Source: Bilabrum cf. latius
Lineage: Eukaryota
Length of the DNA: 64,000 nt
Assembly (NCBI GenBank): GCA_965178125.1
Contig: OZ237736.1
Location: 1,178,001 to 1,242,000, forward strand
Direction of reading: 5' to 3'
Under the pieces are notes generated by a model that was not told the origin of the DNA, searched no databases, and saw only the letters and a list, made by a program, of their open reading frames with translations. The translations under genes and the position numbers were made by a program. Within the stretch, counting starts at the first letter, position 1. Each line of letters opens with the position of its first letter. Shown piece after piece: positions 1-64,000 of this stretch.

Positions 1-2158
1 CCGCGCCTTTCTCCTCCACCTCAATGGCACGCTGCTCGTCTGCCTTGGTGGGCAAGGGAACCTCCAGTGCGCTGCCGTCCACGGGGTTGAACAAGAAGCA
101 CGCCCCGGCGCTGTCTGCGATCACGACTCGCGTGCCCGCGATGTTCGGGTACAGTCCACCGATGGATGCCGCCCCCGCTGCCGATGGTGACGCGCCACCA
201 GCGCCCGAGGACGGTCCGCCTCCTCCAGCCTCTGCAGCGTCAGCCAAGGGGTGCTTGAACCTGCAGCCGTCCAGTACCTTGCCGGTCGACAGGTGCACCA
301 CGTCCACTGCGCCCGAGGAATGCCCCACGAACAGCATCCCACCGGCGGCTCGCACGCATGTCGCAGTCCCAGGCTTGTCTGCAGGAGGAAACACGATCGA
401 CTTCGCGCCAGGGGGACCTTCGATCGGGTGTATGTTGACCCTGCCTCCACAGAGCACCGCCGCGTTTGTGTCGTCTAGCGTGATGGCCTGCACGCTAGCC
501 AGGTATTCCTTCTCCAGGATGGGAGACGGCGGCGAGCCTGGGGGTGTCACGAGCAGCCTGTGGAAGCACACCTTCGAGTTGATCGCCACTGCTGCGTGCC
601 GAGGACCCAACGCGACGGCGGTAGGTTCGATGGACAGCGGCACTGTGATTCCTGTGGTCGTGTTTGGAGGGGCCAGCACGTCCACCACCGCGAGCTCTTT
701 CAAGCTGCTGAGGTGAGCCACCTTGCTGCCGAACACGCCGCTCATGAGGGGCATCGAGGCCAGGTAGCTCGTAACACGACCCCCAGTCGTAGAGACCGTG
801 AGGATCTGGCCGTCGCTGGTCCACGCGATGCGCTCGACCCTGCCGGCCATCGAATCGATCGCGGTGTAGTCGCCTTTCACCTCCTCCCTCGTGGTCGTGT
901 CCAGGACGCGGATGCCTCGCGTGTCCGCGATGGCGCAGCGCTTGAGGCTCTAGGAGAAGGCCATGGACATGATCGTGTCCTTGGTTAGGTATGCCCCGAA
1001 TATTTCGTCGTTCACTTCGTTGGGATGCGTGGACACGACGGCGACGTAGCCCCCCGTGAAGGCGGCGATGAGGTAGCCATCTCCGAACCAGTCAAACCCC
1101 ACGACAGCGCCGTACCTGCGGTCATCATGAAGGGGGTGAGAAGGGCGATGGGAAGGCGGTGCAATACATCCTGAATCAAGGGATTCTGTGCGGCTCACAC
1201 GCCTGGACGGCCTGGTTGGCTGGCCAGCGCCGAGGCACTCTCACTTTTCATCAAACCCCAGCTCAAGGGGATCGTTCTGCTGCTGGATATCGTATAGTAG
1301 CACCGCATTTCCATTCATGTTTACCATGACGGTGGTATCTTGCCTCGCTGCAGCCGAGGGGCCGTCTACCTTCTGTCGCATGAAGGACAGCTGCGTGGGT
1401 ATATGCTGCAGCTCGGTCGTGTCTAGCGTCTTGCCTTTGTCGTCGCTGAATGTGAGCACCCTGTCTTCACTTCCAAGCACTAGCAAACCATTGGAAGACC
1501 AAGACCCCGAAATAATGGCGTTCTCGTGCTTTCCTACGACAGGCACCTTTCGCCTCGTCTCTTTGTTATACAAGAGCAGGTTGCCGCGAGCGTCACCAAC
1601 TGCGAGCTGGGGCCCCCTCTTCGCCCAGCATAGATAGGTGGGATCCTTTAGATTAGAGCTTCCGTCTAGAGTTATCAAGCGCCTGGACGACAAGTCCCAG
1701 AGATTCACTTGGGAAATGCCGTCCTGGATCACAGCAAGTGTCTGCGCAAGTCAAAGCGAGGGGCAGCAGTAGCTGCTGGTGCATCATTCATTGCAAAAGT
1801 ACATACCTTGCCGCGGAGGTAACTCACCTCTCCGTCGCAATCCCACTCCAATGCCTTGCACGGACCTCTTGTTGGCAGCGCCTATTCGAACACCTCAGAG
1901 CCATGCCGATCATACACATGCAAAACCCCTGCTAAATCGAGTGTGAAAATTCGAATGAAAACCGTTTTGCTCCGTGCGCATGACAACTAGCACGGTAAAG
2001 CTAACTGCAAAGCAGATCCAGCAGCTGCAAGCCGTTAGCTCCAGCAGTCGCTCACCGTTTTGCCCAGCCGAGGCAAGGAAGTTTCCCCTAGGCTGCCACG
2101 CAAAATAAGCAGGACCGGCTCCATTTTGTCGCTCAGAACACTCGAAGAGCTTCTTCAT
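1..2158 (-). CDS. WDR19: WD repeat protein 19 / IFT144 (IFT-A core), 5' part; continues beyond the window start
   Basis: ATG at 2158 gives MKKLF...FAWQPRGNFLASAG. Introns 2055-1929, 1827-1742 and 1244-1116 (GTGAG...CAG). The spliced product has YDRHG, LEWDCDGE, WAKRGPQLAVG..GNLLLY....RKVPVVGKH and KYGAVVGFDWFGDGYLIAAFTGGYVAVVSTH, all typical of WDR19. In-frame TAGs (e.g. 950-952) read as Gln. Confidence 0.93.
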
Positions 2159-2269
2159 TTGGAGAAACAGTGCGGTTTGTCCGATGCTGCTGCAAGCGTG
2201 AAACAGCGCGTAACCTCAATCGAAAAATCAGACATTTCCGTTTGGTCACCACAGCACCAGACTAGAGGC

Positions 2270-5200
2270 ATGTCAGCCGAGGACAAATGTTCATTCCCTC
2301 TTTCTGATAGCCATGCTACTATCCATGCTGTTGGAGGCGGCTCGAGCAGTTTACCTCAGTACAACCTCGATTCGAGCTCAGTTGCAGCGCCCGATGCCGC
2401 TGCCGGTAATCTCTTCATCGAGAGGTTTGATGGTGGTAGAGATGCGCAAGGGAGGTAAGATATGATCTATTGTTACCGTTGAATGCTCCGAATTGCCATT
2501 CATACTTTTTTGTACATCACTGCGACGAACCAACGCGCAGGATGCACGGGACAGGCACGATTTTCTTTGAAGGGCGTCACGAATACGAAGGGGACATGCA
2601 TCATGGTTTAATGCACGGCAAAGGGAAGTTTACCTGGGCTGATGGCACTGTCTACGAAGGAGGGATCATGACGTGCGGTCGCCTCACGGGAAGAGGCCGG
2701 GTGCGGTGGCCGGATGGCAGCACCTACGAGGGTGAGCTCAAGGACGGCTTCCGTCACGGAAAAGGGGTGTACAAGTGCGCTCGAAGTGGAGCGGTGTATG
2801 ACGGCGGCTGGAAAGCGGGGCTGCGGGACGGCATCGGAGAAATGGCGTTCGGGTCGAGCTCGGGGGAGCCCTCGGGTGCGTTCTACGTCGGCCAATGGAA
2901 GGAGGGCAAGCGCTGCGGCCACGGCAGCATGGAGTGGGCCTCAGGAACTCTGTACCAGGGCTTCTGGGAGGATGACAAGAAGCACGGCAGGGGCGTCATC
3001 CGGTGGCCGCAGCGCGGCGAGACTCTCGTGTGTGACTGGCGGGGCGACATGCCGCACGGCTGGGGAAGGCACGAGTGGCGGGACGAGGCGGAGCGGGCCA
3101 TTGAAGAGGCACAGACCATCGCGACTGGGGGTCACCGGGAAGGGCATGCGGGCGGGGACGCCGCGGATGTGGAGGGCGGGTTCTCCCCTTACCTCGAGTC
3201 CGCGGAGAAGGCCCGGGAGGCGAAGGAGAAGGAGGAGAAATCAGCGGCCGCGCAACGAGAGAGAACGATGAGGGCGCGGCGCCGACGGCAGGGGTCCGAA
3301 TTGCCGCAAGCCCGCGGCCGCACTGGGCAGGCGGGGGGGCAGGCGCAGACCTAGACCCAGGCATCGGGGAGGCAAGGGGGCAGCAGGCAGCGGGTCAGCA
3401 ACGGCCGGTCAAGGTCAAGAGGGGCGGGCGCACGCATTCCGGCCACTGGGCGCGCTGGGACGCCAAGCACCGGCCGCCAAGGGTCCCCCCAGCGGTCCTC
3501 GTCGCGAGGTGCTGCGAGCGCCGGACGGGCGAGCGCGCAGAGCGGTAGGCTGAGCGGGGCCAGATCGGTCTCTCCCTCGAAGAAGAGGAGGCTGGTGGAC
3601 GTGGATGCGTCCCGAAAGGTGTCCGTTCAGTGGTACGAAGGGGAGCTGCGGCGCGGCCTTCGGCACGGTGTGGGTACGTTTCACTACGCTGACGGCAGCA
3701 GTTACCAGGGCGAGTGGAGGCACGGCGAGAAGCACGGGCTGGGCTTAGCTCTAGACGCCGATGGCACGGCGAGGCCTGGAATCTATCGGAACGACAGATT
3801 GTCTGCAGTTCCTCTCCCCGAGGACGTAGAAGCGGCCAGGGCGGCCACAGCAGGCGCGATCGCGTCGATGCCCTCGTGGCTGGTGCACGCCATGCCGGGC
3901 GCGCTGGGGCAGTCCGGCGCCCTCCTCGGGGCTGCCAAGACCAGGATTGCCGGTGAGGAGAAACCCAAGTCGCAAGGCGGTGGCAAGGGCGGCAAGCAAA
4001 GGGAGGTGGCCAAGGTGGTGGGCGTGCGCCTCCTCGTAGAGGACATCGCAACCGCGGCGCACGTGGCGGCAGGAGAGGGCCAGGTGCCCGCTGCTGGGAC
4101 GGGCCTCGCGGCCGTGCGGTCCCGTCCCGCTGCTCGCGTGCAGCGCGAAGTCAAGGAGGTGCACTCGGTGGTGCAGCGGTGGGAGCACGTCTTGCGGCAG
4201 GCCTACGGCTAGTACTGCACGGTCCCGCCCTCAGCCACGCAGGCAACGATTGGAACCGCCGGGTCACGACGCGGGGCATACCGCTCGACTGACGGTGCGC
4301 TTGAGCAAGCGATTGCAGACCTACTGGCCCCGCCAACAAAGGAACAGCAGCAAGAAAGGAGCTAGCAGGGAGATGTAGACTCCACGCAGGCGGTGCAGTC
4401 GACTCTGGACAGGGTGTGCGGTCGCGCCCCCACCCAGTACGGCATGACGCTGCAGGGGCTGTGGCAGTTCGTGTCGGATGTGGGCGCGCTGCAGGGCCGC
4501 GTGACTCGATCGATGGTCGATTCGATCTTGCACGTCGTGCGCACGAGGCACGCGAGGGCTGCTCTGGCGGGGGTGGAGGCGTCTCTCTACAGGGCCGTGC
4601 GCGAGGGCAGCATCCTGCCGTCGGTCGCGTCCGTCCCCGACGGACTGCTTTTCCCCGAGGAGCCCAGGCAGCCGTCTCCGGCTTCGCAAAGCGCGGCAGA
4701 GGCCACTGCGCCCGTCGGTGCCGTGCGCATCGAGTCTCAGGCGCCAGGGAGCGGGCGCGGGGATGCGCACGGGGACCGGCAAGAGGGTGCCGCGCGCCCG
4801 CACATAGCTTCTGGTCTGCATGGTGGGGAGGACGGCGGGTACACAGAGAGAAGCACGCTGTCCGCGGGCGGGCCGTGGTCCACGGACCAGATCGGGGGCG
4901 ATGGCGATAGCGACGGCAACCGTGGCGCTGATCGCTCGCGCGGTGCCGGGTTTGGCGGGCTTGCCTCCACGACTGAGGGCATGGATTCGCCTGCCGCAGG
5001 GCGGAACGGTAGCAGCGAAGCAGGCAAAGGTGGAGGCGGGCCCATTCTTGAGTCCAAATCGGAAGGCGAGGACGACGACGGCGGCGATTTTTCTGAAGCG
5101 GGCAGTTCCGGCCAGCGAGCCACGGGGCTGACCGCGACGCAGGCTGGGCTCTCGGACACGCGGGCGGTCGCTTCCATCTACACCAAGAGCCTGGCGCACC

Positions 5201-7374
5201 AGGCTGCCGAGGATGCCGTGCAGGGGGAAGACGAGGACGAGAACGTAGCCAAGTCGAGGATCCGCCAGCTTAGGGCCTTCCTCCGGCAGGGCAGCAGCTC
5301 CGGGAGGCACGACCCTGCCGCGCCGGTCTCCTACCGAGAGTTCTGCGAGGTCGTGGTGAGGCTTGCCAAAAGCGCGTACGCGGACGGGCCACCGCCCAAG
5401 GTGCCGCTTAGGGAGCCGCAGCTGACCGACAAGCAGGTCAAGGCGCTTGAGGCGGCCGCCGCGCAGCTGGACCAAACGAGCGGTGGTGGTGCGGCGGGCG
5501 CGGTCCCAGACGGCTCCCGCAGCGTGATGGGCGGGGGCAGCCTGGCCGGAGGCACCACGAGCGCCGCTGGGGCCCTGTCCGTCCTACTGAGCGCGGGGGG
5601 AGGAAGCGCAGCCATGGCCAGCGCTATCCTCGACGGTGCGGGCCAGCCGACCCAGCGGCCCGGCAGCACACTCAAGCAGGCAAAGATCGAAGACATGCTG
5701 CCGGCAGTAGGCTCCCAGAACGCCACGGAACAGCCCCCGCAGCCGAGCCCCCTGACTGGGGTCGAGTCCCTTCCGTGGCTCCTCGAGATGTATCTCTGGA
5801 CGAGGGTGCGGCCGGCCGCTGGGCAGCCCTCTCGGCCGCTCATGCGCGGTACCGTCAGGGCAGCTTTGGCCACGCCGCTAGCGGCGCAGGTGGAGTTCGT
5901 GCCGCCCCCCCAAGGCGCGGAAGGATGGCAGGGGCCTCGGCAATCTGCCGGCGATGCTGCTGTTCAATGGCCGTCGGAGGCCTCAGCCTCTGGCACATCG
6001 GAGAGAGGGGGGCGAGGTGAGGCTGGCAAGCGGACCGGCTCGGCTGCCCCTCCCTCCCCCACGATGGGCGAGATGCCCCCGGAGGTGGTCAGTGCCGCCA
6101 AACAGCACGCCAGGATGCACTCCGCAGAGGCCATCGCCGAGAAGGAGCTGCAGGAGAGGTTCCGCAGGTCGATCGCCGCGCTGGCGCAGGCCTTCGTGGA
6201 TCATGGGCAGCTGGACGAGGGTGCCTCGGCCACGCCGGGGTCGCTGGACCCTGCCGCGCCGCTGGTGGTGGCTCCCTAGGACCGGCCAGTGGACGAGGAC
6301 GGAGACGGGCGGGTCAGGAGCACTCACGTGCGTCCCAGCGCTCCCGCGGTTCGGGAGTCGATGCGGCGTGTCATCACCGTGGGTGCGGCCCTCAGGTGGC
6401 TCGCCTCCAAGGGCATAATCTCCAGTGGCAGCCCGCCTGCGGCCGACCCTCTGGCGGGGCTGTCTGGGGAGGCCCAGAGGAGGGCGCACGTCGGCCTGTC
6501 CATTGCACTGCGGTGCGCCCTTGCCTGTCTGTAGGATGGCGCCGACGGGCGGGACAGGGACGAGGCAGCGCTGGTGGAGGCGGTGTCCAGGGCACAGGCA
6601 GCCGCTGACGTGGCTGAGCTCCAGGCCAAGCTGGAGGGCTCGAGGAGTGCCGAGCAGGAGCTTGAGCATGTGGATGAGCAGGTTGACGATGGCAAGGGCG
6701 ACGATGCACCGCAATCGGGAGGCAATTAGAGGCCGGGAGGCGATCGAGAGGCTGCAGACGAGCGAGGTGAGGCCGCGGAGGGCTCCACATCTGCCCGCGT
6801 ACCGAGCCCGACGACCGAGGTAGAGGAGCAGCTTGAGCAGGCGACTGAGCGGCTGGCTGCACTTCCCGATGGCAAGCCGCCCGCGCTGCTGGACCTGTCC
6901 TCGGGAGCAGCGACTCGCTCTGAGCTGGCCCGCCGGATGGTGTTCCCCGAGTTCGTGGAGCTGGTCGCGCGGCTGGCGCGTTGGACCTACCTGTCCAACG
7001 GGGCGCGCGCCGAGGCGCAGTCCGGCTGGGAGCGGGACCTGCAGGCGGCTCTCCAGCGGGAGCGGGAGAGGCTGCTGGCCGAGGCAGAGGCGGATTGGCG
7101 GCGCAAGAAGGACGAGGCGGAAGCGGCTGCGGATCCGAAGAAGAAGAAGAAGGGCAAGGGCAAGAAGGGGGCTGCCGAAGAAGAGGATGACGGTATCGGC
7201 CCAATGCCTACTACGGTGAGCGTGGACGCTGACGAGGTCGCAGCAAGAATGCCCCGGCGTCCAGCATCGCCGCTGCCACTGCCGTCGATTCCCGAAGCTG
7301 GGGGGCCGCATACGGTGAGCCTCGCGCCGCCGGTGTACGCCTTATGCGGACTAGCGAGCGTCTTAAGCAAGTGA
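2270..7374 (+). CDS. MORN-repeat protein, RSPH10-like (probably ciliary)
   Basis: ATG at 2270, intron 2455-2540. Many MORN repeats (YEGDMHHGLMHGKGKFTWADGTVYEG...). ORFs 2470, 3595, 4393, 6289 and 6937 share one frame and are joined only by TAG codons. C-terminal SYREFCEVVVRLA and VFPEFVELVARLA helices; ends at TGA 7374. Confidence 0.8.
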
Positions 7375-7655
7375 TGATACATTTAGATTCCAGTGTTGCG
7401 GCATTCATCTGCTCGATGAAAAGCGTCAGGCTAAAAAGCCGTCCAAACATTCGCTCTGTCCCGTTAGGGCCAGGCAGGGGTGAACTTAATGTTATTTTCG
7501 ATCAGCAAAAAGACTCAGTCGGTTTTCACCTCATTCTGTAGTCTTCGGGCCGTGCGATAGGATAAGGGCAGTGTGTATCGGTTTTTGTATTCATTAAAAA
7601 AAAGAAAATGCACTGACTATGACAATTCGGATTCATAAAATATTGACACGTCAAA

Positions 7656-10600
7656 TTACTGCAACCATGGGCAGCGCTTCAGTTTTGTCTAAATACTGGA
7701 TGCCATGGCTCCCAAGCACTCTGCAAGTAGCTTTTGACTGGATGTTTCCATATCAGTGGCAGTAGTTGTCGCGAACCTTGCTGCGTAGCTGGCCAATCGG
7801 CATCCCAACCGGAAAGTGCCAGGCGCTGCCCTCGCCGAGCGGCATGCCGCCGTCGCGTATCTGGCCTCTGCTGCGGCTGCCCGCGAACTAGTCGCAATTG
7901 CTGAGGCCAGCTGTTGTCCTCTTACTTCGGCAGATGGATCTGCCTCATCGTTTCCGGCACCAAGCTGCCTGGCCTCCTCCACCTTGTGCTCCCACAGCTC
8001 CTTGCCCACTATGCTGGACGGCTCCAGGTGTCCCGAGGCACTGCAGTTCAATGCATGCGATGCCGACTGCGCAGCTAGTGCCAGCATCCTTGGCACAGGG
8101 GCAGCACTGGCCCCGCTCGCATCGTCCTCGCCGGGAGCAGCATCCGAGTCTTTGGGTTCGGCTTTCGAGGCCTGCCGTAGCGCAAATGCAGCTTTCTGAC
8201 AAGCAGCCACCACCGCCCACGGAGTCTCTGCATCGTTCAAATCCTTCTGGGCGGCGTGCGTTTCTTCTGCTTGCCTGAGCGAGTCCTCTGCAGAGCGCAG
8301 GGCCGATTCGTTCCACGGGGATGAGGAGCCCTCCTCGCCCTCTGGGCGCATGAGAGCCGACACTGCCCGAGCAATCTGCCCCGCACACGCGGCAACGCTG
8401 CTCTCCCCAGCGCCAGACCCGCCGCTCTTATCGGACCTGCCAGGACCAGCCGGCACTCCCAGCGCAGATGCAGTTGCGGCAAGCTCTGTCTGCTGGAGGG
8501 CACCGCCCACAGTCGGCTCGGATGCGCCATCGGGGCCCGTACCGAAGCTGGCGCGACTCAGGACGAGCAGCGCAGTAGCTTTCTATAGGTGCGGCCCGAT
8601 CACACTAAGGGTTTTCTCGTCGCTGGTGCTGGTTGCTAGCAGGACCCCCGTGCGGAAGGCCTCGGATAGGTGGGGGTCCCTGCTGCTTGCCGACTGCAGC
8701 CGCTTCATCGCGGACTTGCTGTCGCCGCATTGCGCGGCACCGCTGGCTGATACGACTAGACCGACAGCCGCGGTTTCTGTCGATCGAGCGGGTGTGTCGC
8801 CCTTGAAAGATTTAAATAGAGACACGCTGTCCTTGGAAGCAGCAGCCAGCTCGGCGACCCAATCGGCACCTCCCGAACCCTCGCCAACTGGTTTGCACCT
8901 GGCCAGAACAGAGAGAGCCACTAGTCTGCTAATGCTGCACGTGAACGACTCGAAATCGTGATAAGAGCCGCTCGGTGATGCACCGGGCCACCTGGAAGCG
9001 GTCGTGCTCGTGCCTGACAGGCCACTGTCCACAGTGCCTGCACCACCAGCCAGAGCGCCAGAAGACGTCTAGGCGAGCAATCTAACGACTGCTAGGCCAT
9101 GTGTTGCTGCAGCGCCCGCCGAGCTTGGCTTTGACTCTTCGAATGCCTTGAAATCCGGGTACCTGGGGAGTCCAGGGCCATCAGGGGGAAGAGCAGCATC
9201 ACCAATTGGTTCAGCAAAAGCAACAGATGTGGCTGCGGCTGCTGCAAAGCAACGGGCTGCATTCAGCCACAGTGGCCTTAGAGCAGATATCAATGCAACG
9301 CTTGCATCGCCTGCCATCGATTCAAGCAGCGACTTGCAGTCGATCTCTTCGCCGGCAATGGCTCCTGCGCATGACGCCCACCGACCGACTGCAGCTGCTC
9401 GGTCCAAGATGGCTCCTGCTGCTGCAGGGCCACCCGAACCACTCAGTGCCCCGGCGGCACCGGAGGACACCTCTGGCCCTGGCGCATGGAGCATGACAGC
9501 TCCGAAAGCAAGGGTTCGAGCAGCTAGCAAGTAGGTAGTTGCTGCGTGGCATAATGCAGAGGGACTGGCGGTGGGCTGGCACTCGGTTGCGACTGCGAGG
9601 GCGAGGAGAACCTGAGGGTCAGCAGGCGCACGCTCCCATGCCTCCTCGGCCAAGGCAAGTGCATCCTGCACCCCGGACTGGGTCAAGGGAAGCGCGGCGG
9701 CGGCTTCGCCAGCTGAGCGGACCATGGCGCTCGACGACACTGCGCCCACCGTGACTGAAGCACCAGCTTCACTGGGCTCCCGGAGTGGACCTCCCACCCC
9801 CAGAGCAAGCATCGCTGTTGCTGCGCACGAGGCCGCCGGCATGCCTGAGTCAGCGGAGGCAAGCGATGCGGCTGCGGCGCGATTCGCCATCGATCTGGCT
9901 TCTTGCAGCTTCTCGACTGTGCTCGTCTCTGCCGGGTCTTCTTCGTGCGCTACAGAGGCACCACTGGCTGTTGGCGAGTCTGCAGCGGGGTGCAGCAAGC
10001 GGTTTAGCCTCTGGGCGGCAGCAGCTGCCTGTCCCGCCCACATGGCAATGTTGTTCGGGTCCACCGCCTGAGCTTCCTGAAGAACCTGTGCTGCCACATC
10101 TGGCCTCCCGTAGCGCAGCAGGAGGAGCCCCAATGGGCCGAGCGCACGGCCCGACCCCGAGGCTCGCACAGCAGCGGTCAGGATCTTCGCCGCTGCGGAT
10201 GGCTACCCATCTTCTGCCAGTGCAATGGAAAGGCCCGTCAACGCTCGTGCTGAGGCAGGGAAAACTCTGGCTGCTTCCGCGAAGCTATCAATGGCACGGC
10301 TAATTTGATCGCTGCCCAGCATGGACGAATTCAGTCTCAGCATGGTTGCGCTCGGATCTCCACCGCTGATAATTCCAGCTGCGTTGGACGATCCAGTGCC
10401 CTGCGCTATCGCATAGTACTCAAGCAGCGAGAGCTGGCCGGCCTAGCAGAGCAAGTCAGAAGCATCCAGATTCTGCCCGCGTTCCACCCCGACGGATGCA
10501 GCCTGCCGAAGCATCTCATAGGTCTGCAGCAGCGCGGCATCTGCTTGCTCCGATGTCCAGGAACGCTTCGAAGCCGCTGCAACGCGCGCACGCGGACCGA

Positions 10601-13600
10601 GGTTACTGGCCAGGGCCAGCAGCGTATCTGAGCCTGGCTCGCAGCCGAGCGACACGTTCGCGAGTCGCGCCCCCGTCCCGCTGAACGCTGCTGAAGACAT
10701 GCGGAAAGTGGATTCAAGGGCCTGTCCGACCTCCATGGCGACCCGTAGCACCAGCGAAGGCTCCATGCCAGCTACCTGAATAGCCAAAGCTTCGGGCTGC
10801 GCCGCCTGATGAGCCTCCACGTCGCGAAGCGCAGCATGCACGTGAAAGGCGCGGAATGCAGTCAGGGCCGCGGAGCCGGGAGGTAGCCATACAAGATGCT
10901 CGTGCGGACAGGCCTGGCTGCCACCCGGTGTGCCTACGCCGAACTCGAACGGATACCCGCTCGCTAGGCCTCGCTGAGAGCTCGATGCGCGACCAAGCGC
11001 GTACCGAGTGGTTGCAGACGCAGAGGTGGCTCTCCAAGCGGATACTCTCTCTGGGACATGAGCAACGGGCGCAGACACAGGTGCCGTGACGGAATCGCCG
11101 ACCGGGACCCTTTGAGCAGACGCAGGGTCATCAAGAAAGGCTTGGCTGATCGACTCGATCGTCGGAAGGCTCTCCAATGAGCCAACCAAGCCCGCTCCAC
11201 TCCCAGATGCTGCAGGTGCAGCAACGCAATCGAATTTGGCTGACATCCTACCAGCTGCTTCGAAGGCCCATCCGGCGGCAGACTCTGGTGTGTGACCGCT
11301 ACTTCCAGCCAGTGCCGCGGGCGAAAGCCACTCGGAAGCACAGGCCAACGCAAGCACCCGACTGCAGCTTGCAACAGAGTCTGCATCCACTTCAGATGCT
11401 CCAGCAGCCGCTAACCATGCGTGAGCCACACCCAGCATATCTGAAAGCCTGGCGGCCAGACCAAGGCGCTAGTCCTCCACTTCCTAGGCTGCCTCGCGTG
11501 AAAGAGACTACGCGAGGCCAAACACGCATGCCATTGCTTGCTAGGGAGCCTCGAAGCCAAAATCTGCACGGATCGAAGCACTGGAATTGCTTGGTCCGGC
11601 GCTGTTGCAGTAGAGGCTCAAGAATGCTGCTCCAAAAGCGGCTCTCGCGCCAGCATGCGCCGCCATGGCAGCGCGACACCGTCCAAGCAGCGTGAGAGTG
11701 TCCGCGTGTCCAGGCGTCAACGCATCTGCGGTATCGGCAGCCCTCAGTGCGCTCTGCAGGCGGCCACTCTCCCAGAAGGATACTCCAAGCTCTCTCCATC
11801 GCTTGGAATCGTAGGGCGCCAGGTCACACGCGCGCTGAAGATCTTTGCACGAGGCAGCGATCTTGTCTTCGTTTGCTAGCCAAGCAGGAGCCATGACTGG
11901 TCTATTGTGGCGGTGCGAGTTGCCTGGTAGGATCGCCAGGCTACTTCCATGCCGCAACAGCATGCCTCGCCGGAGCAATGCCCAGACTGCGGAGCCACCG
12001 CGCACTTGTTGGCTCGAAATTGCGCTTGTGCACGTCTGCACCGCAGCCTCGAATGCCATCGATCTCCGATCCAAGTGCTAGTCCAGCACATCGGGCTCGT
12101 CGCCCGGGTTGATTGGCGCCGAGGCAGCGCGGAGCAGCAGGTCTACAAAAAGCGGACCGGCGACGGCTTGGCAAGGGTCAAGCTCGAGAGCTCTGTGCAG
12201 GCACCTCTGGGCTTTGCCAGTGGCTGCCCTCCTCGCACCACCCTCGGATGATCCTGCTTGATTTAAATAGGCGGATCCCAGCAAGGCGAATGCGCCTGAG
12301 CAGTCACTCCTGGACCTAGCGCTGTTCAAGGCGGCGCCGATCGACCCTTGCACATCGTCGGCTCGCAGAGCCGATGCCACATTCAACAGTTCCACGACCG
12401 ACTGTATGCTCCTTGTGATCGCACCAACAGGCGATCTAGGCACCACCAGGTCGGCTCCAACCGTCAGGACATCATCGCCCAAGGGCGTGGGAGTGCTGCC
12501 AGTGATACTGCTCAAGCCGCACGCAGCACGCATTGAACTGCACAGTTTAGCGACCCATGCCAGATGCTTTGGAGCTGCAAGGAGTTTGACATCTTCCTCT
12601 GTAAGCAGAGCCGCAGCAGCTTCTGTGCATTCGACAGAGAACTGGGCCGACGCCTGAGGGGGTACGTACGCTGCCGAGAGAACCGCCAGAGCAGCACGCG
12701 GAGCAAATGCTGCTGCTGCCTCAGGCTCCGCTGCCGCCTCCTCCGGGCTATCTCCAGCCGTCGGTGTGGCTGTAAGCCAAGGCAAAGAAAGTGCGGGCTA
12801 GGCGCCATCTTGGGCTGCAAGCTGCGCCCATGACGCTGCCTGTCCCAGCACCAAAGCATGGCCAAGGCAGCGCAACGGCAGTGCCACGGGGGAGCGACTG
12901 CCTTGTGCGCACACTGCGATAGCGTCGGCATATTGCTTTGACATGGCGTGACACAGCGCCTATTGGAGTCGAATGGCAACGGTAGCGGTACCATTATCCG
13001 GATCAATTGCATGCAGAGCCTGGGATGCACCGTGAAGCAACTGGAGACACAGAGTCGCTTCTTTCAGTGGCTTCGGCCCGACACGCTGGCCACCGAGCAA
13101 GTAGCTTACATCGACCTGTCCCAGCGCCTCTTCCATGCACACAACGGCGGCTGCAGCCTGAATGACAAAGGCCAGGTCGTGTGGAATGTGCCCAAGCCCA
13201 TTGTGGAGAAGTCGGCTTGCCTTGTTCACGGCAGTCGAGTCTGCCCCCGCTGGGTCTCTGGACGCCGCATTGGCTTCAGCGAACGAGAGTGCAACTGGGC
13301 CACGCAAGGCCTCAAAGGACAATGGTGGTCGCATCATCTCGGCCCAGTTCAACGGAGGGCGCGAGCCCTACAGCAGAGCAGCGGCAGCGTCGATGCCTTG
13401 CCCCTCCGCGGCCACAGAGGAGAACGAGTCTCGAATACCCGAGGAGACCTCAAGCCCTGTCGCGGCGCAAGCTGCCCATGCTGACTCGCACGCCTACTTG
13501 CAGGCCAGGATCACCTAACTTCGCTGGAGAGGGATGTCACTTTCCCCCTCGGCTGCTTGCAAGCCCAAACTGCCCATAGTGCGCCGGGAGAGCAGGATGG

Positions 13601-15058
13601 CACTCGTTGCTGCAGAGCTGCGGCGATCCGATGTTTCCGCCACTAAATCAGAGGCAGCTTTCGCTGCATGAATGGCGCGAACAGCCGACTCGGTTGCAGA
13701 CATTCTGCCCTCATACACCCGGTGCTGCAGGGCCTCCAGGTCACTCGGGGTGGCCTCAATCGATGCATCCACCGAAAGAGCAGACAGGACGGCTTCGATC
13801 GATGCATGGCCCGACACCTTGGTGTGGTAGGCCGCACTTGCGGCTAAGATCGCCACGATTTCCACCGGTCTAGGGTACAGCGCCAACAGAGCGGTTTCTA
13901 CCTGTGCGAAAGGCCCACTGCCCAGGCTGCCAGCAGCTGCCTCTCCCACAAGGAAGGCAGAGGCAGCGCTGGCAGAGCCAACAGGCTCGCCAGCTCCCGC
14001 GCCGGATGAGGCTTGCGGCGAATCAGCAGCGGAAGCTTTGGTCTCTCCAGCAAGAGCAGCAGAGCAAGCGACGGGCAGCGCCAGCCCGGCCTGCCAGTGG
14101 TCAAGACTGTCAGTGCCTCGCGCTAGTTCAGCCCCGTCAATGGGCTCCCTGCTTGCGATACCGTGCTCCGAGGCAGCCAGCAATGCGATACACACAAGAG
14201 CTTCTGCGTCACTGACTGGGTATGCGCTGGTTGCATCACTACTGGCAGAAGGAGAGGCGGCCCCGCCGGCGGGCGCGTCTGCCGGGTTGAGGACAGTTGG
14301 AAGGGCGGCTTCCTTTGCGCTTGCTGCCATGCTCAGCAGTAGCTAGCTGGCAACGTTCAGACTGCAAAGCCTAGGCATACCTACAAACACCGATAGAGCG
14401 CGCTAAACTGTGGCCTTGCAGCCGTCAAAGCGGCCAGACCGCCATTGCGCTGCACCCAGAGCTAGCTGCACGCAGAACCAAGAGCTTGCTAGTACATCCC
14501 TGTCTACGTCGCCCAGTCCAATCCCGCTTTCAATTATCTAATCCATAAAATCACCGGATGAAATCAGCTATTCGAACGAGCCAAGACTGGCAAGTGATGC
14601 TGCGACCTCAATGGATCCGAGCCGCGCAACAGTGTTGTTTTCGGTCCCACCGACAGCTGCGTCCAACCGCGCAGCAGAGCAGAAGCAGTCAAAGGATTTC
14701 ACGAACTGCGATAGAAGTCGAACGGGCTCAAGTGGAGTTGCGGTGATGTGGCGGTAAAAGGGGAATCACTAGAGCACTATTTGATGCTCACGTCATGTCT
14801 CTACGAACCGAGGCTCTTGTAGCTGAGGCCTCCTAGCTGAAGCAGTTTGTGGGCATACTTTGCGAATTTCTGTCCGTCTTCGGCACCATCCCGCAATGCC
14901 AAAGTAACATCATCCACGAACTGACTGGCAACCTCAGAAATGTTCGGGACTTGCGATTCGAAAAGCTTCACCGCTGACGCCCAGTCTGATTTCGAAGCTG
15001 CGGAAGCAATGTCTTTCGAGCATCGCTTGAAGGCCTTCTGCTGTGCCTTGTGATCCAT
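7656..15058 (-). CDS. SKI3: Superkiller complex TPR protein SKI3/TTC37-like (~2,400 aa)
   Basis: ATG at 15058, one intron at about 14791-14706, then a single frame with about 20 TAG codons. TPR motifs AFALLGSAY...AQRCLHRALELDP..AVAG..FVDLL, AVWALLRRG, LQRACDLAPYDSKRWRELG and LQEAQAVDPNNIAMWAGQA. SKI3-like C-terminus *TKLKRCPW, then TAA at 7658-7656. Confidence 0.75.
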
Positions 15059-15365
15059 TTTGCCTGAGTGCAAGAAAGCAGATCTGCGATGGCCAGCATA
15101 ACCGGAACCCCTTCAAGTTGACATCCGCCGGCGCGAAGAGTGGAACGGGGGGGAAAGGGGAGGGAGGGGGCAGCACGGAGACGAGAGCGCAATGATGCAG
15201 ATGAGAAGGGGCTGGACGGTGCAGTGCGTGGCGTCGATGGTTTGATCGGACCACACGCCAGTGCGCAAGCAGGGGTGCTCCTATAGGCTACATCGCCTTT
15301 TCGGTTTACATTTCCAATAACGAGATGGAAGACTTATGTCACTGGATTCAGGCATAGGTCTCTAT

Positions 15366-15825
15366 TAGTCGTCTCAAGGATAGCTTCAGCTTGGGTCAAC
15401 ACAGCCGCTACACGACTTGGCCAAACGGTCGGGGCCACAATGTACGGTTGACCACCACGATACCAGCTGCTGAGGTGAGTGGGCGATGTGATAGGTGGCA
15501 GCATACGTGGTCTTTACCCTGTTCCTCGGACGGTGAAATACCAGGGAAAGCAAGACCAGAACTCAAGTCTGATCACTTGTACACTACAACCTGGGCCGCT
15601 CTTCAGATCCGGCAGGATCCCCGCTGACGCGTACACTGGCAGTCCTGTCGCTCCATGCGGGCGTCCCTGCGGTGTACGCGTCGGTGGCAGTCCCCGTGGC
15701 GGTGCGGGGGGTAGCGTCAGCCACCAACTTCGTCGCGGCGCCCGCGGCGGCGCGACGATGAACCGGAATGTTGCGGAACATGATCTATGGCTATCTTATC
15801 GTGCAAACTCAATCCCTCAAGACTA
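15366..15825 (+). ncRNA. Candidate structured non-coding RNA of unknown class (RNase P/MRP-like topology possible)
   Basis: Intergenic region dense in stems: 15394-15400/15447-15453, 15509-15521/15542-15557, 15626-15636/15672-15682 (11 bp perfect) and 15730-15737/15751-15758, plus long-range pairings that join the ends. G-U extensions of the stems favour the + strand. Confidence 0.5.
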
Positions 15826-16011
15826 GATTAACACAGATTCTTAACGATCTTTCTTTAAAAAGGACATTTCTTCACGAGATCTGTTAGATTGCCTTTCTTT
15901 ATTGTGGTGACCGGGGCAACGACAAGATTACACATACCAAAGCTTAAAACACCGGTGCAAACCCGTCGACATTGACGGAATTCTTTTGCGTTCCACGAAT
16001 CTAATTGTGAG

Positions 16012-17112
16012 ATGTCATCCGCGGCAGCATCAGTCTCTGACGATGTGATCGACCTGGTCAGTGCAAGCAGCGACAGTGAATATGAGCAGCAGACAGATGA
16101 TGGAGAGAGCCTCGACGGTTGCTCGGTGGATGGTCCACGTGTAGATGTGGCGCCTTAGCTGGGCGGCATGCAATAGAGGACTGGGCGAGGAGCAGGAAAA
16201 CGCGTGATGCGCTCCCGTGCTGGAGAGGCAGGCATGGCCGGCGGCGGCTAGCAGAATCTTCAATCAGCATCGTCAAGTTCGCGAATGGCTGTGATAGGCG
16301 GCTCAGTGTTGGAATCCGGCGGGCCTGCTGTTAGCATTCCAAGCGCCCCGATCGGGCAGAAGCGTTCCCGGCCAGATGGCGAGCAAGCGACCGATGCTTC
16401 AAATGGTGAGCCCACCGAACACACCGGCAGGGAAAAGAAGAAAAGGAGATCAGGAACAGGGCGCAATATCAATGTGAGCATAATGCATGGATGTGAGGTG
16501 TGCGGAAAGGTGCTGTAGAGTGCAAGGTCGTCACGGTAGCACGCGTTGGTGGGGCATATTGGGCAGCGCCATCACGAGTGCGCGGTGTGCGGCAAGCGCT
16601 TCAGCATGGCAGACAATCTCAAGAGACACATGAGCGCCGTGCATTGGGGAGAGCGCCGTCACGAGTGCCCAGTGTGCGGCAAGCGCTTCAGCGAGTCAGA
16701 CAATCTCAAGAGACACGTGAGCACCGTGCATTGGGGAGAGCGCCGTCACGAGTGCCCAGTGTGCGGCAAGCGCTTCAGCATGGCAGACAATCTCAAGAGA
16801 CACGTGAGCACCGTGCATTGGGGAGAGCGCCGTCACGAGTGCCCAGTGTGCGGCAAGCGCTTCAGCGAGTCAGGCAATCTCAAGAGACACGTGAGCACCG
16901 TGCATTGGGGAGAGCGCCGTCACGAGTGCCCAGTGTGCGGCAAGCGCTTCAGCGAGTCAGGCAATCTCAAGAGACACGTGAGCACCGTGCATTGGGGAGA
17001 GCGCCGTCACGAGTGCCCAGTGTGCGGCAAGCGCTTCAGCGAGTCAGGCAATCTCAAGAGACACATGAGCACCGTACACTCGAGACACGACACAAAAGGG
17101 AACCAAGGATAA
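16012..17112 (+). CDS. C2H2 zinc-finger protein (one degenerate plus six near-identical fingers), 366 aa
   Basis: ATG at 16012 and a single frame with 5 TAG codons. Repeats of HECPVCGKRFS(MAD/ESD/ESG)NLKRHVSTVHWGERR, a KKKRR NLS-like motif, and a TAA stop at 17112. Confidence 0.88.
16564..17079 (+). repeat. 87-bp coding minisatellite, about 6 copies (zinc-finger array)
   Basis: gagcgccgtcacgagtgcccagtgtgcggcaagcgcttcagc recurs every 87 bp (16651, 16738, 16825, 16912, 16999). Confidence 0.95.
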
Positions 17113-17432
17113 GAATGATCAGCGCGCACGGTATGAACCTGTATAGACACTGCTTTGTCACGGGGTCGACCCATCATTTTGGGGCTTTGATGCCGTGACA
17201 CGCAGCTAGAGGCAGTGGCCGGCTAGGTCCAGCCCCCTGGATGGACGGCGATTTGGACCGGCTGCAGTGGCACTTCATCATTCTCTGCCTATGCCGGATG
17301 CGCTGTTTCGCCTCGCATTGTTTGAGGGCGACGCGAATGCGGATCTGCTTGTGCAAGACAAACCGTCGGCATTGAGACACAGGAATAAACAGACGCCAGA
17401 ATGAACAACTAATTATACTTATGCTCTGCCCG

Positions 17433-20400
17433 TCAATCAGTCCCAAGAGCCAGTCGCAATTCCCTCACACCATCACCAACCGCACCCTCACGGCCACCTT
17501 CATCGGCATCTCTGAGAGCCCACCCGCCGGCAAGCTCATGTACCGCGACCGCTGACATGCTCCCGGGGGACGCGTCGATGCCAGCAGCCCCGACACTGCC
17601 CCGCAGCCCCTTCGCAGACGCAAACACGACAGCCAGGTACAGGCGGCCAGCCGGCCGGGGACCACCGCCATTAACAGTCAACCCGACCGCGCGCGGCGCG
17701 TCCGAGTGCTTGCGGCCCTCCCCACCACCGCCCTGAAACACAGAGCGCACAGCATCCGCTGAGTTCTCCCGCACTATAGGCCCAGATGGGTCCACTGTCA
17801 GATCAAACGCGGCCAGCGTACCGGAGTCGCCCACAGCGAACAGACCTCCAGGCCGCACAGAGGACCACGCGAGCGCTGCCACAGAGCGGAATATACCGGC
17901 AGCGGCCGCTTTGTCGGATGGTGGCTTGTCTGCATCGTGCATTGTGGGGCACACCGCGTCCCAAGTCCGCAGAGGATACGGGGATTCCGCCCCTAAATCG
18001 TATACGCTCACAGACCCGTCCTCTCTGCCCACGGCTGCGATTGCGCTGTCGAACGGATTCACGGCCACGCATGTCACAGGGGCGAGCACGGAGCACGGCC
18101 CGATGTACTGAGACAGTTCCAGCTGCCTGGATAGAGCCCCGCTGCTGCTGGCGCCTTCACTGGCCGTCCCGTCGTCATCGTCACCATCTACTGCGTTGCC
18201 GTCCGCGCCAGACACCGGGAGGTCTGGCAGCAGGCAACGAATGGGATGAGCCGAGCCATCGCTGAGTACTAGCGGTACCCTGCCGTCGCGACCCCCGACA
18301 AGAAAACCCCTCCCACTCTGGAGAGCAGCACACCCTGCAACGCGCCTCCCGACCGTCCACACGTCAGTGCCGTGCCAGGAGTCTGCAGCCTCGCCAGATC
18401 CAGGGTGTCGCGCAGAAGCTGAACTTGCGAGCGCGCCTGCGCCAGCATGTGTTACATCATAGTCCGTTGGCAGGGCATTCGGCAGCGAGAGCTCCGCCAC
18501 GACGCCCTCGGGCCCTCGGGCCGATCTGCCGAGCATGCCAGCGCCCTCGCTCCTCGAGGACGTGCCGTCTCGCCTGCCTGCGCGACCAGCGGTATCGTCC
18601 AGCTCTCCGTCTCCCAAGTCGAAGCCGTCAAAATCGGCGGCAGCCGAGCCTTCGGCCCGCTTGTCACCGCCCTTCCTCCCACCTGCGTCGATCCCCGTCC
18701 CCGCGCCCGCTCGTCCGAAACCGTCGACAGCCCCAACATCTTGACCAGACAGCTTTTCATCAGCTTGCCTCTGCTCCATCTCCAGGGCCTGTCTGCGCCG
18801 CGCCTCGTCCTCGACCGGTAGTCCAAGCGGTGCGCCTGGCAGCGGCCGGGGGAGGCACCGGAAGGAGTCGAGCGCGTACATCCGACGGATGGCAACTACC
18901 GAGCCGACGGAGCGGCTGTGGACCGAGAAATCACGCGCTCCGTCCGCGCGCGGGTCGATCTGGTCCACCCGAGGAGCATTCGTCTGCACTCGCCAGGCGA
19001 TGATGCAACCGTGCTCATCACAGCTGCTCAGCGTGAAGGAAGAGTCCGCTCCTACACCGGCCGACTGTCGCCCCATGCCCAGCTTGCTGACAGCTGGGCC
19101 CGAGGCACCGACAGCCGACGACACGTGGGAACTACCGGTGTCGGCCAATTCAAGGAAGAGGACCGCGCTGCGATGCCCGCCCCACCTATCGTCCAACCTT
19201 GCGGGGCCACCTTCCCTACTTCCAGCCGACCGGTGCGCATCGCTGCGGACCCGATCCAGGGAGAGGTCAGTGGTGAGGCAGGGGCGGCGCACCTCGCAAT
19301 CGAGCTAAGAACTCATGCATTCGTGCCAAACGATCGAGTGGGCATCTGGAGGCCCCTTGACAGACGCAGCCCCATCTGTTTTCGATTCGGCTGAGGCGGA
19401 GCTCGAGCCCCCACCCGCGATGAGCTGCAAAGGCGCGTGCATGGATGCAGCCTCGCGCAGGTCCCAGGCCTCGATACCCCCAGTCTCAGTGCCTGCAAAC
19501 ACCACGGCACCGTCACCAGGCGAGAATACCAGGCTGCACGGAGACGAACCGACCAACAGCACGGCTGCCGGTTTCGACCAGTCTTGGGTGGACCACAGCA
19601 GCACCAGCCCGCACCAGTACGCGGCTGCAACTCCAGTCTGGTTTTCGTGCGCATCGCTCGCATTCGCGCTGGTGCTGAATCCCACTGCCATGCGGGCATG
19701 ATCTGGGCTGAAGGCCACGCACGTCGCCCTCCGGTTGTTCAGCAGACCGGGCAACGAGTTCGCCGCGATGCAATGCGCAGCGACGGTACCAGGACCCGCG
19801 CCTGAGGCCCCCGACCGCTGCCGCAAAGGCACGGACAGCTGCCGGAGGGCCTGCCGCCTGGCCGCCAGACGCACGTCACCGCGCGGCGCACCCCCAGGGG
19901 ACAGCCCCTGGTCGGCCATGTCCCTCATCATGGAAGACCATGCTGCCTGCCTCTGCTCCGCCAAACCACGCGCCACAGACTCGGCAAGCAGGGTCTCGAC
20001 CGTGCGACCAACACGGCGCAGAAACGCGCCGAGGGCAGATGACTGCCTCGTCGCCAGTAGCGCGCCGGAGGTGCTCGGCTCCTGGCTGGCAGCAGCGGCG
20101 GCGGCGGCGGGCCCACGGGATGAGGCCTCGTTCTATCTGTCCATCGCGCGCCACGCCGCGTGCAGCCTCGGATCTTCGGGTGCCTGTACGACGGCCTCCC
20201 TTTGCGTGACTTCGTCTGTCTAGCACTGCACATCCGCCACGTCGTCGTTGGTCTGGGCCGACATGTTCGCTAGCCCGCCCTGCTGCACGGCCCGCTGCAC
20301 CAGCTGCTGCTACGACTGAGGGGCCATCGCAAATAGCACGGTACGCGCTTCAGACATCTGGAGCTTGCCGGCACTACGAAGCGCAGTCACTCGCCGGGCC

Positions 20401-21595
20401 CTCGGGTGGGCCTGGCCCGTCCTAGCCCTCGCCCTGCGAGCCTGCTCCGCCTACCGGCGGGCCCTGTCCTGTGCCTGTGCAGCATCTGCACCGCTGCCTC
20501 CGGCTGCACCACCTTCCTGTTGCATGGCGGCCTGCAGGATAGAGCTGATACCACCCTCGCCCGCTCCCCTCGAGCCCCGTGCGCGCGAGTCACCGCCGCT
20601 GCCACCGCCCTCGTCCCCTCTATCGTCGTCGTCACCTTCCAGACCCGCGTTCTCGTCGTACTCTGGAGCAGGAAAACCCGGCTGCTGCTGCTACTGCTAC
20701 TGCTACTGCACCCTATGAAACGAGTGCTGCCCCTGTCCACCTACAGTGGGGCTGCCTGCCGCACCAGACCCCAGCGAGTGCCCCTCGGAGAGCGCACTCC
20801 CGCCGGTGGGAGCTACGATGCCGCGCTGGGCGAGCCTGCCCCTCTCCTTCTTTAGGATCGCGCTTTCCATCTCTCGGCGTTCTGCTGAGGGGCTTCGCCT
20901 CAATGAGGGTTGCGTGGCGCCGATCTTCACGGGGCCTCCCTTGTCCCCTTGCTCGTCGTCCTCGAAGTCGTCGTTCGAGTAGTCCTGCAAAATGTGGACG
21001 GCAACCGATTCAAAACCAAATAGGATTCTCCCGCAATGGCGCCGACTGCACACGTATCATGTCTAGCATTGCCTTACTTCGAAATCATCGTCTCCGTATT
21101 CATCGTCTTCGTCGCTGCCGCCGCTTGGCTGGGCGTGGCCCATTGCAACTGGTGTTGGGCCTCTGCTGCCGGCCGATGCCCTGGAGTCTGCAGACCCTCG
21201 GCCAGCTCCAGCCATGGACTGTGGCGTAGCAGAGTCACGAATGCCCACAGCGGGACTGACGCCGTCTTGTGCCTCTTGCACGAACATGGCTCTGCGGCAA
21301 TTCTCGAACGGATCCGAACGATTGGCTGATGCGGCAAGGCTTTGCTGCTACTCTTCAGGTGCACCAGTGCATGCTCTTACGATGATTTTCGCTTTCTGGC
21401 TGCTGACTAGGGGCGGCGGGCCATAGACGGGAGGCTACCAGCTGGGGTTGCTCGTGCGACAGCAGCGCTGCTCGTGCCACTCGGTGGGATGGCTGGCGAT
21501 CTACCGCGTGATGAGCTTCTGCTCGTCCTCCCATGCTATATCTGTCCCTTTTGTACCCGAACAGCTCGTCGCCCTGTTCGTTGTGCACCAGACAT
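17433..21595 (-). CDS. WDR60: Dynein-2 intermediate chain WDR60/DYNC2I1 (start codon uncertain, 21595 or 21287)
   Basis: Acidic N-terminal YGDDDFE/DYSNDDFED across an intron near 21077-20986. SAQTNDD..VQC*TDEVTQREAVVQAP matches the WDR60 QT motifs. WD40 motif VFAGTETGGIEAWDLREAASMH is WDR60-like. Ends at TGA 17435-17433. Confidence 0.82.
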
Positions 21596-21728
21596 GGCGG
21601 TAGTCGCCTGCAAAGTAATCTCGTTTGGAGTTGCTGTTGCTGCCGCCGCGCATTTTGTTGGGCGGTTCCGCTCTACAGAGAAGCAGTGCCAAATATGATT
21701 TTCGATTTGTCTCTGGATTTCATTCGAG

Positions 21729-22295
21729 ATGGCGGCCAAGGTGGGTCTAAATACGGTAGAGGGATGCCTCAAAATGCTCAAACAAAGCCGTGTGATGGCA
21801 CCAAACCTGAAGGAATGTCATCTTTGGGTATATAAAGGATCTATTCGACCCAATCACGTCATGAAGTTAGTATTGGTTTCACGTTCTGCGAATTAGACAG
21901 AGCCTTGTGCAAACGAATCGAGTTTGTTGATCTTACCTGTATTTTCTATATGCTTCCGCAGAGACGTTGTTTTGAAGCACTTGCTTGCCCTCAGATGGAT
22001 GAATCCAGGGGCCATGGTGTACTTGCGCGAATCGAATGAGGAAGGCCAGGCTCACGTAGAATACGAGCTTTGGAACGGTAGGAAGAGTGGTTTTATTGTA
22101 CAGGACGAGCATACACCCGATTCAGTGGTAGCGCAACTAATGCACGAGGCAAGGGACCCTGCATTGGACCCAGACTACTATACCGAGGGATGGGCAGCTG
22201 AGGGCCTGAAGGCGGCCGGCGTGGAGGCGCCAACGATAGGAGATATTTCTGCACAGGAGGAAGTGACTGAATAGCCGCTAGACGGCAGATAGTAA
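21729..22295 (+). CDS. Small L51/S25/CI-B8-domain-like protein (mitochondrial ribosomal or complex I family)
   Basis: ATG at 21729, intron at about 21867-21961. KDVVLKHLLALRWMNPGAMVYLRES...YELWNG resembles this thioredoxin-like fold family. Ends TAG CCG CTA GAC GGC AGA TAG TAA. Confidence 0.5.
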
Positions 22296-22337
22296 CTTGA
22301 GTACAATTGCCAGTTTCGATTCGGTTGCGACACACTG

Positions 22338-23966
22338 TCAGGACGTGCTGCCTGCACCACTGGCTGGCCCATCGCGAGCGGCCGCTTTGGCGTCCTCGTC
22401 ACCGGCAGGCAACCCTGCCGGCCTCATCAGGCCTCTAGCGTCCAACCCACCTACCGTGGATTTCGGTTTCGTTTCGACCTGCGCGGCAAAGAGGAGGTCA
22501 GCCCCCCAGTGGCTGCTCTCCGCAAGCGACGCCTGAGCCTCCATGGTCAGGCCGGCCCACTGCCTGCGCACATCCATTCCGGCGGGCCATGCGCCCTTCG
22601 CGACATCTCCATCGCTCAGTGCTGGGTCAGCTGCTTGCGCTGAAGCACCACTCGCTCTCGCGCTCGCCACTCCTGCCTTTAGTGCATCGTCAGGCTTGGC
22701 GCGGGGCGGCAGCTCCGGCCCCGCTCCCTCCCCGCCCACGGCCTTGTTCCCTAGCCCGATCGCCTCCACTAAGGCCGGGTCCTTTGCCGCCACTGAGATG
22801 GAGTAGTGCCTCTGTATCATGTGCCACTCCTCCAACTCATCGAACAGCTCCTTGCGTTCGGCCCCGTGCCAAGCACTCGCGCACCTCTCCCTGCTTGGCA
22901 GCCAGCGGTAGTACACGTCGTCCATGTCGTAGACTGTGGCCACGTCGAAGCCCAGCCTCAGGTATCTGCGAGCCAGATCGGGGATGCCTGGGTACGACAC
23001 GCACGTCCGGAGGGGGCTGCCGCGCTTCTCCAGGTGGGCGAGCATTACGGCTCCGAATGCGTCGCCCACCCGCACCTGCTCGTAGCACACGAACGCGGCG
23101 CGCTCGAACGATTCAGCACACCACTGGATGATGGCGTCTGCTTCCTCTGTTGGCATGTACACCAGAACACACTCGGACAGAAAGAGCGTGGGCTTGCTGC
23201 GCAGGTGCGGAGGGACGGTCCTAAGCGATGTATCGAATGAACGAATGGAAGGGAATTTCACGGTGCAAACGCGCGAGCAGTTGTGTAAACGGTTCACTCA
23301 CCTAAAATCAATCCCGGCTTCCTCTAAGACTGCTCGCACCTGCTTGGAGTCACGCAGGTCGGCAGTAGCGAGTGCGTACTATTCTGCATTCAGAACGACC
23401 TCGCCGAGCTTGGGAGGGCGGAAGGGCCTTGAACCATCTCCCGTTTCAGACTGTGGCTTGTCACTTTCCACGATCTTGCGCTCAGCAGCAGCAGCGACAG
23501 CAGCAGCAGATGGCGCGGCAGACTTGGGCTCAGCTACCGGACCTGACAGCAGTGGGGTTCTTCGAATTATGCCCAGCTTATTGTGCACGACTGCCGGGAG
23601 GTCAATTTCAACATACTTATGTACTTTTATGCCATTCTTCTCCAGAAACCAAAATGTGGTGTCGATGCCTGCTCCGAGACTGACAATTTGGGCCCGGGAA
23701 CCTAAGCCGTGAACTTTGGTGCAGAATTCGGTGACTAGCTCTCTAACAGCAGACACCCTGGCAAAATACCCTCGATTGATCAAAGGCGACCTTCTGGTCC
23801 CACCTTTTACGAAGAAAGGCATAAACTCGTCGGAGTAGTATCCTAGAGTTGCAGCAGACAGCTTGCTGATAGCGGCATCGTCGCTTGTTCGCTCTACTGC
23901 CGTCTTCGTGCTACCACCAGCCTCTAATCTCCCAGACAAAACGCTTCTAGACAGAGCAGAAGCCAT
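22338..23966 (-). CDS. LCMT1: Leucine carboxyl methyltransferase 1 (PP2A methyltransferase, PPM1)
   Basis: DDAAISKLSAATLGYYSD, RRSPLINRGYFARV, QIVSLGAGIDT, *YALATADLRD, PTLFLSECVLVYM, YEQV..GDAFGAVM and ELFDELEEW..IQRHY. One intron at about 23301-23198; TGA stop. Confidence 0.93.
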
Positions 23967-24096
23967 TTTTGCTTTTGTTTTTGCAACCAAAGATATTCAA
24001 GATATTAATGAGGACGTGTGACGAATATTTATACGGTGTGGTTTGGAGCAAACTCAGATCCAAGATGCCCGGCTCGCTGCGTGCAAAATAGCGATC

Positions 24097-25548
24097 ATGC
24101 AGCGCCTTGGGGTGCTTCGGTCCAGGCTAGCGCCCAGATTCATTTCATCTGGATGGGTGCGTATGCAGCATGCAGCTGCAGCCCCTCGTGCTGCAGCACA
24201 AGAGGCTAAAGCAGCGGCGTTGGCATTCGCGGATACCGACGAGTACACAGAGGTGAAGCTGGGCTCGTAGCGTTGCGCCTCTACGATGCTCACAGACGCA
24301 AGATATTACAAGTCATAGCATGCGTTTGTATGGAGCAGGGAAGGCGGAGATATTGTGGATAACAGGCTCCCATGGAGAGTTGGCTTCAATGGCAAGGCGG
24401 AGGACATGCACACCGACCACGACGGCTACTTCATCTTTGAGTCGAACACTAGGTGGGAGGAACCCGTTGTAAACACCAACCTGAATCAGACTATGCGAGA
24501 CCGAGGCCTGCATTCTTGGAGGATTGGCCATGTGCAAGAGATGTTGCATCCGTCTAGGCAGTCCGGCACGACGACGTCGGCATTGATGGCCGTCTTGGAA
24601 GGCAGAAGCGCCAGCACTCCCGACAGGCGAAAGAGCCGTAGCATTTTGTCCATCTTCGGACAAGGAGGTAGCCCGAAGACCCTTCGGGGTGTGAAGCACG
24701 AGCTCATTAACTCTAGCCTGTGCGAATTCCTCGCGCGCCGCGCCGGCTGGTTCCCCGTGCAAATGCCTTGGAGCCTCACGCAGGTGGGACGGCAGCACGC
24801 CGATACCTCCATGTACGGCGGAATCATGTTCCACCAAGCTAGCTACACCGGCAACTACGCCTTCGGCACAAAGGGGCTCCGCACATCGAGCAAGGTCGAC
24901 TTCCTCTACCTCGACGACGCAGCCGGTGGGCTCTCCCCTGAGTTCACCGGCGGGCAGGCCACCCGTGCGGTTGCAACTAGTTCGTTCGCGGACAGTCTCG
25001 GCCACGTGAAGGCGGACCGGTTCCTGAAGCTGCCCCGGCCCACCACCGCCAGCCGCGTGGAGCTCTACCTCGACCTCAAGAACACGGTCGGCAGGGGTGA
25101 GAAGGTGCGGCCCCCCTCCAGTCCCAATGCCATTGTGGGACACGAGCTCTTCTGGCGCAAGGTGGCGGACGTGGTGGAGAACAAGATGATGCTAGAGCCG
25201 CTGGCGGTGCGAGGGAGCGAGACCAAGCCGCGGCGCCTGCCGCTGGGCAGCGCCACGCCGGAGCAGAGCAAGGTGAGGCAGCTGTTCGACTCGCATAACT
25301 GGTTGAATGCGCTGTGGGGCTCGGTCGAGGGCTCTGTCAACTCGCTCCCCGTGGCGGTGCAGCCGGGGGCCATGCGTCCGGTAAGGTTGCTGAACCGGCC
25401 GACCGCTGCCCGGATCCGCGATTTTTGGTTGACGGACAACAACTGCAGGTTCAACGACGTGCTGGTCAAGTGCAGTCTGACTAAGCGCTGGGATGAGAAC
25501 TTCCTGACGCAGATCCCGAGGAACTGGGTTGGGCCAGCACAGCGGTGA
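24097..25548 (+). CDS. Hypothetical protein (~480 aa) with an Arg/Ala-rich, mitochondrial-targeting-like N-terminus
   Basis: ORFs 24043 and 24355 share a frame and are joined through two TAG codons. Strong GC3 codon bias; TGA stop. Confidence 0.7.
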
Positions 25549-25802
25549 GCAAGTGCTTCCCACAGCAATGGTTGGGTGGCAAGTGCTTGGCACTACTTTA
25601 CGATGCCTAGGTGAACTGAAATAGACACCCGCTGTGTAGTCATTAAGAGCGTTGGCACTCGTGTGTCCGACTCATTTAATAGTTAAGCGAACTAATGCCA
25701 CCGCAAATGCCCCATGCCTCTAGGGGGGACGGCCTCAGGCTGCTGAGACTAATCATAACTGCGGGTAGCTCTTTCAGCTCATCATGCATAACTTTTGCAG
25801 CC

Positions 25803-27953
25803 TTAGTCTGGCGACGTTAAATCAACAACAATACCTGGCGTTGAATCGGCCAGCCCAGCCAACGGGCCAGGTGCGGAAGCGCCACCGCCTCTTGAGCTCT
25901 CGCCAGCCATTCGCCTGCTTCTCTTCTTTACAGGAGGAGATGGGGTGCACAAATCTATCGCAGCTAGCTGACTACCTTGCGCACGGGCCCCTGTTGAGCC
26001 AAGCCCATGCCCCGCAGCCCCACCCAATCCTTCCTCTTGGTTGCTGCCTAGCTCTTTGACTCCAGCGCGATATTCGATCGCTTTCGGATGCGATGCATCA
26101 TGTGGCCCACGAAGTCGTTTGCGCTTCTGGCTTCGTCGAGCAGCCTGTCTGTCTGCACCGCTACCCCTTGGCTAAATTGGATACAAAAGGGAAGGTCCAA
26201 CATCACCCTGGCTGCTATCACTGTTGCTGTCGCTGCCGCTGTCAGTCACAGATTTGCTACCGCTACTGCTGCAGCTGCTGCTGCTGCTGCTGCTTGATAT
26301 GTCGAGCGAGCGGCCTTGGTGTGCTTCTCTTCGCGGTGACCTGGGGGGTCCACTGCTGCGGAGACCTGAGCCGGGTCGTGGACGCCCGTGGCTTTGCTCT
26401 GCCGAGCACAATGGTCGCAAACTTTGCGTGGATGGCTCCTTCATCGAAGCGGCGGCCTTGTGTTCAAGCTGCCTGCTGGGTCTTGCCTTGCCATCGCGCG
26501 TTGCATCCTCGTCGTTGCTGCCGCTGCCACTGTCGCTGTCAGTATCACAAACAATCATACCGCCACTGCAGCTGTGACTGTCGCTGCCACTGCCGCTGTG
26601 ACTGTCGCTACCATTGCCGCTGTCGGTACTACTGACGCTGTGACTGTCGCTGCCACTGCCGCTGTGACTGTCGCTGCCATTGCCGCTGTCGGTACTACTG
26701 ACGCTGTGACTTCTACGGTCCACCTAACCACTACCACCGTCTATGCTCCCATCACTGCCTGGTTCCACGGACGAGGATCTTCGACGATGGGACTCTACTG
26801 AGGACCTGGCAGCCGGCTGTTGCGTCGTGGCCGGCAATTCGGTGCTCTCCCCGCTTGCTCCGACCATGTCATTCTGACACAGCGCATGCTGTACTCCGCG
26901 GCGAAGGCTCAGGCAGTCCTTCCACTGAACCACCTTTCCACATGCCGGACACGTCACCCTCTGCGGGAGAAGTCTCTGCTCCCATGCGCTAGTGGTCGAA
27001 TCAGATGCGGTCCTGGATGTACCCGACAATTCTGCATCCTTGCATCCAGCCGCACTGCCGGCCGCTGCAGATGATGATGCAGCCGAGGAAGATGACGAGG
27101 ATGCGAGCAGGACTGGCCTCACAACGCCTTCCTCAGCTTCTTCGCTCTTTGTTTTCTAGGCAGATGCGCCCTTGCAGGCAGGGTGCAGTAGGCAGGCGGC
27201 GTGCATGGGCCGCAAGCATGCAGGGCACTGCACCACCCTTGCCAACGGCACATCCTCGTGACACTCGTAGCAGCGAACGCAATGGCTGGCCGGATGACGG
27301 ACGCCGCTTTGTAGTCTTATTGGTGAGGCTAGAGAGGGGCTGGAGGCTCGACCGTGCAGTGATCCAGCGGCAGCCCCTCCGCCCGTTGCAAGCGAGCGCA
27401 CGAAGTGCACGGCAGCCCGAACGTCTGCGCGATCGAATCGATTCTGCACGGCCGATTGAATAAACTCGTCAACGGATTCGAGGCCTGCGGGGGCCCGGAC
27501 CACCGAGTCATCCCGCTCAGCGCTCTGAAACCATGCCTACGAAGCCGACAACCCGACCACTTCAGGGAAGGCAAGCGCTTGCAGACCCATGGCTCCAAAG
27601 GGCATCTGCCCTGCAAGCTGGAGCGCGGTATAGAATCTTGATTGGATTCTTTTGGTCCGCTAGCCAAGAGAATTAGCTTGTCGGCCTATGAGCGATCTAT
27701 TTGGATGCTGCAGAGCCCACTCGAATTGCAACGCTTGCACCTCGTCGCTGAATCCAAACACTATCATGACAAAGCGCCAGGGCCTTCCATGTCTAGTTGA
27801 CTTGGCCCCTCCCATGATGTCGCCATTGTGCTGTCGAATGCGTCTGTCTGGGCTATTCGTTTTCCCAACGTACGTCCTTCGACCCGTTGCAGCAACGACA
27901 AGATACACGCACCAGCACCCAGCTGACCTGCTTCGCGAACGACCTTTGGGCAT
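25803..27953 (-). CDS. SLX1: Structure-specific GIY-YIG endonuclease SLX1-like, with a RING-like zinc domain and a long low-complexity tail (716 aa)
   Basis: CVYL...RTYVGKTNSPDRRIRQHNG...GGAKST...RPW...VFGF....ALQFEWALQHP, then C-x2-C...CPAC...H..CL. Later TCPAC. ORFs 27660, 27156, 26724, 26172 and 25803 are one frame joined by TAG; TAA stop. Confidence 0.88.
26570..26712 (-). repeat. 60-bp coding tandem repeat (~2.4 copies; Ser/Asp/Gly-rich) inside SLX1
   Basis: gctgtgactgtcgctgccactgccgctgtgactgtcgct.ccattgccgctgtcggtactactgac is repeated and encodes SHSVSSTDSGNGSDSHSGSGSD. Confidence 0.85.
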
Positions 27954-28266
27954 CAAGACTAACGTTTCAAAAACTTACAGCATGCAAACGCCCAAAGCGC
28001 TCAGGTGCTCATATAGCAATCAAGTTGATACGATAGTCGGCGCACATTTGCCCACATGAGGGCAAGCTCATCAGGTGCCACCAGTGGCCTCTATTGCTTG
28101 AGATAGTAGCAGAAGATATCGTGGAGATTTTTTTTGATCTTTTGCGTATCAGTGTCTGCTGAAATGGCGGTTCAACAAAGTTCGTAGATCTATACTGCGT
28201 ATTTGTTCTCATCCTCATTCCTCAGCCACTAGAGCGAGCATTTCCCGGGCTGCTCAGCTTGCTACA

Positions 28267-29791
28267 ATGTCCGAGAAAAGTGCAGCAGCCGTATCGATCT
28301 CAGCCTAGGAAGCCGAAGTGTATGACCGTTAGATTAGGCTATGGGGTGTCGAAGCGCAGCAGCGCATGAAGGGGTCGAAGCTGCTGTTCATCGGAATCAC
28401 GGGAGCATCTGCTGAGGCAATCAAGAATGTTGTCCTGTCTGGAATGAATGTCATTGTTTTGGACAAAACTATTGTGTAGACGCAGCACATTGGCGCAAAC
28501 GTACTGCTGGGCCCAGAAGCAGTTGGCAAGCAGGTGAGATTTTGAGTTGCCATTTGAGCGGAGTGCACAACACGCTTCCGATACCCCCTAGAGGACATGA
28601 GCTCTCCCCATCGTACCACAGAAAGATGAAGCAGCGCTAGAGTAGATGAAGAAGCTGAATCCGTACGCTCGCTTGTCCGTATCGAAGGCTTCGACAGCGT
28701 TGCCTGCCACTGAGGCTGATTTGGAGGAGGCTCAAATTGTTGTGCTAGGCAACGGCAGCGTACGTGACAAGCTAGAGATTGGAAATTTATGCCGCAGCTC
28801 GAACGCAAAACTGATGTGCGTCGACTCTCACGGCATGGTCCACAGCGTCCTCGTCGATGTAGGGGATCACACGTACAAGCACACGGTCACCATTGGAAGA
28901 AAAGATCAAGAGCCAAAGAAAATAGAATCGATAGAGACTTGTTCGACGCCCAAGATTGAAGAAATTTTCACTGGAGGTTGGGAGGGTGCTGCGCTGAAGG
29001 AGGGTAGGAAGCAGTCCAGCATGTCTGCCCTTGCAAACCTGAGCATCGATGCTGCAATTCTCGACGGAAACCTGAAGCCTTGCCCAGAGATTGCAGTGGC
29101 AGGCAGCAGTTCATCATCTTCGTCGTCTTCTGCCGCGTCATCATCCGAACGAGGCGATGGGGCAGTTCGGACGCTGTCGCAAGACTCGATAGCAGCCATC
29201 GAAGCGGAGCGAGCAGCATGGGGCAAGGTCGCAACAGCTGCTGCCGTGGCTGCTGCAGAGAAGAGAGGCCTTGCTGGGGCAGGATCGATGCTGTCGCCGT
29301 TTCTTGAGGCCGCTTGCCGGGGGTACCGCCTTGACTACGCGCCGGTGGGCAGCATCTCTGGAGGTGTGCTGGCAAGGGAGATCAGCAAGATCGTCACCCA
29401 GACGGATGCACCTTTCGCCAACGTGATCGGCATCGATGGCCTGCGGATGGAAGCTAAGGTGGGCAAGCTGCCACTGTCCGCGAAGTCCATTGAGGCTGCG
29501 GCTGCGAAGGCGAGGGAGCAGCTTCTGGCCAATGCTGGCGACGCAATGTCCTTGGATGACTCGAGTGATGACGATGAGGACGATGCCGTGGAGACGGTCG
29601 GCACCGGCAACGCTGGATCCGCAGGCGAGGCAGCGGGCACGGCAGCTGCCAGCGGGGCGGGTTCGAACGGGACGTCGGCCAAGGCGGCCGAAGATAATGA
29701 TTTGGATGATGACAGCGATGACGACGTCGAGATCGTCAGCGGGCCTGGTTCGAGCTCGAGCGGGAGCGGCCAGGCAGAGATGGAGAGCTGA
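28267..29791 (+). CDS. SAE1: SUMO-activating enzyme E1 subunit 1 (SAE1/AOS1, ThiF family)
   Basis: MSEK...EAEVYDR*IRLWGVEAQQRMKGSKLLFIGITGASAEAIKNVVLSG. Intron 28534-28621. Also KLNPYARL and APVGSISGGVLAREISK; TGA stop. Confidence 0.9.
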
Positions 29792-30029
29792 CAATCGTAT
29801 GAGGCAGTCACTGCGGCAAGTCAGCGTTAAGTATGCAAACTATAAAAGCACGTAAATTACATGGGTGTGCATTCCGCTAGGCCAATCAGGTAATCACTCT
29901 GCTACTGTGTCTAGTGTCAGCACACCAAGACACCGCACGCGGCCTAGTCTTCCCTACGCCGATGCTATACGATGTCCCAAGTCCCACCGTCTGATGAGCA
30001 CCGAACGGCGATGTGAATGCGAAAACAAG

Positions 30030-31230
30030 TCACGGTGGGCCCTCGTCCGTGTGGTAGCCCACGAAGAGCGTTGCCCCGCTGGTGTACTTCGTGGGGCAGG
30101 ACTTGTCAGTGTACCCAGGTACAAGGCCAGGCCACGTCGTGAAATTCCGTTTGATCGGCACATCAACAACAGAGCCATTCTTGAACGCTCTAGACTCGTA
30201 AAACGGCATCTCGGCTGGATTCTGCGGAGAGTTGAACATAGCGTGGAGGGGAGAATAAGGGCAGGTCGTGGGCACCATGTCAAAGTAAGCGATCAAACGC
30301 AGCCGTTCTGGCAAGGCCTGTAAGAATGTACGAATGGGACCTCACGCAGTCGAAGGCGTATTCTCGGAGAGACGCGCTCATGCGGCCGCCAGAGGTCACA
30401 GCAAGCAGCGGGAACACCAGTGGTGGGGGGCGGTACGTTGAGTATGCGAACAGTCCGAGGACTTCGACAGCCGCCTAGTCCGTTGCGTTGAGGAGCCCGT
30501 GGTGCCCATTTTCCGTCTTGTACCCGAGGATCCACACGTCAGTGCCCTTGTCTTTTGCCACGACATCAGTTTCGGAGTTCTCGAGATCGAGCTGGCGAGC
30601 CCACACTTTCTGGCCGCGACAGAACGTCATGTTCGGCCCAACGTAATCACTGATGTAGACATCGCCAGGAGTGCCATGGTCGCAGTCAGCTCGATATGCC
30701 ACCCCTTGAACATCTTTAAGCACGATGGGCCGCCGGCTCTTGTGACGAATCGCCACATGCCCGTTGTAACCAGTGTACCAGCTCTCTAGCACCAGGGGTG
30801 GGTCGTTCTCGTCCCCGTCCTCCACAGTGAAATTAGCTCCGCCAGCCACCTGCGAACCAGCCACAGTGATCCGCTCGATGTTCTTGGGGATGCTTACATC
30901 TTCGTAAAACTGCCAGCTGTCCGGGTACTTGCGCTTGGGCGGGAAGTTGATCGTGGTAAGAGTATTGTCAGACTCCAGTAGTCTACGCTTTTCAGTGTGC
31001 CAGAGCAGTCGGGGACCCACCACTTTGAGCTGGAGTTTGGCCGATGCACTTCGTCAATGGAGCAATTGTACGTCGTATATTTCTCGTGTCCTGAGCCGCC
31101 CGAGATAATTGTGGGCTTGCTTGCAATGCTTGCTACACAAGGTGATTGATTGAGAACAAGGTGGCCATTGGGGCTCCACACTAGGATCGTGCTGTAGATC
31201 AAGCGGCGAATTGGTCTAACCTGGCACACT
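30030..31230 (-). pseudogene. Bacterial-type pectate-lyase-3/GH55-like beta-helix protein, C-terminal half; N-terminally truncated and frameshifted
   Basis: TTINFP...IPKNIERI, DVYISDYVG, GQKVWARQLDLE, DVWILGYKTE, *AAVEVLGLFAY and terminal LFVGY. Intron at about 30345-30222. The upstream part (SSSKWWVPDCSGTLKS) lies in another frame, with no ATG before the COQ3 stop. Confidence 0.5.
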
Positions 31231-31290
31231 GGCGCAGCTTTCCAAACGGTGCCTCCCCGAGTTGATACAGCCTGCCAATAGATACAGTAT

Positions 31291-32228
31291 TCATGGGTCC
31301 TGCTTCAATGGTTGCTTCCAAGCTGCAATGCCGTAGTTGACATCAGTGGACCTGGTCTGCCTCCACGCATTCAAAGCCGGAAGGTACTGAAATCCCCGCA
31401 CAGCAGTCACTTCCATGCCAGCTTTCTCAAACGCTGCCTCTAATTCCGAAGGGGTGACGAACTTCTCCCACTGGTGGGTACCCTTGGGCACGAGCCCAAC
31501 TAGTCTCTCCGCACCCACAATCGCTTCTGCATAGCTCCTGCTGGTCTTGTTGATGGTAGTAATCACGGATGACCCACCTGGCTTGACCATCCCTAATATG
31601 GCCCCCAAAAAAATGTCTAGATCCTTGACGTGCTCGACGACCTCGCTGGACACCACGCAGTCGAACGTCTCGCCGGACTCTGCCAGGTCCTCCACAGTCG
31701 TGCAGCGATACTCGAGCCTATTTCTATGAGATGGATCAGGAAGACTACGTCTTCGCTGCTCCGCTGCGCCTATGTTAGCCTCACCGGCGTCAATTCCAAC
31801 GACATCCGCACCAAGTCGTGCTAGGGGCTGCGATGAGCCTGATACAGTCAAAATGGCAGTATTGCACATCATCAGCGAAATGAAGACCACTGCAGCAAAC
31901 CTTATCTTACCTCAGAGAGGATTCCACCGCCACAACCAGCGTCCAATATACGAATGCCGCGAAGGCCCAAAGCTGGGGTTCCTCGCTGGAGAGACTGTGC
32001 CCGATTGATGGTATCGACGACAAGCGGCACTCGGACCGCGTTCATTTTATGCAAAGCACCGAATTCGGCGCTGTTGGAATCCCACCACTTCTATGCCATG
32101 GAGTTGAACATGTCGATTTCGGCAACGTCAACTGTGCTAAATTGCCTACATTGCCGCGCCTGATGGGTGTATGCACCCGATGAAACGCGCAAGAGCTTAT
32201 CAACGGCCCTGCTGCATCGTGATAGCAT
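31291..32228 (-). CDS. COQ3: Ubiquinone biosynthesis O-methyltransferase COQ3/UbiG
   Basis: Transit-like MLSRCSR..., STVDVAEIDMFNSMA*KWWD...LHKMNAVRVP and ILDAGCGGGILSE. After an intron, PLARLGADVVGID, FDCVVSSEVVEHV, PKGTHQWEKFVTP and DVNY. Confidence 0.94.
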
Positions 32229-32492
32229 GGACTAGGCGGTACGGAGGGCAGAATGCCTGCGCTGGGCTGCGAACTGCGAGCGATTTTGCATTTTGATTCT
32301 TGAAGCAGTGCTCTCGTCATCCGGCGCTAGCGAGACCATCGCTGTCTCTCACGCCTATACATGGCATGACTTTCAGCAGTGAATATGTTGCAGCTGCGAC
32401 AAAACACAGCCACGGCTTATTAACCAAGGGCGAGGCTCTGTGTAAGGCGCTCACTCCGCCCCGCGCGGCAAATCCGGCCAGGTGCGTGGTGG

Positions 32493-34116
32493 TCACGTGC
32501 TCTTCCTGCTGCCTCTCCTTCGCCTGACTTTCGCATCGCCGTCATCTTCCTCTTCAGATGAGTCGTTCCGGCCAGCCTCATCGCCACCCTCTTCGTGCTC
32601 CTCCTTCTCGTCCTCCTCTTCCTTGCCGCCCTCATGAAGTCCGCCCTTGGCCCTCTCGGCAGCCTCCGCCGCCTCCTCGTCCACCTCCTCTGTGTACTGC
32701 ATCAGCGCCTCGATGTCTCCCATCACGATTGCACTAGTCACGAGGGCAAGCAGAAGAGCCGGGACCAGGTACAGCAGCGCGGGCTGCGCGTGCTGGAACA
32801 GCTGCATCACCACCAGCGTGACGGACATGCCGCCCACGTAGTACGACAAGCCCAGCCCGAAGTGGGGCTTGAAGAAGGACAGCTGGCGTGCGCTGCCGCC
32901 CGGCGTGCCCGGCTTCAGCAGAAGAGCCTGGCCCTCGCTGCTTGCTCTGGATCTCGACACGTGCCCGCCTGAATTCGAATCCGCATCCGCATCCGCATCC
33001 GCATCTGCATCAGAATTGGACTTTGAGAGATCCCCGGATGGGGATGGCGTGGTCGGGTCCTCGTTGTCCTAGAAGGCAGGCAGCGCGGCGGATCGGGGCA
33101 GCCAGTGGCCTGCCCTGAGAGCGTCGAAGCGCAGTAGGAGCGCCAGGAACGCGCCCGGCAGCACGATGTCTCCCAGCCCGAGCATGTTCTTCGGACCCCC
33201 CGCACCCGGTATGGGGTACAGCAGCTTGATAGGGACATCCAGGTTGGTCGCTACCTCTTGCATCATCTTGGTGCCGAACACCATGACCACGTCGTACACG
33301 AAGAGGCCGGCCAGGAGCATGGCCCCCGTGGAGGGAGAGCCCAAGTTGAGGAGGCCGATGGACGAGAGGCAGACCAGCACTGCCACCGCGTTGTTGAGCA
33401 GCCAACCCAGCTCGTCAGATTCGACGAATCGCTCGGCTGATACTAGGGCAATCCCCAGGATGCCACCGATGATCCCAGTGAGGGTGACCGGAACGTTTAG
33501 CCACGGGACCGTGAACAACACCCGGTCCGGCCGTTGCTGCACAGGATGGGGGCACAGGGAGTGCTAGAGGGCGGGGCTTCATGGGAAACGTATCCAAGAG
33601 ATGCATGATATGCACCGAAAAGGTACACTGGACTACTCACTCCGTACAGTGCTTGCTGCATAAATCCCCCGATCAACCCGCCTATCGATAGGGAGGCGAT
33701 CAAGCTGAAGTACACGGAGACCAGGAATCCGGTCCAGCTGGGATCCACGTACCGTACTCCAATATAAAGGGCCACAAGAACTCCCCCCAATTGGATGGGC
33801 ATCATCATCGCATCTTTTGCGGACATTGCAACAGCTTCTTGCTGATCCTGCGCAGCAGCATCAAGCAGAGATCTTTCAAGCATCTAAACGCAAAAAAGAC
33901 AGGTATTAAGTACTATTGGATAGTCGATCTAACCTCTTCTTCGTCCAGTACGGCAGACTGAGCCAATGGAATGTGGGCACCGGCGTAGATGATCATGGAC
34001 GACGAAGCGATCACGTTAAACTCTATCGGGAGAATTTCCAAGACCATGCCGACATGGAGCAGGAGAAGACCGACTACAGGAATCAATATGTGCAGACTGA
34101 AGAGATTTGCTGCCAT
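32493..34116 (-). CDS. HM13: Signal peptide peptidase (HM13/SPP, GxGD aspartyl protease A22B)
   Basis: LAGLFVYDVVMVFGT, PIKLLYP, MLGLGDIVLPG and QPALLYLVP, with several TM segments. Two probable introns, one TAG at 33069-33071, and a TGA stop. Confidence 0.92.
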
Positions 34117-34222
34117 CTTGGGCGGTTCTCAATGAAATCCTGCGACCGGCTGGTTGGCAAGGTGGTTGCGACCGCTCTCCGGTTGCCGTTGCGAGCTTAC
34201 TTCAATCGCATATTTTGCAACA

Positions 34223-37200
34223 ATGAGCTCTTCTCCCAGGCCACCAAGCGACTAGAAGCAAAATTTACATACTTTGCTAGATACTGTGGAGAACGTGTAC
34301 CAGGTTCTCACAGGAAATGAGGCTAGCCAGCACAGGCTGTCAAGTGCAGCCCAGACGACACCTGCCCCTGCCACAGTCACAGCAAGAGCGCGTGCAGATG
34401 TCACAGTATCTCTTCTAGAAGAGATATTTCATCGCAGGCAAGGAAGAGTACGACCCTTGCTGCGATTGATCTTGAGCCACCTGAGAGCCGCAGTCTACAG
34501 ACATGCTGGGAAGAATATGATGGAACCACAGATGCTCTCAACCGAAGATTTGATAGGCGCCGACGGGGCTGCCACTGGCGATTTACATGACTCTGGGACG
34601 GACGGCACGTCGTTGAACGGAGAGGCGATAGCCATGTGCTTGGCACGTGAAATCCTTGGTATAGAGCCCGAGGCATCAGCTCGCCCAGGGGAGCATGGTG
34701 GAGCCGTATTAGAGCATTCGGAAGGAAAGCGCACCGAAGTTGATCCCGAAGGCTAGCTTACCCCGGGGATTGCGGCGGCAGGCCTCAAGGGGGCAACGAG
34801 AGCCGAGCGACTGCAGGTGAAGAAGCAGGTCATTCTGGCACTTACCCGAAGGCTGGTGCAGCGTAGACTGAACGACGAGGAAGAAGGGCGAACGGATGGA
34901 AGCTACATCTCCGAGGTAGCTCGGCTCGAGAAAGAGAAAGTCGATTCAAGGCGCAGGGTGCGAGAGCTGGAGGAGGGCAACTCAGCGCTGGCCAGGGTAA
35001 TGGGGCGCACAAGGAAACTCGTTGATGCGACTGCTGTGAGGTGGCAAAAAACGATCAGGCAGCACTACTTTAGGTACTGGAAGGCATTCACTGCTCGGCG
35101 ACGAGATCAGATGCGGCGAATCGACGCGATGGTAATGAGGCACGGCAGGGCAGGTCGGCTGAGGCTCGCGTTCGACGGGCTTCGAATCGGCACACGGTAG
35201 CTACGGGCGGAGCGAGCAGAGCGCGACTAGAAGGAAAGAGAGGAAGAAGCGGCACGCATGGAGTCCAAGCGGTCTGGTATCGCAGCGAGCACGGAAAAAG
35301 CACAGGCTGTTTCGGCTAGCTTGAGCGACAGGATTCGGGGCCAGCAGGCTCTGTCGCAGCAGCTGAGAATGCAGCTGGACACGCTGAAAGCCCAAGTATA
35401 GCGACAGCCTGCCAACCAATTACGAGCTGTAGCAAGGGCGTGGGCAGATGCAAGCATACGAGGGATCGGTAGAAAACTTGACAGGATCTGTTCGTGGCTA
35501 TTTGGAGATCTCTCTGGGCTTCGCGGTGCTGGCAAGCTTGACTTTCATCTGCCCCAGTAGTGGTCTCAACCGGTCGGATCAGGCCTTCGGCGAGGGCAGC
35601 AAAGTGGCCAAGGCATTGGCAGGCCAGACAGTAGGGCTGCCCCCAGTGACACGACCGGGAGGCATGTACCGGGCCAGTGGCCTCAGTACGGGAAGGGCAT
35701 CCCAGGAGAGTGCGATGCGTTCCGACCACCAGAGGATTAGCCTCTGTGGCCAGGCATGGATCTTGGCATGGATGTCGTGGTCAATCCAATGCTCTTACTT
35801 ACGCCAGCCGAGCTTAGCAAGTGCCATAAGGCTGCCTCAGAGCAGCTGACGCAGCAGCAAAGGAATCGCGAAGCTGCCAGGCAGTTCACGAGAAGCGGGG
35901 GTATCCCGGGTGTGTCGGGTCCCAGCACAGTACCATCCCCTTCGTTGCGATCAGAAGCGCAGGAGCCTCGTCTCGCCTACGATGATTCCCCCTTGCCGCC
36001 GCTGCCTGCTCTCGAGCACGCTGCGCTGCAAATCCTCGTTGAGCTGCCTCTGGACGCACTCGTACTACGATGGATGAACCACCAGCTGCTGGATGGGAAC
36101 AGGGTTAGCCACGGCCTCTTTGATCTTCGGGCGTACGCACAGCACTAGACAGTGGCGTCAGCAAACAACGCCCGGAACCAGCGGGCATCTCCAAGGCAAA
36201 AGCGTGCGTCCACCAAGGGATCGAAAGGACTGAACCCAGCGGACATCGTGAGCGCAGGTGCAGGCAGCGACTCAGATGATGATGACGAGGCAATCGACGG
36301 CGTGATTGCGTCACAGGTCTCACGATTTGACACTGGGATCGAACTGAAGCACACGCGCGACATCTCCAACGCTCTATAGTTCGCAGGGGACACGCATGAG
36401 CTCGACGAGGAGGTTGAAGGCGCTACTTCTGCAGATGGGTCTGAACACGCGTCTCCGTCGGGGTCCGAAACGCCTGCATCTCAAGCGTTGCACAGCCCTG
36501 TTACTCTAGAGCACAAGACGGCCAGTGTCACCCCTTCGATTGCAAGGCAGCGGGTCGCATCGCCTTCCCGGTGGTCAAGGGCGTCGTCTCGCAGATCAAA
36601 ACCGAGATAATCGGCTGCGTCAAGAAGACCGAAGGCCGCCAAGAGAGGGAAAAAGGCAGCAAGCGGTGCCGCAGATGGTACTACTGTGGGCTTGGGTAGT
36701 GGATTGTCGGCCATCAGCGACGAAAATCCGTTGCCGATCCTGAAAGCAGGCGCCGCCATCAGGGCAGACCAGCGGCGCGCAGTCGTCGAGAACCTGTCTA
36801 CGGATTTGGACGCACCTTCGCTAGCGCTGCTATCGCACCGGCTGTCAATATGCACAGACAGGCAAAGAGAAGACAAAATACTGAGGCTGTTGGCCCCTGC
36901 TGCTCTACACGGTGGGCAAGAGCACGGCCGCACTGCACCCGTGAACGCCAACGTAGTCAAGCAGCTTCTTGCTGGAGACACACTAGCTTGGATCCGAGCA
37001 GACCCATCTGATGCGACTGAAGAAGTCCGCCGCGCTGCGATATCTAGAATTGAGCTCGCAAAAGAAACGCTGTTTGAAGCCGCAGCTTCGGCGGCAGAAA
37101 CGCAGCAGGCTGCGTCGCACTCACGAGGTAGTCTGCTGGCGCAATCTCCAAGGTCGAGACTCAGCCCAACGCCGTCCATCCGCTCTACTCCGGGCAAGAA

Positions 37201-40200
37201 GAAGCAAGTCGGAGGCACTGTGAGTCGAGTCCCCTTCAGTTCTCCACGACGGGAGACCAAAGGGGTTGCTCCTGTTCGTAGCCGTGCGAGTCACGCAACT
37301 GCCGCTGGTGCCAGTAGCTCTGCAACCCCACGCATGGCAAGACATGCAACTTCAGGGGCTCCAGAGGCTGATTCAATTCATCCGTCTGAGGACCTGAACG
37401 ACGTGGCGGCGTTCCTCCGGGCCATGCGCGACGAGGGGCGCGCTGCTCCATACCTCCCTGCTGCACTGCGCCACATCCGAGCCAAGTCCTAGGCTGAGGA
37501 GAACTTAGCTAGGCTGCGACAGCTTGGTTTGCCTGATGGAATCCTAACTGTGGAGCACCTGCTTCATGGCGGTGCCCTCTCCTCTTCGGCGTGCATGGTA
37601 TCCATGTGCTTTCTGATGTGCAGCCGCCCAGAGCTGTGTGCGCCTCTTAGATTCGAGGCCAAAGCACAAAAGCACTCCATTTTGCACCCGTACCGCACTG
37701 CCAGTTTGTCGTCGTTTGCGTACTTGGCTAGCCTCGAGGCGGACGACGTGGTTAGGGAGCTGCTCGCAAGGTCCTCTTCCAGCGCAGGGGTGCAGCACCG
37801 TGGCAATCAAGCCCCTGGTCGGCTCCACATTGAGACTCCACGCGATACTAGAACCCGAATGGGAGGAAACATCAACGGCGTTCGACTGCCAACTGTTCCG
37901 CTGCCGCCCAGGACTAAAGATGCGCACATCTCGCCGGGCTTGCGCGATCCCGCTGCGCTACCGCTGTTACAAGTACGGGTACCGCCACCGTCAAGGCCAT
38001 CACAAGTCGGACCAGATGCCATGGACAGGCTCTTTGACCATCGCCAGTCGGCAGTAGGTGCAGCAGACATGGTCACGAGGATTCGAGGCGTGTTGGCCTC
38101 CGACCCCGACCCTTTGCTGGCAGCGCCTGCAACGTTTGCTCGCATCGTTCGCACCGCCAACCAGCTGCGGCTGGAGTGGCTCGACGTCGCATTCACGTGG
38201 AAACAGATTTGTGCTTCTCCTGTTGAGGTGCGGAGCGCATCGCTGCTGAGCCCAGATGCGCAGGAGGACGGTGGGCGAGGGCATGTGCGACGCGTGCACG
38301 CCCTCAAGCCGACTTGTCTCAACTACGACACTTTGCAGGCCATGGCAGAGTGTGTGGCTTTGTTGGAAGGAATAGTTGTTCGCGCGATCCAAGCCAGGGC
38401 GGCTCGACGCAACATGTGGATTCGCTTGCGCACGCACATCCAACAAGCTGCGTGGGCGGCGATGCGGAGGCGAGTGGCTCGCGTGCCAGTGCCTGTCAGC
38501 GACCGCAAGGAGGTGCGGCTGGTGCGCTCATTCACCGTGCAACCACTCAACTCTGTGCGTGCGCTGCTTGCACTCAGCAGGCTGGCCTAGAATTAGATGC
38601 ATGCAATTCTTTCCAAAGCCGGGGGCTGGTGGGCCCCGGTCTCCGTGGATGGCAGCACCGCGGTTGCGATGGGGATTGATGTACGGGAGCTGCATGCCAG
38701 GCAAGAGCGCCGCATGGAGTTGCTGACAGACGGAGCCGAGCAGTATGCAATCGATCGCGGTCTTCCCATCGTAGTTGGTCCATCCAAGGCTGTGCTGTTC
38801 GCCCCGACTATCAGCCTTCGAGGACAGCGATCCGCTCGGTCCGAAAGTCTTCAACGCGGAGGAGCGACTCGGTAGGCAATCCAAACTTTAGACAAGGAGC
38901 AGGGACTTCCAAAGGCATTGGAGCGTGGCAGAGGCAAGGGAGCTCCGCCACCCGCTGCCTTCTTCGAGGGCTTGGTACGGCGTCTGCACAAGAAGGAGGT
39001 CAGGGAGGGGCTGGCTGAGCTGCTGATGTTCTATTGCCAAGACCTGCGCAAGGTCTTTGATCACTACGCAGCCACTTCAAGAGGCGGTTCGGATGCCAAA
39101 ATGGACTTCGGTGAGTTCCTAGAGTTCGCACGAGACTCGAGGCTCATGTGCCGCTCAGAGCGTGACTCGGAATCGTTCACATGGTCCTCTACGTCCGGTC
39201 AGGGCGACTCCGTGCATGGCCGCACAGTAGGTCAAGCCAGCGATGTAGCTGTGCTTCGGGCTGCCACAGCGGGCCGGGCTTCGATGACTGCAGTTGCCGA
39301 TCAAGCGGCTCAAATCGCAAAGGCAGCTCGTAAGGCGCAGCAGGATGGAGCGGCAAGAGGGGGAGCATCTGCATCTTCGAAGGGATAGAGGAGCAGAACG
39401 GGAGGTGCTGGCATGGGCAAAACGACGTTCATGCGATCAAGCGGGGGCAAGTCAACCGTAGTTGGCCGAGGGGCCGGGTCCCAGGAGTGGCAGCTGCCCG
39501 ACGAGATCGAGGTTGGGTTGACTCGCCAGGACCTCAGGGGTGTGTTCCTGGCATCATGTCCGTCGCAAGTGGCCACAAGCATCATTCAGGCCTCCGCCGC
39601 CGTAGAAGACCCAACGTTTGTGGGTTCTTATGAGCTGTCGCCCGGCGAGTTCGGGAATGCTCTCCTTCGGGCAGCTGTGGTATTCTGCGGCAAGTTCCGT
39701 TGTTCGCTTGCCTCTCGGGAGGTGAGAGCACAGGCAGCAGCGGCAGTATCAAAGGCAGAATCCCTCGGGCTCCGGCCGGAGTCGACACCGAGAGGAGACC
39801 CACGACGGCTTCCATTTTTCCGACTGCCTACGCCGGACTTTGAGGGCGGGGCCCCAAGGCAAGACCATGCCTCGAGGGACGACGAGCTGTAGCTTGGTGT
39901 GAGGCAGCCTCTCAAATCCTTCCTAGGTACATTGGTTAGCCCCCCTTCGCTTACAAGCCAAGTCGGGTCATTGCTTGGGACTGTGGATCAACCCAGCAAG
40001 AAACACGCCCGGCGGCTGAGCGTGAGTGGTCTCATTCCGAACCAGCCGCTACTCGCGTTAGCAGCAGGAGCCGGGGCGCCATCGATTCCTCTTGAAGTAT
40101 GGCACGCTACTGCTGATCCATGCATCGCATTTTGCGTTATCATGCGCTGGTTTGTTCTGCGACATGCTGCCATGGAGCCTGACAGTGAGTGGGCAGCACA

Positions 40201-41989
40201 CATGCGAGACGAAGCGGTCCGAGAGGTTATGTCGAGGCTGCGGCCATTTTTGCACGCGATTTACATCTACTACGCCAAGACTCGGATAGAAATCAACGAA
40301 AGGCAGAGGATTGCGCAGATCGAGCGAAGTGTGGGCGGCACATCGGATGTGCCACCACCCAGTCTGCGGGCAGACGGCTCTTTGGCACAAGGGGCCATGA
40401 CTATTGAAGACTTACTTCGCATGCTCGTTCGAGACTGCTAGCTAGTTTCACTATCTGCTGGCAAGTCTTCTTCGTATGGCAGCTCCAGGGGTAGCCGTGC
40501 CGTGGTGCGGTCGTCAAGCTCGCGTGGATCTGACCAGGCACGGCGGCGCGTCCCGGCAGTTGATCTGCTGTGGACGGCGGCACGAGCGTTTGATAGCATC
40601 ACGTCGTTTGAGGCCGACAACGGCGCGCACAGCAACATAAACTTTGGGGATAGTGTGCTCAGCGTCCGGGCACCCGTTGGCGACCGGGGTATGCAGCACG
40701 CAGGGGCCGCGCCCCCCGAGGCCATTGGGCGCGATCGATCGAGCAGCAGAATCCTTGGAGAGGCAAGGAGGTCCGGAAGGGGTATTTCCATGGTATCTGC
40801 CGCGTCGAGTGACAGCAGCGCAGCGAACCGTTCTCCTCGAGCGAGTATTCACGCAATGCTCGATTCCTCGCGTACAGCGCTGGCAGCCCACCCAAGCGTG
40901 CTGAGGCGCGACGCGAAAAGCACAAGGCACGTGCTGCGGCCTCGAAATTAGATGGATAGCGATTCTGATTTTACAGATGCTGAAGACATGTACTCATCCG
41001 ACTCAGACGCCTCCTCCTCCGATGAGGGCGATGCTGGTGTGGCGGCCCCATCGAATGGCAGTGGTCTTGGTGCCAGGCGGCCGACCTCGCGAGATCTTGC
41101 GAAGCACACGTCGTTTCGAAGAAACCGGGGCACGAACGTGCCATGCATACCAGCAAGTATCAAGCCAGAGGTACTGACGCATTTGTTTCCCAAAGAAGCC
41201 CGCATAGCCATCGCAAAGGAACGCGAGCAGGCTCTGCACCGCCTGTAGATTAGAGTTGGGAAGCACCAAGCGCATGGAGCAGAACTGCCTGATGGTGCCC
41301 ACATGTCGGTAGCTAGCTCTGCTGAAGCCCCATCCGTGTCTAGCCAGCCTGACCATCTGCAGTCTGGCTCGGTGTCTGGTCAATCTGGGGTGCTTTTCGC
41401 CTCGAATGCCGCCGCGAACCAAGCGAGGCGTTCCAGCGTCCGACGGGGATCCACGGCAGGCCTCGAGCAGCCATCGAGAACAAAAGCGAAGCCGTCGACT
41501 CGAAGCGGTGGCAAAACCACTGGTACGGGTAGATCCTCTTTCTCTGGCAAGCAGGACGTGGAGGACCGCGAGAGGTTCGAGTCGATTGGCAAGGCCACTG
41601 AGCTCCCGTACCCAAAGTTCATCGAAGTTCTAGTGGCGCTGGCTCACCTGAGCAGTCCAGACCCATATACGCATCCAGCGCACAAATTAGAGGCGTTCCT
41701 CGTCAAGTCAGTGCTTCACAACTTCGTTTTTAAGCTAGCCAAGAATGGAGACGACACTGATTGGCAGACAAAACTGGAGAGAGCCAGGGAGGGCGGTGAT
41801 ACCCAGACCAACATCCGGGCCATCTTTGCAGGCTCCAAAACGAGGCAGACGAAGAGGCGTTTCAAGTACAGTGGAGCATACGAAGACATTTTGCGACTGC
41901 TCCCGAAGGAGGCCGCTAGCGGAGTGGGCATGAGGATTGAGGCTTCACCGAAGCGAGCACCGCCCTCAAATGTTGGCCGATGGTGGTAA
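34223..41989 (+). CDS. Large hypothetical protein (~2,590 codons) with coiled coil, CH-like segments and EF-hand-like motifs
   Basis: About 13 ORF-track fragments all fall in one frame, joined by roughly 19 TAG codons and one TAA (36608). Motifs LVLRWMNHQL, VENLSTDL, MDFGEFLEFARD and LPYPKFIEVLVALA; ends TGG TGG TAA. Confidence 0.72.
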
Positions 41990-42100
41990 ATAGCTAATTA
42001 ATTGCTCCGTAAGGTATCTTCTGGTTCAAGGTACACGTTTCACGCATGCAGTAGCCTCTGATATTTGTGTTCAATGGTACTGCATGCATGAAAACCCAAC

Positions 42101-43036
42101 TCAGGCCTCGAGTCTCCTTTTCTTGCGGGGGTCTTTGCCATCCGAGGCACCCTACGAAGCCTATCCTGTTGACTTACCCACGCGAGGTGTTCTCGTCTCG
42201 CCTTCTGCCCCAATAGAGACAGTACCACGTATACTAGACTTCGTGTGTGCCGCCCCGGCTCCGTGGGCTGGCGGGCCGCTTGAACTAGGCCTACGCTGTG
42301 CCTCACTGGCAGGCTTGCCCTCAAGTTGCTCACTGATGCCGGACTCTGGCTCCGCCATAGTAGGGTCCGGAGGCTCACGGCGATCTCGCTTGCCACCAAT
42401 TGACACTATGGCTATCCGTTCCCCTGAGGAACCTGCTACGTGAGCAGCATCAACAACTTGGGCAGAGCTTGCGGCTCCGCTGGCACGGCTGGACGAAATA
42501 GAACTGGACTTCCGAGGCGCTCGAATCTCTTTCGGTAAAACGAAGTTAGGATCAATACCGGTCGTGTCGACCGACTGAAAGCCTATTCCACCCCCAGAGG
42601 TACCGCGCAGAAGCTCAGATACGCTAGCCCTCGGGTGCAGGCGCTTCATGCGAGCAACCCCATTTCTCGCTATTTGAATCCACTTTCTCTTGATATTATC
42701 GGCCAGAGATGCTACGGATTGGTCCGTACACCGCGCAAGAGATGCTATCGTTTTCCCCATGTGGAGTGACCTGACCAATTCGAACGACACTATCAATTCT
42801 TGGGCCTCTTCTAAATGAAGCTTCAGCGCGTGAGTATCGCACTCTAGCGCACTCCGCTATATTCTTCGCATAAGTGAAGCAACACTATCAATTCTTGCAA
42901 CCCCAGACAAGCTCGCGATCGTTGCCTGTCGACGGCGGGCCTTGCTGTCTTGGGGCGGAGGGGCTCCTTGAGCTCCTTTGCTGGATTCCAGGCGCTGCTA
43001 CTCCATGGCGTCCCGAAGCGAAAGCTATTTTGACAT
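42101..43036 (-). CDS. TFIIS N-terminal (LW) domain protein, TCEANC2-like (311 aa)
   Basis: With TAG=Gln: MSKQLSLRDAMEQQR...RRQATIASLSGVARID...VSFELVRSLHMGKTIASLAR..DQSVASLADNIKRKW. C-terminal RKKRR; TGA at 42103-42101. Confidence 0.72.
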
Positions 43037-43207
43037 GTCACAATAGACACTATCAGTGAATGATCCAAGACTGAACAATTACGCGTATCATCCTTTGAAA
43101 TTTAAAATGTAGATCTACATGTTGGAGGTCAAAATGAGAGTGAGATCAAATTATGGTTATGGCGTTCCGCCACGGAAGGTTTACATTCGTTCCACAATCA
43201 CTTCGAT

Positions 43208-45024
43208 ATGCTGCCGAACAGAATGTTAGCAAGGAATGTAGCAAGGTCGCTATTCTTCCGTTCCAGGTGTGCCGCATGGCTTCAGCGTGCTCGGCGCGGC
43301 TTGGCAAGTGTTCCCGATGATTCCCCAAACGATGAGGAGTTCGAATCGCGAGAAGACCACCGGTTGTACTTGCAAGGCTAGGCCCTCCTTCCTGCTGGTT
43401 TTAAAACGTCAGTTGGTTCATTCCCTTTCAATCCCGTGGAGCTTCCGGACCTGAAGACTTCAATGACTATGACGCTGATCGTACCCGACGAGCCAGCATC
43501 CTCATTTGCTGCCATGTACACTTCAAACGCTATCGCTGGCCATCCAGTGTACATTGGCAGGGAGGTGGTGAGCAACAAATAGGCTAGGCTTGGCGGTATC
43601 GTGGTGAACAACAAAATATCGAACGTCGGAGCGCCCGGTGGTCGCGAGGCGGCTGCAGCCGTGTGCAACGCGCTCGCTAGAGAGCTTGGACTCAGCAGCG
43701 AATCCAAGGTAATCCCATCTTCGACTGGAGTGATTGGGTGGCAAATTCCATCGGAAAAAATGATCAAGGCGATTCCAGAGCTCGTGGATGGCCTCAAGCC
43801 TGGGTCGATGCTGCCGGCCGCCGAGGGCATCATGACCACGGACCTGTACCCCAAAGTTCGTGGTGCAGATGTCCAAGGAACGAATGCCAGAGTCGTAGGA
43901 ATCGCAAAGGGGGCCGGAATGGTTGAACCAAACCTCGCCACGATGCTGGTGTTCATCCTGACGGACGCAGACCTGACCAGGGAGGAGCTTGACGAGGACC
44001 TGCGAGCTGCAGTCGGGGTCACCTTCAACTGCCTTTCGGTGGACCAAGACCAGAGCACCTCCGATTCTATCATCGTAATGTCGTCCCAGAAAGAGCCTTG
44101 CGACGGTCCGGAGGCGCGAAATGCCTTCAGGAAGGCACTGCTGGACGTGTGCGGCCGCCTTGCCATGGACGTGGTGCGGAACGGGGAGGGCGTGCAGCAC
44201 GTCATTCAGGCGACCGTAAGAGGGGCTCCCTCGAAGCAGCTTGCGGTAGATGTTGGTCGATCCATCGTGAACTCTCCTCTATTCAAGACCGCGGTGGCGG
44301 GCAACGATCCGAACGTGGGTCGGCTACTGATGGCGGTTGGCAAGTGCGTGGGGCAGCACCCCGATGCCTCTGAGGAATACAGGAGGAGCAGCAAACTTGC
44401 CGAGTCTATGACAGCTAGCGTGGGTGGTATAACAGTCTACGAGAACGGCCAGTTTTCTCTCTCTTCAGACAAAGAGCAGGCACTCCAGCAGCACATGCAG
44501 GAGGCGCAGATGTGGCGTGAGCAGTCAGTGCGTTAGGGGTGTAAATCACCGCTCCACGCCTTTCTCTTGTTCGACAGCAAAGCATGGATGTTACCCCCCA
44601 CCCCCATGCGTGCCATACCTCTGCCCAGCCGCATAGTCCGCCGCACATTGCACATCTAGGCAACGAGTTGGTTGGTTTTGGTGCCCAATCTTCCACCGCA
44701 GGATCCACTCCCGAACTGCTCAGGTCGCCGATCGCGGTCCGTGATGGACAGGTCGTTGACCAGTCGGTCCACCCCGGCCTCGATGGGTAGCACGGGGGCC
44801 CAGTGGCTATGGCAGACGACGATGCTCCGCAGGAGAAGCCCCCACGATGGTTCGCTCGAGCGTCTGACCTGAGTTTCAAGCCTCCGGTCGATTTCCCTCC
44901 CCATCAGCGTTGCGTTGAGGTTGACGTTGATCTGGGAATGCAGAATCCTGGAGAGGGCGGGGTTGTCCTCGGTGGGGACTTGACCTTCGAGTATGTGGCA
45001 GTGAATGCTGAGTATCGCTCCTGA
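43208..45024 (+). CDS. argJ: Bifunctional ornithine acetyltransferase/N-acetylglutamate synthase ArgJ, with an organellar transit-like N-terminus
   Basis: LPAGFK, SSTGVIG, IMTTD.YPK, GIAKGAGMVEPNLATML (autoproteolytic Thr), FNCLSVDQDQSTSD, VRNGEG, SPLFKTAVAGNDPNVGR and DLTFEYVAVNAEYRS. Probable intron 44528-44577. Confidence 0.94.
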
Positions 45025-45045
45025 TGCCCCAAAGTTGCAGGAAAG

Positions 45046-45447
45046 TTATGTGATATTTGTCAACCGAAGTGCTAAATCAAGTTCGTCGATCTCATCTGAA
45101 GTTCTCATTTCGTACATGGCGCTATCTCTTTCCTGCTCTGCCGACGGTAACCGAGAGTTATGTTTCGATGACCAGCGACACTTGGCAGCTACTCTCCGCG
45201 CTCTCTTACTCTGTAGCTGTCTCTTCCTTAACATTGACAGCTGCGAGCCTGCATTATCAGCAACTGTACGGTCTTTTTCCGCAGCAATATAATCAATAGC
45301 ATCACTTTTGGCAGCATCGAAGCTGCTGCAATCAAGATCAGTGGAGCTACTCAAGAACAAGAAATGCAGTTGCTATGCCTCTTGACTCGATGTGCAACTC
45401 GTCTTATCGGCAAGATCAAAAATGTAGTCAAGCTGTTTGCAGGACAT
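45046..45447 (-). CDS. Small hypothetical protein (~133 aa)
   Basis: ATG at 45447 is in frame with ORF 45046..45360 through one TAG; ends at TAA. No recognisable motif. Confidence 0.35.
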
Positions 45448-45688
45448 AATCAGTAATGACCAATACGGACATGCTGGACCGTCTCCCACAGGTGAACCGA
45501 TACTTTCGCAGTGTTCCGGAATCCGGTTGGGCTCGAGCACGTGCGTCGTGCCACAGTGAGCACGGTGCTTGGGCTGGATTCAGCAAATAGTCTCCATGAC
45601 TGTGCCATTTGTGATTCTGATGCCTGAAATAGGATCGGCATCATATCATTGCAAGATGAATCTAATATTGCTGCAATCACAGTTACAA

Positions 45689-48600
45689 TCAAGGCTACGT
45701 CTTAATGATAAATACCACGTACGTACCATCGTAAGCAGATGTTGGGGCAGATCCCGCGTTGACAAATGACACTGTCAGCTCCCTACCTGCTGATGGGCTC
45801 CCCTTCGAACCAAAGGTTCCCGGGGTACCAACTGTGGCCCGTAGGCCAGTGATCGGATCGGTAAACTGCGGCTGCAAGATAACCAAATCCGTAGCATCCA
45901 GCTGGAAGTAGTCTGTCAGATCAGCAAGCGGGATATCTACTGATTCAGAGTGCGTTGCTCCAGCAGCCACGGTAACAGGGGTGAAGTCGAGCGTGACTGT
46001 GCCGGCAATGAAGCTGTGGAAGGCCGACCCGTGAGGCCCAAGCTGCATCTTGCCATGTGTTCCATCCGTATTACCTGAACCGCCCTGAATGACAACATTA
46101 CCGCCTTGGCCCCCAGATGAAACGCCCCCGTTAAGATAAATGTTGCCAGCCTAGCTTGCTGCACTGCCGGCTGAAAGGCTCACAGACCCAGCATCAAGTG
46201 TCCCAGAGTCAGTAGATCCTGTTGATAGGACCAGCCAACCAGTGGAACCGGCAGTTGATACGCCAGAACTCAGTGTTATTGTACCAGACGCCCCCGAGAC
46301 AGCGTCTCCGCTACTAACAGTCACTGCACCAGACTGCCCATGGCTAGCAAGGCCAGAACCCATGGATATTTGCCCACTGCCACCACTAGTCGTTGATCCA
46401 GATGCCACTGAAACACCCCCAGAAGCTCCACTGGTTCCATCACCATCGGCACTTTGTAGAGAAATACTACCGGTCGTTCGCCCGTTGGCTGCCGATCCAG
46501 ACTCAATGCGAACTAGTCCACCAGTCCCCGTCGCACCACTGCTGCTGCCGCCGACCAAATAGACCGAACCACCCTACTACGAAGCAGCCGAGGCAACAGA
46601 GGGTTGCAGGGATATAGAACCAACTGTTCCGACGCTGGCATCCCCAGTCCGCAGAACAAGCCAGCCAGCATCACCCGACAATGCATTTCCAGTCGACATC
46701 ACCACGTCGCCACTATCACCCAAAGACGCCAACCCCGAGAAAATATCAACAGTCCCCGAAGCCCCACCTGTAGACGTACCAGATCCAACAGTCACCGCGC
46801 CCGAAGAGTCAAGCGAGGAAGACCCAGACAGCACGCTCACGCCGCCAGATGCTGCAGACACAGCCGCGCCCGACCCCACCGTCACCACGCCAGACACCGC
46901 GTTCGTCGATGCGCCCGATGCCACGCTCACCGCGCCCGATGATGCAGATGCCGCATCGCCAGACCGCACAGTCACCGTGCCCGTCACATCCTTGTCAGAA
47001 ACGCCAGACAGCACGCTCACGCCGCCAGATGCTGCAGACACAGCCGCGCCCGACCCCACCGTCACCACGCCAGACACCGCGTTCGTCGATGCGCCCGATG
47101 CCACGCTCACCGCGCCCGATGACGCAGATGCCGCATCGCCAGACCGCACAGTCACCGCGCCCGTCACATCCTTGTCAGAAACGCCAGACAGCACGCTCAC
47201 GCCGCCAGATGCTGCAGACACAGCCGCGCCCGACCCCACCGTCACCACGCCAGACACCGCGTTCGTCGATGCGCCCGATGCCACGCTCACCGCGCCCGAT
47301 GACGCAGATGCCGCATCGCCAGACCGCACAGTCACCGTGCCCGTCACATCCACGTCGGACGTGCCAGATCCAACAGTCACCGCGCCCGAAGAGTCAAGCG
47401 AGGAAGACCCAGACAGCACGCTCACGCCGCCAGATGCTGCAGACACAGCCGCGCCCGACCCCACCGTCACCACGCCAGACACCGCGTTCGTCGATGCGCC
47501 CGACGCCACGCTCACCGCGCCCGATGACGCAGATGCCGCATCGCCAGACCGCACAGTCACCGTGCCCGTCACATCCACGTCGGACGTGCCAGATCCAACA
47601 GTCACCGCGCCCGAAGAGTCAAGCGAGGAAGACCCAGACAGCACGCTCACGCCGCCAGATGCTGCAGACACAGCCGCGCCCGACCCCACCGTCACCACGC
47701 CAGACACCGCGTTCGTCGATGCGCCCGATGCCACGCTCACCGCGCCCGATGATGCAGATGCCGCATCGCCAGACCGCACAGTCACCGTGCCCGTCACATC
47801 CTTGTCAGAAACGCCAGACAGCACGCTCACGCCGCCAGATGCTGCAGACACAGCCGCGCCCGACCCCACCGTCACCACGCCAGACACCGCGTTCGTCGAT
47901 GCGCCCGATGCCACGCTCACCGCGCCCGATGATGCAGATGCCGCATCGCCAGACCGCACAGTCACCGTGCCCGTCACATCCTTGTCAGAAACGCCAGACA
48001 GCACGCTCACGCCGCCAGATGCTGCAGACACAGCCGCGCCCGACCCCACCGTCACCACGCCAGACACCGCGTTCGTCGATGCGCCCGATGCCACGCTCAC
48101 CGCGCCCGATGACGCAGATGCCGCATCGCCAGACCGCACAGTCACCGTGCCCGTCACATCCTTGTCAGAAACGCCAGACAGCACGCTCACGCCGCCAGAT
48201 GCTGCAGACACAGCCGCGCCCGACCCCACCGTCACCACGCCAGACACCGCGTTCGTCGATGCGCCCGATGCCACGCTCACCGCGCCCGATGACGCAGATG
48301 CCGCATCGCCAGACCGCACAGTCACCGTGCCCGTCACATCCACGTCGGACGTGCCAGATCCAACAGTCACCGCGCCCGAAGAGTCAAGCGAGGAAGACCC
48401 AGACAGCACGCTCACGCCGCCAGATGCTGCAGACACAGCCGCGCCCGACCCCACCGTCACCACGCCAGACACCGCGTTCGTCGATGCGCCCGACGCCACG
48501 CTCACCGCGCCCGATGACGCAGATGCCGCATCGCCAGACCGCACAGTCACCGTGCCCGTCACATCCTTGTCAGAAACGCCAGACAGCACGCTCACGCCGC

Positions 48601-51600
48601 CAGATGCTGCAGACACAGCCGCGCCCGACCCCACCGTCACCACGCCAGACACCGCGTTCGTCGATGCGCCCGATGCCACGCTCACCGCGCCCGATGACGC
48701 AGATGCCGCATCGCCAGACCGCACAGTCACCGTGCCCGTCACATCCTTGTCAGAAACGCCAGACAGCACGCTCACGCCGCCAGATGCTGCAGACACAGCC
48801 GCGCCCGACCCCACCGTCACCACGCCAGACACCGCGTTCGTCGATGCGCCCGATGCCACGCTCACCGCGCCCGATGATGCAGATGCCGCATCGCCAGACC
48901 GCACAGTCACCGTGCCCGTCACATCCACGTCGGACGTGCCAGATCCAACAGTCACCGCGCCCGAAGAGTCAAGCGAGGAAGACCCAGACAGCACGCTCAC
49001 GCCGCCAGATGCTGCAGACACAGCCGCGCCCGACCCCACCGTCACCACGCCAGACACCGCGTTCGTCGATGCGCCCGATGCCACGCTCACCGCGCCCGAT
49101 GATGCAGATGCCGCATCGCCAGACCGCACAGTCACCGTGCCCGTCACATCCTTGTCAGAAACGCCAGACAGCACGCTCACGCCGCCAGATGCTGCAGACA
49201 CAGCCGCGCCCGACCCCACCGTCACCACGCCAGACACCGCGTTCGTCGATGCGCCCGATGCCACGCTCACCGCGCCCGATGACGCAGATGCCGCATCGCC
49301 AGACCGCACAGTCACCGTGCCCGTCACATCCACGTCGGACGTGCCAGATCCAACAGTCACCGCGCCCGAAGAGTCAAGCGAGGAAGACCCAGACAGCACG
49401 CTCACGCCGCCAGATGCTGCAGACACAGCCGCGCCCGACCCCACCGTCACCACGCCAGACACCGCGTTCGTCGATGCGCCCGACGCCACGCTCACCGCGC
49501 CCGATGATGCAGATGCCGCATCGCCAGACTGCACAGTCACCGTGCCCGTCACATCCACGTCGGACGTGCCAGATCCAACAGTCACCGCGCCCGAAGAGTC
49601 AAGCGAGGAAGACCCAGACAGCACGCTCACGCCGCCAGATGCTGCAGACACAGCCGCGCCCGACCCCACCGTCACCACGCCAGACACCGCGTTCGTCGAT
49701 GCGCCCGATGCCACGCTCACCGCGCCCGATGACGCAGATGCCGCATCGCCAGACCGCACAGTCACCGTGCCCGTCACATCCTTGTCAGAAACGCCAGACA
49801 GCACGCTCACGCCGCCAGATGCTGCAGACACAGCCGCGCCCGACCCCACCGTCACCACGCCAGACACCGCGTTCGTCGATGCGCCCGATGCCACGCTCAC
49901 CGCGCCCGATGATGCAGATGCCGCATCGCCAGACCGCACAGTCACCGTGCCCGTCACATCCACGTCGGACGTGCCAGATCCAACAGTCACCGCGCCCGAA
50001 GAGTCAAGCGAGGAAGACCCAGACAGCACGCTCACGCCGCCAGATGCTGCAGACACAGCCGCGCCCGACCCCACCGTCACCACGCCAGACACCGCGTTCG
50101 TCGATGCGCCCGATGCCACGCTCACCGCGCCCGATGACGCAGATGCCGCATCGCCAGACCGCACAGTCACCGTGCCCGTCACATCCACGTCGGACGTGCC
50201 AGATCCAACAGTCACCGCGCCCGAAGAGTCAAGCGAGGAAGACCCAGACAGCACGCTCACGCCGCCAGATGCTGCAGACACAGCCGCGCCCGACCCCACC
50301 GTCACCACGCCAGACACCGCGTTCGTCGATGCGCCCGACGCCACGCTCACCGCGCCCGATGACGCAGATGCCGCATCGCCAGACCGCACAGTCACCGTGC
50401 CCGTCACATCCTTGTCAGAAACGCCAGACAGCACGCTCACGCCGCCAGATGCTGCAGACACAGCCGCGCCCGACCCCACCGTCACCACGCCAGACACCGC
50501 GTTCGTCGATGCGCCCGATGCCACGCTCACCGCGCCCGATGACGCAGATGCCGCATCGCCAGACCGCACAGTCACCGTGCCCGTCACATCCTTGTCAGAA
50601 ACGCCAGACAGCACGCTCACGCCGCCAGATGCTGCAGACACAGCCGCGCCCGACCCCACCGTCACCACGCCAGACACCGCGTTCGTCGATGCGCCCGACG
50701 CCACGCTCACCGCGCCCGATGACGCAGATGCCGCATCGCCAGACCGCACAGTCACCGTGCCCGTCACATCCACGTCGGACGTGCCAGATCCAACAGTCAC
50801 CGCGCCCGAAGAGTCAAGCGAGGAAGACCCAGACAGCACGCTCACGCCGCCAGATGCTGCAGACACAGCCGCGCCCGACCCCACCGTCACCACGCCAGAC
50901 ACCGCGTTCGTCGATGCGCCCGATGCCACGCTCACCGCGCCCGATGACGCAGATGCCGCATCGCCAGACCGCACAGTCACCGTGCCCGTCACATCCACGT
51001 CGGACGTGCCAGATCCAACAGTCACCGCGCCCGAAGAGTCAAGCGAGGAAGACCCAGACAGCACGCTCACGCCGCCAGATGCTGCAGACACAGCCGCGCC
51101 CGACCCCACCGTCACCACGCCAGACACCGCGTTCGTCGATGCGCCCGACGCCACGCTCACCGCGCCCGATGACGCAGATGCCGCATCGCCAGACCGCACA
51201 GTCACCGTGCCCGTCACATCCACGTCGGACGTGCCAGATCCAACAGTCACCGCGCCCGAAGAGTCAAGCGAGGAAGACCCAGACAGCACGCTCACGCCGC
51301 CAGATGCTGCAGACACAGCCGCGCCCGACCCCACCGTCACCACGCCAGACACCGCGTTCGTCGATGCGCCCGACGCCACGCTCACCGCGCCCGATGATGC
51401 AGATGCCGCATCGCCAGACTGCACAGTCACCGTGCCCGTCACATCCACGTCGGACGTGCCAGATCCAACAGTCACCGCGCCCGAAGAGTCAAGCGAGGAA
51501 GACCCAGACAGCACGCTCACGCCGCCAGATGCTGCAGACACAGCCGCGCCCGACCCCACCGTCACCACGCCAGACACCGCGTTCGTCGATGCGCCCGACG

Positions 51601-54600
51601 CCACGCTCACCGCGCCCGATGACGCAGATGCCGCATCGCCAGACCGCACAGTCACCGTGCCCGTCACATCCTTGTCAGAAACGCCAGACAGCACGCTCAC
51701 GCTGCCAGATGCTGCAGACACAGCCGCGCCCGACCCCACCGTCACCACGCCAGACACCGCGTTCGTCGATGCGCCCGACGCCACGCTCACCGCGCCCGAT
51801 GATGCAGATGCCGCATCGCCAGACCGCACAGTCACCGTACCCGTCACATCCTTGTCAGAAACGCCAGACAGCACGCTCACGCCGCCAGATGCTGCAGACA
51901 CAGCCGCGCCCGACCCCACCGTCACCACGCCAGACACCGCGTTCGTCGATGCGCCCGATGCCACGCTCACCGCGCCCGATGACGCAGATGCCGCATCGCC
52001 AGACCGCACAGTCACCGTGCCCGTCACATCCTTGTCAGAAACGCCAGACAGCACGCTCACGCTGCCAGATGCTGCAGACACAGCCGCGCCCGACCCCACC
52101 GTCACCACGCCAGACACCGCGTTCGTCGATGCGCCCGATGCCACGCTCACCGCGCCCGATGATGCAGATGCCGCATCGCCAGACCGCACAGTCACCGTGC
52201 CCGTCACATCCTTGTCAGAAACGCCAGACAGCACGCTCACGCCGCCAGATGCTGCAGACACAGCCGCGCCCGACCCCACCGTCACCACGCCAGACACCGC
52301 GTTCGTCGATGCGCCCGATGCCACGCTCACCGCGCCCGATGACGCAGATGCCGCATCGCCAGACCGCACAGTCACCGTGCCCGTCACATCCACGTCGGAC
52401 GTGCCAGATCCAACAGTCACCGCGCCCGAAGAGTCAAGCGAGGAAGACCCAGACAGCACGCTCACGCCGCCAGATGCTGCAGACACAGCCGCGCCCGACC
52501 CCACCGTCACCACGCCAGACACCGCGTTCGTCGATGCGCCCGACGCCACGCTCACCGCGCCCGATGACGCAGATGCCGCATCGCCAGACCGCACAGTCAC
52601 CGTGCCCGTCACATCCACGTCGGACGTGCCAGATCCAACAGTCACCGCGCCCGAAGAGTCAAGCGAGGAAGACCCAGACAGCACGCTCACGCCGCCAGAT
52701 GCTGCAGACACAGCCGCGCCCGACCCCACCGTCACCACGCCAGACACCGCGTTCGTCGATGCGCCCGATGCCACGCTCACCGCGCCCGATGATGCAGATG
52801 CCGCATCGCCAGACCGCACAGTCACCGTGCCCGTCACATCCACGTCGGACGTGCCAGATCCAACAGTCACCGCGCCCGAAGAGTCAAGCGAGGAAGACCC
52901 AGACAGCACGCTCACGCCGCCAGATGCTGCAGACACAGCCGCGCCCGACCCCACCGTCACCACGCCAGACACCGCGTTCGTCGATGCGCCCGATGCCACG
53001 CTCACCGCGCCCGATGACGCAGATGCCGCATCGCCAGACCGCACAGTCACCGTGCCCGTCACATCCACGTCGGACGTGCCAGATCCAACAGTCACCGCGC
53101 CCGAAGAGTCAAGCGAGGAAGACCCAGACAGCACGCTCACGCCGCCAGATGCTGCAGACACAGCCGCGCCCGACCCCACCGTCACCATGCCAGACACCGC
53201 GTTCGTCGATGCGCCCGATGCCACGCTCACCGCGCCCGATGATGCAGATGCCGCATCGCCAGACCGCACAGTCACCGTGCCCGTCACATCCTTGTCAGAA
53301 ACGCCAGACAGCACGCTCACGCCGCCAGATGCTGCAGACACAGCCGCGCCCGACCCCACCGTCACCACGCCAGACACCGCGTTCGTCGATGCGCCCGATG
53401 CCACGCTCACCGCGCCCGATGACGCAGATGCCGCATCGCCAGACCGCACAGTCACCGTGCCCGTCACATCCACGTCGGACGTGCCAGATCCAACAGTCAC
53501 CGCGCCCGAAGAGTCAAGCGAGGAAGACCCAGACAGCACGCTCACGCCGCCAGATGCTGCAGACACAGCCGCGCCCGACCCCACCGTCACCACGCCAGAC
53601 ACCGCGTTCGTCGATGCGCCCGACGCCACGCTCACCGCGCCCGATGACGCAGATGCCGCATCGCCAGACCGCACAGTCACCGTGCCCGTCACATCCTTGT
53701 CAGAAACGCCAGACAGCACGCTCACGCCGCCAGATGCTGCAGACACAGCCGCGCCCGACCCCACCGTCACCACGCCAGACACCGCGTTCGTCGATGCGCC
53801 CGACGCCACGCTCACCGCGCCCGATGATGCAGATGCCGCATCGCCAGACCGCACAGTCACCGTGCCCGTCACATCCACGTCAGAAACGCCAGACAGCACG
53901 CTCACGCCGCCAGATGCTGCAGACACAGCCGCGCCCGACCCCACCGTCACCACGCCAGACACCGCGTTCGTCGATGCGCCCGATGCCACGCTCACCGCGC
54001 CCGATGACGCAGATGCCGCATCGCCAGACCGCACAGTCACCGTGCCCGTCACATCCTTGTCAGAAACGCCAGACAGCACGCTCACGCCGCCAGATGCTGC
54101 AGACACAGCCGCGCCCGACCCCACCGTCACCACGCCAGACACCGCGTTCGTCGATGCGCCCGATGCCACGCTCACCGCGCCCGATGACGCAGATGCCGCA
54201 TCGCCAGACCGCACAGTCACCGTGCCCGTCACATCCTTGTCAGAAACGCCAGACAGCACGCTCACGCCGCCAGATGCTGCAGACACAGCCGCGCCCGACC
54301 CCACCGTCACCACGCCAGACACCGCGTTCGTCGATGCGCCCGACGCCACGCTCACCGCGCCCGATGATGCAGATGCCGCATCGCCAGACCGCACAGTCAC
54401 CGTGCCCGTCACATCCTTGTCAGAAACGCCAGACAGCACGCTCACGCCGCCAGATGCTGCAGACACAGCCGCGCCCGACCCCACCGTCACCACGCCAGAC
54501 ACCGCGTTCGTCGATGCGCCCGATGCCACGCTCACCGCGCCCGATGACGCAGATGCCGCATCGCCAGACCGCACAGTCACCGTGCCCGTCACATCCACGT

Positions 54601-57600
54601 CGGACGTGCCAGATCCAACAGTCACCGCGCCCGAAGAGTCAAGCGAGGAAGACCCAGACAGCACGCTCACGCCGCCAGATGCTGCAGACACAGCCGCGCC
54701 CGACCCCACCGTCACCACGCCAGACACCGCGTTCGTCGATGCGCCCGATGCCACGCTCACCGCGCCCGATGACGCAGATGCCGCATCGCCAGACCGCACA
54801 GTCACCGTGCCCGTCACATCCACGTCGGACGTGCCAGATCCAACAGTCACCGCGCCCGAAGAGTCAAGCGAGGAAGACCCAGACAGCACGCTCACGCCGC
54901 CAGATGCTGCAGACACAGCCGCGCCCGACCCCACCGTCACCATGCCAGACACCGCGTTCGTCGATGCGCCCGATGCCACGCTCACCGCGCCCGATGATGC
55001 AGATGCCGCATCGCCAGACCGCACAGTCACCGTGCCCGTCACATCCTTGTCAGAAACGCCAGACAGCACGCTCACGCCGCCAGATGCTGCAGACACAGCC
55101 GCGCCCGACCCCACCGTCACCACGCCAGACACCGCGTTCGTCGATGCGCCCGATGCCACGCTCACCGCGCCCGATGACGCAGATGCCGCATCGCCAGACC
55201 GCACAGTCACCGTGCCCGTCACATCCACGTCGGACGTGCCAGATCCAACAGTCACCGCGCCCGAAGAGTCAAGCGAGGAAGACCCAGACAGCACGCTCAC
55301 GCCGCCAGATGCTGCAGACACAGCCGCGCCCGACCCCACCGTCACCACGCCAGACACCGCGTTCGTCGATGCGCCCGACGCCACGCTCACCGCGCCCGAT
55401 GACGCAGATGCCGCATCGCCAGACCGCACAGTCACCGTGCCCGTCACATCCACGTCAGAAACGCCAGACAGCACGCTCACGCCGCCAGATGCTGCAGACA
55501 CAGCCGCGCCCGACCCCACCGTCACCACGCCAGACACCGCGTTCGTCGATGCGCCCGATGCCACGCTCACCGCGCCCGATGACGCAGATGCCGCATCGCC
55601 AGACCGCACAGTCACCGTGCCCGTCACATCCTTGTCAGAAACGCCAGACAGCACGCTCACGCCGCCAGATGCTGCAGACACAGCCGCGCCCGACCCCACC
55701 GTCACCACGCCAGACACCGCGTTCGTCGATGCGCCCGATGCCACGCTCACCGCGCCCGATGACGCAGATGCCGCATCGCCAGACCGCACAGTCACCGTGC
55801 CCGTCACATCCTTGTCAGAAACGCCAGACAGCACGCTCACGCCGCCAGATGCTGCAGACACAGCCGCGCCCGACCCCACCGTCACCACGCCAGACACCGC
55901 GTTCGTCGATGCGCCCGATGCCACGCTCACCGCGCCCGATGACGCAGATGCCGCATCGCCAGACCGCACAGTCACCGTGCCCGTCACATCCTTGTCAGAA
56001 ACGCCAGACAGCACGCTCACGCCGCCAGATGCTGCAGACACAGCCGCGCCCGACCCCACCGTCACCACGCCAGACACCGCGTTCGTCGATGCGCCCGATG
56101 CCACGCTCACCGCGCCCGATGATGCAGATGCCGCATCGCCAGACCGCACAGTCACCGTGCCCGTCACATCCACGTCGGACGTGCCAGATCCAACAGTCAC
56201 CGCGCCCGAAGAGTCAAGCGAGGAAGACCCAGACAGCACGCTCACGCCGCCAGATGCTGCAGACACAGCCGCGCCCGACCCCACCGTCACCACGCCAGAC
56301 ACCGCGTTCGTCGATGCGCCCGACGCCACGCTCACCGCGCCCGATGACGCAGATGCCGCATCGCCAGACCGCACAGTCACCGTGCCCGTCACATCCACGT
56401 CGGACGTGCCAGATCCAACAGTCACCGCGCCCGAAGAGTCAAGCGAGGAAGACCCAGACAGCACGCTCACGCCGCCAGATGCTGCAGACACAGCCGCGCC
56501 CGACCCCACCGTCACCACGCCAGACACCGCGTTCGTCGATGCGCCCGATGCCACGCTCACCGCGCCCGATGACGCAGATGCCGCATCGCCAGACCGCACA
56601 GTCACCGTGCCCGTCACATCCACGTCGGACGTGCCAGATCCAACAGTCACCGCGCCCGAAGAGTCAAGCGAGGAAGACCCAGACAGCACGCTCACGCCGC
56701 CAGATGCTGCAGACACAGCCGCGCCCGACCCCACCGTCACCACGCCAGACACCGCGTTCGTCGATGCGCCCGACGCCACGCTCACCGCGCCCGATGATGC
56801 AGATGCCGCATCGCCAGACCGCACAGTCACCGTGCCCGTCACATCCACGTCGGACGTGCCAGATTCAACAGTCACCGCGCCCGAAGAGTCAAGCGAGGAA
56901 GACCCAGACAGCACGCTCACGCCGCCAGATGCTGCAGACACAGCCGCGCCCGACCCCACCGTCACCACGCCAGACACCGCGTTCGTCGATGCACCCGACG
57001 CCACGCTCACCGCGCCCGATGACGCAGATGCCGCATCGCCAGACCGCACAGTCACCGTGCCCGTCACATCCTTGTCAGAAACGCCAGACAGCACGCTCAC
57101 GCCGCCAGATGCTGCAGACACAGCCGCGCCCGACCCCACCGTCACCACGCCAGACACCGCGTTCGTCGATGCGCCCGATGCCACGCTCACCGCGCCCGAT
57201 GATGCAGATGCCGCATCGCCAGACCGCACAGTCACCGTGCCCGTCACATCCACGTCGGACGTGCCAGATCCAACAGTCACCGCGCCCGAAGAGTCAAGCG
57301 AGGAAGACCCAGACAGCACGCTCACGCCGCCAGATGCTGCAGACACAGCCGCGCCCGACCCCACCGTCACCACGCCAGACACCGCGTTCGTCGATGCGCC
57401 CGACGCCACGCTCACCGCGCCCGATGACGCAGATGCCGCATCGCCAGACCGCACAGTCACCGTGCCCGTCACATCCACGTCGGACGTGCCAGATCCAACA
57501 GTCACCGCGCCCGAAGAGTCAAGCGAGGAAGACCCAGACAGCACGCTCACGCCGCCAGATGCTGCAGACACAGCCGCGCCCGACCCCACCGTCACCACGC

Positions 57601-60600
57601 CAGACACCGCGTTCGTCGATGCGCCCGATGCCACGCTCACCGCGCCCGATGACGCAGATGCCGCATCGCCAGACCGCACAGTCACCGTGCCCGTCACATC
57701 CTTGTCAGAAACGCCAGACAGCACGCTCACGCCGCCAGATGCTGCAGACACAGCCGCGCCCGACCCCACCGTCACCACGCCAGACACCGCGTTCGTCGAT
57801 GCGCCCGATGCCACGCTCACCGCGCCCGATGATGCAGATGCCGCATCGCCAGACCGCACAGTCACCGTGCCCGTCACATCCACGTCGGACGTGCCAGATC
57901 CAACAGTCACCGCGCCCGAAGAGTCAAGCGAGGAAGACCCAGACAGCACGCTCACGCCGCCAGATGCTGCAGACACAGCCGCGCCCGACCCCACCGTCAC
58001 CACGCCAGACACCGCGTTCGTCGATGCGCCCGACGCCACGCTCACCGCGCCCGATGACGCAGATGCCGCATCGCCAGACCGCACAGTCACCGTGCCCGTC
58101 ACATCCTTGTCAGAAACGCCAGACAGCACGCTCACGCCGCCAGATGCTGCAGACACAGCCGCGCCCGACCCCACCGTCACCACGCCAGACACCGCGTTCG
58201 TCGATGCGCCCGATGCCACGCTCACCGCGCCCGATGATGCAGATGCCGCATCGCCAGACCGCACAGTCACCGTGCCCGTCACATCCTTGTCAGAAACGCC
58301 AGACAGCACGCTCACGCCGCCAGATGCTGCAGACACAGCCGCGCCCGACCCCACCGTCACCACGCCAGACACCGCGTTCGTCGATGCGCCCGATGCCACG
58401 CTCACCGCGCCCGATGACGCAGATGCCGCATCGCCAGACCGCACAGTCACCGTGCCCGTCACATCCACGTCGGACGTGCCAGATCCAACAGTCACCGCGC
58501 CCGAAGAGTCAAGCGAGGAAGACCCAGACAGCACGCTCACGCCGCCAGATGCTGCAGACACAGCCGCGCCCGACCCCACCGTCACCACGCCAGACACCGC
58601 GTTCGTCGATGCGCCCGACGCCACGCTCACCGCGCCCGATGACGCAGATGCCGCATCGCCAGACCGCACAGTCACCGTGCCCGTCACATCCACGTCGGAC
58701 GTGCCAGATCCAACAGTCACCGCGCCCGAAGAGTCAAGCGAGGAAGACCCAGACAGCACGCTCACGCCGCCAGATGCTGCAGACACAGCCGCGCCCGACC
58801 CCACCGTCACCACGCCAGACACCGCGTTCGTCGATGCGCCCGATGCCACGCTCACCGCGCCCGATGACGCAGATGCCGCATCGCCAGACCGCACAGTCAC
58901 CGTGCCCGTCACATCCACGTCGGACGTGCCAGATCCAACAGTCACCGCGCCCGAAGAGTCAAGCGAGGAAGACCCAGACAGCACGCTCACGCCGCCAGAT
59001 GCTGCAGACACAGCCGCGCCCGACCCCACCGTCACCACGCCAGACACCGCGTTCGTCGATGCGCCCGACGCCACGCTCACCGCGCCCGATGATGCAGATG
59101 CCGCATCGCCAGACCGCACAGTCACCGTGCCCGTCACATCCTTGTCAGAAACGCCAGACAGCACGCTCACGCCGCCAGATGCTGCAGACACAGCCGCGCC
59201 CGACCCCACCGTCACCACGCCAGACACCGCGTTCGTCGATGCGCCCGATGCCACGCTCACCGCGCCCGATGACGCAGATGCCGCATCGCCAGACCGCACA
59301 GTCACCGTGCCCGTCACATCCACGTCGGACGTGCCAGATCCAACAGTCACCGCGCCCGAAGAGTCAAGCGAGGAAGACCCAGACAGCACGCTCACGCCGC
59401 CAGATGCTGCAGACACAGCCGCGCCCGACCCCACCGTCACCACGCCAGACACCGCGTTCGTCGATGCGCCCGACGCCACGCTCACCGCGCCCGATGATGC
59501 AGATGCCGCATCGCCAGACCGCACAGTCACCGTGCCCGTCACATCCACGTCGGACGTGCCAGATCCAACAGTCACCGCGCCCGAAGAGTCAAGCGAGGAA
59601 GACCCAGACAGCACGCTCACGCCGCCAGATGCTGCAGACACAGCCGCGCCCGACCCCACCGTCACCACGCCAGACACCGCGTTCGTCGATGCGCCCGACG
59701 CCACGCTCACCGCGCCCGATGATGCAGATGCCGCATCGCCAGACCGCACAGTCACCGTGCCCGTCACATCCACGTCGGACGTGCCAGATTCAACAGTCAC
59801 CGCGCCCGAAGAGTCAAGCGAGGAAGACCCAGACAGCACGCTCACGCCGCCAGATGCTGCAGACACAGCCGCGCCCGACCCCACCGTCACCACGCCAGAC
59901 ACCGCGTTCGTCGATGCACCCGACGCCACGCTCACCGCGCCCGATGACGCAGATGCCGCATCGCCAGACCGCACAGTCACCGTGCCCGTCACATCCACGT
60001 CGGACGTGCCAGATCCAACAGTCACCGCGCCCGAAGAGTCAAGCGAGGAAGACCCAGACAGCACGCTCACGCCGCCAGATGCTGCAGACACAGCCGCGCC
60101 CGACCCCACCGTCACCACGCCAGACACCGCGTTCGTTGCCGGTCCAGATGCTAGTTGCACCATTCCAGATGCTCCGGAGCCTGCGTTGCCACTTTGAACT
60201 GTTATCTGGCCTGTAAATCCGTTTGTTGACGATCCTGTTGATAGGGCGAGAGATCCGGATGAACCGCCGGCCCCCGTTCCACCTTCTGACCCAATGCGAA
60301 CCTATCCACTCGTGAGTGAATCCATGGATGCACCAGATACAATATCAATGCTGCCCCCTGTACTGGAAGCATCAGCTGATGCCCCACCTTGCATCACTAT
60401 CGACCCGCCGTCGTCGACCGTCGATGATCCTCCACGGATTTCGATCAAGCCGCCTGGACTGTCTTCTACATCTGCCGTCAGGATTTGGGTTGACAATCCG
60501 CCCTGGATGATGACCGTCCCATCCTCATTCGTGTGAATTTCAAAGGTGTTGTTTGAGAAGAAGAAGGCGTCGTTGCCATCATACGTGAAGTTAGGGTTCG

Positions 60601-63394
60601 AAAACAGCCTGCCGTCCAGGTAGTACGCTACTCGTCCGGATGGCAAGTCACCCTCAATGATCAGGATAGTCCCAGAGGCGTCAGGGAAAATCACGCTCCT
60701 TGGCTCTGTCAGAGTAGCTACATTCACATCGATGCGCCAGTTGTCACTGGTGTCGTCGCCTTCCAAGCTGAACGCGGTTCGACCAGCAATACTCCCTGCC
60801 AGGTAGATCAGGTCTGACCTGTTCGTTCCGATTGTCATATCCCTGGCAACAAACGTGGTTCCATCGGCAGCAATGCTGAATGCGGTCTCATTCGGCCCAT
60901 CAACCCTCACAAGGTTGAAGGAGGGGTCCGGAACCAGTAGCAATGGCGTTTCAATCAGCAGGAGATCGCTTGCGTGAGACGTTGCATTGCTGGTAATCGT
61001 CAGCACAGGACCTGATCCATCGTGGCTGATCCTCGCACCGCCGTCTTGCACAACCAAACCACCAGCCACAACGTCAATGCCGCCAGCCGATACATCGAGA
61101 CCGCTGTGAAGAGTGGCAAGGCCAGTGACATTAGCGCCGCCTTGGTGAATGATGAGGCCGCCGTCGCCGCGAATGTCCACCAGGGGAGTGGCACCAGCAT
61201 CAGCTGCAGTCCTCAAGACATACCAGCCCGGATCAGCTGCCGCAGCGACACCTACGCTGACCGCCTCGGCTCCAAAGCTGGCGTTACGGTTCACAATTGA
61301 GACTGTGTTAGAATCACGCTGCGTGTCCGCAACAAACAAGGAGCCAGTATCGATCGTGATTCCCAGCTCGGCTACAGTAAGCCCCCCAGCATTCACAGAG
61401 GCACCCCCACTCTGAACGATCAGACCTCCATTGGACTGAGAGCTCCCAATTGTCGTGGTCCCGTGTCCAGACACGGAAAATACCACCCCATCATCGCCTG
61501 CTTCCATCTAAAGAAAGGAAAACGACGAGTTCGTGCTGGCGTTTGTTTGCAGCAACATCACGTCGCTGGTGAAATACGGCTCGTTCGCCAAAGCATGCAC
61601 CACGGGCGAGAACTTTTGCTCCGAGATGGCATACACGCCGTCATCCAGAGTCGTGAGCCCACCATCATCGATAGTGATGCCGCCTGCCTGCACAGACAGC
61701 CCTCCGGAGATGATTGTCTGCCCAGCCTGCACCGTCAAGACCTCAGCAAACAGGCTGCGTGAGAACCGGCCGCGGAAAGCGAATACAGTCCCAGTGCCGT
61801 CGAGCCTGAAAACCTCATTCTAGTTTGCGATCACTTGGATAAAATTGAAGTCAGCGCTCTCTGCTCTCTGCGTTTCCAGCACAAATGCCGGGCCCTCGAA
61901 GCCAGGGTCCTCGACGAACACCTCGAGGTAGGTGGCATCCGAGTCGAACACCTCGGCCGTTGGCACAAACTCGCACCGCGACCCCGTCGAGTCGCCGAAG
62001 CACGAGCAAGTGCCCTCCTTGAAGTCGCAGATGCCATTATTGGAGCACAGGTCGTGCTCTTTCACTGTCGGGGCGCGCACTACCTCGGGCACTGTCCTGT
62101 TCCCCACCCTCACAACCCAGAGAGCATTCAGCGCGTGCCCCACGTGCGACCCGAAGCTGAGCGTGATGGTGATGTTGCCATCTAATGCTTGCACGTCAAT
62201 CTCACCGCCACCAGCAGGGATGTCGTATTCCACCGTCTGGTTGACCTGACGGAGCAGACCCACCCTGAACTTGTTGGGCACAGTGGTTGCGTTCGAGATT
62301 AGGACCGCCACATCAAGCGTCCCCGGAACCCGACCAGCTTCAGCCAGCCCCCCATCGAGAATGACATCATTGCCAAGGCCGTCGAACGTCGTCGCATTGC
62401 TGACCGACAGTGACATGTCGGCGTTGTCGAGCGTACAATTCACGGCATCTCCTGCAGACGATCTGGCGCTGCTGGCGTCGCAGTTGAACAGCACCAGGGC
62501 GGGATCGCCCGTGTGCACAAATACGTTGTTCTCAATTGGATCGGGCTCGAACTCCAGCGCCACCTGGTAGCTGGCAGCGCCAGTGTCGGCATCCAGCTGA
62601 GTGCGAAAGCACCTCGCCCTGCTGATGGCAGCATGCGACTCGAACGCGGCCTGGCACTGAGCCGCCGTCGCATTGGCTGGGAAGGGCTCTTCGGCGTGTC
62701 TGCCCATGAATTTTAGGGCAAAGCTACCAGTCAGAGTGTCTGTGGGCGCCCCAGTCCCGGGATCGAGTCCCGTTGTCAGCGTAATCACCCGATCCTGCTG
62801 GTTGCGGGTGCGAGGGTCGTCGCCACGAGGGCACACTCTCTGCGAACAATCGTGACCCGTTCGTCCCCAATCGCAGAAGCATTTCTAGATGCGATCTTTC
62901 TCCCAACCAACATACATTGGGACATAACCATCGCCAGTCTAGCTGGGATTCGGTGCATCAATCCCGAAGAACTGGTTCAGCTTGCCCATGGTGATACACT
63001 CGCCTTTATCGTTGCAGTCACTAGGGCATGCAGTTCTTTCACAGGCAATGCCGCTGAAACCCGGGTAGCATGAACACACGCCCGCAGCTCTGTCGCAAAC
63101 GCCCTGGCCGCTGCACTCCTGGAGCGGTCGATCGGCAAACTCGCTACTTGAGATATTACTGTTGTCGAGACGGGCTGACCACGCTTCCCGGAACTCACAA
63201 ACACGATCATCACAACTTGGACCGGTATATCCATCGAAACAAGAGCACGATGAGGATGGGTTGTCACACAGACCGTGGCCGCTGCACAGATTCGGACAGG
63301 CGGCGTAAGAAAGGGTCGACACAGCCATAGAGAGCATCAGCACCCGTCCTGATAGCGGTATTGAACTCAGCTTGCTGGCGCGCTGATCTAACAT
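45689..63394 (-). CDS. Giant intronless secreted protein (5,901 aa): signal peptide, tenascin/mastigoneme-type EGF domains, beta-strand-rich region and a 15-aa Ser/Gly/Ala/Val repeat stalk
   Basis: ORFs 62939, 61820, 61508, 60302, 46577, 46151 and 45695 are one frame joined by 9 TAG codons, from ATG 63394 to TGA 45691-45689. N-terminus VLMLSMAVSTLSYAA-CPNLCSGHGLC, with ECSGQGVCDRAAGVCSCYPGFSGIACERTACP and CDWGRTGHDCSQRVCPRGDDP. Confidence 0.88.
46787..60136 (-). repeat. 13.3-kb coding tandem array of interspersed 225-bp and 180-bp units (5 or 4 x 45-bp subunits), roughly 65 units
   Basis: Long unit SGAVSVASGASTNAV/SGVVTVGSGAAVSAA/SGGVSVLSGSSSLDS/SGAVTVGSGTSDVDV/TGTVTVRSGDAASAS. In the short unit, subunits 3 and 4 are replaced by SGGVSVLSGVSDKDV. 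Copies are nearly identical. Confidence 0.97.
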
Positions 63395-63727
63395 GTCGAA
63401 ACTGTACGCTCTGCGGTCTGCAGTATGGCTGAGCAAACGGTGCGTGAGTATGCAGCTGGATCCGAGGGGTTTCAGCGATTCTCCTTATTACAATGAGATA
63501 TATCTACACGTAATTACTACTACTGCTTGCAACTTTTTCTGATTCCCTGACGAATTCCAATTTTAAAGCTAAAAAACGCGTGTACAGGCGTTGGGTTCGT
63601 TTAGTTATTCCGAGTTGAGGTCGCTCTCGATAAGTTGGTCGCAAGATGATTTGTAGCGAACAGTTTGCACATCGCCTGGAGAAAAGTTGCCTGCGGGACA
63701 GATCACACAAAAGGTTGACCAGGCGAC

Positions 63728-64000
63728 ATGGAGCTCTCATCGTAGTTCGAATTTCGAACCTCTGAAGCAGGCTTTCCGATCATTGTTCGAAAAGGAGAGA
63801 AGTGGGCAGAAAAGCCTATTGTGCCTGCAGACGCTGCTCCTGCGGCAAGTGGCGCCGGTGCTGACGACTCTGTGAACCCGAGTGATGCAAGCAAGGGAGG
63901 AAGAGAATAGGAGCGCCTGATTGAATCATCCAAGGGTCGCATTGAGAGCCAGGGAAAGATTGGCGGGCAGTTTTCCGAAGCAGCAAGCCGGGAGTACTAC
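63728..64000 (+). CDS. 5' part of a hypothetical protein running off the window
   Basis: ATG at 63728 gives MELSS*FEFRTSEAGFPIIVRKGEKWAEKP...REYY; the frame is open to the window end except for two TAG codons. Confidence 0.55.

Follow-up and report, generated by a model that had tools for sequence, protein, structure and literature searches.

A TAG codon at the near-invariant glutamine of a predicted SAE1/Aos1 gene, and evidence across a 64-kb window for UAG read as glutamine

A nuclear code in which UAG specifies glutamine while UAA remains a stop is catalogued as NCBI table 15, and the mechanism described for other UAG-only codes combines a tRNA(CUA) with a change in eRF1. One instance of UAG=Gln, that of Iotanema, is known from a transcriptome only. 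The sources that describe glutamine at UAG with UAA as terminator do so for Iotanema spirale, a member of the Fornicata (PMC5304391), and for the ciliates Hartmannula sinica and Trochilia petrani (PMC11687900), the second of these sources also reporting a suppressor tRNA in two ciliate genomes in which UAG encodes leucine. Reassignment of both codons to glutamine (UAR=Gln) is described for many ciliates, hexamitin diplomonads, Dasycladales, Cladophorales, oxymonads and Amoeboaphelidium protococcarum (PMC5304391; PMC6299283). Within the full-text literature outside subscription journals, we found no GC-rich non-ciliate eukaryote with UAG alone read as glutamine besides Iotanema.

The stretch of eukaryotic DNA analysed here, 64 kb in length and referred to below as the window, resembles the Iotanema, Hartmannula and Trochilia systems in that TAG is a frequent sense codon which falls on glutamine at conserved columns, in that TAA is apparently not reassigned, and in that the meanings of the two codons are uncoupled. 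It departs from the published descriptions of those systems in its choice of terminator, UAA being their primary or preferred stop (PMC5304391; PMC11687900) whereas 8 of the 12 gene ends in the window carry TGA and 4 carry TAA; it is also 55-70% GC, and contains one internal TAA that is unexplained. With the UAR=Gln code (NCBI table 6) the window shares a stop-to-glutamine change that includes UAG, and TGA as a terminator. Unlike in that code, TAA is depleted about 17-fold in the coding frames and clustered at gene ends, and the joint reassignment of UAA that defines table 6 is therefore not seen in the window. Amoeboaphelidium, considered as a source of the DNA on account of its UAR=Gln code, gained no support, since its published description (PMC6299283) is at odds with so few TAAs.

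The codon that anchors this comparison lies in a two-exon gene on the forward strand (28267-28533 and 28622-29791; Table 1), whose predicted assignment as an SAE1/Aos1-type small subunit of the SUMO E1 enzyme is supported by several searches. It spans 478 codons with four in-frame TAGs, zero TAA and no frameshift, and its sole TGA is the terminator at 29789. With glutamine placed at the TAGs, a phmmer search of the PDB with exon 1 only returns residues 1-89 of human SAE1 as the top match (E = 2.4e-16), followed by Uba1 (5.6e-12), UBA7 (4e-9) and the NAE1 regulatory subunit (2e-7). The ranking is unchanged when every TAG is masked as X, under which human SAE1 is still the top match for the 89 residues (E = 1.7e-15) among 28 distinct PDB sequences at E ≤ 0.001. 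By these exon 1 matches the predicted protein is closer to SAE1 than to the inactive adenylation domains of the other E1 enzymes (UBA1, UBA6, UBA7 and NAE1/APPBP1), which bears out the family assignment proposed in an earlier note on this DNA. Scored separately against the Pfam ThiF profile (PF00899), the exons give complementary coverage, exon 1 matching profile positions 1-73 at 20.2 bits and exon 2 positions 75-225 at 16.4 bits; each falls under the 28.1-bit cutoff owing to the strong divergence of the protein's central part.

Relative to human SAE1 (PDB 1Y8Q and others), the first 89 residues align over their whole length, the motif Y19-D20-R21-Q22-I-R-L-W-G falls at the same numbering, the predicted protein would likewise be a ThiF-type fold without a catalytic Cys domain, and a C-terminal helix region is recovered, residues 237-276 of exon 2 matching human residues 297-336 (E = 0.0017). 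The predicted protein differs from its human counterpart in length (478 versus 346 residues), in having an insert rich in Ser and a long, acidic tail of Asp and Ser, and in its strongly diverged middle. Among 8000 scored candidates chosen by shared words, the exon 2 search gave a single match, the 91%-identical open reading frame P0007, which starts at the Met directly after the exon 2 TAG. The matches to the gene that carry organism names come from Heterolobosea, Pigoraptor, a brown alga and Acrasis, and scans of metagenomes for the DNA of relatives gave nothing except L001, an E1-like but unrelated stretch at 34% identity, which was set aside.

At codon 22 the letters are those the earlier note had read, TAT GAC CGT TAG ATT AGG CTA TGG GGT, and its statement that the glutamine of this motif is near-invariant holds up well: 148 of 151 rows have Q in this column, two have G and one has a gap, among the best 150 of 1990 library matches, which were retrieved with Q in the query and thus carry a one-residue search bias. 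The counts are identical when the aligned query carries X instead of Q. In the same rows (best 150 of 1990 matches) the motif's Y, D, R, R, W and G are each kept in 149-150 of 151, and 12 of the 15 residues compared in the motif region are identical to human SAE1. Glutamine stands opposite the X of Y-D-R-X in all alignments printed, comprising four SAE1 constructs and both halves of yeast Uba1. Codon 22 directly follows the codon of Arg21, which in human Sae1 is described as reaching the γ-phosphate of ATP in the active site of the partner subunit (PMC6279746). The remaining TAGs of the gene are in variable columns and are therefore silent on which residue is inserted.

Table 1. Positions in the window of the SAE1/Aos1-type gene, of TAG codons discussed in the text and of probable or internal TAA codons.
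Feature	Position	Strand	Remarks
5' untranslated leader	28252..28266	+	Minimum extent; run X5 contig starts 15 nt upstream of the ATG, at 28252
SAE1/Aos1 exon 1 (predicted)	28267..28533	+	89 codons from ATG at 28267; three in-frame TAGs
TAG codon 14	28306..28308	+	Variable column: E 37, D 27, K 25, Q 9 of 151 (best 150 of 1990 matches)
Motif Y-D-R-(TAG)-I-R-L-W-G	28321..28347	+	Codons 19-27; aligns to human SAE1 residues 19-27
TAG codon 22, read as Gln	28330..28332	+	Human SAE1 has Gln22 opposite
TAG codon 71	28477..28479	+	Variable column: T 43, S 29, E 20, Q 15 of 151 (best 150 of 1990 matches)
SAE1 intron	28534..28621	+	88 nt, GT..AG, phase 0; predicted from frame break
SAE1/Aos1 exon 2 (predicted)	28622..29791	+	389 codons plus TGA; one in-frame TAG at 28643-28645
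TAG codon 8 of exon 2	28643..28645	+	Variable column
SAE1 terminator TGA	29789..29791	+	Last seven residues common to relative P0007
Poly-Gln tract CAG TAG CAG TAG CAG TAG CAG CAG CAG	20682..20708	-	Codons 117-125 of 1207-codon frame 17433-21056
TAG in variable loop of signal peptide peptidase	33069..33071	-	P0278 has Q; P0279 has E
TAG in ArgJ	43379..43381	+	X58 of 43208-44533; column mostly Gln
TAA, probable terminator of 2369-codon TPR gene	7656..7658	-	47 codons before next TGA; tail GC 0.38
TAA, probable terminator of frame 34136-42061	41987..41989	+	24 codons before TGA; second TAA 4 codons on
Lone TAA inside long coding-looking frame	36608..36610	+	Unexplained; codon score same before and after

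The gene is present in public sequencing runs, one of which contains it in a spliced form. A 1501-nt contig of run X5 joins 28252-28530 to 28619-29840 with 0 other letters relative to the window; the joint skips 88 nt with GT..AG ends (the cut being shifted by +3), which corresponds to 28533|28622 and hence to exactly the intron predicted from the reading frame. If this intron were retained, the frame would meet a TGA after 3 codons. Run X5 is labelled 'RNA? (probably DNA)', and among the runs that contain the stretch none is listed as RNA; from the spliced joint, we infer an RNA origin for the contig. It keeps all TAGs, so that a CAG at codon 22, which in reads or transcripts would, by the earlier note, have refuted its reading, does not appear. 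Runs X1, X6 and X7, which carry other study codes, show 0 differences wherever they cover the stretch, X6 starting at 28483 and X7 containing exon 2 in pieces only, so that codon 22 lies outside both. Precise splicing with the TAGs kept in an independent public run argues against sequencing error, RNA editing and a dead copy.

Outside this gene, TAG behaves as a sense codon throughout the window. Over positions 1-45600 the longest stop-to-stop frame is 637 codons under the standard code, and freeing TAG as a sense codon extends it to 2369, compared with 637 when only TAA is freed and 881 when only TGA is freed. All codon statistics derive from the one 64-kb window, in which the 7715 interior codons of five long frames include 47 TAG, 1 TAA, 220 CAG and 86 CAA, and 38555 off-frame triplets include 256 TAG, 85 TAA and 524 TGA. 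TAG is thus not depleted in coding frames (0.61%, 47/7715) relative to off-frame triplets (0.66%, 256/38555). A hand-curated set of 13073 codons contains 81 TAG and 2 TAA, one of these TAAs being a probable terminator. TAG is reassigned throughout the window, and seems to be the only stop codon affected.

The identity of the encoded residue is indicated both by sequence neighbours and by homologues. Among the 161 residues that neighbour TAG codons, glutamine shows the strongest enrichment (13 occurrences, 2.3 times background), and the poly-Gln tract is a (CAG)9-type repeat with three TAGs interleaved. Aligned TAG sites fall on conserved columns in two cases only, SAE1 codon 22 and ArgJ X58, and both are on glutamine; at the latter, 79 of 120 homologues have Q and 5 have E, L is outside the eight commonest residues, and the closest full-length relative, P0158, has Q. 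The six other aligned sites are variable: SAE1 codons 14 and 71, ArgJ X125 (gap 55, E 31 and Q 6 of 120), and one each in signal peptide peptidase, IFT144 and SLX1, the last two being in unconserved columns. Q is not the commonest residue at either of the two SAE1 sites or at ArgJ X125. The signal peptide peptidase TAG faces a gap in 228 of 236 rows; P0278, the nearest relative at 74-77% identity, has Q there and the next nearest, P0279, has E. At SAE1 codon 71 the 72%-identical relative P0027 has L; overall, nearest relatives have Q at 2 of 3 comparable TAG sites. The conserved codon 22 column and the window-wide pattern together support the earlier proposal that TAG here is a sense codon, most likely for glutamine.

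TAA is distributed quite differently from TAG. Its single interior occurrence in 7715 codons compares with ~17 expected from the off-frame rate, and five TAAs lie within the last 60 codons of 4 of the 12 TGA-delimited frames, the predicted TAA ends being at 7656-7658, 17110-17112, 25803-25805 and 41987-41989. Being scarce inside genes and clustered at their ends, TAA therefore behaves as a stop, although all frames reach a closing TGA if read on; the gene-end evidence consists of positions in the frames and the base composition of the tails. Codon-usage log-odds are too weak in this genome to show if the DNA beyond a TAA is coding (mean 0.15 for coding frames against -0.15 off frame, sd 0.11), and GC content was used for this reason. 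In frame 34136-42061 it drops to 0.43 after the TAA from 0.61 ahead of it. The TPR frame, read on to its TGA, would overlap a U4 snRNA gene; a TAG at 7691, 11 codons upstream of the TAA, may be the real end of this gene instead. Around the lone TAA at 36608, no GT..AG intron that would remove it is evident. It is worth noting that TAGs lie close to putative ends in two frames (7691 and 45697), and an occasional role of TAG as terminator may exist.

Among other readings of the code, one in which TAG and TAA both encode glutamine and TGA is the sole stop, TAA being merely rare (NCBI table 6), has in its favour the TAA at 36608, across which the codon score of a long frame is unchanged, the closing TGA of every frame when read on, and its being by far the commonest variant in published accounts (PMC5304391; PMC11687900). 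We nevertheless consider it unlikely, as A-ending codons are not avoided (CAA:CAG of 86:220) whereas the same 7715 codons give a TAA:TAG ratio of 1:47, with the off-frame frequency predicting ~17 TAAs against the 1 observed. No frame is lengthened by freeing TAA alone, the late TAAs in four of the twelve frames are followed by AT-rich tails (GC 0.38 and 0.43), and the TPR frame would have to run into the U4 snRNA gene. Still less probable is an ambiguous TAG, sense within genes and terminator near mRNA 3' ends, as in Condylostoma and the karyorelicts. A TAG at 45697 sits 2 codons ahead of the TGA of the giant gene, and GC already drops at the TAG ahead of the TPR gene's TAA; these amount to 2 of 12 gene ends against ~0.8 expected from TAG frequency, a difference which is not significant, and no gene in the window needs a TAG stop when TGA and TAA are available and used.

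That TAG is sense but inserts a residue other than Gln, for example Glu (its meaning in peritrich ciliates) or Leu (its meaning in the rhizarian exLh), seems to us highly improbable. Glu is the commonest residue at variable columns (37 of 151 at SAE1 codon 14, among the best 150 of 1990 matches, and 31 of 120 at ArgJ X125), and Leu occurs in one relative (P0027) at SAE1 codon 71, but the invariant column has 148 Q, 0 E and 0 L of 151 (best 150 of 1990 matches). ArgJ X58, with its 79 Q against 5 E and with L outside the eight commonest, the CAG repeat interleaved with three TAGs, and the Q of the nearest relatives at two of three comparable sites all point the same way. Finally, the SAE1 copy could be a pseudogene, or its TAG a sequencing error or a site edited to CAG in RNA, given that under the standard code translation would break off at codon 22. 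We regard the chance of this as practically negligible: decay, raised as a possible explanation in the earlier note, is contradicted by 478 spliced codons which contain four TAGs and yet no TAA, internal TGA or frameshift, 12 of 15 motif-region residues are as in human, a transcript-like contig is exactly spliced and retains the TAGs, four runs agree letter for letter where they cover the gene, and the TAG pattern is common to every long gene of the window.

The best explanation of these observations is very probably a nuclear origin of the window in a GC-rich, cilium-bearing eukaryote with few introns, in which cytoplasmic ribosomes decode UAG as glutamine and terminate at UGA and, probably, at UAA. 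Under a nuclear code of this kind the TAG at 28330-28332 would therefore be an ordinary glutamine codon, specifying Gln22 of SAE1/Aos1. Decoding would fall to a tRNA-Gln whose CUA anticodon pairs with UAG and not with UAA, and eRF1 would no longer recognise UAG efficiently. No tRNA genes were found in the 64-kb window with ARAGORN, and the window contains neither an eRF1 gene nor one for UBA2/SAE2, the heterodimer partner of SAE1 and bearer of the catalytic Cys.

As to lineage, the window is unlike a ciliate macronucleus because the stretch lies within a 20-kb contig of run X1, is GC-rich and carries genes of several kb on both strands. Its proteins find their closest database matches in environmental sequences, at 59-77% identity, while those matches that carry names scatter across supergroups. 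For ArgJ the closest sequences are at 73% and 98%, followed at ~52% by Opitutaceae-type bacteria and oomycetes alike; for signal peptide peptidase they are at 74%, 59% and 39%, with fungi, plants, Cercozoa and stramenopiles among the named matches; and IFT144 has PDB chain 8bda_I as its best match. These patterns could reflect an independent separation of UAG from UAA, as yet undescribed, in a GC-rich, cilium-bearing, non-ciliate and sparsely sampled lineage, in which UAG alone has moved to glutamine while UGA serves as the main stop and UAA as the second, an interpretation that we put forward tentatively and with somewhat more doubt than confidence.

Were a standard-code annotation applied to this genome it would shatter its genes, the longest frame shrinking from 2369 to 637 codons, and database ORFs of relatives visibly start right after TAGs. 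Changes to the nuclear code are rare, and those that separate UAG from UAA are rarer still. Such separations bear on whether tRNA wobble and eRF1 tie the two codons together mechanistically, as discussed in PMC5304391 and PMC11687900. If the uncoupling proposed here is true, it would constitute a free-standing, genome-backed case beside the very few known (Iotanema and two ciliates), and would imply that reassignment of UAG alone needs no AT-rich, UAA-terminating genome. A GC-rich organism with long contigs and expressed, spliced genes would be a good place in which to seek the corresponding tRNA(CUA) and changes in eRF1.

Counting from the ATG at 28267, the motif at 28321-28347 reads TAT GAC CGT TAG ATT AGG CTA TGG GGT directly in the sequence, and its TAG at 28330-28332 is codon 22, inside the E1-enzyme motif YDRQIRLWG as the earlier note had placed it. 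The attribution of the gene to SAE1, a subunit of the SUMO E1, also held up: in a PDB search with Q written at the TAGs, the top solved relative of exon 1 is human SAE1 (residues 1-89, E 2.4e-16), followed by Uba1 (5.6e-12), UBA7 (4e-9) and the NEDD8 E1 regulatory subunit (2e-7). The search was rerun with X at every TAG to strip the bias from writing Q; SAE1 still came first (E 1.7e-15), with 28 distinct sequences at E<=0.001. Every alignment shown, from four SAE1 constructs and both adenylation halves of yeast Uba1 (with Y-S-R-Q and Y-D-N-Q), sets Gln opposite the X of Y-D-R-X, and human SAE1 has identical residue numbering, Y19 D20 R21 Q22. The Pfam ThiF profile is split over the exons, positions 1-73 scoring 20.2 bits and 75-225 scoring 16.4 bits, each under the cutoff of 28.1 bits, and in the C-terminal helix region there is a match to SAE1 residues 297-336 (E 0.0017). 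On these similarities we file the gene as a putative SAE1/Aos1 orthologue whose protein has an insert rich in Ser and a tail that is acidic.

A HMMER pass over 1.84 billion representatives returned 1990 matches at E<=0.001, the best 150 of which gave an alignment of 151 rows. Within these best 150 of 1990, the codon 22 column holds Q in 148/151 rows, G in two and a gap in one, with neither Glu nor Leu, and six other motif positions (Y, D, R, R, W and G) are each kept in 149-150; the Gln is thus near-invariant in these rows, as had been claimed. The query used to collect the homologues had Q at this codon, which biases the search by one residue in 90; putting X in the aligning query leaves the column counts unchanged. 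The gene's other TAGs fall in variable columns (codon 14: E 37, D 27, K 25, Q 9; codon 71: T 43, S 29, E 20, Q 15; 151 rows, best 150 of 1990 matches) and carry no information on the residue inserted.

Besides codon 22, four further observations favour Gln. At the ArgJ TAG at 43379-43381 (+), Q stands in 79 of 120 homologues (others include N 10, H 8, E 5 and R 5) and in P0158, the closest full-length relative, while the TAG of the signal peptide peptidase gene (33069-33071, -) faces Q in the nearest relative, P0278, and E in the next, P0279, in a loop that is a gap in 228/236 rows. A poly-Gln tract of nine codons reads CAG TAG CAG TAG CAG TAG CAG CAG CAG, the pattern that C-to-T transitions in a repeat would be expected to leave if silent, and Gln is the residue most enriched beside 81 TAG codons (13/161 neighbours, 2.3x background). 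Counting against Gln, where the TAG column is variable the homologues often have Glu more frequently than any other residue; a second ArgJ site has E 31 and Q 6 in 120 homologues, and the TAGs in IFT144 and SLX1 fall at positions without conservation. Because the codon 22 column is invariant without any Glu or Leu, we consider it very probable that TAG stands for Gln, in agreement with the earlier note.

Frames become very long when delimited by TGA only; five examples, of 1647, 2416, 1207, 2641 and 6015 codons, contain 7, 20, 8, 18 and 10 TAGs and 0, 1, 0, 3 and 4 TAAs, respectively. The longest stop-to-stop frame, computed for window positions 1-45600 under each code, has 637 codons under the standard code and again with TAA alone freed, 881 with TGA alone freed, and 2369 with TAG freed. 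TAG makes up 0.61% of the interior codons of five long frames (47/7715) and 0.66% of off-frame triplets (256/38555); the two rates being equal, there is no selection against TAG at all.

The restriction of the claim to TAG finds support in the data. The same 7715 codons have TAA:TAG at 1:47, with ~17 TAA predicted from off-frame frequency, and A-ending codons are common (CAA:CAG 86:220). Of the eight TAAs counted in the five TGA-delimited frames, four come before the point where a giant minus-strand gene probably starts and three lie 20-47 codons ahead of a closing TGA. Among 12 TGA-delimited frames, four genes have TAAs within their final 60 codons, five in all (7658, 17110, 25805, 41987, 41999). 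GC falls to 0.38 and 0.43 in tails behind these TAAs, and the frame of a TPR gene, if read on to its TGA, would overlap the U4 snRNA gene by 49 nt. We conclude that the genes end with TGA in 8/12 cases and TAA in 4/12; two TAGs near gene ends (7691, 45697) are at about chance level. The U4 gene lies 93 nt downstream of the TPR gene's probable TAA stop, and the zinc-finger frame closes with TAA, TGA following two codons on. The sole TAA inside the long coding-looking frame 34136-42061, at 36608-36610 (+), has no evident intron around it; candidate explanations are that TAA is on rare occasions a sense codon, that the frame spans two genes, that the site is polymorphic or that the assembly is wrong there.

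Locations of features in the window
Feature	Position	Strand	Details
Partial IFT144/WDR19	2-1240	-	first and second beta-propellers; best PDB match 8bda_I, E 1e-54
U4 spliceosomal snRNA gene	7429-7563	-	Rfam RF00015, 66.4 bits, full length
C2H2 zinc-finger array	16570-17106	+	at least six near-identical fingers, 28-residue unit
SLX1-type GIY-YIG endonuclease	25782-28019	-	directly upstream of SAE1, opposite strand
SAE1 exon 1	ATG 28267 to GT at 28534	+	89 residues with TAG=Q
SAE1 intron	28534-28621	+	GT at 28534, AG at 28620-28621; 88 nt
SAE1 exon 2	28622 to TGA 29789-29791	+	389 codons
In-frame TAGs of SAE1	28306, 28330, 28477, 28643	+	codons 14, 22, 71, 97
ArgJ	43208-44533	+	presequence-like N-terminus
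Giant gene	45689-63400	-	~5900 codons; N-terminal teneurin-type EGF domains

A TAG at codon 22 could also be a sequencing error, be subject to U-to-C editing, or belong to a decayed pseudogene, and the earlier note had named CAG in reads or transcripts, or another functional SAE1 beside a decayed copy, as refuting its claim. The stretch 28100-29900 is letter-identical in four public sequencing runs (X1, X5, X6 and X7) with four study codes and four coded organism labels; X1 contains the whole stretch and is possibly the window's own source, and X6 and X7, which cover parts of it that do not include codon 22, show no differences there. The 1501-nt contig in X5 joins 28252-28530 to 28619-29840 ('skips 88, GT..AG (cut +3)') with 0 other letters, and the joint is exactly the predicted intron. 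As it also extends from 15 nt 5' of the ATG to 49 nt 3' of the TGA, this contig is a mature-mRNA-like molecule, its RNA nature being judged from the joint in a run labelled 'RNA? (probably DNA)'. All four TAGs are retained in it, and across the whole SAE1 frame TAA is absent and TGA occurs only as terminator. As far as contigs can do so, the spliced, TAG-keeping molecule and the intact frame exclude error, editing and decay alike. In human Sae1, Arg21 extends into the active site of the partner subunit as far as the gamma-phosphate of ATP (PMC6279746), so a protein begun afresh at the following Met (codon 34) would lack a catalytic residue. The classical UAR=Gln code, recorded in passages of PMC5304391 and PMC6299283 for ciliates, hexamitids, ulvophytes, oxymonads and Amoeboaphelidium, fails on TAA, which is near-absent from gene interiors.

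The window is eukaryotic nuclear DNA (GC 54-70%), with its U4 snRNA gene, a spliceosomal intron and protein genes for IFT144/WDR19, an SLX1-type GIY-YIG protein, a signal peptide peptidase, a C2H2 zinc-finger array, a MORN protein and ArgJ. From the IFT144/WDR19 gene it follows that the organism builds a cilium. In the SLX1-type gene, four TAGs lie in frame, a TAA precedes the TGA by 7 codons, and the C-terminal half is long and of low complexity (Ser/Asp/Gly). ArgJ is ~52% identical to both Opitutaceae-type bacterial ArgJ and oomycete ArgJ, and since its frame is without the homologues' conserved C-terminal end, the gene must continue beyond another intron in another exon. After its EGF domains, the giant gene has ~13 kb of tandem coding repeats (46824-60136) with periods of 180, 225 and 405 nt, among which some copies share 98-100% identity. 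They encode a Ser/Gly/Ala/Val/Thr-rich unit, contain no TAG, and explain why GC and AT skew are extreme at 46-60 kb.

These data show that expressed genes translate UAG, that they do so at Gln positions and with no selection against the codon, and that UAA behaves as a stop. Reading UAG alone would call for a tRNA with anticodon CUA, which pairs with UAG and not UAA, and for an eRF1 that no longer recognises UAG efficiently; through wobble, a tRNA with anticodon UUA would decode both codons (PMC11687900 and PMC5304391). The nearest proteins, 59-98% identical, are environmental sequences; matches that carry a name spread over several supergroups. The database ORF of one relative (P0007, 91% identical) begins at the Met directly after the exon-2 TAG, and that of another (P0027, 72% identical) at Met34 of exon 1, starts to be expected of standard-code gene calling if the relatives too carry upstream in-frame stops. 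The assembly is evidently public, and full-text searches of open articles found no matching organism; an undescribed, independent UAG-only reassignment is possible, at somewhat less than an even chance. UAG=Gln with UAA as stop is described for Iotanema spirale (PMC5304391) and for Hartmannula sinica and Trochilia petrani (PMC11687900). UAA is the main stop in those organisms; the genome in the present case is rich in GC, and its most used stop is TGA.
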